NCBI GenBank assembly: GCA_020348925.1
Contig: CP070758.1
Span: 576,469 to 640,468 of the forward strand
Length of the DNA stretch: 64,000 nt
Direction: 5' to 3'
From: Gemmatimonadota bacterium
Lineage (GTDB): Bacteria > JBHIER01 > G020348925
Shown here: in pieces, positions 1 to 64,000 of the stretch
Numbering within the stretch: position 1 is the first letter of the stretch
Layout: each line of letters opens with the position of its first letter
The notes under the pieces: generated by a model
The model's input: only the letters and a program-made list of their open reading frames with translations
What the model was told of the DNA's origin: nothing
Databases searched by the model: none
Translations under genes and position numbers: made by a program

Positions 1-181
1 CGACAGATACGACCGCAGTGACTTCAGCACCTCCATGGCCTCAGGCGTCAGCTCTGCCTTGCAGGCCCCGGGCGCACAACTGCCGGTGCCCAGGATGACG
101 TTGACGATGCCCAGGGCATCGAGCACGTCGATACCACCATCACCGTTGCAGTCGCCGCGGCACTCGGCATCACCTGTCAGA
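1..181. repeat. Copy 1 of direct repeat (dockerin second half plus linker), matches 3497-3677
   Basis: 180/181 identical by eye; the single T/A difference (55 vs 3551) is synonymous (Ala). Confidence 0.95.
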
Positions 182-2571
182 GGAGTGATACCCAGGATGT
201 GGTTGACCACAGCCAGCACGTCGAGCACGTCGGTGCCACCGTCGCCGTTGGCGTCCCCTCTCGTCCCCTCGCACGTGCCGCCGCACAAGCCCGGCCAACT
301 GATGGTAGCCCGAATGATGGCGTCGCAGTCCTGGTTTCCTTCCGCCGTAATATGTTTCCATTCATCTTTCTCGAACTCGAAGGAATTCGAGGGTGGATCC
401 GGATCGACGGCATAGGACAGCCGGATGGGATAATCCGTATCCTGGGTGATAACCTCGGCCCAGGTCCAGAAGACACCGCTCATGCACCTCAATTCCTCGT
501 ACCCCGAAAGATCAAGACCGTACCAGTCTTCTCCGTTCCAGGCATTCTCGATTTCGGGGAGCGCATCCTCAGGCACGTGCATCTCGATGGGATCAATGAG
601 GTCCGGACCCGGCGTCGTATCCGTACCCGCAGCCATGACGTGAAGCCTGACCGTGCCTATCCCGCTGGGGAACTGGAACGCCGCTTCCACAAGATTGAAG
701 GTGGGAATGTCGTCCGGCGGAACGAAGCGCATGGCCGGTCCCTCACCGATACCCCAGTTCCCGATCCAGCGGGTCCTGTAATGGTGATCCATCAAGATTC
801 CCTGATTAGGGGGAGAGACGTACACCCAGGCCGACTGCAAACTGTCGTTGGGCGGCCAATCGTCCGGCAAAAACTGATAGGCCAGAACGCGATAGACGCC
901 CTCCTCGGCCGGCGTCCAGTCGAAACTGAAGACCTGCTGCTGACCGGCAAGCAGAATGCCCTGAAAGGCCGTCGTCGGAGCAATGATCACCGTGTGGATC
1001 GAATCGCCGCCCATGACAGTCCAGGTCGTATCCTCCACTTGATAGAAGAAGAAGGCGTTGATGTCCTCCAGGCCAAAATTCCACAGCAAAAGATCAATCT
1101 GGGTCGTGTAATCCGCCGTATTCGGGAAGGGAATATCGATCCGCTGCACACCGGCGTCCTGGGCCGGCGCGCCTCGGGCTTCCAAAAGAAAATCATCGAT
1201 GAACAGACCCGATCCGTTCCCACCGTCGTCATTTCCATCCGTCTGAGGAAAAATTCGTATCTTGATCGAATCTGACCCGGCGTATCTCGCCAGATCCAGG
1301 GTCCCATTGTAAATGGTATCCTCGTTCATCTGTGCCCAGAAGGGATTCCTCGGGTTCCCCTCCTCGGTGGTATCCGCGGCGAACTCATCGAACCGCATGT
1401 AGTCGGTGGTCATGTCCGTCCACAGGATCCCATCGGTCGTTATCTCGACGCCGTAGTTGTCGTCCAAAGTGTTGTCATCGTCACCGTCCGCATCCGGCAT
1501 ATCGCAATAGACCCAGAAGGTGATCCAGCCGAACATGCCGTTCAGTTTCAACCAGGGCGTCTCCAGATAATTTGATGAAATATCCGGAACATCGTCGGCG
1601 TCAATGTGAAAGCTGTGGGTGGGACTGTGAGCATTGGTCTCGGTGAGCGAATAATAGTCACCTCTGATCACATTGGAAGGGATCAAATTCTGCTGGTCGT
1701 CACCGTTGTCGAAGAATATATTCCCCAACCCCGGGTCATCAATGGAGAAATTGTCGATGAGAACCCCGTAAAAATCGGGTTGGTCCGCGGCGCCAGGACA
1801 CTCGGTCCCGCCTGGCAGGAAGAACGTCGAAAAGCACCAGTCGCTCACGAAGGCCACTCTGAGAACGATTTCCTGACCGACATAATCGCTCAGGTCGAAC
1901 TCCACATCGACCCAGCCGTGACTCGAATCGTTGAACACAGAGATACCACCGGGGTAGTAAATACCGTGAAACTCGTAGGCCCGGGACGTGTCCCACAGAG
2001 CGTTGTAGCCGCCGACAGGAATGAGAAAGTCATCGAAGCTCGCCCCGCCGTTGGTCGATACCCAGACATTCCACCCATCCCAGTCAATGGGGGGATCGGC
2101 AGATTCCGGATCCGACACCTCGATCGTCCAATTGGCCACCATGGTCAGGGTCGGGCTGGACGCTTCTCTGAGATCGACAACCGGCGTCTCCAAAACCTGA
2201 AACCACCAGTCACCATAACCGTACAACAGATTTTCGCCGTCATACCCGTAACCCGTCTCACCGCACCACCAGGCGTTCCCGTCGTAAAAACCTCCGATGA
2301 TTGGCGGGACATCACTGGTCGTGTGCCATTTCGTCCCGATATCCGTGCCGTCAACGGATTGAAACCCCTGGGCGCCACTCTCAAAATCAAAGGAGTACAG
2401 CGTCTCTATCTGGGCAGGTTCAAGAGCCTCAGAGAGCGACCGCATCTGCTGCGGCGCACTCTGGGAAACTGCTGGCGGCTCCTTTCGCTTCATCTCACCG
2501 GCAAACCCCTGTTGAACGATAACCAACGCAAGCAGGATCGAAAGTATTCCGACAAAAGATTTCATTTTCAT
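1..2571 (-). CDS. Large secreted multidomain protein (two InhA/MAM-like jelly-roll domains, CARDB-like domain, type I dockerin); runs off the left edge
   Basis: Absent from the ORF track because there is no stop in the window. Hand translation from ATG 2571 (GGAGG upstream) gives signal peptide MKMKSFVGILSILLALVIVQQGFA, then 'DGWNVWVSTNGG...GWVDVEFDLSDYVGQEIVLRVAFVSD', then dockerin 'GDANGDGGTDVLDVLAVVNHIL...GDCNGDGGIDVLDALGIVNVIL'. Frame is open to base 1. Confidence 0.85.
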   Translation of the reverse strand, partial: MKMKSFVGILSILLALVIVQQGFAGEMKRKEPPAVSQSAPQQMRSLSEALEPAQIETLYSFDFESGAQGFQSVDGTDIGTKWHTTSDVPPIIGGFYDGNAWWCGETGYGYDGENLLYGYGDWWFQVLETPVVDLREASSPTLTMVANWTIEVSDPESADPPIDWDGWNVWVSTNGGASFDDFLIPVGGYNALWDTSRAYEFHGIYYPGGISVFNDSSHGWVDVEFDLSDYVGQEIVLRVAFVSDWCFSTFFLPGGTECPGAADQPDFYGVLIDNFSIDDPGLGNIFFDNGDDQQNLIPSNVIRGDYYSLTETNAHSPTHSFHIDADDVPDISSNYLETPWLKLNGMFGWITFWVYCDMPDADGDDDNTLDDNYGVEITTDGILWTDMTTDYMRFDEFAADTTEEGNPRNPFWAQMNEDTIYNGTLDLARYAGSDSIKIRIFPQTDGNDDGGNGSGLFIDDFLLEARGAPAQDAGVQRIDIPFPNTADYTTQIDLLLWNFGLEDINAFFFYQVEDTTWTVMGGDSIHTVIIAPTTAFQGILLAGQQQVFSFDWTPAEEGVYRVLAYQFLPDDWPPNDSLQSAWVYVSPPNQGILMDHHYRTRWIGNWGIGEGPAMRFVPPDDIPTFNLVEAAFQFPSGIGTVRLHVMAAGTDTTPGPDLIDPIEMHVPEDALPEIENAWNGEDWYGLDLSGYEELRCMSGVFWTWAEVITQDTDYPIRLSYAVDPDPPSNSFEFEKDEWKHITAEGNQDCDAIIRATISWPGLCGGTCEGTRGDANGDGGTDVLDVLAVVNHILGITPLTGDAECRGDCNGDGGIDVLDALGIVNVILGTGSCAPGACKAELTPEAMEVLKSLRSYLS

Positions 2572-3112
2572 ATTTCCAACCCTCCATTCTAAAGTTGACG
2601 CAGTGAATTTGGATTGGTAAGAAACTGTGTCCTCAGCCCTCGAAGAAATGAAACCGATCTCCGAGGCTCGAGGTTCTTGGCAATAAGTTACTATACAGGT
2701 TTCCTCACAATATGAACGCAGACATCACCTCCTTCCGTTCCTTCACACTCCTTTCGATGTGTTGAAACGAACATATTCCAAGCCCTTAACGGACTATAGT
2801 CAGACGATTTCCTTCACCTCCTTTCGTGTGCCGTTCCATGAAAATAATATTTTGTTCACCCCCTTGAAGAATACACCGGGAATCAAAGAAGAAGTGCAAC
2901 CAAAAGCCGCCTTTGGAGCCGTATTGATGTTCATATTCAGGTCCGTTCAACCGCACATGGTATTCGCAAATTTTGTACCACAAGGAGAAGTCAGACATGA
3001 AAACTCATATTCTATTGAATAACAATGATTTACATTATTAAAGTGGATTCAGGGCAGAGGGAAAAAGATTGCATCGACGGCAACGGCTTGCACGAAGCGT
3101 GCCGGAATACTC

Positions 3113-3152
3113 AAAAAAAACCGCTGGGCTTCACCCGAAACCCAGCGGTTTG
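3113..3152 (-). terminator. Intrinsic terminator
   Basis: AACCGCTGGG/CCCAGCGGTT stem followed by a T8 run on the minus strand, just after the stop at 3179. Confidence 0.8.
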
Positions 3153-3178
3153 AAAATAACGTGATGTCGAAGAGGACC

Positions 3179-3677
3179 TTACTTCATCAGCACCATCCGC
3201 CGCGTGGCACTGTACTCACCGGCATCCAGCCGATAGAAGTAGACGCCACTGGCCACATCACTCGCATCCCACGTCACGCTGTAATGGCCCGGCTCAACAA
3301 CTTTATCCACCAACGTCGCGAGCTCCTGACCCAGCACATTGTACACCTTCAGCGTCGTGCGCACATCCCCGGCCACCGAATACCCGATGCTCGTGACAGG
3401 GTTGAACGGGTTCGGATAGTTCTGAGCCAGACTGTACTCGAGCGGCATGCCAACCTCGCCCTTGACCAGGGCCATGAACCGGCCGTAGTCCTCGGCCGAC
3501 AGATACGACCGCAGTGACTTCAGCACCTCCATGGCCTCAGGCGTCAGCTCAGCCTTGCAGGCCCCGGGCGCACAACTGCCGGTGCCCAGGATGACGTTGA
3601 CGATGCCCAGGGCATCGAGCACGTCGATACCACCATCACCGTTGCAGTCGCCGCGGCACTCGGCATCACCTGTCAGA
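3179..3677 (-). CDS. 3' fragment of secreted protein: dockerin, helical linker, T9SS/FlgD-type C-terminal domain (5' part lost in gap)
   Basis: GDCNGDGGIDVLDALGIVNVILG...YSLAQNYPNPFNPVT...LKVYNVLGQEL...ASGVYFYRL...RRMVLMK. Confidence 0.9.
3497..3677. repeat. Copy 2 of dockerin-linker direct repeat
   Basis: Matches 1-181; the contig ends inside it. Confidence 0.95.
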
Positions 3678-3777
3678 NNNNNNNNNNNNNNNNNNNNNNN
3701 NNNNNNNNNNNNNNNNNNNNNNNNNNNNNNNNNNNNNNNNNNNNNNNNNNNNNNNNNNNNNNNNNNNNNNNNNNNNN

Positions 3778-3930
3778 GCGGATGCCACCGGCTATCAATT
3801 CTCTCTGGAGGAGGATGGCTATTGGATGAAGACCGACGACTTTGCCGAAAAACCACTTTTACCGACAGAGCTGGTGGCGAGAATCGAAAAACTCTTGGAA
3901 AAAACGAAGGAAGAGGGGGCATCGGAATAG
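3778..3930 (+). CDS. 3' fragment of a response regulator receiver protein
   Basis: Hand translation ADATGYQFSLEEDGYWMKTDDFAEKPLLPTELVARIEKLLEKTKEEGASE* carries the receiver 'D-F-x-x-K-P' end motif. Confidence 0.65.
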   Translation, partial: ADATGYQFSLEEDGYWMKTDDFAEKPLLPTELVARIEKLLEKTKEEGASE

Positions 3931-3998
3931 GCCGGCATCAGCACGATCCAATAGTCCACATGGTGCTCACGACCTTTTAAATATTACGTATCAATACC

Positions 3999-5531
3999 AT
4001 GAGTAACTCCATACCGACCCAATCAACGAAGGAAAAAGAACGCATCCTCGTCGTCGATGACGAACGCGGTATTCGCCAAGGCTGTCGTCGGATTCTCCAG
4101 AGCGAAGGGTTCGAGGTCGAGACGGCTGAGAACGGAAACGAGGGCCTGGCCAAAGCGAAAGAATCGCCCTACGACCTCATCCTCATCGATCTCATGATGC
4201 CGGGAATGGGAGGCCTGGAATTGCTGCATCACATCCGCGAGCTCGATCCGGAAATCATTGCCCTCGTCATTACAGGATACGCCACTGTGGAGACGGCAGT
4301 CGAAGCCATGAAACAGGGGGCGTACGATTATATACCGAAACCCTTCACCCCGGATCAGCTCATGGCTGTGCTGAACAGAGGGCTTGAAACGAGAAGACTC
4401 CGTTTCGAACGTCAGCAGCTCCTCGAAGAGCGAGACAGAAAACTCCTCGAAGTGGCCAATGAAAAATCTCAGACCCGGACAATTGTCGGGTGCATGGCCG
4501 ATGGTGTGCTCGTTGTCAATAGGGAGGGCCAACTCGTCCTGTGGAACCCTGCCGCCCTGGCACAGCTCAATCTCAAGAACACAACCGAAACAGGCAAACC
4601 TCTCTCCCACTATATCCAAAACGATGATCTCCAAAAACTGATCGATTACGCCCTCTCCCCCGAGGGGTCCGGCTATACAATGATATCCCAGGAGATAGCC
4701 ATCGGCCATGACGGAAAGAAAGTGCTCATGGCCGATGCGGCGGCAGTGAAAGAGGATATGGGAGAGACGTTGGGGGCAGTGGCCGTCCTGCGCGACATAT
4801 CCGAACTCATTGAAATCGATCGGGTGAAGTCACAGTTCGTTTCCATGGTGGCCCATGAACTTCGCACCCCTCTGGCCGCCATTGAGGGATACATTGATAC
4901 CTGCCTCGCCTGTGCCGCCGGAGACGACCCCGAGACGCATCGAAAGATGCAGCAGCGGGCCAAGGAGAGGGCTCACTCCCTTCTTGACCTGGTCAACGAC
5001 CTTCTCACGGTCTCAAAAATTGAAGCCGGAAAAATCGCCAAGAAAAAGGAACCGTTAGCAGCCCGAGAGCTCATAACGAGATCGGTGGAGTTGCTCAAAG
5101 AGGAAGCAGCCCGAAAGAAGATCTCAGTGGACGTAAAAATACCCGAGCGCTTCCCTGATATGGTGGGAGACAGGAATGACCTCGAGCGGGTTCTCATCAA
5201 TCTTTTAGCAAACGCCCTGAAATACAATTCGGAGGGCGGGCGTGTCACTGTTACAGTCTCGGCAGACGATGACTTTGTGGCCACAAGTGTTGAGGATAAT
5301 GGATTTGGCATTCCCCCGGAGGATGTTCCGAGGATCTTTGACGAGTTCTTTCGGGTAGAGGATGAGAAAAGACGATATATAACCGGAACCGGATTGGGAC
5401 TGTCGATCGTAAAAAAGACGGTAGAATCACATTTCGGCCGGATCGAAGTGAAAAGCGAGCTGGGCAAAGGCAGTACGTTTACGATCTTTATTCCAAAATG
5501 GAGACCGGACGACAGTACTAAAAGAGGCTGA
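3999..5531 (+). CDS. Hybrid sensor kinase (REC-PAS-HisKA-HATPase)
   Basis: ILVVDDE...DLMMPG...YIPKPF; HELRTPL H-box; NLLANALKY, DNGFGI, GTGLGL. Confidence 0.95.
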   Translation: MSNSIPTQSTKEKERILVVDDERGIRQGCRRILQSEGFEVETAENGNEGLAKAKESPYDLILIDLMMPGMGGLELLHHIRELDPEIIALVITGYATVETAVEAMKQGAYDYIPKPFTPDQLMAVLNRGLETRRLRFERQQLLEERDRKLLEVANEKSQTRTIVGCMADGVLVVNREGQLVLWNPAALAQLNLKNTTETGKPLSHYIQNDDLQKLIDYALSPEGSGYTMISQEIAIGHDGKKVLMADAAAVKEDMGETLGAVAVLRDISELIEIDRVKSQFVSMVAHELRTPLAAIEGYIDTCLACAAGDDPETHRKMQQRAKERAHSLLDLVNDLLTVSKIEAGKIAKKKEPLAARELITRSVELLKEEAARKKISVDVKIPERFPDMVGDRNDLERVLINLLANALKYNSEGGRVTVTVSADDDFVATSVEDNGFGIPPEDVPRIFDEFFRVEDEKRRYITGTGLGLSIVKKTVESHFGRIEVKSELGKGSTFTIFIPKWRPDDSTKRG

Positions 5532-5627
5532 GGAGAAGGCTGAGATTCCGACAGGACGATGACGACAAAAAACATCTGATCATAGATCTTTGTCCGTAAG
5601 ACATGTTATAACAGGAGAAATTTTTCC

Positions 5628-7985
5628 ATGAGTAGGAGTGACGCTCGTACAAAGAATAAAGACGCTGGCAACAAAGATACGGAACACAAGCATGATGAGA
5701 CGGTCGGTTGCGGCCTCGAGCGGGTGCGGCCCATTGGCAGTGAGAGCCGAATCGTGGCGGACAGGGTCATCGCCAAGGATATAAAGCTCTTTGAGATCGA
5801 CGCTCCGTTGACGGCGAAAAAGGTGAGACCCGGTCAGTTCGTGGTGCTCAGGGCCGACGATTACAGCGAACGGATCCCCCTCACCGTCGCCGACAAGGAT
5901 GAGGGAAAGGGCACCATTACGGTCATCTTTCAGGAGATCGGAGCATCCACACTGAAATTGGGAGAGCTCAAGGAGGGTGACTGGATCCTGGATCTGGTCG
6001 GTCCTTTGGGAGAACCGACTGAGATCGACAACGTTGGGACGGTGGTCTGTGTCGGCGGCGGCGTTGGCGTGGCACCGCTCCATCCCATCACGAAGGGGAT
6101 GAAGGAAGCCGGCAATACCATCATCTCCATCATCGGTGCCCGAAGCAAGGATCATCTCATTCTCGAAGAGGAGATGAGGGACCTCTCGGATGAAATGTAC
6201 ATCACGACTGACGACGGATCTTACGGTCATCACGGTTTCGTCACCGATGAGCTGAAGCGATTGATCGACGAGGGGAGGCATATCGACGAGGTGGTCGCCA
6301 TCGGTCCGGTCGTCATGATGCGGGCCGTGGCAGAGGTGACCCGGCCTCACACCATCAAGACCATCGTCAGTCTGAATTCCATCATGGTCGACGGAACAGG
6401 CATGTGTGGGGCCTGCCGGGTGACGGTCGGCGGGGAGACCAAGTTCGTCTGTGTCGACGGTCCGGAGTTCGACGGGCACCAGGTGGACTTTGACGAGCTG
6501 ATCGTGCGGCAGGAGATGTACTCCAGGGAGGAGCACCGGGCCCTCTGGCATTACGAGTGCGAAACGTGCGCCGAACCTGCAGAGAAAAAGAAGGTAAAAG
6601 CAGACCGGATATCCATGCCGCAGCAGGATCCCCGGGCGCGTGTTCACAATTTCGATGAGGTGGCTCTGGGATACACGCGGGAGATGGCCATGGAGGAGGC
6701 TTCCCGCTGTTTGAACTGCAAGAAATCCCCCTGCATTGCCGGCTGTCCGGTGAGCATCGACATCCCGGCCTTCATCGAGAGAATACAGAAGGGCGACTTC
6801 ATGGGGGCCATCCATAAGATTAAAGAGATGAACAGCCTCCCCGCAGTGTGTGGCCGCGTCTGTCCCCAGGAGGAACAGTGCGAGCTCGCCTGTGTTCTGA
6901 ACAAGAAAGGCAGGCCGATCGCCATCGGCCGTCTGGAACGGTTTGTGGCGGACTATGAGTTCGAGCAGGGGGATATACGCGTGCCGAAAGTCCCACCCTC
7001 GACAGGCAAACAGGTGGCTGTTGTCGGGGCCGGTCCCGCCGGATTGACCGTCGCCGGGGACCTGGCCAAGCTCGGCCACAAGGTGACCGTCTTCGAAGCG
7101 CTGCACAAGCCGGGGGGTGTTCTTGTTTACGGCATCCCGGAGTTTCGCCTGCCCAAGCGCATTGTCCAGCGCGAAGCCGATTACATCCGGAGATTGGGCG
7201 TCGACATGAAACCCAGCTTTGTCGTGGGCAAGCTGCAGTCCGTTGACGAATTGCTCTCCAACGGCTACGATGCGGTCTTTATCGGCACAGGGGCTGGGCT
7301 GCCTTATTTTATGAACATCCCCGGTGAGAACCTCAACGGTGTTTATTCGGCCAACGAATTCCTCACTCGGAACAACCTCATGAAATCATACCTCTTCCCC
7401 GAGTACGATACTCCCATACGTATCGGGCGCAACGTGGCCGTTGTCGGGGGGGGGAACGTGGCCATGGACGCGGCCAGGGTGGCTATCAGGCTGGGTGCGG
7501 ACAAGGTCTATTGTGTCTATCGAAGAGCGCGGGAGCAGATGCCGGCCCGGAACGAGGAGATTGAGAACGCCCTTGATGAGGGCATCATCTTTAATCTTCT
7601 GACAAATCCTTTAGAAATTATTGGTGATGAAAAGGGCTGGGTCAAGGGCATGGAATGCATCAAGATGGAATTGGGAGAGCCGGACGCATCGGGGAGACGG
7701 AGGCCGGTGCCAATCAAGGGCTCCGAACATATTCTGGATGTCAATATTATCATCATGGCCATCGGTCAGGGCCCGAACCCCTTGGTCACGACCACGACGC
7801 CGGGTATGGAGCTCAATAAGTGGGGTAACATCGTCGCCGATGCTGAAACGGGCAAGACAACCAAGGAAGGTGTCTTTGCCGGTGGGGACATTGTTACCGG
7901 TGCTGCCACCGTCATCCTGGCCATGGGAGCGGGCAAGAAGGCGGCCGAAGCTATCGACCAGTACCTGAAGGATGGGAAGTGGTAA
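5628..7985 (+). CDS. nfnAB: Fused NfnAB-type electron-bifurcating NADH-dependent ferredoxin:NADP+ oxidoreductase (PyrK/SudB-like plus GltD/SudA-like)
   Basis: N-half: PGQFV, ERIPLT, GPLG, DGTGMCGACRV, CVDGPEF. C-half: RCLNCKKSPCIAGCP, CGRVCPQEEQCE, GAGPAG, GGGNVAMD. Confidence 0.9.
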   Translation: MSRSDARTKNKDAGNKDTEHKHDETVGCGLERVRPIGSESRIVADRVIAKDIKLFEIDAPLTAKKVRPGQFVVLRADDYSERIPLTVADKDEGKGTITVIFQEIGASTLKLGELKEGDWILDLVGPLGEPTEIDNVGTVVCVGGGVGVAPLHPITKGMKEAGNTIISIIGARSKDHLILEEEMRDLSDEMYITTDDGSYGHHGFVTDELKRLIDEGRHIDEVVAIGPVVMMRAVAEVTRPHTIKTIVSLNSIMVDGTGMCGACRVTVGGETKFVCVDGPEFDGHQVDFDELIVRQEMYSREEHRALWHYECETCAEPAEKKKVKADRISMPQQDPRARVHNFDEVALGYTREMAMEEASRCLNCKKSPCIAGCPVSIDIPAFIERIQKGDFMGAIHKIKEMNSLPAVCGRVCPQEEQCELACVLNKKGRPIAIGRLERFVADYEFEQGDIRVPKVPPSTGKQVAVVGAGPAGLTVAGDLAKLGHKVTVFEALHKPGGVLVYGIPEFRLPKRIVQREADYIRRLGVDMKPSFVVGKLQSVDELLSNGYDAVFIGTGAGLPYFMNIPGENLNGVYSANEFLTRNNLMKSYLFPEYDTPIRIGRNVAVVGGGNVAMDAARVAIRLGADKVYCVYRRAREQMPARNEEIENALDEGIIFNLLTNPLEIIGDEKGWVKGMECIKMELGEPDASGRRRPVPIKGSEHILDVNIIIMAIGQGPNPLVTTTTPGMELNKWGNIVADAETGKTTKEGVFAGGDIVTGAATVILAMGAGKKAAEAIDQYLKDGKW

Positions 7986-8162
7986 GGATCGGTGCAAATA
8001 TGGACATATTAAGCGATAATGATCCAAGGAAAATACAATAAAAGATTCCCTTCATAAGGAAGAAAAAATCCCCTATTCGTAAAGGGAGATTGAAAATCGA
8101 AAGAATCCCCTCTGACTCCCCTTTGAGAAAGTGGAGAAAACAAAAAAAACAGGTGAGGCGAA

Positions 8163-8525
8163 ATGATACTCCAAGAAATAATGACCATCCTCAGCGCGGA
8201 GGTTCTGGCGTGCAAGAATTCCCTCGACATCGAAGTCAACGCCGTCAAAGCATCGGATCTCATGAGCGATGTCTTGACCATGAGCGACTCCGGTGTCCTG
8301 CTCCTGACCGGATTGACCAACGTCCAAGCTGTCCGGACGGCTGAGATCGCGGAACTCTCAGCCATTGTCTTTGTTCGGGGCAAGAGACCGGAACAGGATA
8401 CCATCGAACTCGCTGAGCAGAAAAATATACCGCTCTTGGCCACTCAATTGCCACTCTATGAATCGTGCGGCCTCCTCTTTCAGAAAGGACTCATGGGCAC
8501 GTCTCAGCCGGTGAAGGATTCGTGA
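8163..8525 (+). CDS. DRTGG-domain protein
   Basis: ASDLMSDVL...LLTGLTNVQAVRTAE...IVFVRGK. Confidence 0.85.
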   Translation: MILQEIMTILSAEVLACKNSLDIEVNAVKASDLMSDVLTMSDSGVLLLTGLTNVQAVRTAEIAELSAIVFVRGKRPEQDTIELAEQKNIPLLATQLPLYESCGLLFQKGLMGTSQPVKDS

Positions 8526-8528
8526 ACC

Positions 8529-8969
8529 ATGCCCGATAACAATGTTTTTGAGCAAAGCTTCCCGGTCAAGGGTGGTGACTTCGCCAATGCCGGCGAGGCA
8601 TCGTGTCAGGTCAAGGAGATCCTCAAAGAGATCGGCGTCGGTGCGGACATCATTCGACGTGTGGCCATCGCCGCTTACGAGGCCGAAATGAATGTGGTCA
8701 TGTACGCCAGGGAAGGCGAAGTAAGAGTGAGCATTTCTCCGGAGATGGTCAATCTCATTATTGAGGATGAAGGTCAAGGCATAGAAAACATCGATTTGGC
8801 CATGCAGGAGGGGTATTCCACCGCCACGGAGGAGATGCGGGAGATGGGCTTCGGAGCAGGGATGGGATTGCCCAACATGAAAAAAAACTCCGACGAATTC
8901 AAAGTCACATCAGAGGTTGGAAAAGGGACGAAAATAGACATTCGAATTAGAATGGAGAAGGAAACATGA
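8529..8969 (+). CDS. Anti-sigma-factor-like Ser/Thr kinase (HATPase_c)
   Basis: YEAEMNVV, DEGQGI, GFGAGMGLPNMK. Confidence 0.9.
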   Translation: MPDNNVFEQSFPVKGGDFANAGEASCQVKEILKEIGVGADIIRRVAIAAYEAEMNVVMYAREGEVRVSISPEMVNLIIEDEGQGIENIDLAMQEGYSTATEEMREMGFGAGMGLPNMKKNSDEFKVTSEVGKGTKIDIRIRMEKET

Positions 8970-9032
8970 GACCTGGGCGATAGAAGTCCACCTTTCGCAA
9001 AGTGAGACTTAAAATATAGGATCTCAAATAAC

Positions 9033-10325
9033 ATGCCTGAACAACTCCACTCAATAAAAATAGACGAGGGCAGATGCGTCGGTTGCATCACCTGCATGAA
9101 AGCTTGCCCGACGAAAGCCATCCGGGTGCGGAACAGAAAAGCCGTCATTATTGGGGAACGGTGCATCGATTGCGGCGAGTGTTTCCGGGTGTGCCCGCAC
9201 CGGGCTGTGACACCTCTAACGACATCCGCCTCAGATCTGGAAGCGTTTAAAATGACCATCGCCCTCCCCTCGCCGGTATTGTACAGCCAGTTCGGACGAA
9301 ATGCAATGCCGAACGAAATATTGTTGGCCTTGAAAACGATCGGGTTCAGTTACGTTTTTGACGAGGCCTGGCTGTGCGAAATGGTGACGACCGCTATAGA
9401 GGAATATCTTGAAACCCAGGACGGTCCGCGGCCCCTCATCTCATCGACCTGTCCGGCCGTGGTTCGGCTCATCGCCATGAGGTATCCGAATCTTTTGCCC
9501 CTCATCATTCCCATCGACGCCCCCAGAGAGGTAGCGGCCAAGAGATACAGGACGATGAAGGGCAACAAGCACGGCCTTTCACCGAAGGAAATCGGCGTCA
9601 TCCACATCACCCCCTGTCCGGCGAAGATGATCTCCATCAACCGTCCCCTCGGCACCGACAAATCCCATTTGGACGGGGCCATCTCCATCCGGGACATCTA
9701 CGGACCCATCCTCACAGTCCTAAAGGACTTGGATGAGGACATGATTATCCAGCAATCGAGCGGTGTGGGCATCGGCTGGGCCATGACCGGGGGCGAGATC
9801 AGAGGGCTGAATATGGATACCTGTCTGGCCGTGTCCGGTGTCCAGGACGTTATGACCATACTGGACGATGTCGAGGCGGGTAAGCTCAAGGGCATAGACT
9901 ATCTCGAATGTTTAATCTGTCCGGACGGCTGTATCGGAGGTCCCTTGACTGTCGAAAACAGACATCTGGCCAAGAACAGGGTTGAAACCCTGGTCAAAAT
10001 GTTCGGCGAGAAAACGAGGGTCAGCCGGGAGCTGGTCAAACGACAGTATAAGGCGGGGTTCTTCTCTTTGAAACAACAATTGGAAGCTTCGCCGTTACCG
10101 CCTCTGGATCCAGATCAAACCAAAGCCATTGAAAAGGCACGCGAGCGAAAGGAGATCGTTCAAAAACTCCCTGGAACGGACTGCGGCGCATGCGGAGCTC
10201 CGGACTGTCGCACGTTGGCCGAAGATGTTGTGTTGGGACACGCGCTCCTTTCAGACTGTCCCTTCATGGAGTCAAAAAACGATGTTCTCAAATCCAGTGG
10301 ATGTCATCCGAAAACACGGAAGTGA
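9033..10325 (+). CDS. Group D-type (putative sensory) [FeFe]-hydrogenase large-subunit homolog with 2x[4Fe-4S] and a C-terminal FeS domain
   Basis: CVGCITCMKACP and CIDCGECFRVCP; H-cluster motifs SSTCP, TPCPAK, ECLICPDGCIGG; C-terminal DCGACGAPDC. Confidence 0.85.
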   Translation: MPEQLHSIKIDEGRCVGCITCMKACPTKAIRVRNRKAVIIGERCIDCGECFRVCPHRAVTPLTTSASDLEAFKMTIALPSPVLYSQFGRNAMPNEILLALKTIGFSYVFDEAWLCEMVTTAIEEYLETQDGPRPLISSTCPAVVRLIAMRYPNLLPLIIPIDAPREVAAKRYRTMKGNKHGLSPKEIGVIHITPCPAKMISINRPLGTDKSHLDGAISIRDIYGPILTVLKDLDEDMIIQQSSGVGIGWAMTGGEIRGLNMDTCLAVSGVQDVMTILDDVEAGKLKGIDYLECLICPDGCIGGPLTVENRHLAKNRVETLVKMFGEKTRVSRELVKRQYKAGFFSLKQQLEASPLPPLDPDQTKAIEKARERKEIVQKLPGTDCGACGAPDCRTLAEDVVLGHALLSDCPFMESKNDVLKSSGCHPKTRK

Positions 10326-10331
10326 GGAAAC

Positions 10332-10676
10332 ATGCAACTCAAAGAGATTTTTGAAAAGCTCGATCTCGAGGTCAAAGCCGGCCAAGACGGCCTTGATCAC
10401 TTCGTGACCGGTGGGTATGTGAGTGACCTTTTGAGTGACGTTATCGCCAACAGTCGCAAATGTGACCTCTGGATCACGCTCCAGATTCATCAAAACATAG
10501 TGGCCGTGGCGACGTTGAAGGAGCTGGCCGGAATTATTCTCATCAACGGCAAGGAGCCGGCCGACGCAACGATATCAAAGGCCGAAGCGGAGGGGGTCCC
10601 CATCCTTGTCAGTCCGCTGACCGCCTATGAGATCGTCTCTCAGCTTCACGATTTGGGCATATCCGGAAAACGGTAA
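10332..10676 (+). CDS. DRTGG-domain protein
   Basis: GYVSDLLSDVIA...LWITLQIHQNIVAVA. Confidence 0.85.
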   Translation: MQLKEIFEKLDLEVKAGQDGLDHFVTGGYVSDLLSDVIANSRKCDLWITLQIHQNIVAVATLKELAGIILINGKEPADATISKAEAEGVPILVSPLTAYEIVSQLHDLGISGKR

Positions 10677-11428
10677 TGCTCCGCACCTTCCGGGCCGACC
10701 TTCACATCCACACCTGCCTCTCCCCCTGTGCGGACATTGACATGTCTCCGAGCGCCATTTTGGAGACTGCGGAGCAGAAGGGACTGGACATCATTGCCAT
10801 CTGCGATCACAATTCCGCCGAGAACGTCGCTGCTGCGGTTCGGGCTGCATCGGACCGAGAACTCACGGTTCTCTGCGGCATGGAGATCGCATCTCAGGAA
10901 GAGGCCCACATCATCGCCCTTTTCGACACACCGGCTGAAATATTGGAGCTTCAAAGGACCGTCTATGCTCATCTTCCCAAAGGGATGGCTGTTGAGATGA
11001 ATGTCGACGATCAGATCGTGGTCAACGAATTCGACGAGGTCGAGGGTTTCAACACCAAATTGCTCATCGGGGCGACCGATTTATCGGTCCATGATATTGT
11101 GGACATAGTTCATAACATCGGCGGTCTGGCCATCGCCTCCCACATCGACCGGGAGATGTTCAGTATTGTCGGGCAACTGGGATTTATCCCGGAGGATCTC
11201 CCCCTGGATGCTGTAGAAATTTCTGCGAACACGCCTCTCGAGGAGGCCAGGGAAAGCTTTGCCATGCACGGAAACTTCCCCATGATCACCTCCTCCGACG
11301 CCCATTTTCTCAATGACATCGGTAAAGTCAACACTGACTTTTTCATGGCGGAACCGACGACGGAGGAGATGAAAAAGGCTTTCCTCAATGTTGACGGCAG
11401 CAGTGTAATTTACTCGGAACCAGTCTGA
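10676..11428 (+). CDS. PHP-family metal-dependent phosphoesterase
   Basis: DLHIHTCLSPC, CDHN, SHIDR, SSDAH. Confidence 0.9.
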   Translation: MLRTFRADLHIHTCLSPCADIDMSPSAILETAEQKGLDIIAICDHNSAENVAAAVRAASDRELTVLCGMEIASQEEAHIIALFDTPAEILELQRTVYAHLPKGMAVEMNVDDQIVVNEFDEVEGFNTKLLIGATDLSVHDIVDIVHNIGGLAIASHIDREMFSIVGQLGFIPEDLPLDAVEISANTPLEEARESFAMHGNFPMITSSDAHFLNDIGKVNTDFFMAEPTTEEMKKAFLNVDGSSVIYSEPV

Positions 11429-11435
11429 ATTAGTT

Positions 11436-11538
11436 TTGATCGCCCAGTATATGTATGCTGGGCGAAGCATTATATTGGGATATGTATCCCGTTATAACCT
11501 TCAATAAATCTACACTCCACACAATCGATCATCACTTC
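11436..11538. repeat. Dispersed two-hairpin element, copy A (copy B at 39848-39950)
   Basis: TTGATCGCCCAGTA.ATGT.TGCTGGGCGAA...GGGAT.T.TATCCCG shared, with compensatory stem changes. Confidence 0.75.
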
Positions 11539-11645
11539 AAATCGTGAGAAACTGCGACACATTGGTTGGGAAGCATGTCTTTTCCATCTACCGCACAGGA
11601 TAAATATCCTGCGGGATCAGTATTTCGACCACACTCTCACACCAC

Positions 11646-11721
11646 TGTCTTTTCGACCGAAGTGAGCGGAGAAATCTGTCTCACGTCTCACACAGATTCC
11701 GCGACTTCGCTCGGAATGACA
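11646..11721. repeat. REP-like nested palindrome
   Basis: TGTCTTTTCGA...AATCTGT/ACAGATT...TCGGAATGACA nested inverted repeats; related degenerate elements near 24756-24862 and 39284-39438. Confidence 0.6.
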
Positions 11722-12050
11722 CAATATTTCTGTCAGTTAGCTCCATGCCTTTGTCTCACAACAAATAATAAGGAAATTTTTACATGGTTAAATAAGCGCA
11801 CCGGGTGCGCCTCTGGGGCGAATAATGCGGTATGCTATGATGACCTCTGTCAATCCCCACAAATTAAAAATATTCATATAAATAGAGAACCTTCTAAAAC
11901 CTTTCATGCCTTACATTAAAAAATCTTATGAACCGTCTTTTTTCGTGAAANNNNNNNNNNNNNNNNNNNNNNNNNNNNNNNNNNNNNNNNNNNNNNNNNN
12001 NNNNNNNNNNNNNNNNNNNNNNNNNNNNNNNNNNNNNNNNNNNNNNNNNN

Positions 12051-12453
12051 CTATCCTGAGGGCCATCTTGAGGGCTGTCTCCCCGGGTTTTGACACAGGG
12101 AGCTCACGGAGAAAAAGACGGTAGGTCTTCTCCGTAACAGGCCATTGGCCATTATATCCGATACGGACTACCCTCTCCTCTTTTGGTCCAACACTGAATA
12201 TTTTGGGAAAGAAGATGATGTCCTGGGTGGGCTCAAATGTATCTTTTCCCCCCTCGTCCTGCCTCCAGACGATCCCTTCCACCTGTATGGCCACCACCTC
12301 CTCGCCGTTGTTCGTCACTATGAGTGTGGCTGTCTTCTTCTCAGGCTCGACAAATACCTTGATGGGATGGACAGTGAAGGATCCTGCCATAACTTCATTA
12401 GGCAGGAGAAAGAGTAAACAGATAAAAACGTATACAAATTCTTTTCTTATCAT
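12051..12453 (-). CDS. Chaperone-usher pilus periplasmic chaperone (PapD_N/CsuC-like), truncated by gap
   Basis: Signal peptide; IIFFPKIFSVGPKEERVVRIG; EKTYRLFLRELP. Confidence 0.85.
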
Positions 12454-12497
12454 CTTTGCCTCCATCGCTTTCGTCCAGATACCTTTCATTCTAAACA

Positions 12498-13016
12498 TCA
12501 ATAGTGCACCGTGACCGTTACAGCATCGGTGTAGGTACCGGCAGGTCTAATAGATCCACCAAATTGATGGGCCCGCCCATAAACGGTATGGACCTGGTCA
12601 GTACCGTCCCCTGTATGGGGACCAGAGGAACTGCCCTCAGGGAACGTGTTGCCATAATCCGAATCACCCCACTCCTGGTCTAAACCGTAGGAGTCATCCT
12701 TAAACAACCAATAAGTTACCGTCGCGGTACCTCCCGAAACCTCCACGTGCCTAAAATTGAAAAAATAATGCTGCCCCGCATCAATAGCGATATGGTAGGG
12801 TAAGCCACTGGCGGCATTCACTGTAATCGTCGAGTTTGCGTATGTGTAGTTACTTGCCGATAGAGGACCAAAATCAAGGGGCGATGCAGATACAGTGACA
12901 GCCTCTGGTACAGTCGCCTGTACATTCATGGTCGTCGTCTCACTCCCTGCCCAGACGGACACTGAAAGATTCAAGATCAGTGCCATACCAGCGATTGCTG
13001 AGAGAATCTTTTTCAT
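12498..13016 (-). CDS. Csu-type pilin (spore coat protein U domain) 3
   Basis: Signal peptide, LDFG, AGTYTDAVTVTVHY C-terminus; ATG follows AGGAGGTG. Confidence 0.85.
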   Translation of the reverse strand: MKKILSAIAGMALILNLSVSVWAGSETTTMNVQATVPEAVTVSASPLDFGPLSASNYTYANSTITVNAASGLPYHIAIDAGQHYFFNFRHVEVSGGTATVTYWLFKDDSYGLDQEWGDSDYGNTFPEGSSSGPHTGDGTDQVHTVYGRAHQFGGSIRPAGTYTDAVTVTVHY

Positions 13017-13094
13017 TGTTCTCACCTCCTTTATTTCGTGATTTACTAAAAAAGGAGCCCGGGGATACTACCCCAGGTCCCTTTCAACCAACGG

Positions 13095-13607
13095 TTAGTA
13101 GTGCACGGTGACCGTTACCACGTCGGTGTATGTGCCAGCAGGGTTAGATACAAATGCTGAGGCCCGCCCATATACGTTATGGACCTGGTCAGTACCGTCC
13201 CCTGTGTGAGGTCCAGAGGAACTGCCATCAGGGTACGTGTTACCATAATCCGAATCACTCCACTCCTGGTCTACCCCGTAGGATTGGTCCTTATACAAGC
13301 CATAAGATACTTCCTCGGTACCTCCCGAACGCTCCAGTTTTCTCCAAATGGAAATAAAATGCTGCCCTGCGTCAATGGCGATATGGTAGGTTATGCCACT
13401 TGCGGCATTCACCGTAATCGTCGAGTTTGCGTATGTGTAGTCACTTGCCGATAGAGGACCAAAGTCAAGGGGCGATGCAGACACAGTGACAGCCTCTGGT
13501 ACAGTCGCCTGTAAATTCATGGTCGTTGTCTCGCTCCCTGCCCAGGCGGACACTGAAAGGTTCAACATCAGTGCCATACCAGCGATTGCTGAGAGAATCT
13601 TTTTCAT
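13095..13607 (-). CDS. Csu-type pilin (SCPU domain) 2
   Basis: Close paralog; AGTYTDVVTVTVHY. Confidence 0.85.
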   Translation of the reverse strand: MKKILSAIAGMALMLNLSVSAWAGSETTTMNLQATVPEAVTVSASPLDFGPLSASDYTYANSTITVNAASGITYHIAIDAGQHFISIWRKLERSGGTEEVSYGLYKDQSYGVDQEWSDSDYGNTYPDGSSSGPHTGDGTDQVHNVYGRASAFVSNPAGTYTDVVTVTVHY

Positions 13608-13687
13608 TGTTCTCACCTCCTTTTTTACGTGTCATACCAAGGAAGTAGCCTGGGGATACAATCCTCAGACCCCTTCCTTTCCAACGA

Positions 13688-14206
13688 TCAATTGAACACC
13701 GTGACCGTGACCACATCGGAGTATGTGCCGAAAAGACTAAATCCATAGGGTGAACAAGTTCCATAAACAGGATATTGCTGGTCAGTGCCGTCCCCTGTGT
13801 GGGGGCCGGAGGAGAGGCCGTACGGGTATGTGTTGTTGCCGTCGGGGTAATCAGAATCACCCCACTGCTCGGTTCGAGAAGCATCCTTACACAAGTTATA
13901 AAATACTGTCTCGATATCTCCTGAAAGCTCCATGGTTCTCCCTTGCCCGGCGGCAAAATGCTGCCCCGCATCAATGGCGATATAGTAGTTTATATCACTT
14001 GCAGCATTCACCGTAATTGTCGCCGTGGCCATGGTAGGACTATTCGGCGAGAGGGTGCCAAAATTCATGGGCGTTGCAGAGACCGTCACAGCTTGGGGCA
14101 CCTCAGCGGTCACGGTCATGGTCGTCGTCACGGCCCCTGCCCAGGCGGACACTGCAACATTTAATATCAGTGCCATACCAGCGATTGCTGAGAGAATCTT
14201 TTTCAT
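13688..14206 (-). CDS. Csu-type pilin (SCPU domain) 1
   Basis: Paralog; MNFG, GTYSDVVTVTVFN. Confidence 0.85.
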   Translation of the reverse strand: MKKILSAIAGMALILNVAVSAWAGAVTTTMTVTAEVPQAVTVSATPMNFGTLSPNSPTMATATITVNAASDINYYIAIDAGQHFAAGQGRTMELSGDIETVFYNLCKDASRTEQWGDSDYPDGNNTYPYGLSSGPHTGDGTDQQYPVYGTCSPYGFSLFGTYSDVVTVTVFN

Positions 14207-14565
14207 TGTTCTCACCTCCTTTTTCCGTTATTCCATTTGACCCCCTGCCTCCGCAGGGGCAGGCTTTGGTCCGTTTTGTCGGTTGTCGAACCCCGATGAA
14301 TCGGAGTCCTTAGACTTCTTCGTCCCGAGAAAACATCAAACCGGGACATTACCACACCCCCTCCTCCCATTTTAAAGCAACACATGTGAACCACCTCCTT
14401 TTGTTGCGTTGAAAACTGCTTTCATCAATTATTACTGTTCTGCCTGAGATTTTTACGAAAATTTTTCAGCTTATAAAGAGATCCCTTTTCAATTTTCTAT
14501 TGACATCCACCAGAAAAATCCTTTATTTGATGTGGGAAAATCATCAAAGAAAAAGAGGGAGGACC

Positions 14566-15123
14566 ATGGCTCCGAAAATTGAGAAACTGTGGCTCCTGCA
14601 GCAAGATGAAGAAAGGGTGAGCTTCGCTCAGTTGTATAACAGATACAAGGCCCTCTGCTTCAGCCACGCTCTTGGCATAACCGGGGATGAGGACCGGGCG
14701 GGGGATATCGTGCAAGAGAGCTTTGTGGCCGTATACAAGCAAGTGACCGAAAAAGGACTGCAATTCAACTCCCTGAGACATGCGCGGGATTACCTTCTAA
14801 AAGTGGTGAGACATATGGCCATCAACAACACGAAGGTCCAGGCCCGGAAGGTCGAACTTGAGGACATCGCCGATTCTCTCACGAGCCTTGAGGATCAAGA
14901 GGAGAAATACATTGAGGAAGAACGGTTGGAAGCATGCAGGAGGGCTCTGAAACGGCTCCCCTCGAAATACAGAAATGTGTTGAGACTGCGTTTCTATGAA
15001 AAAATGACTCTGGCTGAGATTGCCCAACACTTAGGGAAACCCCCTACCACCATTCAGTACATGGAGAAGAAGGCCTTGGGAAAAATTAAAAAAGACAGGA
15101 TTGTGAGAACGTTTTTTTCGTAA
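14566..15123 (+). CDS. ECF-family sigma-70 factor
   Basis: FAQLYNRY...AGDIVQESFVAVY (region 2); LPSKYRNVLRLRFYEKMTLAEIAQHLG (region 4). Confidence 0.9.
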   Translation: MAPKIEKLWLLQQDEERVSFAQLYNRYKALCFSHALGITGDEDRAGDIVQESFVAVYKQVTEKGLQFNSLRHARDYLLKVVRHMAINNTKVQARKVELEDIADSLTSLEDQEEKYIEEERLEACRRALKRLPSKYRNVLRLRFYEKMTLAEIAQHLGKPPTTIQYMEKKALGKIKKDRIVRTFFS

Positions 15124-15189
15124 ATATGGCCTCTCTGAGAGTTATACTATTGAAAAACTATACGTGACCAAACCGGACAGGAGAGAAAA

Positions 15190-15668
15190 ATGGCTTGCAC
15201 GAAAGAGAGAGCTTCGCTCATCAATGATTTTGCCATAGGAAGGCTTGCACCTGAAAAAACGGACGAACTGCTCGATCATGCGGCAACATGCGATGAATGT
15301 TCTGCGATCCTCGATATGGTTGCCGGGGTTCTGGCCTGCCAGGAAAAGTGCGGGGCTGAGATTTTCGAGGGTAAACCCTCTTTTCTCGCCGCACGTTGGC
15401 ATCGTATACAGGAAGCGCTGAGGATCAATAAAACCTTCATCAAAATAGCCGTTCCCGTGGCCGTGACAGCGGCAGTGGCCTTTCTCCTCTTCAATCCTTT
15501 TGCTCACCAGCCGGAGAAATACGTGGATCTGGTTAAATTTGAAGCTCCTAAATATATTCCTCGAAGCCTCCGCGGCCCCGGAGTGGATGAGATCAAAAAA
15601 ACTCCCTTTGAAGAGGGAATGGCTGCTTATAATGATGGGAATTTCTCAAAGGCTGTGGAGAAACTGTC
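15190..15668 (+). CDS. Zinc-binding anti-sigma factor with TM helix and TPR start, truncated by gap
   Basis: HAATCDEC (HxxxCxxC), TM IAVPVAVTAAVAFLLF, FEEGMAAYNDGNFSKAVEKL. Confidence 0.8.
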
Positions 15669-15768
15669 NNNNNNNNNNNNNNNNNNNNNNNNNNNNNNNN
15701 NNNNNNNNNNNNNNNNNNNNNNNNNNNNNNNNNNNNNNNNNNNNNNNNNNNNNNNNNNNNNNNNNNNN

Positions 15769-16449
15769 AAAAGTTTTCCGGTAAATGAACATGGAGTCGA
15801 CCATCATGCTGTGATTGCAGCCGACCCACACGCCAGAGCTCGGTCCTGTCTCGACGTACTGCCGGATGTATACGTATGCGCCTGGAACAGGTGCGTTTTC
15901 CCCGGGTCTGAAATCATCGTAATCGAGGTAGTCGGGATCGGTGTGATCGATCCACAGACCCCTTCCCCCGGCCAGTTGTTCCTCGGTCATGTAAAAGCTG
16001 CGGATGGCGTTGGTATTCGTTAATTGCCAATCCAGGTACCAGGTTGAGTTGCGGAAACCCGTGCTGTAGGGAATGCCTTTCTTCATGTGCCAGTATGATA
16101 TCGCTTCCGAACACCATGCCTCCCTTCCATACAAATCTCCCACTGATTCGAACCAGCAGGCATAATCGTCAGCCAAACCGATATCATTTATCCCGATTCT
16201 CATCTGATAATACGGTTTTCCACCGTCAGATACGCACGACTCTTCGGTCCCCAGGGTCATATTGGCCACGTCCTGAATCCAGGTGCCGGAAGGATTCCAG
16301 CTTCCGCTGTCGTGGAAACAAGCACAGCCCGGCCCGTCATCATTACAACACGTGAGAAGTCGAGAGCGGATATTCTCTCCAGAGACAGCTCCGGTAATTA
16401 CAAAACTTACCATCGCAATTGTAGCGGCGATTGAAGCGATCTTTTTCAT
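15769..16449 (-). CDS. Secreted protein with CHAP-like (Cys/His amidase) motif, truncated by gap
   Basis: Signal MKKIASIAATIAMVSFVITGAVSG; EAWCSEAISYW...PVPGAYV...NHSMMV. Confidence 0.55.
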
Positions 16450-16661
16450 TTTCGGCCTCCTTCTTGTGATTGATCTTATGGAGATGGTGGTGCTGGAGGT
16501 GCCAAACCGGAACTCACAACACGACATTGAATTGGTACTCCATTTCTATCAATACATGTGTTCTCACTCAAATTTTCCCAGGTATGACTTTATGAGTGAC
16601 ATACTTCCTCCTGTGTGTTAACGTTTTCTCCTACCAACTCAAAAAGATGAAGCGCTCAGGA

Positions 16662-19151
16662 TTAAGGGATAGGCGGATTCGTAGGTGGTTCGAGACCAGC
16701 GCTTTCTGCGACACAAGGTTCAGGATTCCCGTTTACATCAGTGCACGAATTCCCGCCCAAGTCAATCAATTCGTAACTCCCGGCCGGACAGTCCGGGATC
16801 TGTGGACTTGCGTTCCCGCCTTCCAATTCCCAGGCGTTGAATGAAAGCACGTTCTGTCCGATACGTGCGATGCTGTGGAAACCCGGATCACAACCGAAGA
16901 CGCTTATTCCAGCCCGGGCGTTCCCAGTTATTGTCGAGTACTGCACCGTCACTATTTCCGAGGACCAAATCCGGATACCGTCACCCCATGTAGAATCAGG
17001 TCGAGGGTATGTGTTTGAGACGTGAGTACCATGAATTCCTAAATCACCTGTATCGATTAAATCAATCCCCGCATCACCATTGTAGTCTATAAAGCAATCC
17101 ATAATAAGAACAGGCTTGGCATGACCTACAACAACAATTCCGCCTCCAGGATTTCCGCAGATGGTGTCACCTGCAATGATGTGCATATAACCAGGGGCAT
17201 CTTCAATGGCATTGTAAAGGTAGACCCCAATATTCCCTGTATCGTTGATATTGAATCCAATTAACTCGAGTAATTTAACATTCAGGAGAGACATACCGTT
17301 CCACCACGTGTTGCTGATCTCAGAATCTTCTACCCCAAGTGTCGAAAAATTGCCATAGATACCACGACCTGATTGATATATGCTGACATGTTTGAGCTGA
17401 ACCGCTGCTGGCAATGCCTCGCCCGTCGTATCATCGGGAGCACCGGCAATCCCGTATGCACCACCCGACACATTTAAGTTCTTGGCCGATAAACCTCCCC
17501 CAGAAAGAACTGTGATCACTCCTGCATCCATGTCCGTACCCACAATCTCTGGCGCGAGCTCCCCATCCCCCACTTTCCCCACGAGATGAACCAACTTCCC
17601 CTCAATACACAGACTCTCATCGTACCTCCCAGGCCTGATCCCTACCACTCCTCCATACGGAACCCTTTCAAGAGCATTTTGAATTGTGGGAAACCGAGCA
17701 CTCGGAACATCGGCATCCAATGGCTTCTCATACGAATACCTCACACATACTTGGGCATCAAAAGAGTATCTTTGAGTCCACTGGGGCTGCCCCCCTTCGT
17801 AGCCGCTCTCATGAAGGGAAAATTCCCCGGAAAACGCCACACTCACATCCCCTGTCCCTATATAGGGCGCATATCCAGCCACCTCACATGTCGCCGTACT
17901 GCACACCAAAAGATCTTCGAAGGTTACCCCGGACTCCCCGTCATAATCAGTCACTCCATCGTAGGCGGCCAAATTGAGTTCCGACAGGTGGGTGCCCATC
18001 TCCAACTCAAGAGGATCTGAGGGGCACCCGGGAATAGAAAATTGCAACGAAAAGAAGGTATCCATCCAAAAGTCATTGGTGGGATTTCTAAAAGCCACGT
18101 TCTCAATCATCACATCCTGACGAAGGGTACCCACAATTGAAACGTCAACACCAACGAGGTCTCCCAGGGCAGGATCGAATTTCGGAAACAGCATGAACCC
18201 CTCGTCGACATCATTGACACTCTCACAGTACGATTGCGTCACCACCGCACAATCCTCTGAGTCCACATACCCATCACAGTCGTTATCCACCCCGTCATGG
18301 CACCCCTCTGTGGCTTCCGGGTTCACCAGCCGGTCACCGTCATCGCAGTCTTCGCCGCAGGGCTCGGCATAGTATCCGTCATCATCACCATCAACCATAC
18401 AGTCGCCGTCATCGCAATCGGCGTAACCATCGCAGTCGTTGTCCACCCCATCTGTGCAGAGTTCGGGAGCACCAACATAGACTGTGCTATCACCATCATC
18501 GCAGTCGTCACCACAGGTCTCGGCATAGTACCCGTCATCATCACCATCAACAAGACAGTCTCCGTCATCGCAATCGACATCTCCGTCACCATCATCGTCC
18601 ACCCCGTTCTCGCAACAGAGCTCCCTATGTGTGCAGCCTGCATTGGGATCGCACTCGTCCTCCGTACAGGGGTCATCATCATCGCAGTCCACCGGCGTCC
18701 CCTCACAGACACCTTCAACACAGACCTCATTCTCAGTACAGAGATCTCCATCGTCGCACGAGCTCCCCGGGGCCAGGGTGTCATGGACGCACTGGACAAG
18801 GACAGAATCACAATAATCCTCAGTACAGGAATTCCTGTCGTCGCAGTCCAATCCCTCACACGAGGAAACGCACGATCCCGTCCCCAGAATGACGTTGATA
18901 ATTCCCAGAACATCCAGGATGTTGGCCTGCCCATCACCATTACAGTCGGCGGCCCAGAACTCCTGGTCGCTGGGCGGTGGAGACGTCTCCAGGACAAAAT
19001 TCACCGTCTGCAGAGCATCCAAGACATTGATCACTCCATCGCCGTTGACATCACCCCTCTCAATCTGGGCAATGGTTATCCGGGCCGACACAAATAGACC
19101 CAGTCCAAGGAATATGATTGAAAACCCTGCACAGAACACTCGCTTGACCAT
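16662..19151 (-). CDS. Secreted mosaic protein: N-terminal dockerin, Cys/Asp-rich Ca-binding repeats, choice-of-anchor-E-like domain, right-handed beta-helix
   Basis: GDVNGDGVINVLDAL...DCNGDGQANILDVL; CDDRNSCTEDYC; GVDNDCDGYAD repeats; FPKFDPALGDL; VPSARFPTIQNAL...IRPGRYDE plus beta-helix rungs. Confidence 0.85.
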   Translation of the reverse strand: MVKRVFCAGFSIIFLGLGLFVSARITIAQIERGDVNGDGVINVLDALQTVNFVLETSPPPSDQEFWAADCNGDGQANILDVLGIINVILGTGSCVSSCEGLDCDDRNSCTEDYCDSVLVQCVHDTLAPGSSCDDGDLCTENEVCVEGVCEGTPVDCDDDDPCTEDECDPNAGCTHRELCCENGVDDDGDGDVDCDDGDCLVDGDDDGYYAETCGDDCDDGDSTVYVGAPELCTDGVDNDCDGYADCDDGDCMVDGDDDGYYAEPCGEDCDDGDRLVNPEATEGCHDGVDNDCDGYVDSEDCAVVTQSYCESVNDVDEGFMLFPKFDPALGDLVGVDVSIVGTLRQDVMIENVAFRNPTNDFWMDTFFSLQFSIPGCPSDPLELEMGTHLSELNLAAYDGVTDYDGESGVTFEDLLVCSTATCEVAGYAPYIGTGDVSVAFSGEFSLHESGYEGGQPQWTQRYSFDAQVCVRYSYEKPLDADVPSARFPTIQNALERVPYGGVVGIRPGRYDESLCIEGKLVHLVGKVGDGELAPEIVGTDMDAGVITVLSGGGLSAKNLNVSGGAYGIAGAPDDTTGEALPAAVQLKHVSIYQSGRGIYGNFSTLGVEDSEISNTWWNGMSLLNVKLLELIGFNINDTGNIGVYLYNAIEDAPGYMHIIAGDTICGNPGGGIVVVGHAKPVLIMDCFIDYNGDAGIDLIDTGDLGIHGTHVSNTYPRPDSTWGDGIRIWSSEIVTVQYSTITGNARAGISVFGCDPGFHSIARIGQNVLSFNAWELEGGNASPQIPDCPAGSYELIDLGGNSCTDVNGNPEPCVAESAGLEPPTNPPIP

Positions 19152-19320
19152 GACACCTCCCCGCTCACAAAGTGTATGACTCAGAACGGTCGTCGCCTTC
19201 CTCGATAATGGGCTTACTATTAGGAACTTTTAAAATTTGTTGAAACCTGTACGTGTTCAAAGACAGTCTTTCCCTTTTGCATACAAAGAAACAACATGCC
19301 TTTACCAAGAATCACAGAAA

Positions 19321-19864
19321 TCACCGTAACAGGAGCATTTTCTTGAGGGCTGTGAACTCGCCGGATTGAAGCCAATAGAAGTAAACTCCACTTGAAAGCA
19401 ATTGATCCCCCTCATCGCGGCCGTCCCACGTCACTGCGTAATATCCTGGCTCCTGCACATCATCCACCAACGTCCGTACCTCCTGCCCCAGGATATTATA
19501 AATCTTCAACGAGGTGTGGACAGGAAATCTCACATCCTCGATCCCGTTCTGGTTTCCCCCGCTCCGATCTGCGCAGCGGGACGGAGGGGACGGGGCTGCT
19601 ATCTGATACCTAATATCTGTGATGGGATTGAACGGATTCGGACAGTTCTGGAACAATACAAACACGTCCGGACTCTGATGCTGAGTGTGAGTGACCCCGA
19701 CATCGCCTGACACTGCCACAGTGATGGATCTGCTGTAGAGTGTTAACTCAGTGGCGATCGTGTTGTTGATCTTGCATATATACGAACCAGCATGGGATGA
19801 ATCCAGTGAAGCAATCACATATGAACTGTTTTCCGCCCCTGGAATATCGACTCCATCTCTCATC
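19321..19864 (-). CDS. 3' fragment of a secreted protein with Ig-like domain and T9SS/FlgD-type CTD
   Basis: DIPGAENSSY...GSYICKI; QNCPNPFNP...[13 protein letters not shown]...SSGVYFY...KKMLLLR. Confidence 0.85.
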
Positions 19865-20282
19865 NNNNNNNNNNNNNNNNNNNNNNNNNNNNNNNNNNNN
19901 NNNNNNNNNNNNNNNNNNNNNNNNNNNNNNNNNNNNNNNNNNNNNNNNNNNNNNNNNNNNNNNNACTTGCTTCGGCAAGGTCATCGCTATCCTCCTTTCA
20001 TAGTTTGTGAGAAACTATTGGAGTTTACGATGACCTTCGCCCTTTTCAAAGAACGAAAATTGCGAACATTAATTTACACTACCGAGAAACGAAATTGTAC
20101 TATTTAATAATAATGTTACTTACAGTGACGTTTTCCCTTAATCCACTATATTCTGACGTAGAGTTACTTTCTAGGGTTGAATTCTGTTACTTTTGGGCAG
20201 CGTATACGATTTTTACCAGTAACATATATATCTTTCAAAGAATCAAAAGTGCAGATTTTCTTTGATATTTCATTTTCAATTA

Positions 20283-21188
20283 TCAATTTTGTTGGGTGAG
20301 GTGGTTTTGAATCTTCTGAGTGGTGAGTTTTATATGCTCCGGGGTGGTGCCGCAGCAGCCGCCGATGAGGTTGGCCCCGGCCTCGAGAAGGGGGATGACA
20401 CCTTCGGCATAATCCTCCGCCCCCTGGGGGTGGACGGTTTCACCCTCAATCAATCGCGGCACACCGGCGTTGGCCTGGGCTAAAATGGGCAGAGAACTTG
20501 CCAACCTGAACTCTTTCACCAGTAACGCCATCTCTTCAATAGTAATACTTCCACAGTTACAGCCAATGACATGAGCACCGGATTCATTGAGAGTTCGAGC
20601 AGCCTCTTGCGGGCTCACTCCCATCATCGTCCGAAATCCTCTCTTCCCCAGATCAAAGGCCATGGTGGCACAAACAGGGAGATCTGTTACTGAAGTCGCA
20701 GCTTCGATGGCAGCCTTGGTCTCATCCAAGTCACTCATTGTCTCGATGCAGATCAGATCGATCCCGCCATCGACCAAAGCCACGATCTGCTGGCGAAAAC
20801 AATCCCAGAGCTCCTCGTACGTTCGCTCTCCCAAAGGCTCAATGAACTCCCCTGTCGGGCCGACAGAGCCTGCAACGTAGCGACCCTCAGGACGGACCTC
20901 TCCGGCCAGTTGGGCCGCGGCAACGTTGAACGCCTGAACTTTATCGCCATACCCATATTTTCCCAAGAGGTACTTGTTCCCACCGAAAGAATTGGTCAGC
21001 ACCACATCCGAGCCGGCCTCGTAGTAAGCCCTGTGGATCTCTTTGATCACTTCAGGATGGGAGACGTTCCATTCCTCAAGGCAGGTCCCTCGGGGGAGCC
21101 CACGGATCTGAATCTGGGTACCCATGGCACCGTCAAAAAGGAGTACCGACGTCTCTATTCGTTTCAGAAACTCGCTCGTTTCTAACAT
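20283..21188 (-). CDS. Homocysteine S-methyltransferase (stand-alone MetH Hcy-binding domain)
   Basis: LFDGAMGT, IETMSD, GCNC, GGCCGTTPEHI. Confidence 0.92.
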   Translation of the reverse strand: MLETSEFLKRIETSVLLFDGAMGTQIQIRGLPRGTCLEEWNVSHPEVIKEIHRAYYEAGSDVVLTNSFGGNKYLLGKYGYGDKVQAFNVAAAQLAGEVRPEGRYVAGSVGPTGEFIEPLGERTYEELWDCFRQQIVALVDGGIDLICIETMSDLDETKAAIEAATSVTDLPVCATMAFDLGKRGFRTMMGVSPQEAARTLNESGAHVIGCNCGSITIEEMALLVKEFRLASSLPILAQANAGVPRLIEGETVHPQGAEDYAEGVIPLLEAGANLIGGCCGTTPEHIKLTTQKIQNHLTQQN

Positions 21189-21979
21189 TCGAGCTTACCC
21201 TTTCTGTAGGCCGCAATATAGTCCATGCAGTATTCGTCAGAACCGACAAGGGCCCTGGCCGCCCTCAGACCAGCCATCAACCTTTTGTTCAAAGGATTGA
21301 GAATTACCGTATCCAAACCCATAAGCACAGCCATCGATAAAAAGCTTTCATCCAACAAGGCTCGTTTCGGGAGCCCGTAGGAGACGTTTCTCAAACCGCA
21401 GATGATGTGCACCTCAGGCTCTTGAGATCGGATGAGACGGATCGAGTCCAGGCATACTCTCCCGGTGTTCGGACCGCAGGAGATAGGCTCCACGACCGGG
21501 TCTATATAAATATTCTCGTAAGGAACCCCTGCTTTCGTCAATTGTTCGATCAAACTCAGCCCGATTTCGCACCGCACCTCGGGAGAACGAGAGAGCCCTC
21601 GATCGTCCATACACAGGGCGATGACCGAGCTTCCATACTTTCGAATAAGAGGCAGAAAGGAGCTGTAGCGCTCCGTCTCCCCCGTAATGGAGTTTACGAC
21701 TACCATGCTCTTACATTTTTCCAATGCAGATTCTATTGTATCCGCACTCGGTGTATCGATGCACAGGGGAACGCTCACAACATCCTGAACAATTTCGACC
21801 AGCCAGCCCATCAGTTCCGGCTCCTGCCCGACGAAGGTCCCGACGTTGAGATCGATCATATCAGCGCCAGCCGCCTCCTGTTCCTTGGCCTCGTTAGCCA
21901 GAAAAACTGCGTCCCGGTTCTTGACCGCCTCAGCAATCACTTTTCTGCTGGAATTGATACGCTCCCCGATGATGATCAT
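21182..21979 (-). CDS. Methyltetrahydrofolate:corrinoid methyltransferase (pterin-binding, AcsE/MetH-like)
   Basis: MIIIGERIN, GADMIDLN, LCIDT, NSI, YIDP, GLRNVSYGLP. Confidence 0.9.
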   Translation of the reverse strand: MIIIGERINSSRKVIAEAVKNRDAVFLANEAKEQEAAGADMIDLNVGTFVGQEPELMGWLVEIVQDVVSVPLCIDTPSADTIESALEKCKSMVVVNSITGETERYSSFLPLIRKYGSSVIALCMDDRGLSRSPEVRCEIGLSLIEQLTKAGVPYENIYIDPVVEPISCGPNTGRVCLDSIRLIRSQEPEVHIICGLRNVSYGLPKRALLDESFLSMAVLMGLDTVILNPLNKRLMAGLRAARALVGSDEYCMDYIAAYRKGKLEC

Positions 21980-22012
21980 GGGACAGGTTTTTCCTCTTTC
22001 ACTTTCCGACCT

Positions 22013-23485
22013 TTACTCCTCGATCAACGGCAGCCGTTCCAGTCCATACTTCTTCGCATCTGTCTCCATGATGCGCCGCAATGTTTTCGTCACATCCCCT
22101 GGCAGAGGTTTCGGGGTGTGACTCGAAAGTATTCCTCGGACCCGCTCCTTGGCCCGAGCACTCGCTGACGTGCCTCCGGCTTTGATCCAATCATCTCTGT
22201 TGCAGCGGTCGATACAATCACTGGGAATGAAGGGTTCTTTCCGGAGCCACTTCAGCGTCTCGGGAGACGTCAGAAAATGGTCCCCGGCATCGACGTCACC
22301 GTACAGGTCCTCGGCCAGCTTTTCGCTTCGCTGTTCAACACCCTCAACGAGACGAAGCGCTATACCACAAATATCGTTGTCAATGACCAATTTCTCCAGG
22401 CTCTGACAGCTTTCGAAGTCGAGCATCCCCCCCCCGGAGACGACGTTGATCCCTGCGAGAGCAGCGATGACGGCTCCTACCCCCGATTCCAAGCCGGCCT
22501 GATAATCCAAAACCTTTGCGTCGCTGAGCCCCATGTACGCATGGGTGGGAAGTCCCAGGTGGCGACCGATCTGAGCATAGGCGGCGTCGATCATCATGGT
22601 CTCGATGGCTCCCATGGGGGTTGTCCCGCGACGCATGTCGAAAAAGGCGGGCGATCCACCGTAAATAATGGGTGCCCCGGGATTGGCCAGTTGATGAATC
22701 ACAACACCGGATAGGTTTTCGGCAGTGTGCTGAACCAAAGATCCGGCTATTGGAAAAGGTGCGGTGGCGCCGGTCAAGGGCATGGACACGAGCTCGGCAG
22801 GGATACCCGCCTTGGCGCAATCGATGAGGCTCTGACAGGTGAGATTGCTCCACCGCAACGGTGGTGAGGGGCAGCAGTCAAAGATTGCCAGCGGCTTCTC
22901 CTTCAAATTATCGTCCCCACCTCGCACCGCCACGAGCATATCCTTCATCACCCCAAACCCCTCTACGGCGAAGGTTCCCGTCACGACCGGTTTTGTACAG
23001 AACTGCAGGGCAATGAAGAGTCGATAGCGATCGGCTATCTGCTCAGGTACGTCGGCCGGAACGAGACCGGTGCTCTGAGCTGCATATGAATCCAGAGCAT
23101 CCGTCAACGTAGCGAAGTTGACAAGGTCCTGTGTCCTCGGCTGCCGCACCTCCCCACTCTCAGAGTCCAAAATATTGATAGCCGCTGATCCGGGATCAAA
23201 ATGTGGGTTGAAACCTTGAAGATCCATGGCCAGCTCCCCGTCCCGGTCGAAAACATGAATGCCTCGCGGAACCGTGTGCAGACATTTCTCCACCGTACCC
23301 TCTTTGATGAACACCCGGTTCGTCCCCTTGTCAAGCCTCACACCGGACTGCGTAAGAAGAACTCGCGCTTCTTCGTTCTCCACATAGACCCCTGTTTTCT
23401 CCAGAACAGTGAGCGCCTCGGCCACGATATTTTCAACGGCCTCTTCGCTCAGAATTTCCAAAGTCGGTCGCCTCTTTTGAAACAT
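22013..23485 (-). CDS. mttB: Trimethylamine methyltransferase family protein, non-pyrrolysine (MtgB-like)
   Basis: SPPLRW, GATAP, GAPIIYGG, GLSDAKVLDYQAG, LEKLVIDND; no in-frame TAG. Confidence 0.9.
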   Translation of the reverse strand: MFQKRRPTLEILSEEAVENIVAEALTVLEKTGVYVENEEARVLLTQSGVRLDKGTNRVFIKEGTVEKCLHTVPRGIHVFDRDGELAMDLQGFNPHFDPGSAAINILDSESGEVRQPRTQDLVNFATLTDALDSYAAQSTGLVPADVPEQIADRYRLFIALQFCTKPVVTGTFAVEGFGVMKDMLVAVRGGDDNLKEKPLAIFDCCPSPPLRWSNLTCQSLIDCAKAGIPAELVSMPLTGATAPFPIAGSLVQHTAENLSGVVIHQLANPGAPIIYGGSPAFFDMRRGTTPMGAIETMMIDAAYAQIGRHLGLPTHAYMGLSDAKVLDYQAGLESGVGAVIAALAGINVVSGGGMLDFESCQSLEKLVIDNDICGIALRLVEGVEQRSEKLAEDLYGDVDAGDHFLTSPETLKWLRKEPFIPSDCIDRCNRDDWIKAGGTSASARAKERVRGILSSHTPKPLPGDVTKTLRRIMETDAKKYGLERLPLIEE

Positions 23486-23603
23486 TATATATTTCTCCGC
23501 TTAATTTGGAAGGGGCACAGGATCCACGAACTCAAGGATTCAAGTCCTTAAAGGGAGCGGTTCCATTGTGCCCTGATCCCTTGGTCCCTGGACTCCTCGA
23601 AGC

Positions 23604-24239
23604 CTACACCTCAAGTATCTCTTTCATCTTGGCCACAGCCGCGGCAGAATCAGGGGCGTGCGCGTCGGCTCCGACCTCCTCAGCAAAACTGAGACTCACA
23701 GGAGCGCCACCGATCATCGTCTTCACAGTTTCCCTGAGCCCCGCCTCCTTCAGGGCCTGGATCGTCTCTTTCATGGCCGGCATCGTTGTCGTCAGCAGGG
23801 CAGACATGGCCACAATGTCGGGATGATGTTCCTCAACGGCTTTTACGAAATGTTGGGGGGAGACATCGACCCCCAGATCGATCACCTCAAAACCCGCCCC
23901 CTCCATCATCATCGCCACAAGATTCTTACCGATGTCGTGACGGTCGCCCTGAACGGTACCGATGACGATTTTACCCTTCGGTTTGGCCTCGGTTTGCGTA
24001 AGAAGCGGCTTCAGAATCTCCATGGCCGAATTCATGGCCTTGGCCGCAATAAGCACCTCCGGTAAAAAAAAGTCGTTGTTCTGAAACTTCACGCCGACCT
24101 CATCCATGGCCGGAATGAGAGCCCCGTTCAGAATTTCAGAAGGAGATAGGCTTTGGTTCAAAGCCCGGCGGGTCAGCGCCCCGCTCTGCTCCCATCGGCC
24201 TTCGATTACGGCCGCTCGAATTTCATCAAGAAGTTGCAC
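23604..24239 (-). CDS. Corrinoid (B12-binding) protein
   Basis: GTVQGDRHDIGKNLV, MSALLTTTM, IGGAP; GTG start after GGGAGG. Confidence 0.93.
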   Translation of the reverse strand: MQLLDEIRAAVIEGRWEQSGALTRRALNQSLSPSEILNGALIPAMDEVGVKFQNNDFFLPEVLIAAKAMNSAMEILKPLLTQTEAKPKGKIVIGTVQGDRHDIGKNLVAMMMEGAGFEVIDLGVDVSPQHFVKAVEEHHPDIVAMSALLTTTMPAMKETIQALKEAGLRETVKTMIGGAPVSLSFAEEVGADAHAPDSAAAVAKMKEILEV

Positions 24240-24430
24240 TTCTATCCTCCCTGCTGTCACTTTGAATTTTCATCTCTCCTGAGGCACACGCACATCTTAA
24301 CATATATAATTTAAACGATAATAATAATATNNNNNNNNNNNNNNNNNNNNNNNNNNNNNNNNNNNNNNNNNNNNNNNNNNNNNNNNNNNNNNNNNNNNNN
24401 NNNNNNNNNNNNNNNNNNNNNNNNNNNNNN

Positions 24431-24582
24431 TAAGGGGGCTGATGTAATATGATGTCTTTAAGGGGGCTGATGTAATATGATGTCTTTAAGGGGGCTGATG
24501 TAATATGATGTCTTTAAGGGGGCTGATGTAATATGATGTCTGTAAGGGGGCTGACGTAATATGATGTCTGTAAGAGGGCTGA
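24431..24582. repeat. 28-bp tandem repeat, at least 5 units, abutting a gap
   Basis: TAAGGGGGCTGATGTAATATGATGTCT(T/G) head-to-tail with no spacers. Confidence 0.95.
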
Positions 24583-25189
24583 ATAGAACATCTGCAGTTT
24601 TACTCTCTCGATGCTTACGAGGTTACAAAATCGAGTTATGACAAACTTATTCAAATATACTCTATTCTTTAGTTATTGTCAAGCATTATGAAACATAAAC
24701 TAACAATATACGTTGTGTTTCTTTCCTCAAGCCACTCTAAATTGTGCTCCTTTATTGTCATTCTAACTCCCGAAACAAGCTCGAGACAAGCTCCTTGGAG
24801 GCATCTGGCTTCGTAACATCGACAGATTTCTCGACACGCCTGTGCCGACCTCCACTCGGAACTCAGTTTCACCTTTGGGTCGGACCAAGTTAACTCATTG
24901 GTATTCAATGAAAACTTGCTAAAAATACGATGAATTTTATCCTTAGAACAACATTTTCAGGGTTGAAATCGGGCCTATAAGGTTGATTTTATCAAGAAAA
25001 GAGGACACATTTTATTCTCAAATCCTTTTTGATTTCACTTTTGAAAGGGAGAGAATGGTTAATTGGGATATGGTACTAACACCTCTCTAAATCTCCCCTT
25101 CGTAAAGGAGACTTGAACATATGCCCGATTAGGATCTTGAATTGGGGAACCTCAGAAAAGGATCCCGAAAAGCATCGGGACGATCTGCT

Positions 25190-25226
25190 AAAAGAAAAAG
25201 CCCTTCAGTTAACTACCGAAGGGCTT
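25190..25226 (-). terminator. Intrinsic terminator-like hairpin
   Basis: AAGCCCTTC-N11-GAAGGGCTT with a T-rich tail on the minus strand. Confidence 0.6.
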
Positions 25227-25451
25227 GAATTTCAATGGCGGGCCTTATTAAATTATTTTAAAACTTTTATCCACTCTCCAGACATTAGAATATTAATCCA
25301 GACTTATCCAAAAAGTTTTCGATGGATCACTTCTTGAAAGTGTCGGAAGGTATTAAGTTAACCCCTTTCTTCAAAGTGATGAATATCAAAGATAACACAC
25401 ACTTTCCTCGTATGTAAAGAAACTGCATGTTTCGGCCAAAATTGGCAGAAT

Positions 25452-26939
25452 TTACTTCAGCAATATCATACGCTTGGTGTCAGTAAAATTGCCACTTGTC
25501 AGCCGATAGAAATAGATACCGCTGGCAACATGGGCTCCGAACTCATTTCTGCCGTTCCATTGAACATTATAATATCCAGGAACTTGAAATTGATCGACCA
25601 GATTCTTAACCTCTTGTCCCAAGATGTTATATACCGTTAAAATCACATGGCTTTGGTGTGGGATTTGGTATTTTAATGTCGTAGCCGAATTGAAGGGATT
25701 GGGATAGGGGGAATGGAGGCCAAATTCGTATGGATGGTGGAGACTTGGATCAATTTCCACAGCCGTTTCACTGTCAAGGCGAATCAAGTAGCCGTCTGCA
25801 TCACCGGCGCCAAAGGACTCTGTGTGTCCTGCAATGATATACCCCTCATCATCTGTTTGCTGGACGCTCATACCAACATCCCGCTCGCTTCCCCCAAAAG
25901 TGCGGTTCCATAGCTCGTTGCCCAAGGAATCGGTATTTATCACCCAGATATCTTCTTGACCGGCGCCGAAGGACTCAGTTTCTCCGGTGATGATATATCC
26001 CCCATCACTGGTCTGCTGAACGCTGTTTCCCTGATCCCAATGGCTTCCCCCGAAGGTTTTGTTCCAATCTTCGTTGCCAAGAGAATCGGTCTTGATAAAC
26101 CAGACGTCTGCGCTGTCAGTGCCAGAGGAAATAGTAAATCCAACAATAATATACCCACCGTCGGTTGTTTGATCAACGCTGTTGCCCCCATCCCCACTGC
26201 TTCCCCCGAAGGTTTGGTTCCAATCTTCGTTGCCCAAGGAATCGGTCTTGATTAACCAGACATCATAACTACCGGCGCCAAAGGACTTAGTTACTCCAGT
26301 AATGATATATCCTCCATCAACAGTCTGCATTACGGTAACGGCCCAATCCTCCTTGCTTCCCCCGAAGGTTTGGTTCCAATCTTCGTTGCCTAAGGAATCG
26401 GTCTTGATTAACCAGACATCATAACTACCGGCGCCAAAGGACTCAGTGAATCCTGCGATGATATATCCTCCATCGGTGGTCTGCTGAACGCTGTAACCAT
26501 AATCCGAAGAGTTTCCCCCGAAGGTGCGGTTCCATTCTTCGCTGCCCCCAGCATCAGTTTTAATCAACCAGATATCTACTTGACCAGCGCCAAAGGAATC
26601 AGTTTGTCCTGTCATGATATATCCTTCATCGTCAGTCTGCTCAACATCCCAAGCTCCTTCTGCACCACTTTCCCCGAAGGTTCTTGTCCAAAGGCTGTCA
26701 CCGTTCCCATCTGTCTTAATCATCCAAACATCACCACTGCCAGCACCATAAGAATGTGTCGATCCCGTAATGATATATCCCCCATCGGTGGTCTGCTGAA
26801 CGCTGGTGAAAACGTCAGTACTCCATTCCCCAAAAGTTTGGGTCCAGAGGATTTCGAGTGGCTGAGCGTAAGTGATGGAAACAGTCAGGAGAAGCACGGA
26901 AAGAACGGTCAGCAGAGATTTAATGGATCGAGTTTTCAT
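25452..26939 (-). CDS. Secreted beta-propeller repeat protein with T9SS/FlgD-type CTD
   Basis: Signal peptide; seven ~51-aa repeats W..TFGG..D...SVQQT.DGGYII.G.T.SFGAG..D.W.IKTD; YPNPFN...KRMILLK. Confidence 0.92.
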
Positions 26940-28061
26940 GGCTTACCTCCATGTTATTTGATCGGTCATGCCAAATAGAACGGACTCAGGATAAGGAGAC
27001 ACGCAATGAACGCTATCCAGTGTCTTGACATCATTCCCTCCTCCATTGTATTTATTGTCCGATACTATTCTTGCTCTAACGGCTCACAATGACTATCCTC
27101 TCTGCAGGCTAATGATAAAGCATCAAACTTGAGTAATACAAAACCTATTCTCTTGAAGCTTTTCAGAAACATCATAGCCTCAGATTCAAGGGTAGCGATA
27201 AGGGCACTTCTACATCCTTTAGGGAATTATCTTTAAAATTTAGAACAAGATCTGGATCAATTGGGTAAGTCAGGAGAGTAACTGGTTATTTGACAATTCA
27301 GGATTTACATCACCTTCAAGTCCGCTTCAACAGTCCAATAGCAGATTCCTAACAATTTGAAATCTACCTTGTCAAGGTCTATTTGTCAAGTAATTTTATA
27401 TCCCCAAAGATTGACAAGTTTCACCCAAAATAATCACAAAATTGTCGAAATTCAAAGCGAGTCTTTCTTACACTATTCGAGACTATATCCGGTCGAGATT
27501 CCGTGATTGATCTGTTCCCTGTGAGAAATGAAAAATCATATGTAATAAAAGCAAATGAACTGTCAATGTCAAGACTTTTTAAATGCCGAAATATGAATAA
27601 AATTGACCGCGAAAATGGAGATGTGACCGGAAAAACCTTCATTGTCAATATTCCCATGTGTGTGAAAAGAGGTCGTTTTCATTTCGGGAAAAATTTTCAA
27701 TTTTTATGCCAGATTTATGCCATGTTTTGCCTGACCTGATCCGGGGACAATACTCGCGTTTCAGCCTGAAGCGTCACCTTGAAAACCCTGATGGACCTTG
27801 AAGGATCCTGTGCCAAGAGGGGGGAAAATCATGAGCGCAACAATAATGAAGACAATCCGAAAGAAGAACTTGACTCTAAGGAAAATTCACATTAACTTTA
27901 AAAGCCTGAGATCCTTGACTTTCAGACAGTCAGCCATCACACAGCGATGGGACTTGCCTCTGAAGAGCAATAAGGTAAGTCCCCTTTGTGTTCACGGGGG
28001 ACACAAATGATGGTGTTCTTGTCAATTCTATTGTATTTATAACCGAAGGGAGAACGCTAAG

Positions 28062-30122
28062 GTGAAGGAGTATACCACAGATCAATTGAGAAATATCGCC
28101 CTCATTGGGCATGGCGGGGTCGGCAAAACCACCCTCAACGAGGCCGCTCTTTTCACGGCAGGCGAGACGAACAGACAGGGGACGGTTGATGATGGAACCA
28201 CCGTCTCCGACTATAATGAGGACGAGATTGAGCGCAAGATATCCATCAGCGCTTGTCTCAGCCATCTTGACTGGAAGAACCACAAGATCAACATAATAGA
28301 CACACCCGGGTATACCGATTTCACCGGCGAGGTCATCGGTGCCTTGCGCGTCGTGGAAGGGGCCGTGGTCCTCCTCAACGCCGTCACCGGTGTTGAGGTC
28401 GGTACCGAGAAAGTGTGGCGGGATGCCGAGAAAAACGGTGTCGCCCGACTTCTCTTTATCAACAGCATGGACAAGGAGCATGCCGATTTTTACAAGGCCT
28501 TGGACATGGCCCGGGATCGGTTCGGCACGGCCGTTGTGCCGCTTCAGCTGCCTATCGGGCAGGCGGCCGATTTCAAGGGGGTCGTCGATTTGGTCAGCAT
28601 GAAGGCCTTGCTCTTTGAGTCGGGTTCCGGAAAATTCACGGAGGGGGATATCCCCGAGGATATGAAAGGAAAGGTGGATGAGTATCGGGAGAAGTTCGTC
28701 GAGGGTGTGGCCGAGAGCGACGATGAGCTCCTCGAGATCTTCTTCGAGGCGGGCGATCTGACCGACGAACAGATGAAGAAGGGCCTGAAAAAAGGCATCC
28801 TCAGCGGACAGGTCTACCCGGTTTTCTGTGGGGCTGCCGAGGACAACATGGGCACCGGTGCGCTTCTCGATGCTATCATCGATTACGTTCCCTCACCCTC
28901 GCAGGTTCCGATTGACGATGGGACCCTGGAACCCAAAGCCGATGGGCCGGCAGCCGCCCTGGTCTTCAAAACGATTTCAGAACCCCACGTGGGCGAGCTG
29001 TCCCTCTTTCGGGTCTACTCCGGGACGATCAAGACAGGGGCCGATATGTTCAATGTGACCAACGATCAGAGCGAACGCATCGGACAGATCTCCACGCTCA
29101 AAGGCAGAGAGAGAAAAGAGATCGGGCTCGTGACCGCCGGTGATATGGGCGCTGTGGTCAAATTGAAGAACACCCATACCGGTGACACCCTCAGCGACAA
29201 AAAAGCCAAAATCGCCTTGAAAGGTATCGACTTCCCAGAGCCCAATATCAGAATTGCCATTGAGCCCAAAGCCAGGGGCGACGAGGAGAAGATCTCGAAC
29301 GGATTGCAGAGTCTCCATGATGAGGATCCCACTTTTATCGCCAAGTACGATCCGGAGCTGAAGCAGATGATTATCTCCGGCCAGGGTGAGCTCCATCTGA
29401 CGGTGATCATCGATCGTCTCAAACGCAAGTTCAAGGTCGAGGTCAACGAGCTGCAACCGAAGATTCCCTACCGTGAAACGATTACTGCCGTGGGCGATTC
29501 CAAGTATCGCCATAAAAAACAGACCGGTGGAGCGGGCCAGTTTGCGGAGGTCTGGATGCGGGTCGAGCCTTTGGAGAGAGGATCAGGCGTCCAGTTCGAA
29601 AGCGAAGTGGTCGGCATGGCCATCGACCGGGTCTTCATCCCTTCCATCGAAAAAGGGGTCCGTGCCGCCGCTCAGGATGGGGTTATCTCCGGGTGTATTG
29701 TAACCGACGTCAAGGCCGTCGTCTACGACGGCAAGCAGCACCCCGTTGATTCCAAGGACATCGCCTTTCAGATCGCCGGACGCGAAGCCTTTAAGGAAGG
29801 GTTCCAAAAGGCCAAACCGATTCTCTTGGAGCCGATCTACGATGTCGAGGCGACGGTTCCTGAGGCCTATACCGGTGATGTCGTGGGAGACCTCAACAGC
29901 CGTCGTGGCAGAATCCTCGGCATGGAGGCCCAGGGTCCGTTCCAGGTGGTCAAGGCCAAGGTCCCATTGGGTGAGATGTACAAATATTCAACGACCCTGA
30001 GGTCGCTGACCCAGGGAACAGGCGGGCACGTAATGAAATTCTCCCATTACGAGGAGGTTCCGAGAGACGTTCAGGAGAAGATTATTGCCCAAGCGAAGGC
30101 TGAAAAGGAGAAGAAGGAATAG
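28062..30122 (+). CDS. fusA: Elongation factor G paralog (EF-G2 type)
   Basis: GHGGVGKTT, DTPGY, GQGELHL, YRET, KKQTGGAGQF, LLEPI. Confidence 0.93.
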   Translation: MKEYTTDQLRNIALIGHGGVGKTTLNEAALFTAGETNRQGTVDDGTTVSDYNEDEIERKISISACLSHLDWKNHKINIIDTPGYTDFTGEVIGALRVVEGAVVLLNAVTGVEVGTEKVWRDAEKNGVARLLFINSMDKEHADFYKALDMARDRFGTAVVPLQLPIGQAADFKGVVDLVSMKALLFESGSGKFTEGDIPEDMKGKVDEYREKFVEGVAESDDELLEIFFEAGDLTDEQMKKGLKKGILSGQVYPVFCGAAEDNMGTGALLDAIIDYVPSPSQVPIDDGTLEPKADGPAAALVFKTISEPHVGELSLFRVYSGTIKTGADMFNVTNDQSERIGQISTLKGRERKEIGLVTAGDMGAVVKLKNTHTGDTLSDKKAKIALKGIDFPEPNIRIAIEPKARGDEEKISNGLQSLHDEDPTFIAKYDPELKQMIISGQGELHLTVIIDRLKRKFKVEVNELQPKIPYRETITAVGDSKYRHKKQTGGAGQFAEVWMRVEPLERGSGVQFESEVVGMAIDRVFIPSIEKGVRAAAQDGVISGCIVTDVKAVVYDGKQHPVDSKDIAFQIAGREAFKEGFQKAKPILLEPIYDVEATVPEAYTGDVVGDLNSRRGRILGMEAQGPFQVVKAKVPLGEMYKYSTTLRSLTQGTGGHVMKFSHYEEVPRDVQEKIIAQAKAEKEKKE

Positions 30123-30158
30123 TTATTCCATTGGCCATAACACTGACTCTGATACAAC

Positions 30159-30190
30159 GAAACGGTGCTCTTGACGGGAGCACCGTTTTT
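30159..30190 (+). terminator. Intrinsic terminator after EF-G
   Basis: AAACGGTGCTC...GAGCACCGTTTTT. Confidence 0.8.
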
Positions 30191-30204
30191 CATGGTTCCC
30201 AACG

Positions 30205-31134
30205 ATGATTGCGCTCTCCACCCTGTGGAACGCCACCAGACATGAGAACGGCCTTGACCTCGTCCGGGAGGCCGTGGAGCTCGGATTTCCTGCCATCGAG
30301 GTCAACTACAAGATCACCGAACGAATGTTCGGGGAGATCACCGCTTGTGTCGCTAGAGATGAGATCCGGGTCGTCAGCCTCCATAACTTCTCACCCCTTG
30401 CGGAATCTCTTACGAAGAATGACGGCAGCGGGGATCTGTATTTGCTCTCATCGACAGACGAAAAGAGGCGTACCGAGGCTGTGGAGCAAACGAAGCGGAC
30501 CATCGATCATGCCCTCGAGGCAGGGGCAGAAGCCGTCGTTGTGCATCTGGGGAAATCGGAAGAGGACGTTCGTCAACAACAAGCACTGGAGCAAGAGCTG
30601 AGAGCCCTGACCGCTTCCGGTGACAAAAACCGGGCCGTGACCGGTAGGCTGAGAGCCGCGCTGATCACCATGAGGGAGCGGGCCAAAGGGCCTTGTCTTG
30701 AGGCGGTTGTCCGAAGCCTTGACGAACTGGCGGAGTACGCATCGCAACACAGGGTCATGCTGGGCATTGAAAATCGGGCCCACTTCTGCGAAATCCCCAG
30801 CTTCGAAGAGATCGAAGCCCTTTTGGAGCGCTTCGACGCCTCGGTCATTGGATATTGGCACGATACCGGACACGCCCAGATCTTTGAGAATTTAGGATTC
30901 GTGCCCCACCAGGAATACTTGAAACGTTACAGCTCAAGGCTGCTCGGCATTCATCTCCACGACTCGCGGGGCAATCACGACCATCTTGCTCCGGGGACAG
31001 GGAGCAATCATTTCGAAATGGTCGCCCGGTATGTGGACCCCACAACCCTCAAAGTACTGGAGGTGAAGAGCACAGTATCGGCGCCAGAAATTCAACAGGG
31101 ACTTACCTTTCTCAGGGATCGGGGCATTCAATAA
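30205..31134 (+). CDS. Sugar phosphate isomerase/epimerase (xylose isomerase-like TIM barrel)
   Basis: SLHN, GIENR, WHDTGH, IHLHD, DHLAPG, VLEV. Confidence 0.85.
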   Translation: MIALSTLWNATRHENGLDLVREAVELGFPAIEVNYKITERMFGEITACVARDEIRVVSLHNFSPLAESLTKNDGSGDLYLLSSTDEKRRTEAVEQTKRTIDHALEAGAEAVVVHLGKSEEDVRQQQALEQELRALTASGDKNRAVTGRLRAALITMRERAKGPCLEAVVRSLDELAEYASQHRVMLGIENRAHFCEIPSFEEIEALLERFDASVIGYWHDTGHAQIFENLGFVPHQEYLKRYSSRLLGIHLHDSRGNHDHLAPGTGSNHFEMVARYVDPTTLKVLEVKSTVSAPEIQQGLTFLRDRGIQ

Positions 31135-31205
31135 TTTTGTTGCTGGAGATACTATTATCTTTTATTTTTTCAAAAAAATAATCTATTCGACGAGGAGGAA
31201 CGACG

Positions 31206-31952
31206 ATGTCTGGCCATTCGAAATGGAGCTCGATCAAACATAAAAAGGGGAGGATGGATGCCCAGAGGGGTAAGATTTTCACGAAGCTGATCAAGGAGAT
31301 CACTGTGGCTGCCCGCGCAGGGGGAGGCGACCCTGGCGCCAACCCGAGACTGAGAACCGCCGTTCAGTCGGCGAAGGATGCCAACATGCCGGCGGATAAT
31401 ATCGAACGGGCCATTAAGAAAGGAACCGGCGAGCTTCCGGGTGTGAAATACGAGGAGTTCGCGTACGAGGGGTATGGGCCCAACGGAGTCGCAATCCTCG
31501 TGGAAACTCTATCGGACAACAAGAACCGCACGACAGCGGATATCCGCCACATTTTCGGAAAGTACAACGGCCGTCTTGGAGAGGCGGGCTGTGTGGCCTG
31601 GATATTTGAACAGAAGGGCTTGATCCTCGTTGATGAAGAGAAATGCGATGAGGATACGCTCCTCAGCGTCGCCCTTGAAGCCGGAGCCGACGACGTCAAG
31701 CCCGAGGATGGCACTTTTGAAGTCGTGACGACGCCCGCCGATTTTGAGAAAGTCCGTCAGGCCATTGCGGACGGTGGTATCGAGTACCTGCAAGCCGAAA
31801 TGACGAAAATCCCCCAGTCGCTCGTCAGGCTGGACGGCTCCGAGGCCCAGAAGACGTTGCGCTTAGTCGAAGCCCTTGAAGATCACGACGATGTTCAGAA
31901 AGTGCACGCCAACTTCGACATCGACGAAAGCATCATGGAGACGATGGAATAG
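31206..31952 (+). CDS. yebC: YebC/PmpR family protein
   Basis: [31 protein letters not shown]. Confidence 0.95.
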
Positions 31953-32029
31953 CATGCATTTTCCTGTCCCGGTAAAACAGGGCGCTCTCATTTCTTTCAT
32001 AATACCTCTTGTCTCAATTATCGGAGCGT

Positions 32030-32542
32030 ATGATGGTCATACTTGGCATTGATCCCGGTATTACTGCAACCGGCTACGGTATCATTAGGCTGCATGAGGG
32101 GGGGCCGACGATGGAGGAGTGCGGGACCATCAAGCCTGAAGCCAAGATGCCTTTCCCGCAACGGCTGAACGAGATTTATGGCGGCGTTTCCAAAATCATC
32201 GCCGCGCACAAACCGAATCGTATCGCCATTGAAGACGTCTTTTACGGAAAGAACATCCGCTCCACATTGGCCATAGGCCAAGCCAGAGGTGTGGCCATCT
32301 TAGCCTCGGTGAGGGCCGGAATTGAAATCTCCGAATATTCCCCCCGGGAGATCAAGAGATCCGTGGTGGGCTCAGGAGCGGCCTCCAAGGAACAGGTCCA
32401 ATTCATGGTGAAGGAGCTCTTAGGGTTGGAGAATCCACCATCTCCGGCTGACGCGGCCGACGCCCTGGCCGTGGCATTGTGTCACGCCAACAGGGTGAGT
32501 ATGGACGAGCTCAAAGAGAAGCTCGAGAGAGGAGGTTGTTGA
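32030..32542 (+). CDS. ruvC: Holliday junction resolvase RuvC
   Basis: ILGIDPG, AIEDVF, QARG, ASKEQV, DAADALAVA. Confidence 0.95.
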   Translation: MMVILGIDPGITATGYGIIRLHEGGPTMEECGTIKPEAKMPFPQRLNEIYGGVSKIIAAHKPNRIAIEDVFYGKNIRSTLAIGQARGVAILASVRAGIEISEYSPREIKRSVVGSGAASKEQVQFMVKELLGLENPPSPADAADALAVALCHANRVSMDELKEKLERGGC

Positions 32543-32710
32543 AAAAAGCCTGAAATGATACATCGTTTCAGCTCGATCCAATGAATCGATTCCGTTCAAG
32601 AAAGTCAAGACATGGGATGCAGCGATCCATCGCTGTTCCGGTGGCGGATATATTCCGTCACGTCAATAGGAATTACACAAGATTTTTTCACTTCAGAGAC
32701 GAATCCGGCA

Positions 32711-33307
32711 ATGATCTCAACGCTCCAAGGTAGACTGATCCAGAAAAATCCCACCCACTTGGTCATCGACGTCAACGGTGTCGGCTATGCCGTTCATATT
32801 CCGCTGTCCAGTTATCAACACGTCGGTCCTGTCGGCTCTGAGCTCCGGCTCCTCACCTATCTTCACGTTCGAGAGGATATTCTTCAACTCTATGGATTTG
32901 CGTCGGAGGAGGAGCGAGATCTCTTTCAGATGCTTATTGCCATTTCGGGCATCGGCCCCAAAATGGCTCAATCGATTCTGTCCGGGATCTCCGCACAAGA
33001 TTTCAAACGGGCCATTATCGACTCCAACATTGACCTGCTGGTCACCATCTCCGGGATCGGCCGCAAAACGGCCCAGCGGCTGATGGTAGAATTGAAAGAG
33101 AAATTCGGAGATACCGGAGAGGGCATCTCAACGGCGGCTCCCTCCATTCGGACGGACGCGACACTCGCAGAAGAGGCCATTTTGGCACTGGTCTCTCTGG
33201 GATATAAAAAAACGAAAGCCAAGCTGGCCGTGCAGAACGTGCTCGAAGACAGCTCCGAAACGTTACCTGTGGAGGAGGTCATTAAACGTGCACTCCGTCA
33301 TACGTAA
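32711..33307 (+). CDS. ruvA: Holliday junction branch migration protein RuvA
   Basis: IDVNGVGY, HVRED..LYGF, SGIGPK, GIGRKTAQR, ALVSLGY. Confidence 0.95.
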   Translation: MISTLQGRLIQKNPTHLVIDVNGVGYAVHIPLSSYQHVGPVGSELRLLTYLHVREDILQLYGFASEEERDLFQMLIAISGIGPKMAQSILSGISAQDFKRAIIDSNIDLLVTISGIGRKTAQRLMVELKEKFGDTGEGISTAAPSIRTDATLAEEAILALVSLGYKKTKAKLAVQNVLEDSSETLPVEEVIKRALRHT

Positions 33308-33363
33308 GACGGTCCATGAATTGCATCCTTTTCACCCTTCAAAACGATTGCACAGGTGATCCA

Positions 33364-34428
33364 ATGATGAACAGAACCGCTCCTCTTCCCATTTTTGTCC
33401 TGATCTGCACTTCTCTTGTTTTCGTCTCATGCTGGAAACAGCAGAGTCACGAGTCGCAAGGTCCCGAGTTGCCCAATTATAAGGTCTCCGGACACGTTTT
33501 TCACAGCGTTACGAATGAACCCCTGCCAGAGGCTACCGTCACCATAGACGACCAGGAGTCCCTCACCGACAGCTCCGGCTTCTACTCGATTTCGGATGTT
33601 CTCGGTGGCAACGATTATATCATAATCGTCGCCAAAGATAATTTTGAGACGTACGCCAATCCCTTCCAACTGGGCTACTCCGACCTCGATTTCTTCGATA
33701 TTGCTCTGGGCAAAATCCTCTATTTCACCGATCGCACCCGAGCGCCTTCATATGAGCCGAATTCACTGGTCTGGGCCGGAAATACGCCGTGGTCGTGTGA
33801 TGGATTGCGAAAGCGAATTTATGCGCTCGACGAAACCAACGGACTGTCGTGGATCAAGTATTTCGATTCACCCGGCTCCTTTCCTGACAAAGGTCACTAC
33901 ACGACCCCGTGCGGTTTGACGGCCACCCAAGAAAACGGAACCGACTATCTCTGGATTTCTGTCGAATACGAAGAGTCGCCCCCGCGTATTTACAAGATGG
34001 CCGTCAGGAACGATACCACCCTTTCAACGGAGGGCTGGTACGATACTCCGGAAAGCGCCCTCTTCCCGGGAGAAAAAGTGCTTCTCGACGATCTCACCTA
34101 CGACGGGAATTCCATCTGGTCGTGTTCATCGAGTGAAGGAAAAATTTACAAGCACGGCCCGGATATGTCTGTGGTGGGACAATTTGACTCCCCCGAAGGG
34201 GCCCCCTCAGGCATCACCTGGGACGGCCAACAGCTGTGGTTGTGTGAAAAAGGATCCAACAGGCTTTCCATGCTCAACGTCGAAACACTCGAGCTGCAAG
34301 GATTTTACGTCATTCAGGAAACGCCTGTGATGGGAGTGTGTTACAGAAAAGGCTATATCTGGGTGTGCAAGCACGGCACAGAGATAGACGGCCTCCCTTC
34401 CTGGTTCTACAAATATCGAGTGAAATAA
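33364..34428 (+). CDS. Lipoprotein with carboxypeptidase-regulatory-like domain and beta-propeller
   Basis: Lipobox FVSC; VSGHV...PLPEATVTID...TDSSGFY; repeats PSGITWDGQQLW / LTYDGNSIW. Confidence 0.75.
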   Translation: MMNRTAPLPIFVLICTSLVFVSCWKQQSHESQGPELPNYKVSGHVFHSVTNEPLPEATVTIDDQESLTDSSGFYSISDVLGGNDYIIIVAKDNFETYANPFQLGYSDLDFFDIALGKILYFTDRTRAPSYEPNSLVWAGNTPWSCDGLRKRIYALDETNGLSWIKYFDSPGSFPDKGHYTTPCGLTATQENGTDYLWISVEYEESPPRIYKMAVRNDTTLSTEGWYDTPESALFPGEKVLLDDLTYDGNSIWSCSSSEGKIYKHGPDMSVVGQFDSPEGAPSGITWDGQQLWLCEKGSNRLSMLNVETLELQGFYVIQETPVMGVCYRKGYIWVCKHGTEIDGLPSWFYKYRVK

Positions 34429-34464
34429 ATCCGCTTTGGTTGAAAAACGGAACCATTGCGTGTC

Positions 34465-36276
34465 TTACGGACAGTCTTCCCTTCCGAGGGAAATGTTCAA
34501 AATCTTGATAATATCCAAGACATTGATGTCACCATCGCCCTCGCACTCCTGACCGTCGCAATCGGAGCGCAGCAGCTCGACGGCCGTGGGCACACGTTCT
34601 CCCAGAACAATCTCGACCAGGTATAACGCATCGAGAACATCGATCTGGAGATCGGCGTTAACGTCACATTTGAAGGGGATTTGAGGTGGCTCCTCGAGAC
34701 CGTGAACCGCCACCACTGCGTCCAGATCGAAATCACCGTTCGAGGGACCTTCCCCAACAATATCCCCAGCGTCAGTGATTTTTACGAATCGAACGTAGGG
34801 AAAACCAACATCGGCGAGATCGAAGGAATCACCGCCCGAGACGCTCGGATCGGTGGGATGCTGGTTGTCCTTCGTGGGCGTGACGCCGGCGAATCCTTCA
34901 AAGGTGACCGTGTCGTAAGCGAAGGAGACGAATCGCACACCATCCATGCTCACGGATACGACACCGGCTTCAATGAACGGATCCTCCGTTCCCAAGAGAA
35001 AGAACGGATTTTCGAAGACGGTGAAATCAACCCCGTCGCCATCGACGATCGCGTTGTCGGAGAACTTCAATACAATCTCTCCGCCGTGTCCCAAGGACAA
35101 AATTTCCTGCGGCTTCGCGCTGGAGGAAAAGACCGTAAGGGTGGGATCCGGATCAGGCGGCCCCAAAACATTCTCCGGGAAAAAATTCTCTCCGAAGCGA
35201 CTCCAGTCCTCCCCAGGTGCAAAAGACACCACCTCGTCGGCCCAGGGATCGGTCTCTAAAATTGGTTCAAGAATGGCCATATCCTGAGCCCCATCACCAA
35301 AATTGAACGTCTGCAGCACCGCTCCCCCTCCAGAGTCGATACGCTGGACAGTGTCATCCGCGAAATTGGAGACGTAGAGATCTCCGCTCCTCGCATCCCA
35401 CAAAAGCCTCATAGCCCCTTTGCCCACACGAAGGGGATGCGTAGCATCGTGAAGGATCTCCCCGGTAAATGTATCGTACGAATAGAGAAATCCGTTCCTC
35501 TCATCCCCCCAATCAGTCACATACCCGATACCCTCGGAAGTGATCGCAATATCCCCAGGGAAGCCGCCGAGAAGAACGCTGTCCACCACCATCGGTGTCC
35601 AATCTGCGTCACCGTAAGGATCGATGACGTATACTTTCCCACCGTTTCCTCCCCACATTCCGGAACAAAGCACGTGAACCTTTCCATCCGGCGCCACAGC
35701 CAGTTCCTGGGGATTCATCGCCACGGCCAGCGTTTTCGTCACGGTCTTTGAAAGAACATCGATGACACAAACAGTGGCAGGATCGTAATCCGGCCAACCA
35801 CCCGTGTTGGCCACATAGGCTGTATTGCCCACTATCAAAAGACCCTGCGGCCCCTCGCCCACATCGATTTCTCCTGTGACCGTTCCGGTCTCAAGGTCAA
35901 CGACGGCTATCGTGTTGGCCACATAAAGGCTCACGTACGCCTGTCCGGCAGCGCTAAAGACGATATCCCATGGATTGCTGCCCTCCGGCAGTGGAATCCT
36001 CTTCGCGACCGATTCAGTACGTCCGTCAATCACCATCACTTCAGGTGGTATAGAATTGACAACGTATATCTTATCGTTGCGGATCCGAATCCTACTCGGG
36101 ATATCACCGACGACGAACATGTCATTGACGATGTCTCCGCTTTCCACATTCATCTTTGACAGGGTGCGTGCCAGCGCATTCATGACATACATGGTGCGGG
36201 GGATATCCTGTCCGCTCGGACTGGATACGGCACAAAGAAGGCCGACAAGCGCAATAAAAAGTGCGGTCTTTTTCAT
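34465..36276 (-). CDS. Secreted YncE/BtuG-like beta-propeller fused to a cell-surface (BtuH-like) domain and a C-terminal dockerin
   Basis: Signal peptide; NPWDI...AYVSLY...IAVVD...IDVGEGPQG blades; SLGHGGEIVLKF...DFTVFENPF...GGDSFDL; CDVNADLQIDVLD...GDGDINVLD. Confidence 0.8.
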   Translation of the reverse strand: MKKTALFIALVGLLCAVSSPSGQDIPRTMYVMNALARTLSKMNVESGDIVNDMFVVGDIPSRIRIRNDKIYVVNSIPPEVMVIDGRTESVAKRIPLPEGSNPWDIVFSAAGQAYVSLYVANTIAVVDLETGTVTGEIDVGEGPQGLLIVGNTAYVANTGGWPDYDPATVCVIDVLSKTVTKTLAVAMNPQELAVAPDGKVHVLCSGMWGGNGGKVYVIDPYGDADWTPMVVDSVLLGGFPGDIAITSEGIGYVTDWGDERNGFLYSYDTFTGEILHDATHPLRVGKGAMRLLWDARSGDLYVSNFADDTVQRIDSGGGAVLQTFNFGDGAQDMAILEPILETDPWADEVVSFAPGEDWSRFGENFFPENVLGPPDPDPTLTVFSSSAKPQEILSLGHGGEIVLKFSDNAIVDGDGVDFTVFENPFFLLGTEDPFIEAGVVSVSMDGVRFVSFAYDTVTFEGFAGVTPTKDNQHPTDPSVSGGDSFDLADVGFPYVRFVKITDAGDIVGEGPSNGDFDLDAVVAVHGLEEPPQIPFKCDVNADLQIDVLDALYLVEIVLGERVPTAVELLRSDCDGQECEGDGDINVLDIIKILNISLGREDCP

Positions 36277-36422
36277 CAAAAACTCCTTTCGTCTCAAGTC
36301 CGAATTCAAGGAGACATGTTTGTTGAAGGTACGGCGCATCCTGATTCCCGGTTTCCCGTGGACGACGGACTTGCCAGGATGTTCTCATCTCCCCTCATAC
36401 GCACAGTGGCGTTCACGCCCTA

Positions 36423-38657
36423 TCAGAAACGCGCCTCCATACTCCCCCGCCAATGCCTGCCGGGCAGGGGCGCACGCTCGATCATCTCGTATTCTTCATC
36501 CCAGAGATTCAGAACAGAAACCTTGAACCGTATATCACCTCCCATCACTCCTGTGGAAAACAGCGCACTGATGTCATCCGCAACATACGGCTCCATGCGA
36601 ACGGTATTGGCTTCCGTCACGAACCGCTCACCGATCATTCGCCTTCTATAATCGATTGAAAAGGCCCCGACATCGAGCCCGACGCCAATTTTCGTTGTGC
36701 GTTCCGCTTGATAGGGGAGCACCCTGTCGTGCGTGGTCCGCTCGCCACTCTTGTTGAGCGGTTCAAGAACGACATGACTCAGGGACATGTTCAATCTGTC
36801 CTTCCAGGGGTGCCAGTTTCCGCAAAATTCCCAGCCGGATATGAGGGCATCCGTATTGAATGGCGAAAAAGTGGCGAAGGAGCCCATGCGCCAGACGATG
36901 AGATCGTCGATATCGCGGCGAAAGTAGCCGCCCTCCAACTCAAACCAGCCGTAAACCGGAACACCCAACCGAACACCGACATCAATATTGACGCTGGACT
37001 CAGCCTTCACGTCGGGATTCCCCCGAACACGGAAATCCTGATAGAAGAGATCGGCCAATGTCGGTGCCCGAAAGGACTGCCCCCAATTGGCTTCGAGAGC
37101 CAGGGCATATCCCTGATTTCTGGAGATATGAAGCCCGAGATGGGGGCTGAATTCCTCCTCCGTGCGCGCTGTCCCTCCGTTCTTGAAATCAATCGCATCA
37201 TAGCGGAGCGACGACGACAGGCTCCCTCGGGTCCCGGAGAGAGGCAGCCCGAATCGAGCTTCGGAATGCAGGCCGAAACCTCGGCTGTTATTCAGCGCCC
37301 GACCAACACCGCTCGTTCCTGGCCCCAAAAGATCTCTATCCTCCAGCTCATCACGCCGAAGAGTGGCATTGCATCCGAATTTCAAAACCTTTGATGGATT
37401 CCAATCGAACCGAATTCCACCCTGATGAGAAGTGAGCGCATACAGATTCTGGTACGGCGGTTGGCTTCGATCCTCAAGGGGCGCATCGATCGGTGGAAGA
37501 TGGCGATATTCCGTATCATTCTCGTGGCGAGAGAGATGTCCCCTCCAGTGCCACGTGCGCCCTTCGAATCGGTGGTCGAGGATGAAGATCCGCCGATCGG
37601 TTTCGGCCCGGGCGTGTGGCGTCAAAGCAAAGATCAAGCCCGGAAGTCCTCGCTCTGAGTCATACAGGTTCGCTTTGAACGTCACCTCATGTCCGCCCCT
37701 CTGGAAGGCGACGGTACCGAACAAATTGTGGTCGCTGAAATCAGCATTCCGCCTCCTGGTTTGAACGATCTCGCTATCGCCCTTCACGGTTTCGAAGACA
37801 TACCTTCCCCCGTCCTTCATGTGGTCGTATTGCCCGAAAAAGGAGAACTCCTTCCACCTGCCTGAGCAACCGGGATTGATTCCCCAGGCCTGAAAATTCC
37901 CGCATGTCAGTTTACAACGTACATCATTTAGGGAATTGCTCCTCGTCACAATATCGATGACACCACCCAGAGCCCCACTGCCGTAAAGGTGAGAGCCACC
38001 GCTCTTCGTAATTCTGACCTCTTTCACCATAGACAGGGGTATGAGGGACAGATCGACATCCCCGGTCAGCGGGTCGCTCAAGGAGACACCATCCACGACA
38101 ACGATCACGTGATTGGAGCGACTGCCTCGAATCGAGATGCGTTTTCGGCCCGATCCTCCCCCCTCATCGATGATGTCAACGCCGGATACATGCTCCAGAA
38201 GCTCACCCACTGTACGGGCATTGCTCTTCTCAATCTCTTCGAACGTCAGGCGTTTTACGAAGTTCGAAGTCTCGAGCTGAGATCCAACTCCCTCTGCGAC
38301 AATCTCATCGACAGGGAGAAAAATCCTGCGCAGCTCGAAATTGACTGCAGCTATTGTCTCACGACGTACGACGACAGTCTTCGTATGCTGCGTCTCATAT
38401 CCGACAAACCGTGCCCGCAGGGAGTATTCTCCGGCAAAAAGATTCTCGATGCTGTAAAATCCCCTCTCATCCGTAAAAGCCCCATAGCCGGTGCCCTCGA
38501 CGAGGATGGTGGCGCCCACGAGGGGCACTTTCGTCTCCGCATCAACGACACGGCCAACAATCTTAATTGTTGACTGGGCATCCAGTGTGCTCAGTGTCAG
38601 GCACACCAAAGCCACCGACATGAAGAGCTGGCACAAGATTCCCACCGGTCTCAACAT
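36423..38657 (-). CDS. btuB: TonB-dependent receptor, probable cobalamin transporter
   Basis: CarboxypepD-like N-domain; plug ISIRGS...VVDGV...LYGSGALGGVI; C-terminal F; downstream of a cobalamin riboswitch. Confidence 0.85.
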   Translation of the reverse strand: MLRPVGILCQLFMSVALVCLTLSTLDAQSTIKIVGRVVDAETKVPLVGATILVEGTGYGAFTDERGFYSIENLFAGEYSLRARFVGYETQHTKTVVVRRETIAAVNFELRRIFLPVDEIVAEGVGSQLETSNFVKRLTFEEIEKSNARTVGELLEHVSGVDIIDEGGGSGRKRISIRGSRSNHVIVVVDGVSLSDPLTGDVDLSLIPLSMVKEVRITKSGGSHLYGSGALGGVIDIVTRSNSLNDVRCKLTCGNFQAWGINPGCSGRWKEFSFFGQYDHMKDGGRYVFETVKGDSEIVQTRRRNADFSDHNLFGTVAFQRGGHEVTFKANLYDSERGLPGLIFALTPHARAETDRRIFILDHRFEGRTWHWRGHLSRHENDTEYRHLPPIDAPLEDRSQPPYQNLYALTSHQGGIRFDWNPSKVLKFGCNATLRRDELEDRDLLGPGTSGVGRALNNSRGFGLHSEARFGLPLSGTRGSLSSSLRYDAIDFKNGGTARTEEEFSPHLGLHISRNQGYALALEANWGQSFRAPTLADLFYQDFRVRGNPDVKAESSVNIDVGVRLGVPVYGWFELEGGYFRRDIDDLIVWRMGSFATFSPFNTDALISGWEFCGNWHPWKDRLNMSLSHVVLEPLNKSGERTTHDRVLPYQAERTTKIGVGLDVGAFSIDYRRRMIGERFVTEANTVRMEPYVADDISALFSTGVMGGDIRFKVSVLNLWDEEYEMIERAPLPGRHWRGSMEARF

Positions 38658-38690
38658 TATGTTATCCGATTTCGTCAATCTCTGAATCGC

Positions 38691-39233
38691 TCAAGATTCT
38701 GTCTTTTCCCCTTCGATCTTCATCACTCTCACCAAGGCCGGAACGAGTGTCCCAAACAGAGCCGTATTCGTAACCAAATGGATGGACGAAAAGACGACGC
38801 CGGCAGCGACGATTTTCAACCATTGAGACATGAAACCGGCGCTCAGAGCGAATCCGACATTCGTTCCCACATCATACAGGAGCGTGAGGATCAAGCCCGT
38901 CCCCGCAAGGCCCGCTATGTTCAGAGGACAAAAGGTGCTTTTTCGTACCCATCTTCTCCATATTCCGCCGGCGAAACCTGCCACTCCCATGAAAAGGACC
39001 TGCGCCATCAGAACGGGTATGAAGGGAACCCCCAACGGATTGAAGAACGAAAACAAAAACATGGATACCGCACCGACCAAAGTGCCACGCGCACTCCCGA
39101 GGAACAGACCCGACAGAAACGTAAGGGACGTGATCAACTCAAAATTGGGAACATGAAGGAGTGCGAAACCGGCGGCGACAGTCAGGGCAATGCATATCCC
39201 CAAGAGCGTAATATCTTTTGTGGAACATTTCAT
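38691..39233 (-). CDS. ECF transporter S-component, probably cobalamin-specific
   Basis: Small hydrophobic protein with several predicted TM helices; VPNFELITSLTFLSGLFLG...G.LVG; first gene after the riboswitch. Confidence 0.75.
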   Translation of the reverse strand: MKCSTKDITLLGICIALTVAAGFALLHVPNFELITSLTFLSGLFLGSARGTLVGAVSMFLFSFFNPLGVPFIPVLMAQVLFMGVAGFAGGIWRRWVRKSTFCPLNIAGLAGTGLILTLLYDVGTNVGFALSAGFMSQWLKIVAAGVVFSSIHLVTNTALFGTLVPALVRVMKIEGEKTES

Positions 39234-39481
39234 TCTTTTTCATATCCGCAGCCGGGCGATTTCTCAGACCTATTTACGGACATTGTCATGCCGACGAGGC
39301 CCATTCGACTCGATTTCAAACCTTTGTTTCATTCTGAGCGGAGCCCCGAATCACGTCCGGGAGACAGTCCGCGAACGTGAACAATCGCCTCTGCCAGGCT
39401 TGAGATTCGACGCCCGGCACACCGGACTCAGGATGACATACTGGTCTTTTTTGCCAAGAATTGCCCTGTTCGTGTATATAC

Positions 39482-39510
39482 AAAAAAATCCCACCCTCAA
39501 GGGATGGGAT
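39482..39510 (-). terminator. Riboswitch expression-platform terminator
   Basis: Minus strand ATCCCATCCC-TTGA-GGGTGGGAT-TTTTTT. Confidence 0.85.
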
Positions 39511-39569
39511 CGCATTCCTGTAGATACAAAAATGTCGTCTAACCTCCCCTCGAAGGCCAACGAGTTAAA

Positions 39570-39757
39570 CGACACAGGCAGGTCTCCTGGCTCACGGTAT
39601 CACCTTCTCCCGACCTTCCCATCCTGTGATTCAGGACAGTGGTCCCACGGAGAAGCGGAGGAGCTGTGCTCCCTCAAACCGATTACAGTGGCGGGGCCGC
39701 GACGGAATCTCACCGTCTTCCCTTATTCTCCCCGAAGTATCGGGGCACCCGCGTCGA
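39570..39757 (-). ncRNA. Cobalamin riboswitch
   Basis: Minus strand GGGTGCC...AAGGGAAGACGGTGAGATTCCGTCGCGGCCCCGCCACTGTAA...CCACTG...GGGAAGG...GAGCCAGGAGACCTGCC (B12 box); closing stem CGACGCGGG/CCTGTGTCG. Confidence 0.95.
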
Positions 39758-39847
39758 TTCTCTTCAATTGTGCGCACAAAATAGAATAATACGACAGTAA
39801 AGTCAAGATGTTTTTCGGTCTTTAACGCCTTTTTTACGAAAAATCTC

Positions 39848-39950
39848 TTGATCGCCCAGTACATGTGTGCTGGGCGAAAAAGTATTTCGGGATTTCTATC
39901 CCGTCAAACTCTTACTACATCTCCAGGCCTCACGATTCGATCACCGCTTC
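39848..39950. repeat. Dispersed two-hairpin element, copy B
   Basis: Homologous to 11436-11538. Confidence 0.75.
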
Positions 39951-40045
39951 GGAACACCGACACTTCGTGCCTTCTGAACATCTCGACAACGAAAGAATGC
40001 AATGTCCCCGCACATTCTTAAGACGAAATATGTTCTTAAAATACC

Positions 40046-41236
40046 TCAACACCCCTCTCTTTTATACTGCCTTGTGAGTTGATCCTTCTTCTCAATGAAC
40101 CGAGGCTGCCCGCCAAAATATCTGCTGATCTTCATTCTCTTTTCCTTCTGGTCCTCATTCATTTCTGCCGAACCGGAAATATCGGGAAAGAGTATCGTTT
40201 CCATCCACGCGTTCAATCCACCTTTCAAACAATATATTTCTTCCGTACCGATTTCACCCAGAGCCATTAAAGTCTTTCTCGGAACTGTTCCATACTGGGT
40301 GTATACGATAATAACCTCCTTGTCGACGACGGATCCATCGCGCACGGAACCTTCCGGAGCGTGTTTGGCAAACGGGATATGATACGTTTCAAACTGCATT
40401 TTCGAACGCACGTCCAATATATCGAAATCGTCTTTCTTCTCCATGATCCGATCAGCCAGCTCCTGTACCTCAAGATATCTCAGGGTGACCCCATCAAACC
40501 TTTCCTCCAATACTGTGATGCTTGAGCCACGATTGTCCTTCGATGGATTTCCGACGACTGCACTGAACAAGGCAAGCACAAGGGCACCGAGGGCAAGCAC
40601 TCTTTGAAGGCGAAACTTTCCAGGCGAAATGCCCATGGCGTGACTGTTCTGTACTCGAAGCTTTCTCCGTTCAATGAGTTCGGCTCCGGCGAACCCTCCC
40701 AGCGCCATCATTACAACGCCCAATACGATGAGCCCTTGAGGAATGTGAAGCAACCGGGGAAATGTGACATGCCCCCATGAGGTGAAATACAAGACATCGT
40801 CAAAAAGCGCGAAGAGCTCTCCGAAAGCAAAAATCCCGAAAAATATCCCCAGCAGGGCAACGAGCCCGTCAATCTTCCCCGTGGCCGAAGCCACCAGGCA
40901 CGTCCCCGGACAGAGACCCCCTATCACAAAACCGACGCCGAAAATCAAACCGGCAATGAGCTGAGGAAAAACATACGTGGGATTGACATACACGAGCGAG
41001 TCGTCAACAAGACCCAACCAGGAAAGCCAAAAAAGACCGAGCATCGCCGTGACAATTGCCGTGAACATAACTTTGAAAAACGCAAGATCGGTAAAGTAGA
41101 ACTGGGCCGCCATTTTCTTCGCATTCCCCAGTCCACCTCTTTCCAAGAAAAAGCCGAAGGCAAAGCCAACGGCTAAGGCGACAACCAAACTGGCATCGAA
41201 ATTGAAAAAACCGAATTTATAGAACGGGGCTGTCAT
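40046..41236 (-). CDS. YeeE/YedE sulfur-compound transporter half fused to a rhodanese-like domain
   Basis: Probable start MTAPFYKFG overlaps the upstream stop; FGFFLERGG, GLCPGT; ILDVRS...FETYHIPFA, LKGGLNAW; ends KREGC. Confidence 0.85.
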   Translation of the reverse strand: MTAPFYKFGFFNFDASLVVALAVGFAFGFFLERGGLGNAKKMAAQFYFTDLAFFKVMFTAIVTAMLGLFWLSWLGLVDDSLVYVNPTYVFPQLIAGLIFGVGFVIGGLCPGTCLVASATGKIDGLVALLGIFFGIFAFGELFALFDDVLYFTSWGHVTFPRLLHIPQGLIVLGVVMMALGGFAGAELIERRKLRVQNSHAMGISPGKFRLQRVLALGALVLALFSAVVGNPSKDNRGSSITVLEERFDGVTLRYLEVQELADRIMEKKDDFDILDVRSKMQFETYHIPFAKHAPEGSVRDGSVVDKEVIIVYTQYGTVPRKTLMALGEIGTEEIYCLKGGLNAWMETILFPDISGSAEMNEDQKEKRMKISRYFGGQPRFIEKKDQLTRQYKREGC

Positions 41237-41808
41237 GTCCACTGCCTCCTTATAAAATGAGCCGCTGCATAAGCACCTACAAAAACGGAAATCATGAAAA
41301 TCCAGCTCCCGACGCTCAGGAGCGCACCGCCGGTCAACGCCTGCCCACTGGTGCACCCGCGGGCCATCTTGGCGGCAAAACCCATCAGTGCACCACCACC
41401 GAATGCGAAGAACAACCTGCCGGTCGAAGAGATCCTCGGTCCTCGGATTATCGACACCCGTAATCTTCCGGCAAGAAGGCCGGAGAGAAATCCACCGACG
41501 AGAACACCGAGAATTTCGAAAACGAGCCAATCCTTCAGAGGATTTTTGTTTTCGAGATACGTGCTGTACATTCCGTTCGCCTGCGCATGCTCTGGAGCTA
41601 ACGTGTGAACAGCCGTTGACACGATCGCCGTGTATCCTCCCGAGGCCCCCAGGCCACGACCCATTATGACAAAAGCGGCCAGCAGCGTAAGCCCCAACCC
41701 GATCCCGGCGAGATACGGATTCCAATACCTCCGAGGTGCTTTCTTCGTTCTTTCTCCTTCCTCCAAATCCGAACCGTACGTCTCGATATCATCACGTTCA
41801 GAGTACAT
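41233..41808 (-). CDS. YeeE/YedE family transporter (half-size)
   Basis: YWNPYLAGIGLG, GLGASG, ARGCTSGQALTGG. Confidence 0.9.
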   Translation of the reverse strand: MYSERDDIETYGSDLEEGERTKKAPRRYWNPYLAGIGLGLTLLAAFVIMGRGLGASGGYTAIVSTAVHTLAPEHAQANGMYSTYLENKNPLKDWLVFEILGVLVGGFLSGLLAGRLRVSIIRGPRISSTGRLFFAFGGGALMGFAAKMARGCTSGQALTGGALLSVGSWIFMISVFVGAYAAAHFIRRQWT

Positions 41809-41827
41809 ACCCCCTCCTTGGAGTCTG

Positions 41828-42760
41828 TTATTGATACGGTCGTATCTTCACAGGCTCTATTACCGGTAAAGTCTTATCACCGGTCCATTCCTGAAATGAG
41901 CCGTCGTAAAAGCGAACGTCATACCCGAGATACTTGGCCGCAAAGTAAACCGGGCTGGCCCATATTCCCGTACCGCAGTAGATCACTAAAACCGAGCCCG
42001 GTTTCGCACCGTTGTCCGAAAATATCTCGGCCAATTCCGCCGCATCTTTCAATTGAGACGGCGAGTCCTCAGTCATCAACTCAAAGAACGGTATATTGAA
42101 TGCTCCGGCAATATGTCCGCGTCTCTTAGAATGACTATCCCTTTCAATACCGGTGTACACCTCCTCCGGCCTGGCGTCTATGATGACGATATTTGGATTT
42201 CTGATATTGTCGTTGATCCATTTTCCATCGACAAAAACATCCGCATTCGGTCGAGGAGTATAATTTCCGGTTAATGCTTCCGGTAATTCTGCTGTCAGCT
42301 TCCGATTTTCGGCTTTCCATCGAGGAAACCCACCTTGAAGCATCGACGTACTGTCCCCCAGACCAGCATAATCCAGGGTGAGGAGAAGGCGGGTGGCCAA
42401 CGAAATTCCTCTTGATTCCGCATAATAGACCACAATCCTTGAAGTGTCACTCACCCCTGCTGATTTCAGAACGGAATCGAGTTTTGCGATGGGAGGCCTT
42501 TCGTGAAAGAGCCCATTCGGGGAATTCACAACAACCTCAAGCAGCGAAAAAATACGCGCACCAGGAATATGCTCCTTGTCATACCCCTCCTTTCTCCCGA
42601 CATGCAGGAGCAACAGAGAAGGATCGGCCAAGTGTTCTTCCAACCATTGCGTCGTGACAAACATTGATTCAACCGGACTTTTGCCGGAGACGGTTGATAT
42701 TGAAATGCATGAAAAGATGAGAATGGCTGCGATCGTAATCCTAAATCCCGGTTTATTCAT
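41828..42760 (-). CDS. Periplasmic two-domain sulfurtransferase (rhodanese/MST-like)
   Basis: Signal peptide; HIPGA; IIDARP; GHIAGA; active loop YCGTGIWAS; YDGSFQEW. Confidence 0.92.
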   Translation of the reverse strand: MNKPGFRITIAAILIFSCISISTVSGKSPVESMFVTTQWLEEHLADPSLLLLHVGRKEGYDKEHIPGARIFSLLEVVVNSPNGLFHERPPIAKLDSVLKSAGVSDTSRIVVYYAESRGISLATRLLLTLDYAGLGDSTSMLQGGFPRWKAENRKLTAELPEALTGNYTPRPNADVFVDGKWINDNIRNPNIVIIDARPEEVYTGIERDSHSKRRGHIAGAFNIPFFELMTEDSPSQLKDAAELAEIFSDNGAKPGSVLVIYCGTGIWASPVYFAAKYLGYDVRFYDGSFQEWTGDKTLPVIEPVKIRPYQ

Positions 42761-42853
42761 TTTTTCTCCTTGTAGCGTTCACCATTTTTTGAGCCATGAT
42801 ACCCTGATTGCCTCTCACAAGCTCGTTTGGGGGTTCACGATCCTTCGGCCATT

Positions 42854-44746
42854 TCAATCGAGCCTGGTTGCCGGCTGGTCTATACCGTTCTGGTGCAGCA
42901 CGAGGTGGGTGACTTGACCACGGCCGTCTTTCACAAACGTCAATTGCGCATCAATCAAGGCATAACAGAAGTCCGTCTCCGACTCCGCGTACATCTCGAG
43001 CTCCTGCTGACCCGTGAGCTGTGAGTAGAGTTTCCTCCCTTCAGCTTTGACGGAAAGAATGATCCCCGGAACGAACTCATACCGACCGGCGTAGGTTCGG
43101 AGAATTTCCGGATCCAATTCAATCACTTTGCGTCCGGCCGGTGGCTGAGTCTTTTGTGCGGCCGGCTTCCGTGTGTCGGCTTGGGTGGCAGGGGACGATT
43201 CCGTCAGATGTTCACGGGAGAGCATATGATCGAGATTTGCAATTCCCAGGGCCCCCCAAGCGATCACCGTTGCGGAGTGTTTCTGGTACTCGGGAACAAC
43301 CATATCATAGGTGTCGAATTGCGTGTGATGGCATCTCCAGTACGGGGTATCCCCCGACTGATCCCACATAAAGGACGGCACACCGGCCCCCAGAAAAACC
43401 ATGTGATCGCTCATACAAAATGCAGCGCGAGTCGAGCCACAGCCCGCATGTAAGGCCGCTTTTCCGCCAGGGGACGCCTCGGGGCTTCCGTTGCCCGAAG
43501 CGCATGACGGTGTCCTCGGGTTGGGATTGCAGCAGCTTGTAGAATACAAAGGCAGGCGGTCCACCTGTTCTATGTCAAAGGGCATATCCTGGTTCAGGGT
43601 TCTGACAGGAGAAAATATCCCCTCAAAATCTTCCACCATAGCCTCGGTGGCGAGAATGCCGGAAATGTAGTCGCTCCCGTAGTCCATGTTCAGGACGGCC
43701 GAGATTTGTGGCATCAGCTCTGAGTGATCGGCCACATACCCCTTGGAACCGAACAAGCCTTGCTCGTGACCGCCGAAGAGAATAAAGCGAATCGTTCTGC
43801 GGGGCCTGGCTCCGGATTCCATCAGTATTCGTGCCGCTTCCATGGCCGCGGCGACCCCTGTCCCGTTGTCGCAAGCGCCGCTGGCCCCATCCCAGGAATC
43901 CAGATGAGCCCCAACGATCACATATTCATGCGCCAGGTCCGTCCCGGGAATTTCGGCCACCACATTGTAGATGGGAATGGGACCCTTCTTAAAGTAATTC
44001 CGGATGTCAAAGGCGAGAACGACCTCTTCATTTTCAGATATGTAATTCGCAATCTCCTTCCACTCCTGTCCCGGGAGGATGATCACAGGAGTCTCCGGCA
44101 ACGCTTCCCATTCAATAAGATAGTTGCCGAAGGATTGCAGGAGCTCATCATCCACTGATGGAATGAGTACACCGGCTAGAGTGAGATTGAGTTCCTGTCC
44201 CTTTTTCAAATATTCGGCGCTCCTGCCTCTTTTTTTGTCGGGATCCCATACGATCCAAGATCCTTGAAATTCCGAACGTCTCGTCTCCAGTTCATCCACC
44301 GTCTCTGGCCCCATGACGGCACGCGCCACAACCCGACCGCTTGTTCCCGCTGTCCACGCCGGTGTGGTGAAATGGAGATCCTGGGTCACAGGGTTCATGA
44401 TGGATCCGTACGATTGCCCTCGATTGAAGCCGACCGGCATCTCAGCGCACTTCTCCAAATGGACGTTTGTCAAGCCGAAGCTTTGAAACCTGTCAAGGGC
44501 CCATTCACAGGCATTCCGCAGGTTGTCGGAACCCGTCAAACGCGGACCGATCCTGTTGGTCAGATGATCCAGGTGCTCCATGACTCTGTTGTCGTTTCTA
44601 CCAATTGTAAGAATGCGCTCCTGAAGATCCTGACCGTCGACGAGGGCGGATGTGCCGCAGAGGTATCCCGAAATAATAAAAATGATCACTATCATCAAGC
44701 CTGAGTAAGACCTCATAGTGACGAGACTTTCTCTTCCTTTTCTCAT
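42854..44746 (-). CDS. M28-family aminopeptidase homolog with Cys-rich insert and C-terminal DUF3471-like domain
   Basis: IGPRLTGS, GAHLDSWD, DNGTG, FGGHEQGLFGS, NMD, SDH, HHTQFDT; YAGRYEF domain. Confidence 0.9.
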   Translation of the reverse strand: MRKGRESLVTMRSYSGLMIVIIFIISGYLCGTSALVDGQDLQERILTIGRNDNRVMEHLDHLTNRIGPRLTGSDNLRNACEWALDRFQSFGLTNVHLEKCAEMPVGFNRGQSYGSIMNPVTQDLHFTTPAWTAGTSGRVVARAVMGPETVDELETRRSEFQGSWIVWDPDKKRGRSAEYLKKGQELNLTLAGVLIPSVDDELLQSFGNYLIEWEALPETPVIILPGQEWKEIANYISENEEVVLAFDIRNYFKKGPIPIYNVVAEIPGTDLAHEYVIVGAHLDSWDGASGACDNGTGVAAAMEAARILMESGARPRRTIRFILFGGHEQGLFGSKGYVADHSELMPQISAVLNMDYGSDYISGILATEAMVEDFEGIFSPVRTLNQDMPFDIEQVDRLPLYSTSCCNPNPRTPSCASGNGSPEASPGGKAALHAGCGSTRAAFCMSDHMVFLGAGVPSFMWDQSGDTPYWRCHHTQFDTYDMVVPEYQKHSATVIAWGALGIANLDHMLSREHLTESSPATQADTRKPAAQKTQPPAGRKVIELDPEILRTYAGRYEFVPGIILSVKAEGRKLYSQLTGQQELEMYAESETDFCYALIDAQLTFVKDGRGQVTHLVLHQNGIDQPATRLD

Positions 44747-44838
44747 TGAGTTCCTCCTTATCTCTGTGAAGCAGATACTCCGTTCTGGTCGGCCGGGCCT
44801 CCGGCATGGTCAACCGACTTAGTGTCTTGAATCCTTTT

Positions 44839-46002
44839 CTATTCTCCAGTAAGGAATGCTTCGATCTTTTCAATCACCGGTTTCGCGCCGAGATCATAAT
44901 TTGACATGACAGCCACAGTATACCCGGCATTCATGTACATGGCAAGGTGGGAATGTATCCCTGCAGCACCTCCACTGTGACCGATAATGCGTTGGCCGTT
45001 TACGATTCTTTCCTGGAAGAGATAGGCATATTTACGGTTCAAATCCTTCTTGATTTCTCCAGTCATCGTAGGAAGAGCTTCAACGACCTTTCCCTTGGTC
45101 AGTATTTCAAAGTGTTTCTTGTCAAGAAGCTTGTAATTCCGGAGTGCAATATCGAAGCGAAGAAGATCCTCGACGGTCGAATACCCGCCCCCTGCCGGGC
45201 ACCCCTTGGTGGGATTGGCAAAAAGATTATTGTGCCAGCTCTCGTATTGTCCACCGAAAATATTCATTTTGGTGTATCCAATGGCCAGATTCGGAACTGG
45301 TTCATCCATCTCGTAGCACTCGGTATCGATCATCCCTGCCGGTTCGGTCACATGCGATCGGATATAATCGTGATAACTCATTCCGGATATCCTCTCTATG
45401 ATGAGCCCGAGGACCAGGGGTCCGCAATTACTGTATTGAAATCGTTCTCCCGGCTCGAAATCGAGGGGTTTTGTGTTTGTCAAATCATCGAAATCCTTGA
45501 CGGTTTTCAACTGCGCCCATTGAGGGTTCTGAAAAAATTCCATCCAGTAGAGCCCCATACCGGAGGTGTGCGTCAGGAGATGGTGTATTGTGACTTTCTC
45601 TCTCACCTCCCGATTGGGGTAGTCGGGAAGATGCGCCCCGACGTAATCATCATAAGAAAGCTTTCCCCCTTGGACAAGCTGCGCTATCGCCACGCCGGTA
45701 AACATCTTGTTCATGGAACCGAGGTTGAACTTTGTGTCGACCCGGTTGGGAACGCCGTATCGTTTGCACGCTTCTCCTACGGCTCTTTTGTAAATCGGAA
45801 CGCCGTCTTTGGCAACGAGGACTGTTCCCGAGAAACGATCCTCCTCAACAAGTCGGTCGAGACACTCATCAATGACAGTGTTTATCTCTTGAGTTGTTTC
45901 TTCTATGGGAGACGCCTGCAGAAAAATTCCAGAAGAGATAAAGACTATGAAACCACATATGGAGACCGATGTGATTGTATGTAATAACAACGAGAAATTC
46001 AT
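44839..46002 (-). CDS. Serine hydrolase, beta-lactamase/D-aminopeptidase family
   Basis: GSMNK (SxxK), LLTHTSG, YSN, GHSGG. Confidence 0.92.
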   Translation of the reverse strand: MNFSLLLHTITSVSICGFIVFISSGIFLQASPIEETTQEINTVIDECLDRLVEEDRFSGTVLVAKDGVPIYKRAVGEACKRYGVPNRVDTKFNLGSMNKMFTGVAIAQLVQGGKLSYDDYVGAHLPDYPNREVREKVTIHHLLTHTSGMGLYWMEFFQNPQWAQLKTVKDFDDLTNTKPLDFEPGERFQYSNCGPLVLGLIIERISGMSYHDYIRSHVTEPAGMIDTECYEMDEPVPNLAIGYTKMNIFGGQYESWHNNLFANPTKGCPAGGGYSTVEDLLRFDIALRNYKLLDKKHFEILTKGKVVEALPTMTGEIKKDLNRKYAYLFQERIVNGQRIIGHSGGAAGIHSHLAMYMNAGYTVAVMSNYDLGAKPVIEKIEAFLTGE

Positions 46003-46049
46003 ATAGAAACCTCTTTTCGCTAAATCGACTCTTAATGATAATAGGGAGG

Positions 46050-47324
46050 TTAAATTAACCGGCGGAGTTTCAAACGGACTCTCTTTCGTTCTTCATCGCG
46101 CAGAATTTCAAGAGTTACCCAATCGCTTTCATTCTTCAACAACTCTTCGACGTCATCCTCCTTCACATGAACTGCCGGCAGATCATTAATTTCAGTGACG
46201 ACATCATTTGCCCGCAGCCCGGCTTCACTTGCAGGGGAATTCGGCACAACACGGTCAATTATAAAAGTACCCTTGTCAGTTTTTGTCAATTGTACTCCGG
46301 CCATGTTGAATTCGAAGGGATCGTTGTAATGCCTGTTGGGTTCCAGGATCATGAGCTCGTTGGTATAGTCGAAGATGACATGGAATCGACGAAGAACATC
46401 CGTCCCTAAATTTCCCTCCTTTCCCACCCCTCCCCCACCACAGGCAGCAAGTGCACCCGTGCTGAATGATGTCACAACATCCTCCAACGTGTATGGATCG
46501 AGAGTGAGACTCTTGATGCGACCGACGTATCCGTCCACATCACCACCGACACCTGTTCCCAAACGAAATTCGATGGCATTGTCAGGAACAACAATGCTCT
46601 CATGCGCTCCGACACTCAACGAAAGTGCATGGGTAGCCCCAAGATCCACAACAAGTTGCAGTGGAACTCTCTTTCCATCCGTCATTTCCACCGTGCAATC
46701 CAGATACGGAAAACCGCCATTGAAGGAGAGCGGCAGTTCCCGCCCGGAACCTGAGTATTTGAACCCCTCTGGTTCGGTCAGACGAATCACCATCTTCTCG
46801 AAGTCGATCTCAACAACAAAAAGACCGAACAGCGAATACCCGATGACTCCATCCATCTCAAATCGATTCTGAAAGGGATTGTTCGGCATCACGATAACGT
46901 TTTGATCCGTCAACTCCAAGCCGGGAAACTGAATCGTAACTCCCGTTGAAAAGTCGGCAGGAACCGGTTCACCTCCAGCACCACCGACCATGATCTGGCC
47001 CACGGACTCGAGATCAAGCTCCTCCACTCGTGCGTTGTCAAACAACATCGCACCAGGGATGGGACACCCGGTGTCTAAAACCAGTCGAAAATTTTTTCCA
47101 CCCACTTTCGCCTGAACAAGAACTTTATTCCTTTCCAACTCGAAAGGGATTGTTGCACTTCCATTATCGGATAACATCTTATATGTCCCACTCGAAAAAA
47201 CATTACCGCATTGTGCTTGTGTATTGGAATACATATTGGCGAGCAGGAAGACGGAAGTAGAAATTGTGATCAGTGTAAGTACCCTCATTCGTTTCCCCTT
47301 CAAAGGTGTTTGTTCTTCACTCAT
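46050..47324 (-). CDS. Secreted two-lobed aspartyl protease with PDZ domain
   Basis: LVLDTG and VVDLG, DGVIG, GNLG; PNSPASEAGL PDZ. Confidence 0.88.
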   Translation of the reverse strand: MSEEQTPLKGKRMRVLTLITISTSVFLLANMYSNTQAQCGNVFSSGTYKMLSDNGSATIPFELERNKVLVQAKVGGKNFRLVLDTGCPIPGAMLFDNARVEELDLESVGQIMVGGAGGEPVPADFSTGVTIQFPGLELTDQNVIVMPNNPFQNRFEMDGVIGYSLFGLFVVEIDFEKMVIRLTEPEGFKYSGSGRELPLSFNGGFPYLDCTVEMTDGKRVPLQLVVDLGATHALSLSVGAHESIVVPDNAIEFRLGTGVGGDVDGYVGRIKSLTLDPYTLEDVVTSFSTGALAACGGGGVGKEGNLGTDVLRRFHVIFDYTNELMILEPNRHYNDPFEFNMAGVQLTKTDKGTFIIDRVVPNSPASEAGLRANDVVTEINDLPAVHVKEDDVEELLKNESDWVTLEILRDEERKRVRLKLRRLI

Positions 47325-47406
47325 TTTTGCGAAAAGGGATGCAACTGATCAGAGAAAACTCAGTTACATCCCTGTTTTTTGGTGTAAGATAAGTCTAAAA
47401 CGATCC

Positions 47407-49467
47407 TCAGATACTGCGGCCGCAGCAGCTTTGCGTTTTCGAGGATGAACTTCCAGGCGGACAGCAATCCTTGCTCTGAGTCGGGCAGCAGCCGCTCTCC
47501 CCCTGCGGACAACAATCACCATTTCTTTGTCCGGCCGTGCAACATCCTGACGGACAACATCCGCTTGCTTTCGGATCCGGAGTCCCTGTTGTTTTCGAGC
47601 TGTGAGGATAATACCCCGTCTCAACTGATGTGGATTTGATCAGTGAGGATTGTTCCTCGAACAGGAACGAACCGGAGCCGGCAGGCTTCGATGACGTTTC
47701 ATCGTCAACCAAGTTTTCCCTTAAAAGCAGATGATCAAGGTTGGCAACGCCGAGTGCCGCCAGGGCAATCACTGTCGCGGAGTGCTTCTGGTATTTTGGA
47801 ATCACCTGCTCGTACGTGTCCCTTTGCGTATGTGGATAGTATGGAACAGGATTCTCACCCTGCTGCATCCACATGAAAGCCGGCACACCGGCCGCCAGAA
47901 ACTGAGCGTGATCGCTCGAACCCACCGCCTTGACAATCCGCTTGCGAGTAGTAGTAGCTTTCTCCTCAGCGGTCACGTTCTGTTTCGTAAAGGCTTGCCC
48001 TCCGCACCCACCACCTCCACATCCCCCACCTCCCTCTGTGTTTTTCACCAGGGACTGTCCTCCGCAGCCGCCACCCCCACCACCGCATCCTCCTCCACCC
48101 CCGCCTGAATCCGTCACAAGGGAGGGGCTTCCGCAGCCACCACCGCCGCATCCGCTATCGGCTATTTTTTCCTTGATAACAGTTTTGCCAACACCACCAA
48201 CCATCAGTGGAGAACGGGCCGGTCCGTTTCCACAGCAGTCTGTTATTGTCTGGGGCAGGCTCTCGACCAATCCAATTCCGAAAGGCATATCTTCATTCAG
48301 AGATTTGACCGGGGCGAAAATCTCCTTAAAATCCTCCAGCATCGGCTCGGTGGCAAGAATGCCTGAGATGTAATCGGCACCCTGGTCCATGTTGAACATG
48401 GCCGAAATTTTATCCAATTGATCTGAGTGGTCCGTTACATAGGCCCTCGAACCCAGCATGCCCACTTCTTCCCCAGCGAAGAGGACAAAACGGATTGTTC
48501 GTCGGGGACGGATTCCGGCCTCCGCGAGGATTCTCGCTGCCTCCATGGCAGCAGCCACACCAGTACCATTATCCGCAGCTCCCGTGGCTCCGTCGTGAGA
48601 ATCAAGATGCGCTCCGACGATCACATACTCATCCGGCAGCTCGGTACCGGGGATGTCTGCGACCACATTATAAATCGGTATCGGCCCTTTCTTGAAATAG
48701 TTCCGGATATCGAACTCAAGCGTAACCTCCTCACCTTCTCCCAACAGATCGGCTATCTCTTCCCATTCCTCCTGCAGAAGGATTATGCTGGGAGTCGTGG
48801 GTAGGTCGTCCCACTCGAGGCCTCGATAATTGCCAAAAGTATGAATGAATTCCCCCGAAGAAGGAAGGATGACACCTGCTACGTCAAAGTTCAGTTCATC
48901 CCATTTTTCGATGTACGATGCATTCTTCTCCGGGTCGTCGAAGGGACGCCACAGTATCCATCTCCCTTCGATATCCGCACCCATCTTCTCCAGGTCATCC
49001 TCGGATTCGGGGGCAAGTACAGCTCGAGCACTCGTACGACCACGAGTCCCCGCAGTCCAGGCATGGGTCGAGAAGTGAAGGCGCTTGTTCTTCGGCGACA
49101 GAATGGCTCCTGATGAGGTGCCGCGATTAAAGCCGATGGGAATTTCCGCAACCCGCTCCAGATGAGCATTGGACAGGCCGAAGCGTTTAAACTGATCGCG
49201 GGCCCATTCACTGGCTGTTTGATAGTTGTCCGAACCGGTTTGACGGGGTCCTATCCGGTTCGTAAGATGGTTCAGATGGTCCATGACTCTGCTGTCTTTT
49301 GTACCGACAGAAATGATCCGGTCATGAACAACGCCGCTTTCGATGAAGCTGGACTTTCCCGCATGGCTCTTTGCCATCATAGCGTTGTTGGATGTACACG
49401 AGATGATACCTGCGGCCAGAAACACAAAAGCAGCGAAATATACAAGAGTTCTCGATATTTTTCTCAT
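47407..49467 (-). CDS. M28-family lipoprotein aminopeptidase with Gly/Cys-rich insert and Cys-Cys-rich tail
   Basis: Start MRKISRT after GAGGAGG; lipobox IISC; GAHLDS, DNGTG, FAGEEVG, NMD, SDH; tail with six CC pairs. Confidence 0.9.
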   Translation of the reverse strand: MRKISRTLVYFAAFVFLAAGIISCTSNNAMMAKSHAGKSSFIESGVVHDRIISVGTKDSRVMDHLNHLTNRIGPRQTGSDNYQTASEWARDQFKRFGLSNAHLERVAEIPIGFNRGTSSGAILSPKNKRLHFSTHAWTAGTRGRTSARAVLAPESEDDLEKMGADIEGRWILWRPFDDPEKNASYIEKWDELNFDVAGVILPSSGEFIHTFGNYRGLEWDDLPTTPSIILLQEEWEEIADLLGEGEEVTLEFDIRNYFKKGPIPIYNVVADIPGTELPDEYVIVGAHLDSHDGATGAADNGTGVAAAMEAARILAEAGIRPRRTIRFVLFAGEEVGMLGSRAYVTDHSDQLDKISAMFNMDQGADYISGILATEPMLEDFKEIFAPVKSLNEDMPFGIGLVESLPQTITDCCGNGPARSPLMVGGVGKTVIKEKIADSGCGGGGCGSPSLVTDSGGGGGGCGGGGGGCGGQSLVKNTEGGGGCGGGGCGGQAFTKQNVTAEEKATTTRKRIVKAVGSSDHAQFLAAGVPAFMWMQQGENPVPYYPHTQRDTYEQVIPKYQKHSATVIALAALGVANLDHLLLRENLVDDETSSKPAGSGSFLFEEQSSLIKSTSVETGYYPHSSKTTGTPDPKASGCCPSGCCTAGQRNGDCCPQGESGCCPTQSKDCCPPGSSSSKTQSCCGRSI

Positions 49468-49594
49468 AAGCACCTCCTCTCTCATAAAATTACCATGACT
49501 GTCTGACGGCTTTTTCCATCTCAATTCCATGTCTCAGTTTATAACATTCGGACCACCTCCTATTACATCAGATCCCAACTTTATTATTCTCATC

Positions 49595-50053
49595 TTATAT
49601 CCTTGATTCTTGCACTGATCGAACCATGACCGTTGCCGTCTCGGGGCAGATTGTTGAAAATTCAGACGATTCTTTGATTTCGTCCGGGACAGAAGATCGA
49701 TTAACAGCACGAAATCCGAACCGTTTGAAATAGTGGTCGGCATCTGTGGTAATAAGATACACGTCTGACAATTCATTCGCTCTGGCCCATGACAGGCGAT
49801 TCTTTACAAGAGCTTCCCCGATCGATCTCTTTCGCCATTCAGAGTCAACCGCGCAGGAGCGCAGTAAACCGTGCGACCCATAAACTTCGATCCCGGCGAC
49901 TCCGATGATGTGATCTTGGGACTCAGCAACACAGTAGGACTCCTCAAAATGCTCATCAACGCCTTCAAGGGGAAGATTGGAGTCCAACAGCAATCCCTTC
50001 ACACTCTGTTCATCTTTACCCCGTGCAGGTCTTATGTGATATGATCGTTCCAT
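49595..50053 (-). CDS. arsN2: ArsN2-family GNAT N-acetyltransferase
   Basis: LP.EGV, GIEVYG..GLLRS.AV, YLITTDA..YF.RFGF, S.EF..ICP.TA.VM. Confidence 0.8.
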   Translation of the reverse strand: MERSYHIRPARGKDEQSVKGLLLDSNLPLEGVDEHFEESYCVAESQDHIIGVAGIEVYGSHGLLRSCAVDSEWRKRSIGEALVKNRLSWARANELSDVYLITTDADHYFKRFGFRAVNRSSVPDEIKESSEFSTICPETATVMVRSVQESRI

Positions 50054-50129
50054 TTTTCACATTTCAATCGAAATACGTTACACACAGCTTCTCCGGTCCG
50101 TATTCCCTTTGACTCAAAAACTCCCAAAA

Positions 50130-50146
50130 AGTTGCAAATGACAACT
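50130..50146. promoter_or_regulatory. Putative MarR operator upstream of arsN2
   Basis: AGTTGCAAATGACAACT (AGTTG-N7-CAACT). Confidence 0.7.
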
Positions 50147-50330
50147 ATAATTATCCGCAATCACTTCTTTGGAAAAACAATTCCACTTAGAGGTAATGCT
50201 GTACATTGAATGGAAGTGACTGGACCGGAGAAGCCTCAGCCACTTCATTGCTGCGGGCAGTTTTTCTTATCGGAACCGCCTCCTCTGAAGTTTCATACAT
50301 TGTCAGGCATTTGCATCCTTCAGCGGATAT

Positions 50331-52739
50331 TTACTCATACTTGATTGCATTTACCGGATTCGTCTTGGCGGCCTTGACAGCCTGATAGCTCACAGATACC
50401 ATCGCGATACATATGGCAAGAATTCCTGCCAGAAAAAACGTCTCCAGACCCATATGCAACCGATAGGGATAATTCTCAAGCCAGCGATACATGACGTAGT
50501 ATGCAATCGGCCAGGCAAGAATATTTGCGATTGCCACCAGAATCAGAAACTCTTTTGAAAACAATTGAACAATGCCCCCAATGGAAGCACCGAGGACTTT
50601 CCGAACTCCGATCTCCTTTGTCCGCTGCTCTACGGCGTACGAGGACATGCCGAACAGACCAAGGCACGCGAGAAAGACCGCCAATACACTGAAAGAGAGT
50701 GCAATATTACCCAGGTTCTCTTCGGCGCGATATTGGCCCTCAAGGGATTCGTCCAGGAAGTAGTAATCGAAGGGCCGACCGGGAGCGATTTCCTCCCATT
50801 TTTTCTTCAACTGAGCTATCGTCGTTGGTACATTGTCAGATGCGATCCGAACTGCAATAAGATTGAAACTGTGAGCGGCATTGCCGATAAAAAGTGGTTC
50901 GATTTCAATGTGGAGGGAGGCCAGATGAAAATCCTTGACCACACCGACGACCCTTCTCGGTGACCATTCCACCTGGCCCGCTCTCAGATTGACACGTCGC
51001 CTGATGATCTTTCCGATCGGGTCCTCCCAGCCGATTTCCCTGGCAGCCGTTTCATTGATGATTGCTGACTCCATGCTGTCCGTCGCAAATTCGGCAGAGA
51101 AATTCCTCCCGGCCACCATATCCATACCCATCGTTGAAATGAACCTGTCGTCAATATCCATCATCCTCATCATCTTTGTTTCATCTTCCGAAAATCCCTC
51201 CGGCAGAAAAGGTGCCATCATTCCGCCTCGGCCGGGGATCCCTGTTGATGCACTGACGTTTCTCACTCCAGGCAAACGGGCAAGCTCATTTCTGATTCCA
51301 TGAATGGGCAAACGTTCGGAATCACCAACATTTGGTAAAACAACTACGTGCTCTTTGTCAAAACCGAGCATTTTGTTTTTCATAAACCGTATCTGTTCGA
51401 ATACCGTCATCGTTCCAATGATGAGAGCGATGGAAATTGCAAACTGTGTGACGACGAGAACACTCCGAAATCGAGACTTCGAGGAACCGGTTCGAACACG
51501 ACCTTTCAAAGCCCTGACCGGTTGAAAGGATGACAGAAAGAAGGCGGGATAGCTGCCGGCGATAAACCCGACGAAGAGCGCCAATCCGACAAATCCAGGA
51601 AGGATCCACGGTTGTCGTATGTAGTTCACATGCAATTCGCACCCGGCGAGGGAGTTAAATATAGGCAGAGCCAAAGGGAGGAGTATTGATGCAAGAAAGA
51701 CAGAAAGCAAGCCGCAGATTATGGATTCACAAAGAAATTGCCCCACCAATTTGCCACGACTGGCTCCCAGTGTCTTTCTCATCCCGACCTCGTTGGCGCG
51801 CGTCGCCGAACGGGCCGTGGTGAGATTGATGAAGTTGATACAGGCTATCAGCAAAATAATGAAGGCAATCCCAGAGAACAGGTATACATAGACAATATCT
51901 CCTCTTCCTCCGGGATCGCTCTGGAGATTCGAGCGGAGATGGATGCTGGTTATGGGTTGGAGAAACAGCTCCAATGTGCCTCCGACCGCTCTCAACTTTT
52001 CGCCGGAGTATGTTTCGACGAAGTCGGGGAGCTTTCGCTCCAGGTTCTTGGGGTCGCTTCCTTGAGCGAGCAGAAGATACGTATAATAGCCCAACCATCC
52101 CCAGACCTCCATTCCTGGGCGCTTCTCAGCGTACAGCGTTTCGAAGGAACAGAGCACATCAAACGTAATATGCGAATTCTGAGGCACATTATGTATGACG
52201 CCCGTAACGGTGAAGTTCGTCTCTCCGTCGAATTCGAGAATCTTACCAACCGGATCTTCTTCATCGAAGAACTGACGGGCCACATCTTCGGTAAGGACGA
52301 CCGAATGGGCGGTCAAGAGCGCAGAAGCAGGATCACCGCTTATCATGGGGAATGTCAACACTTCAAAAATCGAGCTGTCGGCATAGCGAACCTCCTCAAT
52401 TTGGAGTTGCTTGTCTCCGTGCTTCACTGAGGAACTGGACTCAGGCGTAATCCTGACGGCGTTGACAACCTCCGGATAATCCCGGATCAGACCAAGTGCC
52501 ATAGGAGGGCTCGTCATCGGCGCACGCCGATTCGCTCCACCGAGAGTGAGATCCGTGCCCAGACGGTATATTCGATCCGCTTTCGTATGAAACCGGTCAA
52601 AACCCAGTTCATTGGCAATCCACAACATAATCAAAAGGCAGCACATGATACCAATAGCCAGACCCGCTATGTTTAAAAAGGAATACATTTTAAACTTTCT
52701 GAAATTTCGAACGGCGACTTTCACATAGTTTTCATACAT
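50331..52739 (-). CDS. MacB/FtsX-family ABC transporter permease (duplicated)
   Basis: SFLNIAGLAIG, ACINFINL, EVGMRKTLGA, RTKEIGVRKVLGAS, NPVNAIKYE. Confidence 0.93.
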   Translation of the reverse strand: MYENYVKVAVRNFRKFKMYSFLNIAGLAIGIMCCLLIMLWIANELGFDRFHTKADRIYRLGTDLTLGGANRRAPMTSPPMALGLIRDYPEVVNAVRITPESSSSVKHGDKQLQIEEVRYADSSIFEVLTFPMISGDPASALLTAHSVVLTEDVARQFFDEEDPVGKILEFDGETNFTVTGVIHNVPQNSHITFDVLCSFETLYAEKRPGMEVWGWLGYYTYLLLAQGSDPKNLERKLPDFVETYSGEKLRAVGGTLELFLQPITSIHLRSNLQSDPGGRGDIVYVYLFSGIAFIILLIACINFINLTTARSATRANEVGMRKTLGASRGKLVGQFLCESIICGLLSVFLASILLPLALPIFNSLAGCELHVNYIRQPWILPGFVGLALFVGFIAGSYPAFFLSSFQPVRALKGRVRTGSSKSRFRSVLVVTQFAISIALIIGTMTVFEQIRFMKNKMLGFDKEHVVVLPNVGDSERLPIHGIRNELARLPGVRNVSASTGIPGRGGMMAPFLPEGFSEDETKMMRMMDIDDRFISTMGMDMVAGRNFSAEFATDSMESAIINETAAREIGWEDPIGKIIRRRVNLRAGQVEWSPRRVVGVVKDFHLASLHIEIEPLFIGNAAHSFNLIAVRIASDNVPTTIAQLKKKWEEIAPGRPFDYYFLDESLEGQYRAEENLGNIALSFSVLAVFLACLGLFGMSSYAVEQRTKEIGVRKVLGASIGGIVQLFSKEFLILVAIANILAWPIAYYVMYRWLENYPYRLHMGLETFFLAGILAICIAMVSVSYQAVKAAKTNPVNAIKYE

Positions 52740-52826
52740 CCGCAATTTATCCTAAAGTATCTATCCCATTCGTATCAGTTATTGTTTCCTGAGAGAATGC
52801 AAACGACATTCCGAAGTTTCAATGTT

Positions 52827-53516
52827 TTAAAGATGAAATGTATTCACATCGTTTTCAGCAATAAGCCTACCGTCAAAAATGTGGACTGTTCTGTTGCAGA
52901 ACTCCGCGTATGCTGGGGAATGCGTCACCATAAGGATGGTCGTTCCACCCTCATTCAACATTTTCAACAGATTCATTACATCATCGCCATGTGTTGAATC
53001 GAGATTTCCTGTCGGCTCATCAGCCAGAATAAGTTTTGGATGAGCGACGACGGCCCGAGCCACGGCAACCCTTTGCTGCTGGCCACCTGATAATTGCACA
53101 GGAAAATGATTTCTCCGGGCCATTATCTCCATTCGATCAAGAATTTCATCCACACGCCTCTTCCGTTCAGAGCCGGCTATTCCTAAATAGAGAAGGGGCA
53201 GTTCGACATTCTCGAAGACGGTCAACTCGTCGATCAGATTGAAGCTTTGAAAAACAAAACCGATATTGCCTTTTCGAAACTGAGCTCGACGCCTTTCCGA
53301 GTACTGTGTGACATCTTCACCGAGTAAGAGATATGTTCCCTCCGTCGGATTATCCAGAAGACCCAACAGATGGAGAAGAGTCGATTTACCGCATCCGGAA
53401 GGTCCCATAATGGCCGTGAACTCGCCCTCTTTCACCTCTAAATTGACGCTGTCGAGGGCGGTCGTTTCAACCTCATCAGTGTAAAACACCTTTTTCAAAT
53501 TGTCTGTTCGAATCAT
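52827..53516 (-). CDS. ABC transporter ATP-binding protein (LolD/MacB type)
   Basis: GPSGCGKST, LSGGQQQR, ILADEPTGNLD, VTH. Confidence 0.95.
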   Translation of the reverse strand: MIRTDNLKKVFYTDEVETTALDSVNLEVKEGEFTAIMGPSGCGKSTLLHLLGLLDNPTEGTYLLLGEDVTQYSERRRAQFRKGNIGFVFQSFNLIDELTVFENVELPLLYLGIAGSERKRRVDEILDRMEIMARRNHFPVQLSGGQQQRVAVARAVVAHPKLILADEPTGNLDSTHGDDVMNLLKMLNEGGTTILMVTHSPAYAEFCNRTVHIFDGRLIAENDVNTFHL

Positions 53517-53614
53517 ATCTGTGTCCTTTCTGTCAAAACGCGAGGAGATTTTCTCTATAAAAGTTACTCAGGCCCTATTCTATTCTACTCAATTTGACAC
53601 ATATCGGAAATTAA

Positions 53615-53631
53615 AGTTGCAGGTGACAACT
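53615..53631. promoter_or_regulatory. Putative MarR operator upstream of the ABC genes
   Basis: AGTTGCAGGTGACAACT, 15/17 identical to the 50130 site. Confidence 0.7.
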
Positions 53632-53676
53632 AAAATTTCCACATTCTTCTCATTTTCAGAAAGGGTGTATTTGTTC

Positions 53677-54165
53677 TTAAGGTGAGGAAAATCGTTTTGA
53701 TGCTGCGCGCGCCAGTCGAGCGACGAGACGGATAGTGGCCTGTCTTATGTCCGGATCGAAGTCAGTGATCATCTTCTTCATCTCACCGGCCAACTCCTTC
53801 TCAATCCTGTCATGGAGGTCCTTGCCCCGCTGAGTCACCTCAAGGCGCAAGGCCCGGCCATCTTTTGGATCCGCCGAGCGTTTGACGTAGCCTTTGCGCT
53901 CCAAGGAGTCAACGACTCTACTGGTCGTGCTTTTGTCGAGGAAAAGCTCGGCAGCCAGCATATTCAACGACATCGTGCCGAGACGAGAAAGTGCGTCTAT
54001 GGCGTAGCACTGGGTTATAGAAACATCCTGGTAGCAAATGCGTTTGCGGTCTCGAAACTGATACACCCGAACGAGCTCGCTCAAGGCCTCATGGAGCTCC
54101 CAGGCATCCTGTTCAAGGGTATTGCCCTGAATGAGACTTCCCGATTCTTTCGCGGTTGATGGCAT
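53677..54165 (-). CDS. MarR-family regulator with Cys-bearing N-terminal motif
   Basis: YQFRDRKRICYQDVSITQCY; LAAELFLDKSTTSRVVDSLERKGYV.R..DPKDGR. Confidence 0.92.
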   Translation of the reverse strand: MPSTAKESGSLIQGNTLEQDAWELHEALSELVRVYQFRDRKRICYQDVSITQCYAIDALSRLGTMSLNMLAAELFLDKSTTSRVVDSLERKGYVKRSADPKDGRALRLEVTQRGKDLHDRIEKELAGEMKKMITDFDPDIRQATIRLVARLARAASKRFSSP

Positions 54166-54196
54166 AAATTCACTCCTCACTCGAATCGCACATTAT

Positions 54197-54239
54197 CATT
54201 GTTACTAACAACAATAATGTCCGACGCGCCTCTTGTCAA
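54197..54239 (-). promoter_or_regulatory. marR promoter with an overlapping degenerate operator
   Basis: Minus strand TTGACA-17-TATTGT; CATTG-N7-CAACA (54197-54213) overlaps the -10. Confidence 0.6.
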
Positions 54240-54424
54240 TACTTTTTTCATAGGAACGGGGAAGGTTGGATTTGATGGCCAAAAAACCTTGAATCCTACG
54301 TAATCAGAGGTGCAAAAAATATTTATGAGCAAAACTTATCTTCAGTTGTCAAGCGCCTAAAGGAAATGTGAACTTATGCCTAAGATCGCAGAATTATAGC
54401 GTTCCACGCCAATTTAAAAAAAAC

Positions 54425-54480
54425 TTGACACAGACCAAGAAACCTCTTACATTCTGAATGTTCAAAATATTTTAAACGTT
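54425..54480 (+). promoter_or_regulatory. Sigma70 promoter plus palindromic operator
   Basis: TTGACA-17-TACATT, then AATGTTCAAAATATTTTAAACGTT (20/24 palindromic). Confidence 0.7.
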
Positions 54481-54498
54481 TATATAAAAGGTAACCTT

Positions 54499-55008
54499 AT
54501 GATTGAAGAACTCAAAGAGATGCGAGATGTAGCCGTCGAGGATTTTGGGAAAGCTTACAATAACTGGGGATTGAGCAAACTGAAGGGCAGAATCGTCGGA
54601 TTACTCCTTTTCAACCAGATGCCTCTATCCTTGGATGATATTGCCAACGAGCTTCATGTTACAAAGGGTTCTGTGAGCACTGTCGCTCGTCAATTGGAGG
54701 AGGGCGGTCTCATTCGTAAAGTCTGGGTGAAAGGGGATAGAAAAGATTACTATGAGATTGTATCGGATGTTTTTAGCACTACGAGCGAACACAATCTCAA
54801 ACTGTTAAAGGATAATCTACTCATTGCACAGAAGTATAAAAACTTTTTGTCGAGAATACTGGATTCGGCTTCACCTGAGGACAAATTGGAACTGGAGGTC
54901 TATCTCGACAGAATGACCGAAATGCAAGAGTTCTATGCTATGTTGGTCGATACGTTTGAAAGATTTATCACAGAGTGGAAGGGGAAATTCGAAGTAGCTA
55001 TGCAGTGA
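54499..55008 (+). CDS. GbsR/MarR-family transcriptional regulator
   Basis: WGLSKLKGRIVGLL...PLSLDDIA..L.VTKGSVS...VKGDRKDYY. Confidence 0.88.
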   Translation: MIEELKEMRDVAVEDFGKAYNNWGLSKLKGRIVGLLLFNQMPLSLDDIANELHVTKGSVSTVARQLEEGGLIRKVWVKGDRKDYYEIVSDVFSTTSEHNLKLLKDNLLIAQKYKNFLSRILDSASPEDKLELEVYLDRMTEMQEFYAMLVDTFERFITEWKGKFEVAMQ

Positions 55009-55082
55009 GTATCGGTTAACAGGCGGAATACTTTTTTCAGCTTCTCAAAATTTAAATCGATTCTTCCTCTTTGAGAGGGATC

Positions 55083-55883
55083 ATGCCCAGAGTAAAGGTC
55101 AACAATATCCAAATGTATTACGAGATTCACGGCCAAGGGTTCCCTCTGGTTCTCATTGCCGGTTACGGATGCGGTTCGTGGTTGTGGTTCAAACAGCTTC
55201 CCCACCTTTCCAAAACGTTTCAGACCATTGTTTTCGATAACCGCGGTGTCGGGAAGACGGACAAGCCTGATGATGCATATTCCGTTCGGATGTTCGCCGA
55301 TGACACCTCAGGATTGTTGAAACATCTGAATGTCAAAAAATGCCACATCCTGGGTATATCCATGGGAGGAATGATTGCGCAACAAGTAGCCTTATCATAC
55401 CCTAAATTGGTCGAGAGGCTGATTTTGTGTTCGACAACATTCGGAGGTCAAAACAGCATACCCATACCCGAAGGCACACTCAGGATCTTAGCCTCCAGTG
55501 CACGACTCCCCCGCGAAGAAGGCTTACGACGCAACATGGCTACGGCCTTTTCCGCAGAATACATAAGAGATAATCCCGAGGTTTTTAACAGAGTGATTTC
55601 TCACCTTCTGTCCAACCCGCAACCACTCTACGCGAACCAACTCCAGTTCCGGGCTCTAAAGGATTTCGATGTTGAGAAACGACTTCACGAGATATCTTCT
55701 CCAGTATTGATTCTGGCTGGTGATAGAGACGAGGTCATTCCCACCGGTAATTCCCAGTTGTTGCACGAAAGAATCGAAGGCTCTGAGTTAGTTGTATTCA
55801 AGGGGTGCGGCCACCTCATCATCATAGAGAGGGCGGAGGAATTGAATACGAAGATCACCGATTTTTTATTAGGCTCACATTGA
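55083..55883 (+). CDS. Alpha/beta hydrolase (enol-lactonase/esterase-like)
   Basis: DNRGVG, GISMGG nucleophile, GDRD, GCGH. Confidence 0.9.
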   Translation: MPRVKVNNIQMYYEIHGQGFPLVLIAGYGCGSWLWFKQLPHLSKTFQTIVFDNRGVGKTDKPDDAYSVRMFADDTSGLLKHLNVKKCHILGISMGGMIAQQVALSYPKLVERLILCSTTFGGQNSIPIPEGTLRILASSARLPREEGLRRNMATAFSAEYIRDNPEVFNRVISHLLSNPQPLYANQLQFRALKDFDVEKRLHEISSPVLILAGDRDEVIPTGNSQLLHERIEGSELVVFKGCGHLIIIERAEELNTKITDFLLGSH

Positions 55884-55912
55884 GATTGCTATTTCCATGA
55901 AGGAACGGAAAA

Positions 55913-56653
55913 ATGAGACTTAAAGAGAAAGTGGCCATTATTACGGGCTCGGCCCAGGGAATCGGAAAGGAAGCCGCACTGACTTTCGCTCAGGAAGGCG
56001 CCAAAGTAATAGTCTGTGACGTCATCGAGGATGCTGGCCGACGGACGGTCAAGGAGATTCAGGAGCGGGGTGGCACCGCTCTCTTCGTGATGTGTGATGT
56101 GACCCGCAGGGATAGCGTGCGGCACATGGTGGATCAGGCTCTGAGGGAATTCGGGCAGATCGATATTCTGGTGAACAACGCCGGTATTCTTCAGGATGCG
56201 ACCCTTCTCAAGATGACCGAGGATCAGTGGGACGCGGTCATCAACGTCAATTTGAAAGGCGTCTTCAACTGTACCCAGGCCGTTGCCCAGATCATGGTCG
56301 AGCAGGGCTTCGGCAAGATCATCAACACCTCATCCGTCGTAGGTCTTTACGGCAATTTTGGGCAGACCAATTATGTCGCCACGAAGTCCGGCATTATTGG
56401 TATGACAAAAGTCTGGGCCAAAGAGCTGGGCCGGAAAGGCGTCAACGTCAACGCCGTTGCTCCGGGTTTCATTGCCACGGAAATGGTCAAGAAGATGCCA
56501 GAAAAAATCCTGACTATGATGAAGGAAAAAACGCCTTTGAATCGATTGGGACAGCCGCGGGATGTCGCCCACGTATACCTCTTTCTGGCTTCGGACGAGT
56601 CGAATTTCATAAACGGCGCCGTCATTAGCGTTGACGGCGGCGTTGTCTTATAA
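55913..56653 (+). CDS. fabG: 3-oxoacyl-ACP/CoA reductase (SDR)
   Basis: TGSAQGIG, NNAGI, GNFGQTNYVATK, APGFI. Confidence 0.88.
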   Translation: MRLKEKVAIITGSAQGIGKEAALTFAQEGAKVIVCDVIEDAGRRTVKEIQERGGTALFVMCDVTRRDSVRHMVDQALREFGQIDILVNNAGILQDATLLKMTEDQWDAVINVNLKGVFNCTQAVAQIMVEQGFGKIINTSSVVGLYGNFGQTNYVATKSGIIGMTKVWAKELGRKGVNVNAVAPGFIATEMVKKMPEKILTMMKEKTPLNRLGQPRDVAHVYLFLASDESNFINGAVISVDGGVVL

Positions 56654-56682
56654 AACAGGAACTCTTCTCAGGAGAATATATT

Positions 56683-57588
56683 ATGATTTTCGTAAGTCTC
56701 CTCCTGTCATTGATGCTCAATCTCTCCGCGGAACAGCCTGACACCCTCACTTTTCAGCAGATACCGTATCTCTATGAAACCGATTTCTGCGAAATCGATA
56801 GCATAAAAGTGGCATTCATCGATAAGGGACAGGGTGAACCCATCCTTTTCATCCACGGCGTGGGCTCGGATCTCTCTCAATGGGATTTGAACTATCCGGA
56901 TCTCGCTCAAAAGTACCGAGTACTGGGTATCGATCTCCCAGGATTCGGAAAGTCCGACAAGCCCAGGATCGATTATACGATGAATTTTTACTCCGCCGTC
57001 ATCGAAACGCTCTTGACCAGACAAAAAATAGAGAAGGCAACCCTCATTGGCCACTCCTTCGGAGGACATCTGGCCGCCTACTTTTCTCTTCACCATAAGG
57101 AGAGGGTGAAAAATCTGATCATAGTCGATGGGGCGGGTATTCAGGAATTCACCCCGGAGCAGAAACAATTCATACTCACCCAGTACGATCTCCATAAGTT
57201 ATCCAATCCGAATCCCAACGAGCTTCGTTTCGGATTGCAAATGGGCTTCGTGAAATGGGAGGATACCTATGAGAAAACGGTTCAGGAACGAATCGCCCTC
57301 TCCAAATCGCCTGAATACAAAGACTACGCTTTTGCGGTCAACAAATGTGTGATGGCCATGTTGGATAAAAACGTAAAAAAGGAATTGCCACAGGTGAAGG
57401 CGCCGACACTTATCGTGTGGGGGGCCAAGGACGCACTTGTTCCGATAAGTGTCGCACAAGAGGCTCACGAGTTGATCGCAGGGTCGGAATTGACCGTCAT
57501 CCCGGAGTGCGGCCATTTTCCTATGATAGAGAAGAGCGGAGAATTTAACAGAATCATCGATACGTTCTTGGGAGGAAAGGATGAGTAG
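56683..57588 (+). CDS. Exported alpha/beta hydrolase
   Basis: Signal-like N-terminus; DLPGFG, GHSFGG, WGAKD, CGHFP. Confidence 0.9.
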   Translation: MIFVSLLLSLMLNLSAEQPDTLTFQQIPYLYETDFCEIDSIKVAFIDKGQGEPILFIHGVGSDLSQWDLNYPDLAQKYRVLGIDLPGFGKSDKPRIDYTMNFYSAVIETLLTRQKIEKATLIGHSFGGHLAAYFSLHHKERVKNLIIVDGAGIQEFTPEQKQFILTQYDLHKLSNPNPNELRFGLQMGFVKWEDTYEKTVQERIALSKSPEYKDYAFAVNKCVMAMLDKNVKKELPQVKAPTLIVWGAKDALVPISVAQEAHELIAGSELTVIPECGHFPMIEKSGEFNRIIDTFLGGKDE

Positions 57589-58573
57589 ATCGGCCATTAT
57601 AGCGGGTACAGGGGCTTATGTTCCGGAAAAAGTATTGGATAACAAGTATTTCAACGAATTGCTGGGCGAGAATGTCGATGCGTGGCTCAGGCCCATGAAT
57701 TATATCGAACGCCACATCTGTTCTGAAAACGAGAGCAGTGCCGACCTGGCAGCATCCGCAGGTCAAAGTGCCCTGGAGAACGCCGGTGTGAAGCCTACTG
57801 AGGTCGATCTTATCATTGTCGCTACGGACACACCCGAGTACATCTCTCCGGCGACCGGTTCCGTGGTTCAGCATCGTTTGGGTGCCGTCAACTCCGCCAA
57901 CTACGATATCAACTGCGCCTGTGCCGCCTTCTGCACGGCGGTGGACCTGGGAGCCCGTTACATCATGACCGATTCCGCCTATTCCAACGTCCTCGTCATC
58001 GGCGTCTACGCCATGTCCAAATACTTGGACTGGACCGACAAAACAACCTGTACCATCTTTGCCGACGGTGCTGGCGCAGTGCTGTTACAGGCATCCGAGA
58101 CGAAGCCTGGATTTTTGGGCGGGATACTTATTGCCGATGGCAGTTATCACGACTATATGGGTATTTATATGGGGGGAACGAAGACACCCCCCTCCCACGA
58201 GGCCATCGATAGGGGCGAGCATTTCCTACGTTTTCTCAAGAAGTTTCCCCCTGATACCAACTCCAGCCGCTGGCCCACGTTGGTCCGGGATGTGACGAAA
58301 AAATGCGGCCACACAGTGAAAGATATCGATTTCATTCTGTTCACTCAGATCAACATCACCACCATCAAAGAGGTGATGCAAGAATTGGGACTCCCGCTGA
58401 AAAAAACCCACTGGATTATGCACAAATACGGTTATACGGGTTCGGCCTGCATCCCTATCGCATTGGATGATGCGACGAATGAGAACAAACTGAAGGAGGG
58501 TGATCTGGTCTGCTTCGTCGGCTCGGGCGGCGGTTTCTCCATGGCGACTGTCCTGTTCCGATGGGCATACTGA
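57581..58573 (+). CDS. KAS III (FabH)-fold enzyme with non-canonical catalytic residues
   Basis: DINCACAAF, FADGAGA, FTQIN, YGYTGSAC, GSGGG. Confidence 0.88.
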   Translation: MSRSAIIAGTGAYVPEKVLDNKYFNELLGENVDAWLRPMNYIERHICSENESSADLAASAGQSALENAGVKPTEVDLIIVATDTPEYISPATGSVVQHRLGAVNSANYDINCACAAFCTAVDLGARYIMTDSAYSNVLVIGVYAMSKYLDWTDKTTCTIFADGAGAVLLQASETKPGFLGGILIADGSYHDYMGIYMGGTKTPPSHEAIDRGEHFLRFLKKFPPDTNSSRWPTLVRDVTKKCGHTVKDIDFILFTQINITTIKEVMQELGLPLKKTHWIMHKYGYTGSACIPIALDDATNENKLKEGDLVCFVGSGGGFSMATVLFRWAY

Positions 58574-58584
58574 GGACTATCAGC

Positions 58585-60117
58585 ATGCTTTTTTCTTGGA
58601 TCTTATTCATCATCTATGTCGTCGTTACCTTTTACCTGGCCTGGCTCGGCTCGAAGAGGACGAAGTCCTTGGACAGCTTTGCCATCGGCAACCGTGATTT
58701 AAATCCCTGGATTGTCGGGATAACCCTCGCAGCCAGCATGACCAGCACGGCCACCTTCGTCATCAATCCCGGGATCGTATACGCCACCGGCTGGTCGGCC
58801 ATCATGGGCTACGGCGTCTCGGCCGGCATCGGCCTCATCTCCGGTATCATCATTCTGTCAAAGGGATTCCGCAGATACGGTGTGCCCTCGGCGGCCCTGA
58901 CCGTGCCCCAATGGATCGGGAGCCGCTACCAGGACAGACGGCTGACGCTCTTCTATGCCGTGGTGAGCCTCTTTATGATCGCCATGGTTGTCCTCATCTG
59001 CTACGCCATATCCGGCGTTCTGGTCGCCACTCTCAATCTCCCCGCTCTCGTCGGCGCACACAGTTTCGAGATCGCTCTGGCCATAACGATCCTCTTCGTC
59101 TTCACCTACATCATGTTCGGCGGCACCTATGCCCACGCTTACACCAACACGGCTCAGGGCCTGATTATGATCGTGGTGGCCGTGGCCCTCATCGCTTCCG
59201 GGATTCATCTCATCGGAGGTGGACTCCTCGGTGCCTTGCGCGAAATAGATCCAAATCTGGCCACACTAACAAATCCCAACAGCATTCTGTTCCGGAACTA
59301 CTTTGAGGTCTTTGGAGCAAATTTTGTTGTGGGTTTCGCCCTGGCTGTGCAGCCCCATTTCATCACCAAGTCGCTCTACGTGAAGAGGGACAAAGATGTG
59401 AATCTGTACCTGGTGGTCACCTGTGTTATCGGAGTCCTCTTCTCCATGGTCCTGCTCTGCGGCCTGTTTGCCAGAATCAAGGAAACGGAATTTATCACAC
59501 AATTTATTACGGCCAACAAAATGGGGATCGACGGTGTGATGCCTGCGTACATCATTAAAACCTTCTCCCCCGTATCGGGGGCGCTGATTTCCCTGGCCAT
59601 TTTAGCGGCAGGGATGTCCACCATGGACGGTATCCTGGTAGCCCTCTCGGCCATCTTCGCCAACGACATCTATCTCGTTCTCTCGGAAAAGAAGCTCCAA
59701 AATTTTTCCCAGCAGGAGAAGCTGCGCATCGCCTTGAAAGTAGGACGCTACGGTCTCATAGGATTAGGCGTCTTGGCCTACGTCATCTCGTTGCTCCAGC
59801 ACCATTACAAAGAGTTCTCCGTGGCCATCTTCGCCCAGGAGGGGGTGTACGCCCTGTTTGCGGCCACCTTTGTGCCCCTGTTGTTCGGCATGTTCAAACG
59901 CGACGTCCATAAAGTGCCGGTCTTTGTGGCCTCCGTGAGCGCGCTGGTGATCCATTTTGGATTTCGATACGGGAAACTGACCCTGGCCACATCGGCCGAC
60001 TACACGAATCCCGGGCTCACGGCGGCCTACGGATTGCTCTTCAGCGTGGTCGTGATGTTGGCCTACACTATCGGCAGGAAGCTCTTCACCGGAAGATCCG
60101 TGCGACGCTCTCCATGA
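58585..60117 (+). CDS. Sodium:solute symporter
   Basis: Many TM helices; SFAIGNR, ASMTSTATF, AAGMSTMDG. Confidence 0.9.
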   Translation: MLFSWILFIIYVVVTFYLAWLGSKRTKSLDSFAIGNRDLNPWIVGITLAASMTSTATFVINPGIVYATGWSAIMGYGVSAGIGLISGIIILSKGFRRYGVPSAALTVPQWIGSRYQDRRLTLFYAVVSLFMIAMVVLICYAISGVLVATLNLPALVGAHSFEIALAITILFVFTYIMFGGTYAHAYTNTAQGLIMIVVAVALIASGIHLIGGGLLGALREIDPNLATLTNPNSILFRNYFEVFGANFVVGFALAVQPHFITKSLYVKRDKDVNLYLVVTCVIGVLFSMVLLCGLFARIKETEFITQFITANKMGIDGVMPAYIIKTFSPVSGALISLAILAAGMSTMDGILVALSAIFANDIYLVLSEKKLQNFSQQEKLRIALKVGRYGLIGLGVLAYVISLLQHHYKEFSVAIFAQEGVYALFAATFVPLLFGMFKRDVHKVPVFVASVSALVIHFGFRYGKLTLATSADYTNPGLTAAYGLLFSVVVMLAYTIGRKLFTGRSVRRSP

Positions 60118-60164
60118 TGGGAGGATACGCTGGACGTTTGCGAGCAAGAGAAGAATGCTATCAC

Positions 60165-61493
60165 ATGAAGCTATTGAAAAACAGACATGAGACTCCGAGG
60201 CGTCCCCTTCCATGGGGATCTCTATTTCTCTTGATTCTCTTTCTGTTCGCCTGCCACAGAGAGAAACCCACGAGTCTCCCTAAGAAATCAACGGGAGGGC
60301 AGACCTCCAAAGCCAGTACTCCCACTGCAGTGGAGGTTGGTGGATCAAACGAAAACCCTTCGAACCGTCTCCCTTCCAAGGTCGCTCTTTTGAGCCCAGA
60401 ACACGACTCCACCTTCCGTTTTGGCAGCATCGAACAGGAGTTGATCTTTACGTGGTGTTCGTCAAAGGATCCAGACGGAGATGTCGTCAGTTATGTGTGG
60501 TTTCTCCGAGATGCTGAAAAAAATCGAACCCTTCTTTGGGAAGATACCGATCAGGACACCTTTTCCATTTTCGACGGATGCTCCATCGCCGGTCTCTTTC
60601 CCACGATGGAGAGTGTCTACGATCTCCAGTGGGAGGTTCGGGTCACGGATGGGAGATCCGCCATCTCCAGCGATAAATCCGGACTCTTCCTGCTGTCTGA
60701 CATCGACACGGAATACACGCTTCCCTCAAACTTCCCCGGAGATTTTTCCCCACCGGAGGACCAGCTCACCGGATCCGTGCTCGGCGGCTGGGGTGGCAGT
60801 GAGGGGTGCCTCATTCATACACCCATCGTCTTCCTCCACGGGAACTGGCAGACGGCCGACACCTGGAACCTCACAGCCCAGAGATTTCTGGAGAACGGTT
60901 ATTACCCCAGAGAGCTTTGGGCCATAAGCTATATTGAAGTTTTCGGCGGCGATTCCGCCAACTCGAACATGGCCAATGTGGAGGATATCGATGGCTTTGT
61001 CAAGGGCGTCCTGGACTACACCGGAGCTGAAAGGGTGAACCTGATCGCCCATTCGCTGGGCGTAACCGTAGCTCGAGCCTGGATGGAGGCAAAGGATGCC
61101 CACGGTAAAGTCGAGCACTTCATCGCCATTGCTGGCCCCAATCACGGGGTTCATTTCTGTTTCGGACCCCAGGCGGGGACCGCCCTCTGTCAGGAGATCG
61201 GGCATCCCAACACGGATTTTCTAAACTCTCTGAACGATCCCGATGAGACACCGCTGGATGACCTCGTCGCCTACATGACGATTTACGACGGCACCGGCGC
61301 CGATATCTTTTATCCTGCCTACGCCTTCTTCAGCGACGGCAGCACGGGAAGCTTGTTGGAGAGCCCACGGCTGGGGGGAGCCGCGAACGTCCAACTTCCG
61401 GGGAAAGACCATTTTGAGCTGAAAGACAGCCAGGAATCCTTTGATCTTATGTTCAATTTTCTGAATTCGAACGGATATTATGTACAAGACTGA
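60165..61493 (+). CDS. Lipoprotein lipase/esterase (Lipase_2-like) with an N-terminal beta-domain
   Basis: Lipobox LFAC; PIVFLHGN; IAHSLG nucleophile; AGPNHG; DHFELK. Confidence 0.85.
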   Translation: MKLLKNRHETPRRPLPWGSLFLLILFLFACHREKPTSLPKKSTGGQTSKASTPTAVEVGGSNENPSNRLPSKVALLSPEHDSTFRFGSIEQELIFTWCSSKDPDGDVVSYVWFLRDAEKNRTLLWEDTDQDTFSIFDGCSIAGLFPTMESVYDLQWEVRVTDGRSAISSDKSGLFLLSDIDTEYTLPSNFPGDFSPPEDQLTGSVLGGWGGSEGCLIHTPIVFLHGNWQTADTWNLTAQRFLENGYYPRELWAISYIEVFGGDSANSNMANVEDIDGFVKGVLDYTGAERVNLIAHSLGVTVARAWMEAKDAHGKVEHFIAIAGPNHGVHFCFGPQAGTALCQEIGHPNTDFLNSLNDPDETPLDDLVAYMTIYDGTGADIFYPAYAFFSDGSTGSLLESPRLGGAANVQLPGKDHFELKDSQESFDLMFNFLNSNGYYVQD

Positions 61494-63000
61494 TTGGCTG
61501 GAGAAGAGGGAACTGTTAACGCCCAATCGGATCGCTCTCATCGATGTGGCTGCAGGCACGAGATACACCTATCGGCACATGAACCGCCGAGCCAATCGAC
61601 TGGCCCACGTGCTCGTGGATCGTTTCAACATTGAAAGAGGCGATCGCATCGCCATCCTGTCCCTGAACTGCTCCGAATTTTTGGAGACCCTCTTCGCGGT
61701 GGCAAAAGCGGGCGCCATTCTCGTGCCGCTCAACCACCGCTTAGTATCGGAAGAATTGGAATACATCATCAACGACTGCCAGCCGAAAGTTCTGATCTAC
61801 GAGGGCCATTTCGAAGAAAAGGTGAAGGACATACAGCCAAGGGTAAACATTGAGTTCTATGTTAGGCTTCACGGCCATGGTGGATCGGGTCACGTCAAAG
61901 AATACGAGGGGCTTCTAAATACTGCTCCGGTGACCCCGGTCCACGATACAACCGTTGAGTTCGAGGACCCCTTTCAAATTCTCTACACTTCGGGAACCAC
62001 AGGAAAACCGAAGGGGGTCGTTCTCTCCCATCGAATGATCTTTTGGAATTCTGTGAACACAATGATCCGGGACATCCTGCCCACAGATATCACCCTCACC
62101 CACACCCCTCTCTTCTATACGGGTGGGCTCAACGTTTACACCCTGCCTCTCTTTCATCTTGGGGGAAGGGTGGTCTTAATGCAATCATGGGATGCCGACC
62201 TGGCTTTGGATCTGATTGAAAAAGAGAAGATCACCATGTTTTTCGCTATTCCGACACAGTTTCAGATGATGCTCGATTCGCCCCGGTTCCATGAAACCGA
62301 TCTCTCCTCCCTTCGCTTCGTTGTTGCCGGCGGAGCCCCCTGCCCCAGCCCGGTCATGGAGGCTTTCCGAAAGAAGGGTGTCATGTTCAAGCAGGGATAC
62401 GGTCTGACCGAGGTGGGTCCGGGCGTCACGGCCATGGAATTTGAGGATGCCGAGCGCAAAACCGGATCCATCGGGGTGCCCAACTTCCACATGGAAGCCC
62501 GGATTGTCGATGACGAGGGCCAAACAGTAGAGACCGGAGGCATCGGCGAGCTCATACTCAGAGCTCCCAGCATGTGCTCGGGCTACTGGAACGACCCGGG
62601 TGCAACCCGCGAAGCCTTTCAGGACGGCTGGTTTCACACCGGCGACCTGGCCCGCCAGGACGAGGAGGGATTCCTCTTTATTGTGGGCCGGAAAAAGGAC
62701 ATGTTCATCAGCGGCGGGATGAACGTCTACCCGGCCGAGGTGGAGTCCGTCCTGTACCGAAATCCGAAGATAGCCGAGGTCGCGGTGATCGGGGTGCCCC
62801 ACGAGAAATGGGGGGAGGTAGGCATGGCATTTGTGGTCTGCAAGAATGGAGAGCAGCTGACGTCGGACGAAGTTATCCAATCCTGTCACAACAAGCTGGC
62901 AAAATATAAGATACCCAAGGAGGTGAAATTCATGGATGCTCTCCCGAAAGGACCCTCGGGAAAGATCTTGAAAAAGGAGTTAATAAAAAGAGGTGGATGA
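61480..63000 (+). CDS. Long-chain acyl-CoA synthetase (AMP-binding)
   Basis: YTSGTTGKPKG, QGYGLTE, FHTGD, SGKILK. Confidence 0.93.
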   Translation: MYKTDWLEKRELLTPNRIALIDVAAGTRYTYRHMNRRANRLAHVLVDRFNIERGDRIAILSLNCSEFLETLFAVAKAGAILVPLNHRLVSEELEYIINDCQPKVLIYEGHFEEKVKDIQPRVNIEFYVRLHGHGGSGHVKEYEGLLNTAPVTPVHDTTVEFEDPFQILYTSGTTGKPKGVVLSHRMIFWNSVNTMIRDILPTDITLTHTPLFYTGGLNVYTLPLFHLGGRVVLMQSWDADLALDLIEKEKITMFFAIPTQFQMMLDSPRFHETDLSSLRFVVAGGAPCPSPVMEAFRKKGVMFKQGYGLTEVGPGVTAMEFEDAERKTGSIGVPNFHMEARIVDDEGQTVETGGIGELILRAPSMCSGYWNDPGATREAFQDGWFHTGDLARQDEEGFLFIVGRKKDMFISGGMNVYPAEVESVLYRNPKIAEVAVIGVPHEKWGEVGMAFVVCKNGEQLTSDEVIQSCHNKLAKYKIPKEVKFMDALPKGPSGKILKKELIKRGG

Positions 63001-63053
63001 ACGACATCCTGACCTCGGATATTCGAACGCTACATCATGATTAGGCGAAAACG

Positions 63054-64000
63054 ATGACGATAAAAAAACTGTTGTGCTACAGTTGTGTTTTGGTCTATAT
63101 CCTCCTTCCTCTTTTGCCGGTCTCTGCCGGCACAACCGGGAAAATCGTAGGCTCGGTCACCGATGCCAAGACAGGGGAACCTCTGCCGGGAGTGAACATT
63201 ATTGTTGAGGGAACAACACTGGGGGCGGCCACGAACACGAAAGGTGACTACATGATTTTGAATGTCACACCGGGAGTCTACAGCTTGAGGGCATCGATGA
63301 TCGGATATACCCCCATGGTCGTCCAACAGGCGAGGGTGACTTTAGACCTGACCACAACGGTCAACTTCCCTCTGACCTCCACGGTTATAGAACTCGAGGA
63401 AGTGGTCACGGTGACGGCGGAGCGACCTCTCATTCAGAAAGACGTGACCTCTTCGGTGAACATCGTCAATCAGGATCTGATCGAAACCATGCCGGTGGAG
63501 GATTACACCGAGGTGCTGGCCCTCAACCCGGGTATCACGAGAGATTTTCGTGGGTTTCATCTCAGAGGCGGTCGCGAGAGGGAGGTCGTCTTCGAAGTCG
63601 ACGGTATCCCGGTGCAGGAGCCCAATTACGGGACCTCATACAGCGGCATTTCGGTTCTCAGCCTCAACAACACGGCCATCTCGGAGATGGTCGTACAGAG
63701 CGGTGGGTTCAATGCCGAGTACGGGAACGCTCAATCTGGAGTGGTCAATATCATCACAAGAGAGGGCGGAGAAACTTTTCACGGCTCGTTGAACGCAGAA
63801 ACGGAGTTGGATCTGGACGAGGGGAAAAAGGGGCGGGACTATCACACCGGCTTCCGCAAGTATCGCCTCAATCTCAGTGGACCGGTGCCGCATCTGCCTC
63901 AATTGAAATACTTTTTGTCTACGGAAATCATTACCGCCGATGATGGTTTTCCTTCCCGAGAGAGGACCCCGTCGGAGCTGAATGAGTTGAATGTGACAGG
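63054..64000 (+). CDS. TonB-dependent receptor, 5' part (runs off the window)
   Basis: Not in the ORF track. Hand translation MTIKKLL...AGTTGKIVGSVTDAKTGEPLPGVNIIVEGT...; plug motifs HLRGGR...VDG and GGFNAEYGNAQSGVVNIITKEG. Confidence 0.9.
   Translation, partial: MTIKKLLCYSCVLVYILLPLLPVSAGTTGKIVGSVTDAKTGEPLPGVNIIVEGTTLGAATNTKGDYMILNVTPGVYSLRASMIGYTPMVVQQARVTLDLTTTVNFPLTSTVIELEEVVTVTAERPLIQKDVTSSVNIVNQDLIETMPVEDYTEVLALNPGITRDFRGFHLRGGREREVVFEVDGIPVQEPNYGTSYSGISVLSLNNTAISEMVVQSGGFNAEYGNAQSGVVNIITREGGETFHGSLNAETELDLDEGKKGRDYHTGFRKYRLNLSGPVPHLPQLKYFLSTEIITADDGFPSRERTPSELNELNVT

Follow-up and report, generated by a model that had tools for sequence, protein, structure and literature searches.

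We propose, with slightly better than even confidence, that eleven co-oriented genes on the minus strand (40046-54180) of a Gemmatimonadota genome form the regulon of a MarR_ars-type repressor, from a family sensing thiophilic metalloids. The window, by which we mean the whole 64,000-nucleotide stretch analysed, contains the complete string. The metalloid-responsive wiring of this locus is supported by sequence, and the biochemical roles of its products are predictions. Pfam and NCBIfam domain calls agree with an earlier sequence-only reading both on the eleven same-strand genes and on their domains, and arsB, acr3 and arsC are, as it stated, absent from the window; an Acr3 gene and ArsR lie about 420 kb from the locus, and two ArsM genes are found elsewhere in the genome. 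Two of its gene models required revision: the 559-aa ORF at 40046-41725 is over-extended, and the permease described as MacB is ADOP-like (TIGR03434, 310 bits, below the cut-off of 622) rather than a canonical MacB. The features are as follows:

54194-54216, minus strand: operator O1, imperfect GTTG-N7-CAAT palindrome (PWM 19.2 bits, 4th in genome)
53677-54165, minus strand: MarR-family repressor, 162 aa (Pfam MarR_2, 2e-14)
53612-53634, minus strand: operator O2, GTTG-N7-CAAC (PWM 23.7 bits, 3rd in genome)
52827-53516, minus strand: ABC exporter ATPase (PF00005, 1.4e-36)
50331-52745, minus strand: duplicated FtsX/MacB_PCD permease (PF12704 and PF02687, two stretches each)
50127-50149, minus strand: operator O3, GTTG-N7-CAAC (PWM 24.7 bits, 2nd in genome)
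49595-50053, minus strand: ArsN2-type GNAT (NF040501, 146 bits, cut-off 125)
47407-49530, minus strand: M28A peptidase (PF04389, 1.4e-37)
47983-48162, minus strand: three imperfect 51-nt direct repeats (D2), coding for Gly/Cys-rich units in the M28A insertion
46050-47324, minus strand: two Asp_protease_2 stretches (PF13650) and a PDZ domain
44839-46002, minus strand: serine hydrolase (PF00144, 2.4e-58)
42854-44746, minus strand: M28B, a paralogue of M28A with a C-terminal DUF3471
41828-42760, minus strand: tandem rhodanese (PF00581, two stretches)
41233-41808, minus strand: YeeE/YedE half-transporter (PF04143, 3.1e-25)
40046-41236, minus strand: YeeE/YedE half fused to a rhodanese-homology domain (PF04143 and PF00581)
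39888-39903, minus strand: weak terminator-like hairpin after the last gene

A 15-bp palindrome, GTTG-N7-CAAC, lies upstream of the MarR, ABC ATPase and ArsN2 genes, the MarR copy being imperfect. O2 precedes the ABC ATPase start by about 96 bp and O3 that of ArsN2 by about 75 bp, and the two regions are 88% identical over 25 nt (repeat family D16). The promoter-like site of MarR has its -35 element at 54239-54234 and its -10 element at 54216-54211, and O1 starts at the -10 hexamer; this overlap implies autoregulation, and the palindrome at the repressor gene, together with its copies before the ABC exporter pair and ArsN2, suggests three regulated promoters. A PWM trained exclusively on 65 sites from 43 foreign loci, with the window sites left out, placed O3, O2 and O1 second, third and fourth in the 5.04 Mb genome, the next match outside the top four scoring 18.2 bits, and a 17-nt form of the operator occurs exactly twice in the genome at up to one mismatch, both times within the locus. 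Across the 43 GTDB loci with a relative of this MarR, exact matches occur within 260 bp upstream of the regulator in 34 and within 260 bp downstream in 31; of the 79 exact matches found over 710,745 bases, 65 are such MarR-flanking sites. On Deinococcus plasmids, two ars loci likewise carry two and three marR-flanking palindromes, against 0.18 and 0.12 expected. On the sequence evidence a chance motif can be regarded as excluded, and an operator that is common to the three promoters and evolutionarily conserved is supported. The shared operator posited earlier for the cluster thus stands at MarR, the ABC ATPase and ArsN2 and does not extend to the other intergenic gaps of the locus, none of which scored above -5 bits. 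The top-scoring PWM site of the genome precedes a unit with a TauE/SafE-family gene, where an M19 peptidase is also encoded.

The regulator, starting at an ATG after GGAG, is supported as a divergent (group I) protein within, or sister to, the arsenic-linked MarR_ars subfamily. A comparison with ars-associated MarRs, which the sequence-only reading had suggested, upheld this kinship while placing group I on its own branch, separate from every regulator linked to ArsM, ArsN1 or a monooxygenase (support 92/87 and 94/79, not starred). The founding example, AdMarR_ars, keeps marR and arsV repressed until As(III) or Sb(III) releases it, a response for which all three of its cysteines are needed (Yu et al. 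2021, bioRxiv 10.1101/2021.08.12.456183). The window locus resembles the MarR_ars/ArsV system of Achromobacter sp. As-55 described there, in which a MarR repressor adjoining arsenic genes is autoregulated and also controls an adjacent target promoter; moreover, the genes that follow relatives of the window MarR include arsN, arsM and flavin monooxygenases, matching the list of Fig. 1 of that work. It differs in its targets, which are ArsN2, Cys-rich M28, rhodanese/YeeE and an ABC pump rather than ArsV. We found no operator definition in the main text of Yu et al. 2021 (bioRxiv 10.1101/2021.08.12.456183), as distinct from its supplements. The window MarR has cysteines at ORF positions 49 and 58; in an alignment to a canonical-type Deinococcus member (28% identity), rather than to the Achromobacter protein itself, it keeps the first Cys of the vicinal pair, has Tyr at the second position and lacks the C-terminal Cys, and hence seems to be without two of the three cysteines needed for As(III) sensing. 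Its relatives at the 43 GTDB loci are 48-69% identical to it; since the search patterns for these loci were themselves derived from the N-terminal motif of MarR, that motif, with its TQC Cys, is bound to appear invariant among them.

These relatives sit directly upstream of ArsM, ArsN1, ArsN2 or hgcAB, which ties the regulator family to arsenic genes. The gene directly downstream encodes ArsM at six loci (360-366 bits, cut-off 263), ArsN1 at two (227 and 237 bits, cut-off 170), ArsN2 at 12 of the 43 GTDB loci and an ArsN2::ArsM fusion at L103 (ArsM 366.6 bits, cut-off 263); a likely further fusion lies downstream of the regulator at L109 (ArsM 239 bits, below the cut-off of 263). ArsN2 of the window, the only gene in its genome above the NF040501 cut-off, is like clade 2 arsN (Nadar et al. 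2019, PMC6465285) in exceeding this equivalog threshold (146 versus 125 bits). It shares 37-40% identity with ArsN2 proteins annotated on plasmids, is related to N-acetylglutamate synthase, has a C-terminal Cys-Pro that is invariant in an alignment of 17 sequences and shows no visible signal peptide. MarR-ArsN2 pairs also exist in Deinococcus ars plasmids; unlike the ArsN2 of ars operons, that of the window has no adjoining acr3, arsB or arsC and is followed by exported peptidases. Three group I relatives flank hgcAB, an arrangement comparable to the ArsR-like control of hgcAB (Gionfriddo et al. 2023, via PMC10349881) in that an arsenic-type repressor is wired to genes outside classical resistance, although the regulator here is a MarR rather than an ArsR and the hgcAB of the window genome, about 160 kb from the locus, has no operator site.

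An alternative is a reactive sulfur or thiol-stress regulon, in which the group I regulator would have lost the As(III) Cys triad and its two remaining cysteines would act as a persulfide or disulfide switch turning on rhodanese/YeeE sulfur handling and Cys-rich envelope proteins. Such a regulon would resemble those of CstR, BigR and SqrR. The C-Y...C pattern of the window MarR accords with it, as does group I at large, where the vicinal pair is mostly gone (a C-terminal Cys or CC is missing from 13 of 18 rows, and in four the pair's first Cys is missing as well); rhodanese and YeeE count among the targets at three group I loci, a ResA-like thiol-disulfide oxidoreductase adjoins the regulator in L115, and the best operator site of the genome is the one before the TauE/SafE unit. 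We nevertheless consider it unlikely: the commonest first target, in 9 of 15 group I GTDB loci, is ArsN2, an arsenic-operon equivalog above cut-off, and the operator is identical to that of ArsM- and ArsN1-linked loci and of the Deinococcus ars plasmids. Neither persulfide dioxygenase nor sulfide:quinone oxidoreductase was found in the part of the genes scanned at the annotated loci, and the vicinal Cys pairs of the locus suit trivalent arsenicals and Hg(II), of which such pairs are the classic ligands in ArsD, ArsR and MerT.

M28A is a carboxypeptidase-Q-like M28 metallopeptidase (its homologues are named carboxypeptidase Q) with a probable lipoprotein-type signal, and it keeps the five zinc-ligand positions, H308, D320, E355 and D382 being invariant and H541 nearly so in alignment A2. 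Typical family members have a loop of 7-10 residues immediately ahead of the final His ligand; in M28A and its insertion-bearing relatives this loop gives way to a Cys-bearing stretch of 16-129 residues, and part of the group, including the proteins at L097, L099, L101, L116 and L053, also has CC-rich tails. In M28A the insertion (residues 427-536) is Gly/Cys-rich, with eight cysteines in residues 420-544 and D2 repeats spaced 60 and 69 nt from start to start, and the C-terminal tail has 12 cysteines, mainly as CC pairs; its seven vicinal CC pairs rank first among 2658 genome ORFs of at least 200 aa. M28B, 58% identical to the M28A core, has a shorter insertion with five cysteines, and His replaces the first Glu of its EE pair, the presumed general base. 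The unusual Cys enrichment claimed for the locus as a whole is accordingly a property of these paralogues (21 Cys or 3.0% in M28A, 11 or 1.75% in M28B), whereas the other nine genes, at 0.5-2.0%, straddle the genome mean of 1.27%.

We surveyed gene neighborhoods at the 43 GTDB loci, 80 metagenome loci and the only same-family genome, which is 87% complete and lacks the regulator (best match 40.5 bits versus 285). The eleven-gene combination was found at none of the 43 or the 80, nor in that genome; of the M28, ArsN2, YeeE and MarR neighborhood that the sequence-only reading proposed to search for, two sub-modules recur in other phyla. MarR-(ArsN2)-M28 with the Cys-bearing insertion occurs at 11 of 43 GTDB loci and in metagenome loci L041, L053 and L082/L084. 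MarR-ArsN2-rhodanese, with or without YeeE, occurs at three of 43: L112 and L138, and L100, which has the order MarR-ArsN2-HgcA-HgcB-rhodanese-YeeE-YeeE/rhodanese. No surveyed locus besides the window joins M28 with rhodanese/YeeE. The recurrence of ArsN2, Cys-rich M28 and rhodanese/YeeE, each beside the regulator in other phyla, is thus supported; judging from these neighborhoods, the core parts recur across phyla, the whole set is found at the window only, and the cluster is an accretion of the ArsN2-M28 and ArsN2-rhodanese/YeeE sub-modules with lineage-specific additions, namely the ABC pump with its duplicated operator, the Asp-PDZ protease, the serine hydrolase and the second M28.

One could argue instead that only MarR, the ABC exporter and ArsN2 form a unit, the four hydrolases being ordinary envelope genes and rhodanese/YeeE ordinary sulfur-assimilation genes that happen to share the strand. 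We find this still more doubtful than the thiol-stress alternative. From ArsN2 to the last gene the intergenic gaps span -4 to 93 bp, and prediction over the gaps returned no terminator-like site in the string before 39903; the operators nonetheless stand at three promoters only, some gaps measure 47-93 bp, and sigma-70-like sites within the long unit (e.g. 44945-44917) make internal promoters possible. CPQ-like M28 proteins are very common (2477 matches at E <= 1e-10), the full cluster has no counterpart in the survey and the Asp-PDZ protease turned up at no other locus (0 of 43 GTDB and 0 of 80 metagenome loci by tblastn), but M28 follows MarR or ArsN2 in those 11 loci from several phyla, and the MarR-linked relatives belong to the Cys-insertion subclade only (4/4, versus 2/43 evaluable relatives without MarR). 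Rhodanese orthologues (36-49% identical) likewise follow MarR-ArsN2 in L100, L112 and L138, from three phyla, and the YeeE pair of L100 is 74% and 51% identical to the window half-transporter and YeeE-rhodanese, respectively.

Under the MarR_ars-type reading, the repressor dimer would occupy the three sites and come off when the two cysteines that it retains are modified by a soft, thiol-reactive compound or ion. The likeliest inducers would be arsenic or antimony in the trivalent state, an organoarsenical (e.g. MAs(III)) and, possibly, Hg(II). The ArsN2 promoter would then drive a unit of about 10 kb through the YeeE-rhodanese gene. ArsN2 might N-acetylate an amino-acid-type substrate in the cytoplasm, while the exported M28 peptidases may hold the metalloid by their vicinal-Cys insertion and tail and process envelope peptides; thiosulfate or sulfane sulfur could be brought in or passed on by the exported rhodanese and split YeeE channel, to supply thiols or for thiolation, and the ABC pump could export the product. 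Least probable, in our view, is protection from an arsenic-bearing antibiotic of amino-acid or peptide nature, e.g. arsinothricin-like glutamate analogues delivered as peptides, with the glutamate-carboxypeptidase-like M28 cutting the carrier outside, the NAGS-like ArsN2 acetylating the entering warhead and the ABC pump expelling it: among the arsN clades, that of ArsN2 lies closest to glutamate N-acetyltransferases (Nadar et al. 2019, PMC6465285), ArsN1, the arsinothricin acetyltransferase, is under sister regulators, MarR_ars has been framed as an arsenic-antibiotic resistance regulator (Yu et al., bioRxiv 10.1101/2021.08.12.456183) and further peptidases have gathered at loci of this kind (a papain C1 at both L036 and L099, C25 beside L053) and at the operator site of this genome outside the locus (M19), yet the ArsN2 substrate is only putative, the Glu specificity of M28 is assumed from the family name, and rhodanese/YeeE, the hgcAB linkage and the vicinal-Cys tails are left unexplained.

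Among the remaining products, the exported tandem rhodanese (NF008557, 108 bits, below the cut-off of 250) carries a TST/MST-type active-site loop, six residues long and with Cys, in its C-terminal domain and none in its N-terminal one. The YeeE proteins share PF04143 and, by eye, the Cys-containing GC and CPG motifs with the YeeE/YeeD (TsuA/TsuB) thiosulfate uptake system; unlike it, the transporter is split over two genes, the first a C-terminal-type half and the second fused to a rhodanese domain without the catalytic Cys, its start overlapping the stop of the first by 4 bases, no TusA-like partner lies downstream, and the TsuA equivalog is matched at 43 bits, below its cut-off of 400. The ABC ATPase resembles DarD, LolD and the nucleotide-binding domain of MacB (NF038007, 270 bits, below the cut-off of 375) and its partner is a duplicated FtsX with two MacB-like periplasmic core domains; an ABC exporter directly downstream of MarR occurs in no locus but the window. 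The exported aspartic protease is two-lobed and retropepsin-like with a C-terminal PDZ domain. The serine hydrolase, also exported, has the beta-lactamase fold with SxxK, YxN and HxG evident by eye, and in L132 and L136 the gene that immediately follows the MarR relative is likewise of the PF00144 family. Beyond the last gene, a cobalamin riboswitch at 39560-39767 (Rfam RF00174, 114 bits) opens the next transcription unit.

Searches with Pfam and NCBIfam models bore out the eleven co-oriented genes, with the domains named for them in an earlier sequence-only reading of this locus, on the minus strand between positions 40046 and 54180. That reading had taken the genes for a metalloid-responsive envelope system, and this interpretation was supported in part: the anatomy of genes and operators is shown, as is its conservation, whereas the biochemical roles are proposals.

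Genes of the locus, in order from 54180 to 40046 (all on the minus strand)
MarR regulator: winged-helix fold (PF12802, 2e-14; PF01047, 7.7e-13)
ABC ATPase: a separate gene (PF00005)
Permease: duplicated FtsX/MacB_PCD (PF12704 and PF02687, two stretches each)
ArsN2-type GNAT: NF040501, 146 bits against a curated equivalog cut-off of 125
M28A: first of two carboxypeptidase-Q-like M28 peptidases
Asp-PDZ protease: two-lobed and retropepsin-like, with a PDZ domain
Serine hydrolase: beta-lactamase fold (PF00144)
M28B, 42854-44746: second carboxypeptidase-Q-like M28 peptidase
Tandem rhodanese: 310 aa, catalytic Cys loop (by eye) in the C-terminal domain
YeeE/YedE transporter, split over two genes: PF04143, 3.1e-25 and 1.3e-15, the second fused to a rhodanese-homology domain

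The last of these open reading frames had been over-extended in the earlier reading, its true start sharing four bases with the preceding stop. From ArsN2 to the last gene the gaps measure -4 to 93 bp, no intergenic gap before 39903 holds a terminator-like site, and sigma-70-like sites are present inside the gene string. By eye, signal-like N-terminal segments are seen in both M28 proteins, the Asp-PDZ protease, the serine hydrolase and the tandem rhodanese, and none in ArsN2. The locus ends at 40046, and a cobalamin riboswitch (39560-39767, minus strand; RF00174, 114 bits) opens the next unit, a B12-uptake unit with an ECF S-component (38691-39233) and a TonB-dependent receptor (36423-38678) that bounds the locus. 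Contigs of sequencing run X2, probably from the same campaign as the source, match positions 39800-54400 in eight pieces at >99% identity, none of them covering the Gly/Cys repeat at 47896-48129, and runs X3-X5 of a second study yield only fragments of 151-305 bp; these matches show that the locus is present and carry nothing on its structure.

The shared operator proposed for these genes was confirmed: a 25-nt stretch stands both ahead of the ABC ATPase and ahead of ArsN2, and the genome of 5.04 Mb holds exactly two copies of its 17-nt core when up to one mismatch is allowed. Across 43 loci with MarR relatives from GTDB representative genomes, the palindrome GTTG-N7-CAAC lies within 260 bp upstream of the MarR relative in 34 and within 260 bp downstream in 31, and these regulator-flanking sites make up 65 of the 79 exact matches in 710,745 bases. 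A weight matrix built from the 65 foreign sites only, and then scanned over the whole genome, gave its four best scores to a distant site (28.2 bits), the ArsN2 site (50127-50149; 24.7 bits), the ABC site (53612-53634; 23.7 bits) and the MarR site (54194-54216; 19.2 bits), the fifth-best score being 18.2 bits. The MarR site starts at the -10 hexamer of that gene's promoter, and none of the other intergenic gaps of the locus scores above -5 bits with this matrix. Based on this ranking and the absence of sites from the other gaps, we predict three regulated promoters, namely those of MarR, of the ABC pair, and of ArsN2 together with the genes transcribed with it. The conserved palindromes both at the regulator and at its targets likewise predict that MarR binds its own and its target promoters. 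The best site of the genome (G000:C1:548666-548688; L140 6667-6689) lies 27.8 kb before the window start, and about 65 bp downstream of it begins, on the minus strand, the gene of an exported DUF5916 protein of 770 aa, followed by genes for a TauE/SafE protein, an FMN reductase, an M19 dipeptidase and a LysE exporter; this unit probably comprises further members of the regulon. The FMN reductase was considered as an ArsH and found no NCBIfam match.

The genes directly downstream of its relatives place the window MarR in an arsenic-linked family. MarR relatives with 48-69% identity stand directly upstream of ArsM in six loci (360-366 bits; cut-off 263), and the gene directly downstream is ArsN2 in 12 of the 43 loci, ArsN1 in two and a flavin monooxygenase in four. 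A Latescibacterota locus (L103) carries in this position an ArsN2::ArsM fusion (10552-11922; ArsM 366.6 bits against 263, ArsN2 124.7 against 125), and a Planctomycetota locus (L109) has a likely fusion of the same kind (1190-2420), with ArsM at 239 and ArsN2 at 122.3 bits, both under their cut-offs. With ArsN2 as the first gene of the unit next but one after it, the window MarR has the arsenic-gene neighborhood of the MarR_ars subfamily, as set out in the main text of a preprint (Yu et al., bioRxiv 10.1101/2021.08.12.456183). According to that text, AdMarR_ars from Achromobacter is a repressor of marR and arsV that As(III)/Sb(III) releases and that requires all of Cys36, Cys37 and Cys157; the main text makes no mention of an operator, palindrome or footprint.

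In contrast to AdMarR_ars with its three needed cysteines, the window MarR, with residues mapped by way of a Deinococcus member, keeps the first vicinal Cys as part of a Cys-Tyr pair and lacks the second vicinal and the C-terminal Cys. Of 48 aligned regulators, 24 have the vicinal CC pair and about 29 the C-terminal Cys; the N-terminal motif and its Cys are invariant by construction because the GTDB loci were retrieved with patterns derived from that motif. MarR-ArsN2 pairs also stand in annotated ars loci on two Deinococcus plasmids, in both cases with GTTG-N7-CAAC-type palindromes at marR as well; the MarR of D. taeanensis has only 28% identity to that of the window, with CC for its CY and the C-terminal Cys present. 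In a maximum-likelihood tree of 46 rows (omitting the truncated L139 and L036, a near copy of L099), with an arbitrary root and both forks below the strict support mark of the tool, group I (support 92/87) unites the window with all nine ArsN2+M28 rows, four of the six M28-only rows, three ArsN2+rhodanese rows and three others, and group II (94/79) contains every ArsM, ArsN1 and monooxygenase row. The kinship with ars-associated MarRs holds at the level of the family, and the window MarR falls in a branch apart from the ArsM and ArsN1 rows. Release of the window MarR by As(III)/Sb(III) is predicted from its family; the two thiolates of its reduced cysteine set would fit MAs(III) or Hg(II) as ligand, or a switch driven by redox state or persulfide. 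A second MarR-family gene (54499-55008, plus strand) is divergent from the locus and CudC-like at 59 bits, under the cut-off of that model; the plus-strand string behind it (55071-63000) codes for two alpha/beta hydrolases, an SDR, a KAS III, a sodium:solute symporter, a lipase and an AMP-binding enzyme.

ArsN2 is the only gene in the genome above the NF040501 cut-off. Of the arsenite pumps and reductase that would mark an ars operon, Acr3, ArsB and ArsC are all absent from the window, as the earlier reading had noted, and a search of the genome for ArsB found none. A canonical arsenic operon lies elsewhere (G000:C1:201508-204364), with an ArsR bearing a CVC motif, an Acr3 (369 bits; C1:201966-203081) and a permease, and two ArsM genes are found at C1:3007072 and C1:2739600.

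We then considered which parts of the cluster recur. The order MarR-ArsN2-M28 is seen in L097, L099, L101, L104, L105 and L108, and MarR-M28 in L106, L107, L110, L113 and L116; a MarR/M28-type arrangement also occurs in the metagenome loci L041, L053 and L082/L084, while L018 and L036 appear to duplicate L106 (as the same contig) and L099, respectively. A rhodanese stands behind ArsN2 in L112 and L138, and a Cytophagia locus (L100) combines MarR, ArsN2, HgcA (414 bits; cut-off 275), a ferredoxin ORF, the rhodanese and both YeeE genes, the rhodanese with 49% and the YeeE genes with 74% and 51% identity to those of the window. The neighborhood recurs as two sub-modules, but among these loci M28 together with rhodanese/YeeE is found only in the window. 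The Asp-PDZ protease has no match in any locus searched; PF00144 hydrolases stand directly behind the regulator in L132 and L136, and an ADOP-like permease is 8 kb off in L102. The 41 genomes of taxonomic relatives include only one of the same family, which at 87% completeness has neither the regulator nor an M28A orthologue; the M28 homologues of G013 and G016 share no neighbors with the window, and a first metagenome scan with M28A as sole query returned no relative. This pattern of recurrence argues that the window cluster joins two conserved modules and adds local genes to them. Between MarR and ArsN2 the ABC pair looks like an insertion, accompanied by a second copy of the ArsN2-type operator. 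Peptidases of other families are encoded at related loci, with a papain-like C1 after M28 in L036 and L099, a C25 beside L053, and the M19 dipeptidase in the unit behind the fourth operator site of the window genome (28.2 bits), suggesting that a proteolytic step is a recurrent theme.

M28A keeps the zinc ligands and the general-base Glu (H308, D320, E354-E355, D382, H541). The first Glu of the catalytic EE pair is retained in M28A and 13 aligned relatives and replaced by His in M28B, which may therefore be altered or inactive and has a DUF3471 domain at its C-terminus. In the metagenome scan, the last zinc-binding His of the usual M28 relative is preceded by a Cys-free loop of 7-10 residues. 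All four MarR-linked M28 proteins have a Cys-bearing insertion in place of this loop, as do two of the 43 proteins that lack a MarR in an upstream stretch of 700 bp or more, and three of the 29 that were not evaluable. The insertion has 2-9 Cys in the GTDB loci, with a vicinal pair at its start in 10 of 15 sequences. CC-rich tails are found in L099 (14 Cys), window M28A (12), L097 (9), L116 (5), L101 (4) and L053 (3), and are absent from six other M28 sequences; the seven CC pairs of M28A are the highest number among the 2658 long ORFs of the genome.

The exporter combines the MacB periplasmic core, FtsX permease and cytoplasmic ATPase domains of the MacB type, but the permease falls below every curated ADOP, DarB or MacB subfamily cut-off (TIGR03434, 310 against 622 bits; NF038008, 165 against 700; NF007826, 23.5 against 966), and Pfam searches found no membrane-fusion gene among the scanned neighbors. 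The split YeeE protein has the PF04143 domain in common with the TsuA thiosulfate transporter, but scores 43 bits with the best TsuA model against an equivalog cut-off of 400 and has no TusA-like small ORF downstream, where the cobalamin riboswitch of the next unit takes up the space. The rhodanese domain fused to YeeE lacks, by eye, the catalytic Cys loop. A selenium role for the YeeE/rhodanese genes was rejected, with YedE/FdhT at 44.5 bits against 350 and ExtH at 55.5 against 200.

In two further group I loci the operator is followed by hgcAB genes: in L098 by HgcA (440 bits), HgcB and MarR, and in L115 by an ORF ending in HgcB, a ResA-like oxidoreductase and MarR; in L100 the ferredoxin ORF takes the place expected for HgcB. 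Zhang et al. 2023 (PMC10349881) note genes of the MarR family ahead of hgcA in two cultured methylators and cite ArsR-like control of hgcAB. The linkage to hgcAB brings a second regulator family into the question of how mercury methylation is controlled and how it is tied to arsenic. The window genome has an hgcA of its own (G000:C1:456678-457996; L144 7679-8997; 418 bits, cut-off 275) with an adjoining ferredoxin gene, marking the organism, an uncultured sediment bacterium, as a putative mercury methylator; in the 15 kb examined around it, operator sites and genes for MarR or ArsR are absent, and the best weight-matrix score there, 6.1 bits, led us to reject an operator at this hgcAB.

Following the precedent of the family, we propose that a MarR dimer would repress the locus until released by a thiol-reactive metalloid. 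In the roles proposed for the other proteins, ArsN2 would acetylate its substrate, the M28 enzymes would capture the metalloid and trim peptides, the rhodanese and YeeE proteins would import or transfer sulfur, and the ABC pump would carry out export. A bolder scheme joins M28 capture, a mercapturate-like route and a two-cysteine MarR_ars branch, and as a joint claim we hold it to be unlikely. Under this scheme the exported M28 peptidases would be a new class of metalloid-handling envelope proteins, in which trivalent arsenicals or Hg(II) would be bound in the periplasm by the CC-repeat tails and by the vicinal-Cys insertion next to the active site. With ArsN2, the other peptidases and the exporters, these proteins would make up a mercapturate-like route in bacteria, in which thiol-peptide conjugates would be trimmed to a conjugate of cysteine or a glutamate analogue, N-acetylated and expelled. 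The two-cysteine branch would sense MAs(III), Hg(II) or a thiolated arsenical rather than inorganic As(III), and in some lineages the same regulator would also govern hgcAB.

With these data the arsenic-responsive MarR subfamily gains a sequence-defined operator and a second branch with a reduced cysteine set, for which ArsN2, Cys-rich exported M28 peptidases, rhodanese/YeeE and, in three loci, hgcAB are new candidate targets. The conserved pairing of ArsN2 with one peptidase subclade offers a concrete route to its substrate, and the vicinal-Cys tails are candidate metalloid binders, open to testing, in the periplasm of anaerobic sediment bacteria. In the openly accessible main texts searched, we found no description of the ArsN2-M28 pairing, the operator or the group I branch, MarR_ars was named only in the preprint, and titles and abstract openings yielded no YeeE, rhodanese and arsenic cluster.

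Elsewhere in the window, clustered minus-strand genes (20283-24260) for an MttB-family methyltransferase, a corrinoid protein, a pterin-binding protein and a homocysteine S-methyltransferase point to methyl transfer of the methylamine or betaine type. Another minus-strand group (11926-14215 and 16662-19151) has three SCPU (spore coat U) domain genes with a PapD-like chaperone and, close by, a protein of 829 aa that combines MopE-type metal-binding motifs with a dockerin and a beta-helix.

Follow-up and report, generated by a model that had tools for sequence, protein, structure and literature searches.

A Cys-studded M28 peptidase encoded beside an ArsN2-type gene may be an undescribed arsenic-handling protein

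Described systems and the M28 protein of the window

Two M28 peptidases of known structure serve as reference points here, a PA-domain enzyme of Shewanella amazonensis deposited as "Peptidase M28" (PDB 3iib) and AAP of Vibrio (Aeromonas) proteolyticus (PDB 1amp and 1rtq). According to the accessible part of one study, active-site loop V of AAP is stabilized by a C223-C227 disulfide (PMC4012986). We analyzed a stretch of 64,000 nucleotides from a Gemmatimonadota bacterium (contig CP070758.1, positions 576,469 to 640,468; hereafter, the window), which encodes an M28 peptidase studded with Cys. This protein and 3iib share the same fold and domain order and have the metal-ligand and catalytic columns in common (phmmer E value of 3.1e-31 over residues 79 to 386). 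In Foldseek, 3iib was the best match of our model (E value of 8.5e-30; TM score of 0.68 by target), followed by 2ek8, the transferrin receptor, and GCPII; carboxypeptidase Q is only a JGI label on homologues. The two proteins differ in the spacing from the D382 strand to SDH, about 35 residues in 3iib versus about 148 in the window's protein, and in the Cys tail of the latter, which 3iib lacks. The insertion in the window's protein lies just N-terminal of SDH and aligns with Y225-A-C227-S-D-H230 of AAP. However, the stapled loop of AAP has 5 residues, whereas the window's protein has 111 residues at this site, including 8 Cys, with Ser538 at the position of C227, so that an AAP-type staple is not found; AAP also has no PA domain, tail, or ars context. 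Since the insertion occupies the site of the stapled loop V, it may influence catalysis in addition to any chelation. Four distant relatives (P0137, P0179, P0212, and P0256) have a Cys one or two residues ahead of SDH.

Metallothioneins contain about 15 to 30% Cys, no aromatic residues, and CC or CxC motifs. The C-terminal tail of the window's protein is similar to them in its Cys content (12 of 51 residues), its CC motifs, its lack of F, W, Y, and H, its richness in Gly, Ser, Pro, Lys, and Thr, and the absence of a predicted metal-free fold. However, metallothioneins are free, small proteins that mix C-x-C and C-x-x-C, whereas the tail is fused to a 650-aa exported enzyme and has almost only CC pairs. 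Our searches gave it no sequence relatives beyond two orthologues, and none of the three Pfam families matched is a metallothionein family. ArsD and ArsI, for their part, have vicinal Cys pairs. In the accessible part of another study, ArsR is described as binding As(III) via three nearby Cys, and arsenic proteins are described as typically using closely spaced Cys (PMC13674352). The Cys pairs found here are likewise closely spaced and would be soft ligands as in ArsR, ArsD, and ArsI, but these three proteins are cytoplasmic with one defined site each, whereas the window's protein is exported, is unrelated to them in sequence, and has its 10 Cys pairs in segments predicted to be disordered.

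A MarR subfamily (MarR_ars) responsive to As(III)/Sb(III) and encoded upstream of arsN genes has been described (bioRxiv 10.1101/2021.08.12.456183, accessible part), and here, too, a MarR-family gene is found upstream of arsN-type genes. In the MarR protein of one related locus, L185, a vicinal CC (ICC) near the N terminus and another CC at the C terminus resemble the Cys36/Cys37/Cys157 triad given for an Achromobacter protein in the accessible text of that study. In the MarR protein of the window, two Cys stand nine residues apart, and neither the vicinal pair nor the C-terminal Cys of that description is present. ArsN2 has no known substrate, and the 2019 paper naming it set it aside, at least in its accessible part (PMC6465285). 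The word "peptidase" is absent from the accessible text of the MarR_ars study. Our searches of full texts outside subscription journals found no description of an M28 peptidase in an ars operon and, for a metallothionein-like M28 peptidase, gave only an unrelated fungal genome paper.

Anatomy of the peptidase and of its two Cys-rich add-ons

The features of the locus are listed in Table 1. The original prediction, made from the DNA alone, had placed the Cys-rich M28 protein at 47407-48260; this interval does cover the tail, the linker, the C-terminal catalytic part, and the loop, but not the whole gene. M22, at 49467, is likely the start codon, because the database copy of the protein (P0002) has 686 aa.

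Table 1. Features of the M28 gene and of its neighborhood in the window
Feature	Position	Strand	Evidence or remark
Cys-studded M28 peptidase, whole open reading frame (ORF)	47407..49530	-	longest frame 707 aa; stop 47407-47409
Signal peptide and lipobox, residues 22-45, Cys45 predicted lipidated	49396..49467	-	sequence; helix 23-43 in model
N-terminal catalytic part and PA-like domain, residues 62-425, with H308, D320, E354/E355, D382; Cys-free	48256..49347	-	pLDDT mostly >90; aligned to 3iib residues 20-335
Gly/Cys insertion in active-site loop, residues 426-536	47923..48255	-	alignments; low pLDDT
Vicinal pair C432-C433	48232..48237	-	alignment of Cys-loop clade
C-terminal catalytic part, residues 537-612, SDH motif and H567; Cys-free	47695..47922	-	alignments
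Disordered linker, residues 613-656; 73-77% identity to both orthologues	47563..47694	-	model and alignment
Tail, residues 657-707, 51 aa, six CC pairs, CCP/CCG-type units	47410..47562	-	sequence
ArsN2-type GNAT acetyltransferase, directly upstream of M28	49595..50053	-	NF040501 146 bits, cutoff 125
FtsX/MacB-like permease (ABC exporter), between MarR and ArsN2	50331-52745	-	ADOP/DarB-like, below equivalog cutoffs
ABC exporter ATPase, between MarR and ArsN2	52827-53516	-	DarD/LolD/MacB-like, below equivalog cutoffs
MarR-family regulator, head of co-directional string	53677..54180	-	homologues 47-65% identical precede M28 or ArsN2 in other genomes
Promoter-like site upstream of MarR, 10/12 consensus positions	54211..54239	-	site count in region not above shuffles; weak
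Retropepsin-like protease with PDZ, downstream, co-directional	46050-47324	-	recurs near M28 in locus L092
Beta-lactamase-family hydrolase, downstream, co-directional	44839-46002	-	recurs near M28 in locus L092

The predicted identity as an M28 peptidase was confirmed, and a lipoprotein signal was recognized. The Pfam M28 profile (PF04389) matched with 129.7 bits (cutoff of 21.3), the insertion splitting the match into two stretches. Bacterial lipoboxes have the form [LVI][ASTVI][GAS]C at the end of the signal peptide; the IISC (Cys45) after the hydrophobic helix matches this motif. The orthologue P0004 keeps the lipobox as LISC, and P0003 has LQSC. The EE motif reported as intact is indeed present (E354-E355), and H308, D320, E355, D382, and H567 are invariant, and E354 nearly so, in alignments of 19, 58, and 26 sequences. 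We take the five invariant residues to be the two-zinc ligands and E354 the catalytic Glu by homology to AAP, in part as seen in the alignment with it. The product would be an exported di-zinc peptidase with a PA domain, probably lipid anchored. Structure prediction, suggested together with the original claims, yielded an AF2 monomer model with an M28 fold and an inserted PA domain, in which the catalytic core has a pLDDT of >90 and both the loop and the tail are disordered. In the loop, the pLDDT is <50 at residues 431 to 438, 445 to 470, and 474 to 527; a cysteine switch, with the tail docked into the active site, gains no support from this model, in which the tail is disordered, but may still operate, as the model is devoid of metals. 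The 21 Cys of the ORF are found at position 45, in the loop (8), and in the tail (12), with none in residues 62 to 425 or 537 to 612. Every one of the 20 Cys of the mature protein is thus in the loop or the tail, and the catalytic core is Cys-free.

Alignment of homologues bore out the claimed insertion of roughly 110 aa before SDH with a DCC and three Gly/Cys units. It consists of 111 aa, including 35 Gly and 8 Cys, between a conserved LP (L425-P426) and G537-SSDH, with one CC followed by C-x4-C, C-x6-C, and C-x4-C. Expansion by internal duplication, which had also been proposed, is visible in the protein as three repeats of a G-rich C-x(4-6)-C with a short hydrophilic spacer, but it is weak in the DNA, where TRF detected only a 15-bp unit in 2.3 copies. 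Orthologues in other assemblies, P0003 (75% identical) and P0004 (73%), have the same loop and the same tail. Each keeps 7 of the 8 loop Cys, compared with 65 and 53, respectively, of the 103 other loop residues; the P0003 loop shows Cys-to-Tyr replacement and has an odd count of 7. Nearly all members of the Cys-loop clade share C432 and C461, which lie side by side in minimal relatives, where the shortest loop is a bare CC 7 residues ahead of SDH. As judged from these alignments, the 111-residue loop is an extreme form of a clade-wide Cys loop and not a private oddity; the CC/GCG loop of the clade would have been triplicated and padded with Gly in the window's lineage. The family as a whole presents an unusually plastic, Cys-rich active-site loop within a well-studied peptidase fold. 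A reading of the DCCG motif as a CCG-domain Fe-S site was dropped, as there was no Pfam match and the protein is exported.

The tail is exactly as first claimed, with six CC pairs at the C terminus (51 aa, 12 Cys, or 23.5%) and no aromatic residue or His. P0003 keeps all 12 of its Cys and P0004 keeps 10, with Cys-to-Tyr replacement in the latter, whereas 29 and 20, respectively, of the 39 other tail residues are kept. The six-CC tail is known only from these two proteins and that of the window. A tail-only search of a 5.8-billion-protein set (lengths "longer") returned, among 29 candidates, a self copy and P0003 only, and the ESM Atlas gave no usable feature match for the tail, with all structural matches at a TM score of <0.35. 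We also scanned the 5.04-Mb genome in all six frames (34,336 ORFs with a minimum length of 60 aa) and found one other ORF with at least 6 CC pairs inside a 60-aa stretch, a 136-aa poly-Cys frame that looks noncoding; no second gene with such a tail was present, and we rejected the idea that the tail is a sorting signal or a module common to several proteins. The suggestion that the protein releases Cys-rich peptides on cleavage found no support, as neither a cleavage site nor a partner nor a free-standing tail homologue was detected. Short Cys tails recur across the Cys-loop clade. Tail Cys are wholly missing from about half of the relatives with the operon linkage, so the tail is not essential to the function of the operon.

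The possibility that the low-complexity loop is misassembled had been raised at the outset. In run X1, possibly the source sample, a single contig covers the gene from end to end, gap-free and with 4 substitutions, and contigs of a second study match part of the loop (47948-48075, no differences) and the tail (47389-47593, 1 difference). The contigs of run X2 break at 48075-48130, and the middle of the Gly run is therefore bridged by X1 alone; as far as the contigs show, misassembly is ruled out. All runs listed as containing the sequence are sediment metagenomes, with no RNA data set among them.

Gene neighborhood and linkage to arsenic genes

The ArsN2 gene of the window is the sole above-cutoff match to NF040501 in the genome. 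The two ABC exporter genes are not found beside M28 in the other loci listed, chance ABC matches aside, and a promoter and terminator scan of the region yielded no more sites than in shuffled sequences. An M28 paralogue is encoded 3 kb downstream; its loop is short, and it is tailless. An Acr3 pump is encoded 420 kb from the M28 gene. Downstream rhodanese and YeeE genes (40046-42760) were discarded as partners, since none of 165 related loci had a homologue.

We then looked into the linkage of M28 with MarR and ArsN2 genes in 14 independent Cys-loop-clade loci with upstream DNA (the window, L131, L092, L090, and L171 to L180). Among the matches listed, a MarR homologue and/or ArsN2 was nearby in 12 of the 14 (the exceptions being L090 and L179), and ArsN2 was near M28 in 7. 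In comparison, neither gene was found next to M28 in the 59 loci with fewer than 2 Cys in the loop segment or at the 9 Planctomycetota-type loci with a segment of normal length. The linkage is present in two GTDB phyla. In L185, a MarR gene is followed by an ArsN2-ArsM fusion and by M28, the last two overlapping by 8 nt. A MarR paralogue also stands ahead of an ArsN2-ArsM fusion in L169, where the arsenite methyltransferase part was recognized by NF008823 (336.7 bits, cutoff of 263). Among 30 ArsN2 loci in the phylum of L185 and L169, we found 12 with an ArsM domain, 13 with MarR, and 4 with M28.

The M28 gene has a co-directional ars neighbor and a linkage kept across genomes, as expected of an ars operon member. 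We propose that this gene closes the conserved portion of a MarR-(ABC exporter)-ArsN2-M28 unit and that the unit is part of the arsenic-resistance repertoire. This tie to arsenic amounts to guilt by association in two steps, and the lack of a known ArsN2 substrate and the remote position of Acr3 speak against it. Because the Cys are confined to two floppy add-ons and the gene clusters with arsenic genes elsewhere, the M28 protein may be an undescribed arsenic-handling protein.

Possible roles of the cysteines

We searched the genome, which is 96.3% complete and in one contig, for DsbA, DsbB, VKOR, and Thioredoxin_4 and for the terminal oxidases COX1 and cytochrome bd. None was found, control genomes were positive, and the genome looks like that of an anaerobe. 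Free thiols are the most likely state of the loop and tail Cys because the host appears to be an anaerobe in which no periplasmic disulfide-forming enzymes were found. Our preferred reading, with a probability of about 0.45, is that these free thiols capture arsenic or antimony in the trivalent state on the cell surface. The Cys would stay reduced in the anaerobe and, outside the cytoplasm, would be ligands of As(III), Sb(III), or trivalent organoarsenicals. The tail would serve as a metalloid sponge, and the loop, beside the zinc site, would either add to the binding sites or cover the peptidase as a lid that responds to metalloids. Chelation of As(III) or heavy metals by thiols was originally a guess from the vicinal Cys, which now gains partial support from the genomic context (ArsN2 upstream, MarR-(ArsN2)-M28 in 12 of the 14 loci listed, the ArsN2-ArsM overlap, and no DsbA, DsbB, or VKOR found). 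The anatomy, the conservation of the Cys, the operon linkage, and the negative searches for Dsb and oxidase families are observations, and the free state of the thiols, the metalloid binding, and the peptidase substrate are inferred. Several findings weigh against the preferred reading, namely the restriction of the six-CC tail to three known proteins, the lack of tail Cys in many linked relatives, the Cys-to-Tyr changes in P0003 and P0004, the Cys pattern of the window's MarR protein, the two clade loci without the linkage, and the lack of Cys avoidance in exported ORFs (crude set, see below).

The redox setting bears directly on an unlikely alternative, in which the loop Cys staple the active-site loop and the CC/CCP tail forms cross-links with the enzyme itself or with envelope proteins, or in which the Cys form a redox switch. 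Its model is the disulfide-stapled equivalent loop of AAP, as given in the accessible part of PMC4012986. The even Cys counts in the loop (8) and tail (12) of the window's protein agree with it, as does the near invariance of C432 and C461, adjacent in minimal relatives. The CCxP repeats of keratin-associated proteins, which cross-link by disulfides, would be a precedent for the tail. However, none of the disulfide-forming enzymes or terminal oxidases searched for was found, vicinal disulfides are strained and rare, orthologues have odd Cys counts (7 in the P0003 loop) and Cys-to-Tyr swaps, and Ser538 stands where AAP has C227. The add-ons are, moreover, predicted to be disordered, and a Gly-rich loop is unlike a compact knot. 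Across the genome, a crude signal-peptide rule labeled 974 of 3,447 ORFs as exported; with this crude set, the share of even Cys counts was not raised in exported ORFs (0.45 versus 0.47, a weak indication), and their Cys content (1.21% versus 1.51%) indicated no avoidance of Cys.

Thiolates could also serve the enzyme itself, the tail and loop catching scarce Zn(II) in sulfidic sediment for delivery to its own two-zinc site, with the arsenic context being incidental or reflecting protection of that site. The enzyme needs two metal ions and has invariant ligands for them, the loop is inserted beside the active site by homology with AAP, the composition of the tail is metallothionein-like, and the sequence comes from sediment metagenomes and an anaerobic-looking genome. 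Periplasmic Cu,Zn superoxide dismutases offer a precedent with their His-rich, metal-chaperoning extensions. We nevertheless doubt this explanation, which leaves unaccounted for why MarR and ArsN2/ArsM are tied to this clade and not to the remaining M28 peptidases in these organisms and in similar ones; the nearby M28 paralogue does without a long loop or a tail, and the unit contains no zinc-uptake or zinc-regulator gene. Less probable still, in our view, is a role in substrate recognition as part of a defense, whereby the exported peptidase would cleave, outside the cell, the carrier peptide of an arsenical or other thiol-reactive antimetabolite, the CC at the rim gripping trivalent arsenic. 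In the cytoplasm, ArsN2 would then acetylate any amino-acid warhead set free, and the long tail would be a lineage-specific extra. We know of no such peptide arsenical, the unit has no peptide transporter or biosynthetic gene, and the proposal is wholly inferential, specificity being unreadable from sequence. It would nonetheless fit with what is conserved across the clade, which is not the tail but, in the active-site loop, the CC or the first Cys. It would also fit with the resemblance of ArsN2, in our profile matches and in the accessible part of PMC6465285, to amino-acid N-acetyltransferases. The same part of that paper reports that ArsN1 acetylates the arsenical amino acid arsinothricin, and MarR_ars is said, in the accessible text on it, to control genes against arsenic-containing antibiotics (bioRxiv 10.1101/2021.08.12.456183).

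Returning to metalloid binding by free thiols, a broader and rather unlikely extension is that Cys-loop M28 proteins form an undescribed arsenic-resistance class, exported metalloid-binding peptidases acting with ArsN2, and in some genomes with ArsM, under the control of an As(III)-sensing MarR. The CC at the rim would serve either as a switch of the enzyme or to recognize a substrate with trivalent arsenic, and the window's lineage would have added a surface arsenic sponge of ten Cys pairs. If such a class exists, the M28 partner would be a first handle on the substrate of ArsN2, a widespread but uncharacterized arsenic-operon acetyltransferase. If the tail and loop bind metalloids, they would make a natural enzyme-borne surface chelator, of relevance to metal(loid) cycling in sediments and to bioremediation scaffolds. 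A conserved, translationally coupled exported peptidase with a CC in its active-site loop suggests an extracellular peptide or amino-acid arm of arsenic defense in anaerobic sediment bacteria.

The peptidase and its cysteine-rich loop and tail

The peptidase ORF matches Pfam peptidase family M28 in two stretches (129.7 bits; cut-off, 21.3). Its database copy, P0002, starts at M22 and has 686 aa, and from this start a signal helix runs up to the lipobox IISC (Cys45). Among solved structures, the nearest is 3iib, a PA-domain M28 peptidase (phmmer E value, 3.1e-31), which was also matched by Foldseek (E value, 8.5e-30) with an AlphaFold2 model that was built from an input alignment of 58 sequences and has a pLDDT of at least 90 for 391 residues. 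The fold and the family are ordinary, and the enzyme looks catalytically active because the columns of H308, D320, E354/E355, D382, and H567 are fully or almost invariant among the aligned M28 relatives.

The 21 Cys of the ORF comprise the lipobox Cys, 8 residues in a loop, and 12 in a C-terminal tail; the catalytic core (residues 62 to 425 and 537 to 612) has none. The loop (residues 426 to 536, 111 aa with 35 Gly) lies between conserved LP and GSSDH motifs and consists of a single CC (432-433) followed by three units, each a Gly-rich C-x4/6-C with a short hydrophilic spacer. The original prediction proposed an internal duplication here: the triplication holds at the protein level, but at the DNA level the sole repeat is a 15-bp unit (2.3 copies). 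The tail (residues 657 to 707, 51 aa) lacks aromatic residues and His, and its Cys are arranged as six CC pairs; such a tail was found in no other plausible gene genome-wide (5.04 Mb). The loop, the tail, and the linker (613 to 656) are all predicted to be disordered in the AlphaFold2 model. On contig G000:C1, large secreted proteins have repeated CC-x-PDGSC...D..CC units, and a small ORF with a dense N-terminal stretch of Cys, Met, Gly, and His possibly encodes a periplasmic metal-binding protein.

Logan contigs from four sediment-metagenome runs were aligned to the M28 gene. A single contig of run X1, which may be the source sample, covers the entire gene, gap-free and with 4 substitutions, contigs of run X2 end within the Gly run (48075-48130), and contigs from a second study match loop part 47948-48075 with 0 differences and the tail (47389-47593) with 1 difference. 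Both features are shared by P0003 (75% identical) and P0004 (73%), orthologues that come from other assemblies. The loop and tail are therefore genuine, and the misassembly that might have undone the prediction is set aside as far as the contigs show, the sole part that comes from one assembly being 55 bases at the center of the Gly run. In the two orthologues, 12/12 and 10/12 of the tail Cys are kept, versus 29/39 and 20/39 of the non-Cys residues; in the loop, each keeps 7/8 Cys, versus 65/103 and 53/103 of the other residues. The missing Cys are swapped for Tyr or deleted, which gives odd Cys counts, and P0004 has one CCP unit more. The suggestion that the enzyme releases Cys-rich peptides found no support.

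Coordinates of the features (in the window unless a contig or related locus is named)
Feature	Position	Strand	Description
M28 peptidase ORF	47407..49530	minus	707 codons
ArsN2	49595-50053	minus	upstream of M28; NF040501, 146 bits (cut-off 125)
Two ABC exporter genes		minus	upstream of M28, between ArsN2 and MarR
MarR-family regulator	53677-54180	minus	upstream of M28
Second regulator	54499-55008	plus	weak CudC-like match
Paralogous M28	42854-44746	minus	630 aa
Rhodanese and YeeE/YedE-like genes	40046-42760	minus
L092 ArsN2-cupin fusion	2336-3103	plus	255 aa
L131 M28	5653-7040	plus	split by a frameshift
L169 ArsN2-ArsM fusion	49-1956	minus	preceded by MarR paralogue
L185 ArsN2-ArsM fusion	773-2700	plus	preceded by MarR paralogue
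G000:C1 CC-x-PDGSC proteins	701843-708115, 736982-739039, 1231026-1233113, 4772765-4775617
G000:C1 small ORF	403532-404161	plus	18 Cys in ~200 aa

Loop and tail across M28 relatives

Of 19 aligned relatives, those 46 to 59% identical have an insertion of 70 to 110 residues whose DCG, GCGG, and GCG motifs hold three to five Cys, and Planctomycetota-type relatives have no such insertion. The GEE-to-SDH segment is short (<90 residues) in 163 of 208 parsable relatives. HMMER, run against the full set of 1.84 billion representatives, gave 523 proteins at an E value of 1e-30 or better. Among these hits, minimal members (P0125, P0151, P0138, P0159, and P0178) have a bare CC seven residues before SDH; the window's insertion falls between this CC and SDH, and C432 and C461 are nearly invariant. 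Relatives from other lineages (P0137, P0179, P0212, and P0256) have Ala/Pro/Ser loops of ~50 residues that contain eight or nine Cys. Short C-terminal Cys tails also recur, often with CCG and basic residues at the end (P0125, P0151, P0181, and P0159). The window's protein thus takes two recurrent traits to their extreme.

A PDB profile search aligned Y-A-C227-S-D-H of AAP, the Vibrio (Aeromonas) proteolyticus aminopeptidase, with V-G-S-S-D-H of the window's protein. Active-site loop V of AAP is described as stabilized by a C223-C227 disulfide (PMC4012986), which, together with the alignment, puts the insertion, by homology, in the loop at the active-site mouth.

The paralogous M28 (core identity, 58%) has 5 Cys in its short loop, which opens with SCC; a C-terminal extension of ~100 aa takes the place of the Cys tail, and G-H-E stands in place of the family G-E-E, so that a His occupies the catalytic Glu position. 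An operon-linked M28 (L176, G161:C144) has SDQ versus the family SDH. Within the M28 matches, in-frame TGA (L173) and TAG (L177) codons, like the L131 frameshift, may stem from errors in sequencing, from decay, or from recoding.

Linkage to MarR, ArsN2, and ArsM genes

Upstream from the M28 gene, the same strand carries, in this order, ArsN2, the ABC exporter genes, and MarR; downstream are a retropepsin-like protease with a PDZ domain, a beta-lactamase-family hydrolase, and the paralogous M28. Comparison of these neighbors by tblastn with 165 loci of relatives placed ArsN2 directly upstream of M28 in L131 and L098 (a duplicate of L173) and 3 kb upstream in L092, and a MarR homologue (54 to 65% identical) in L001 (=L089), L131, and L092, the last additionally with the PDZ protease and beta-lactamase-family genes. 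MarR or ArsN2 occurred in 0/59 loci whose M28 has no Cys loop and in 0/9 Planctomycetota-type loci. The GTDB phylum of the window's genome is represented by only two genomes in the set. In the phylum of L001's genome (labelled a Krumholzibacteriia MAG), 11 of 151 genomes carry a relative, and MarR and/or ArsN2 lie directly upstream in 9 of 10 Cys-loop loci. Linkage was found in 12 of 14 independent Cys-loop loci with upstream DNA (exceptions, L090 and L179) and included ArsN2 in 7. Judged from these loci, the operon cannot depend on the Cys tail, because about half of the linked relatives have no tail Cys.

The ArsN2 model was found in 29 of the 151 genomes of L001's phylum (over the cut-off in 24); among 30 ArsN2 loci there, 13 have MarR, 4 have M28, and 12 have a fused or adjacent domain of the arsenite methyltransferase ArsM. 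L185 has the order MarR, ArsN2-ArsM fusion, M28, with an 8-nt overlap between the fusion end and the M28 start, and the L169 fusion scores 336.7 bits with NF008823 (cut-off, 263). Such fusions, open frames of ~430 to 480 aa, seem common in this phylum. L092 encodes an ArsN2 with a cupin-like domain fused at its C terminus, and this locus retains the genes for MarR, the PDZ protease, the beta-lactamase-family protein, and a minimal M28 with a Cys tail. The window's genome has a single ArsN2, with Acr3 420 kb away.

A MarR subfamily is reported to answer to As(III)/Sb(III) via three Cys and to lie upstream of arsN and arsV genes; the word "peptidase" is absent from the text of that preprint (10.1101/2021.08.12.456183). 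ArsN2 is described as an ars-operon acetyltransferase clade nearer N-acetylglutamate synthases, left uncharacterized where it is named (PMC6465285). In literature other than subscription journals and bioRxiv supplements, we found in print none of the three features: the Cys-only add-ons, the plastic active-site Cys loop, and the conserved MarR-ArsN2(-ArsM)-M28 linkage.

Just downstream of the peptidase string, a gene set that looks like sulfur or thiosulfate handling encodes a secreted rhodanese-type sulfurtransferase and, after it, two YeeE/YedE-like membrane proteins, of which the second carries a fused rhodanese domain; tblastn found no homologues in related loci. The second regulator diverges from MarR across the intergenic region at 54.2-54.5 kb, where promoter-like sites occur on both strands.

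Possible roles of the cysteines

Disulfide staples, cross-links, or a redox switch seem an unlikely use of these Cys. An even-Cys excess in exported proteins is reported to go with DsbA and DsbB/VKOR in bacteria, and Cys tends to be excluded from exported proteins of obligate anaerobes (PMC12453122). With models that each detected targets in control genomes, we found no DsbB, VKOR, DsbA, Thioredoxin_4, COX1, or cytochrome bd in the window's genome (96.3% complete, one contig), and a crude set of its exported ORFs had neither an even-Cys excess (0.45 versus 0.47) nor strong Cys avoidance. The loop and tail Cys are likely, although not certainly, free thiols. That they form a zinc antenna serving the enzyme's own cofactor is doubtful, and it is quite improbable that the conserved CC recognizes a peptide-borne arsenical as substrate and that ArsN2 handles the product. 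We tentatively favor, at a probability of about 0.45, binding of trivalent metalloids by soft-ligand thiols outside the cytoplasm, within an arsenic-responsive unit. The tail would then be a sponge for trivalent metalloids, and the loop may be a metalloid site, or a lid, at the active center.
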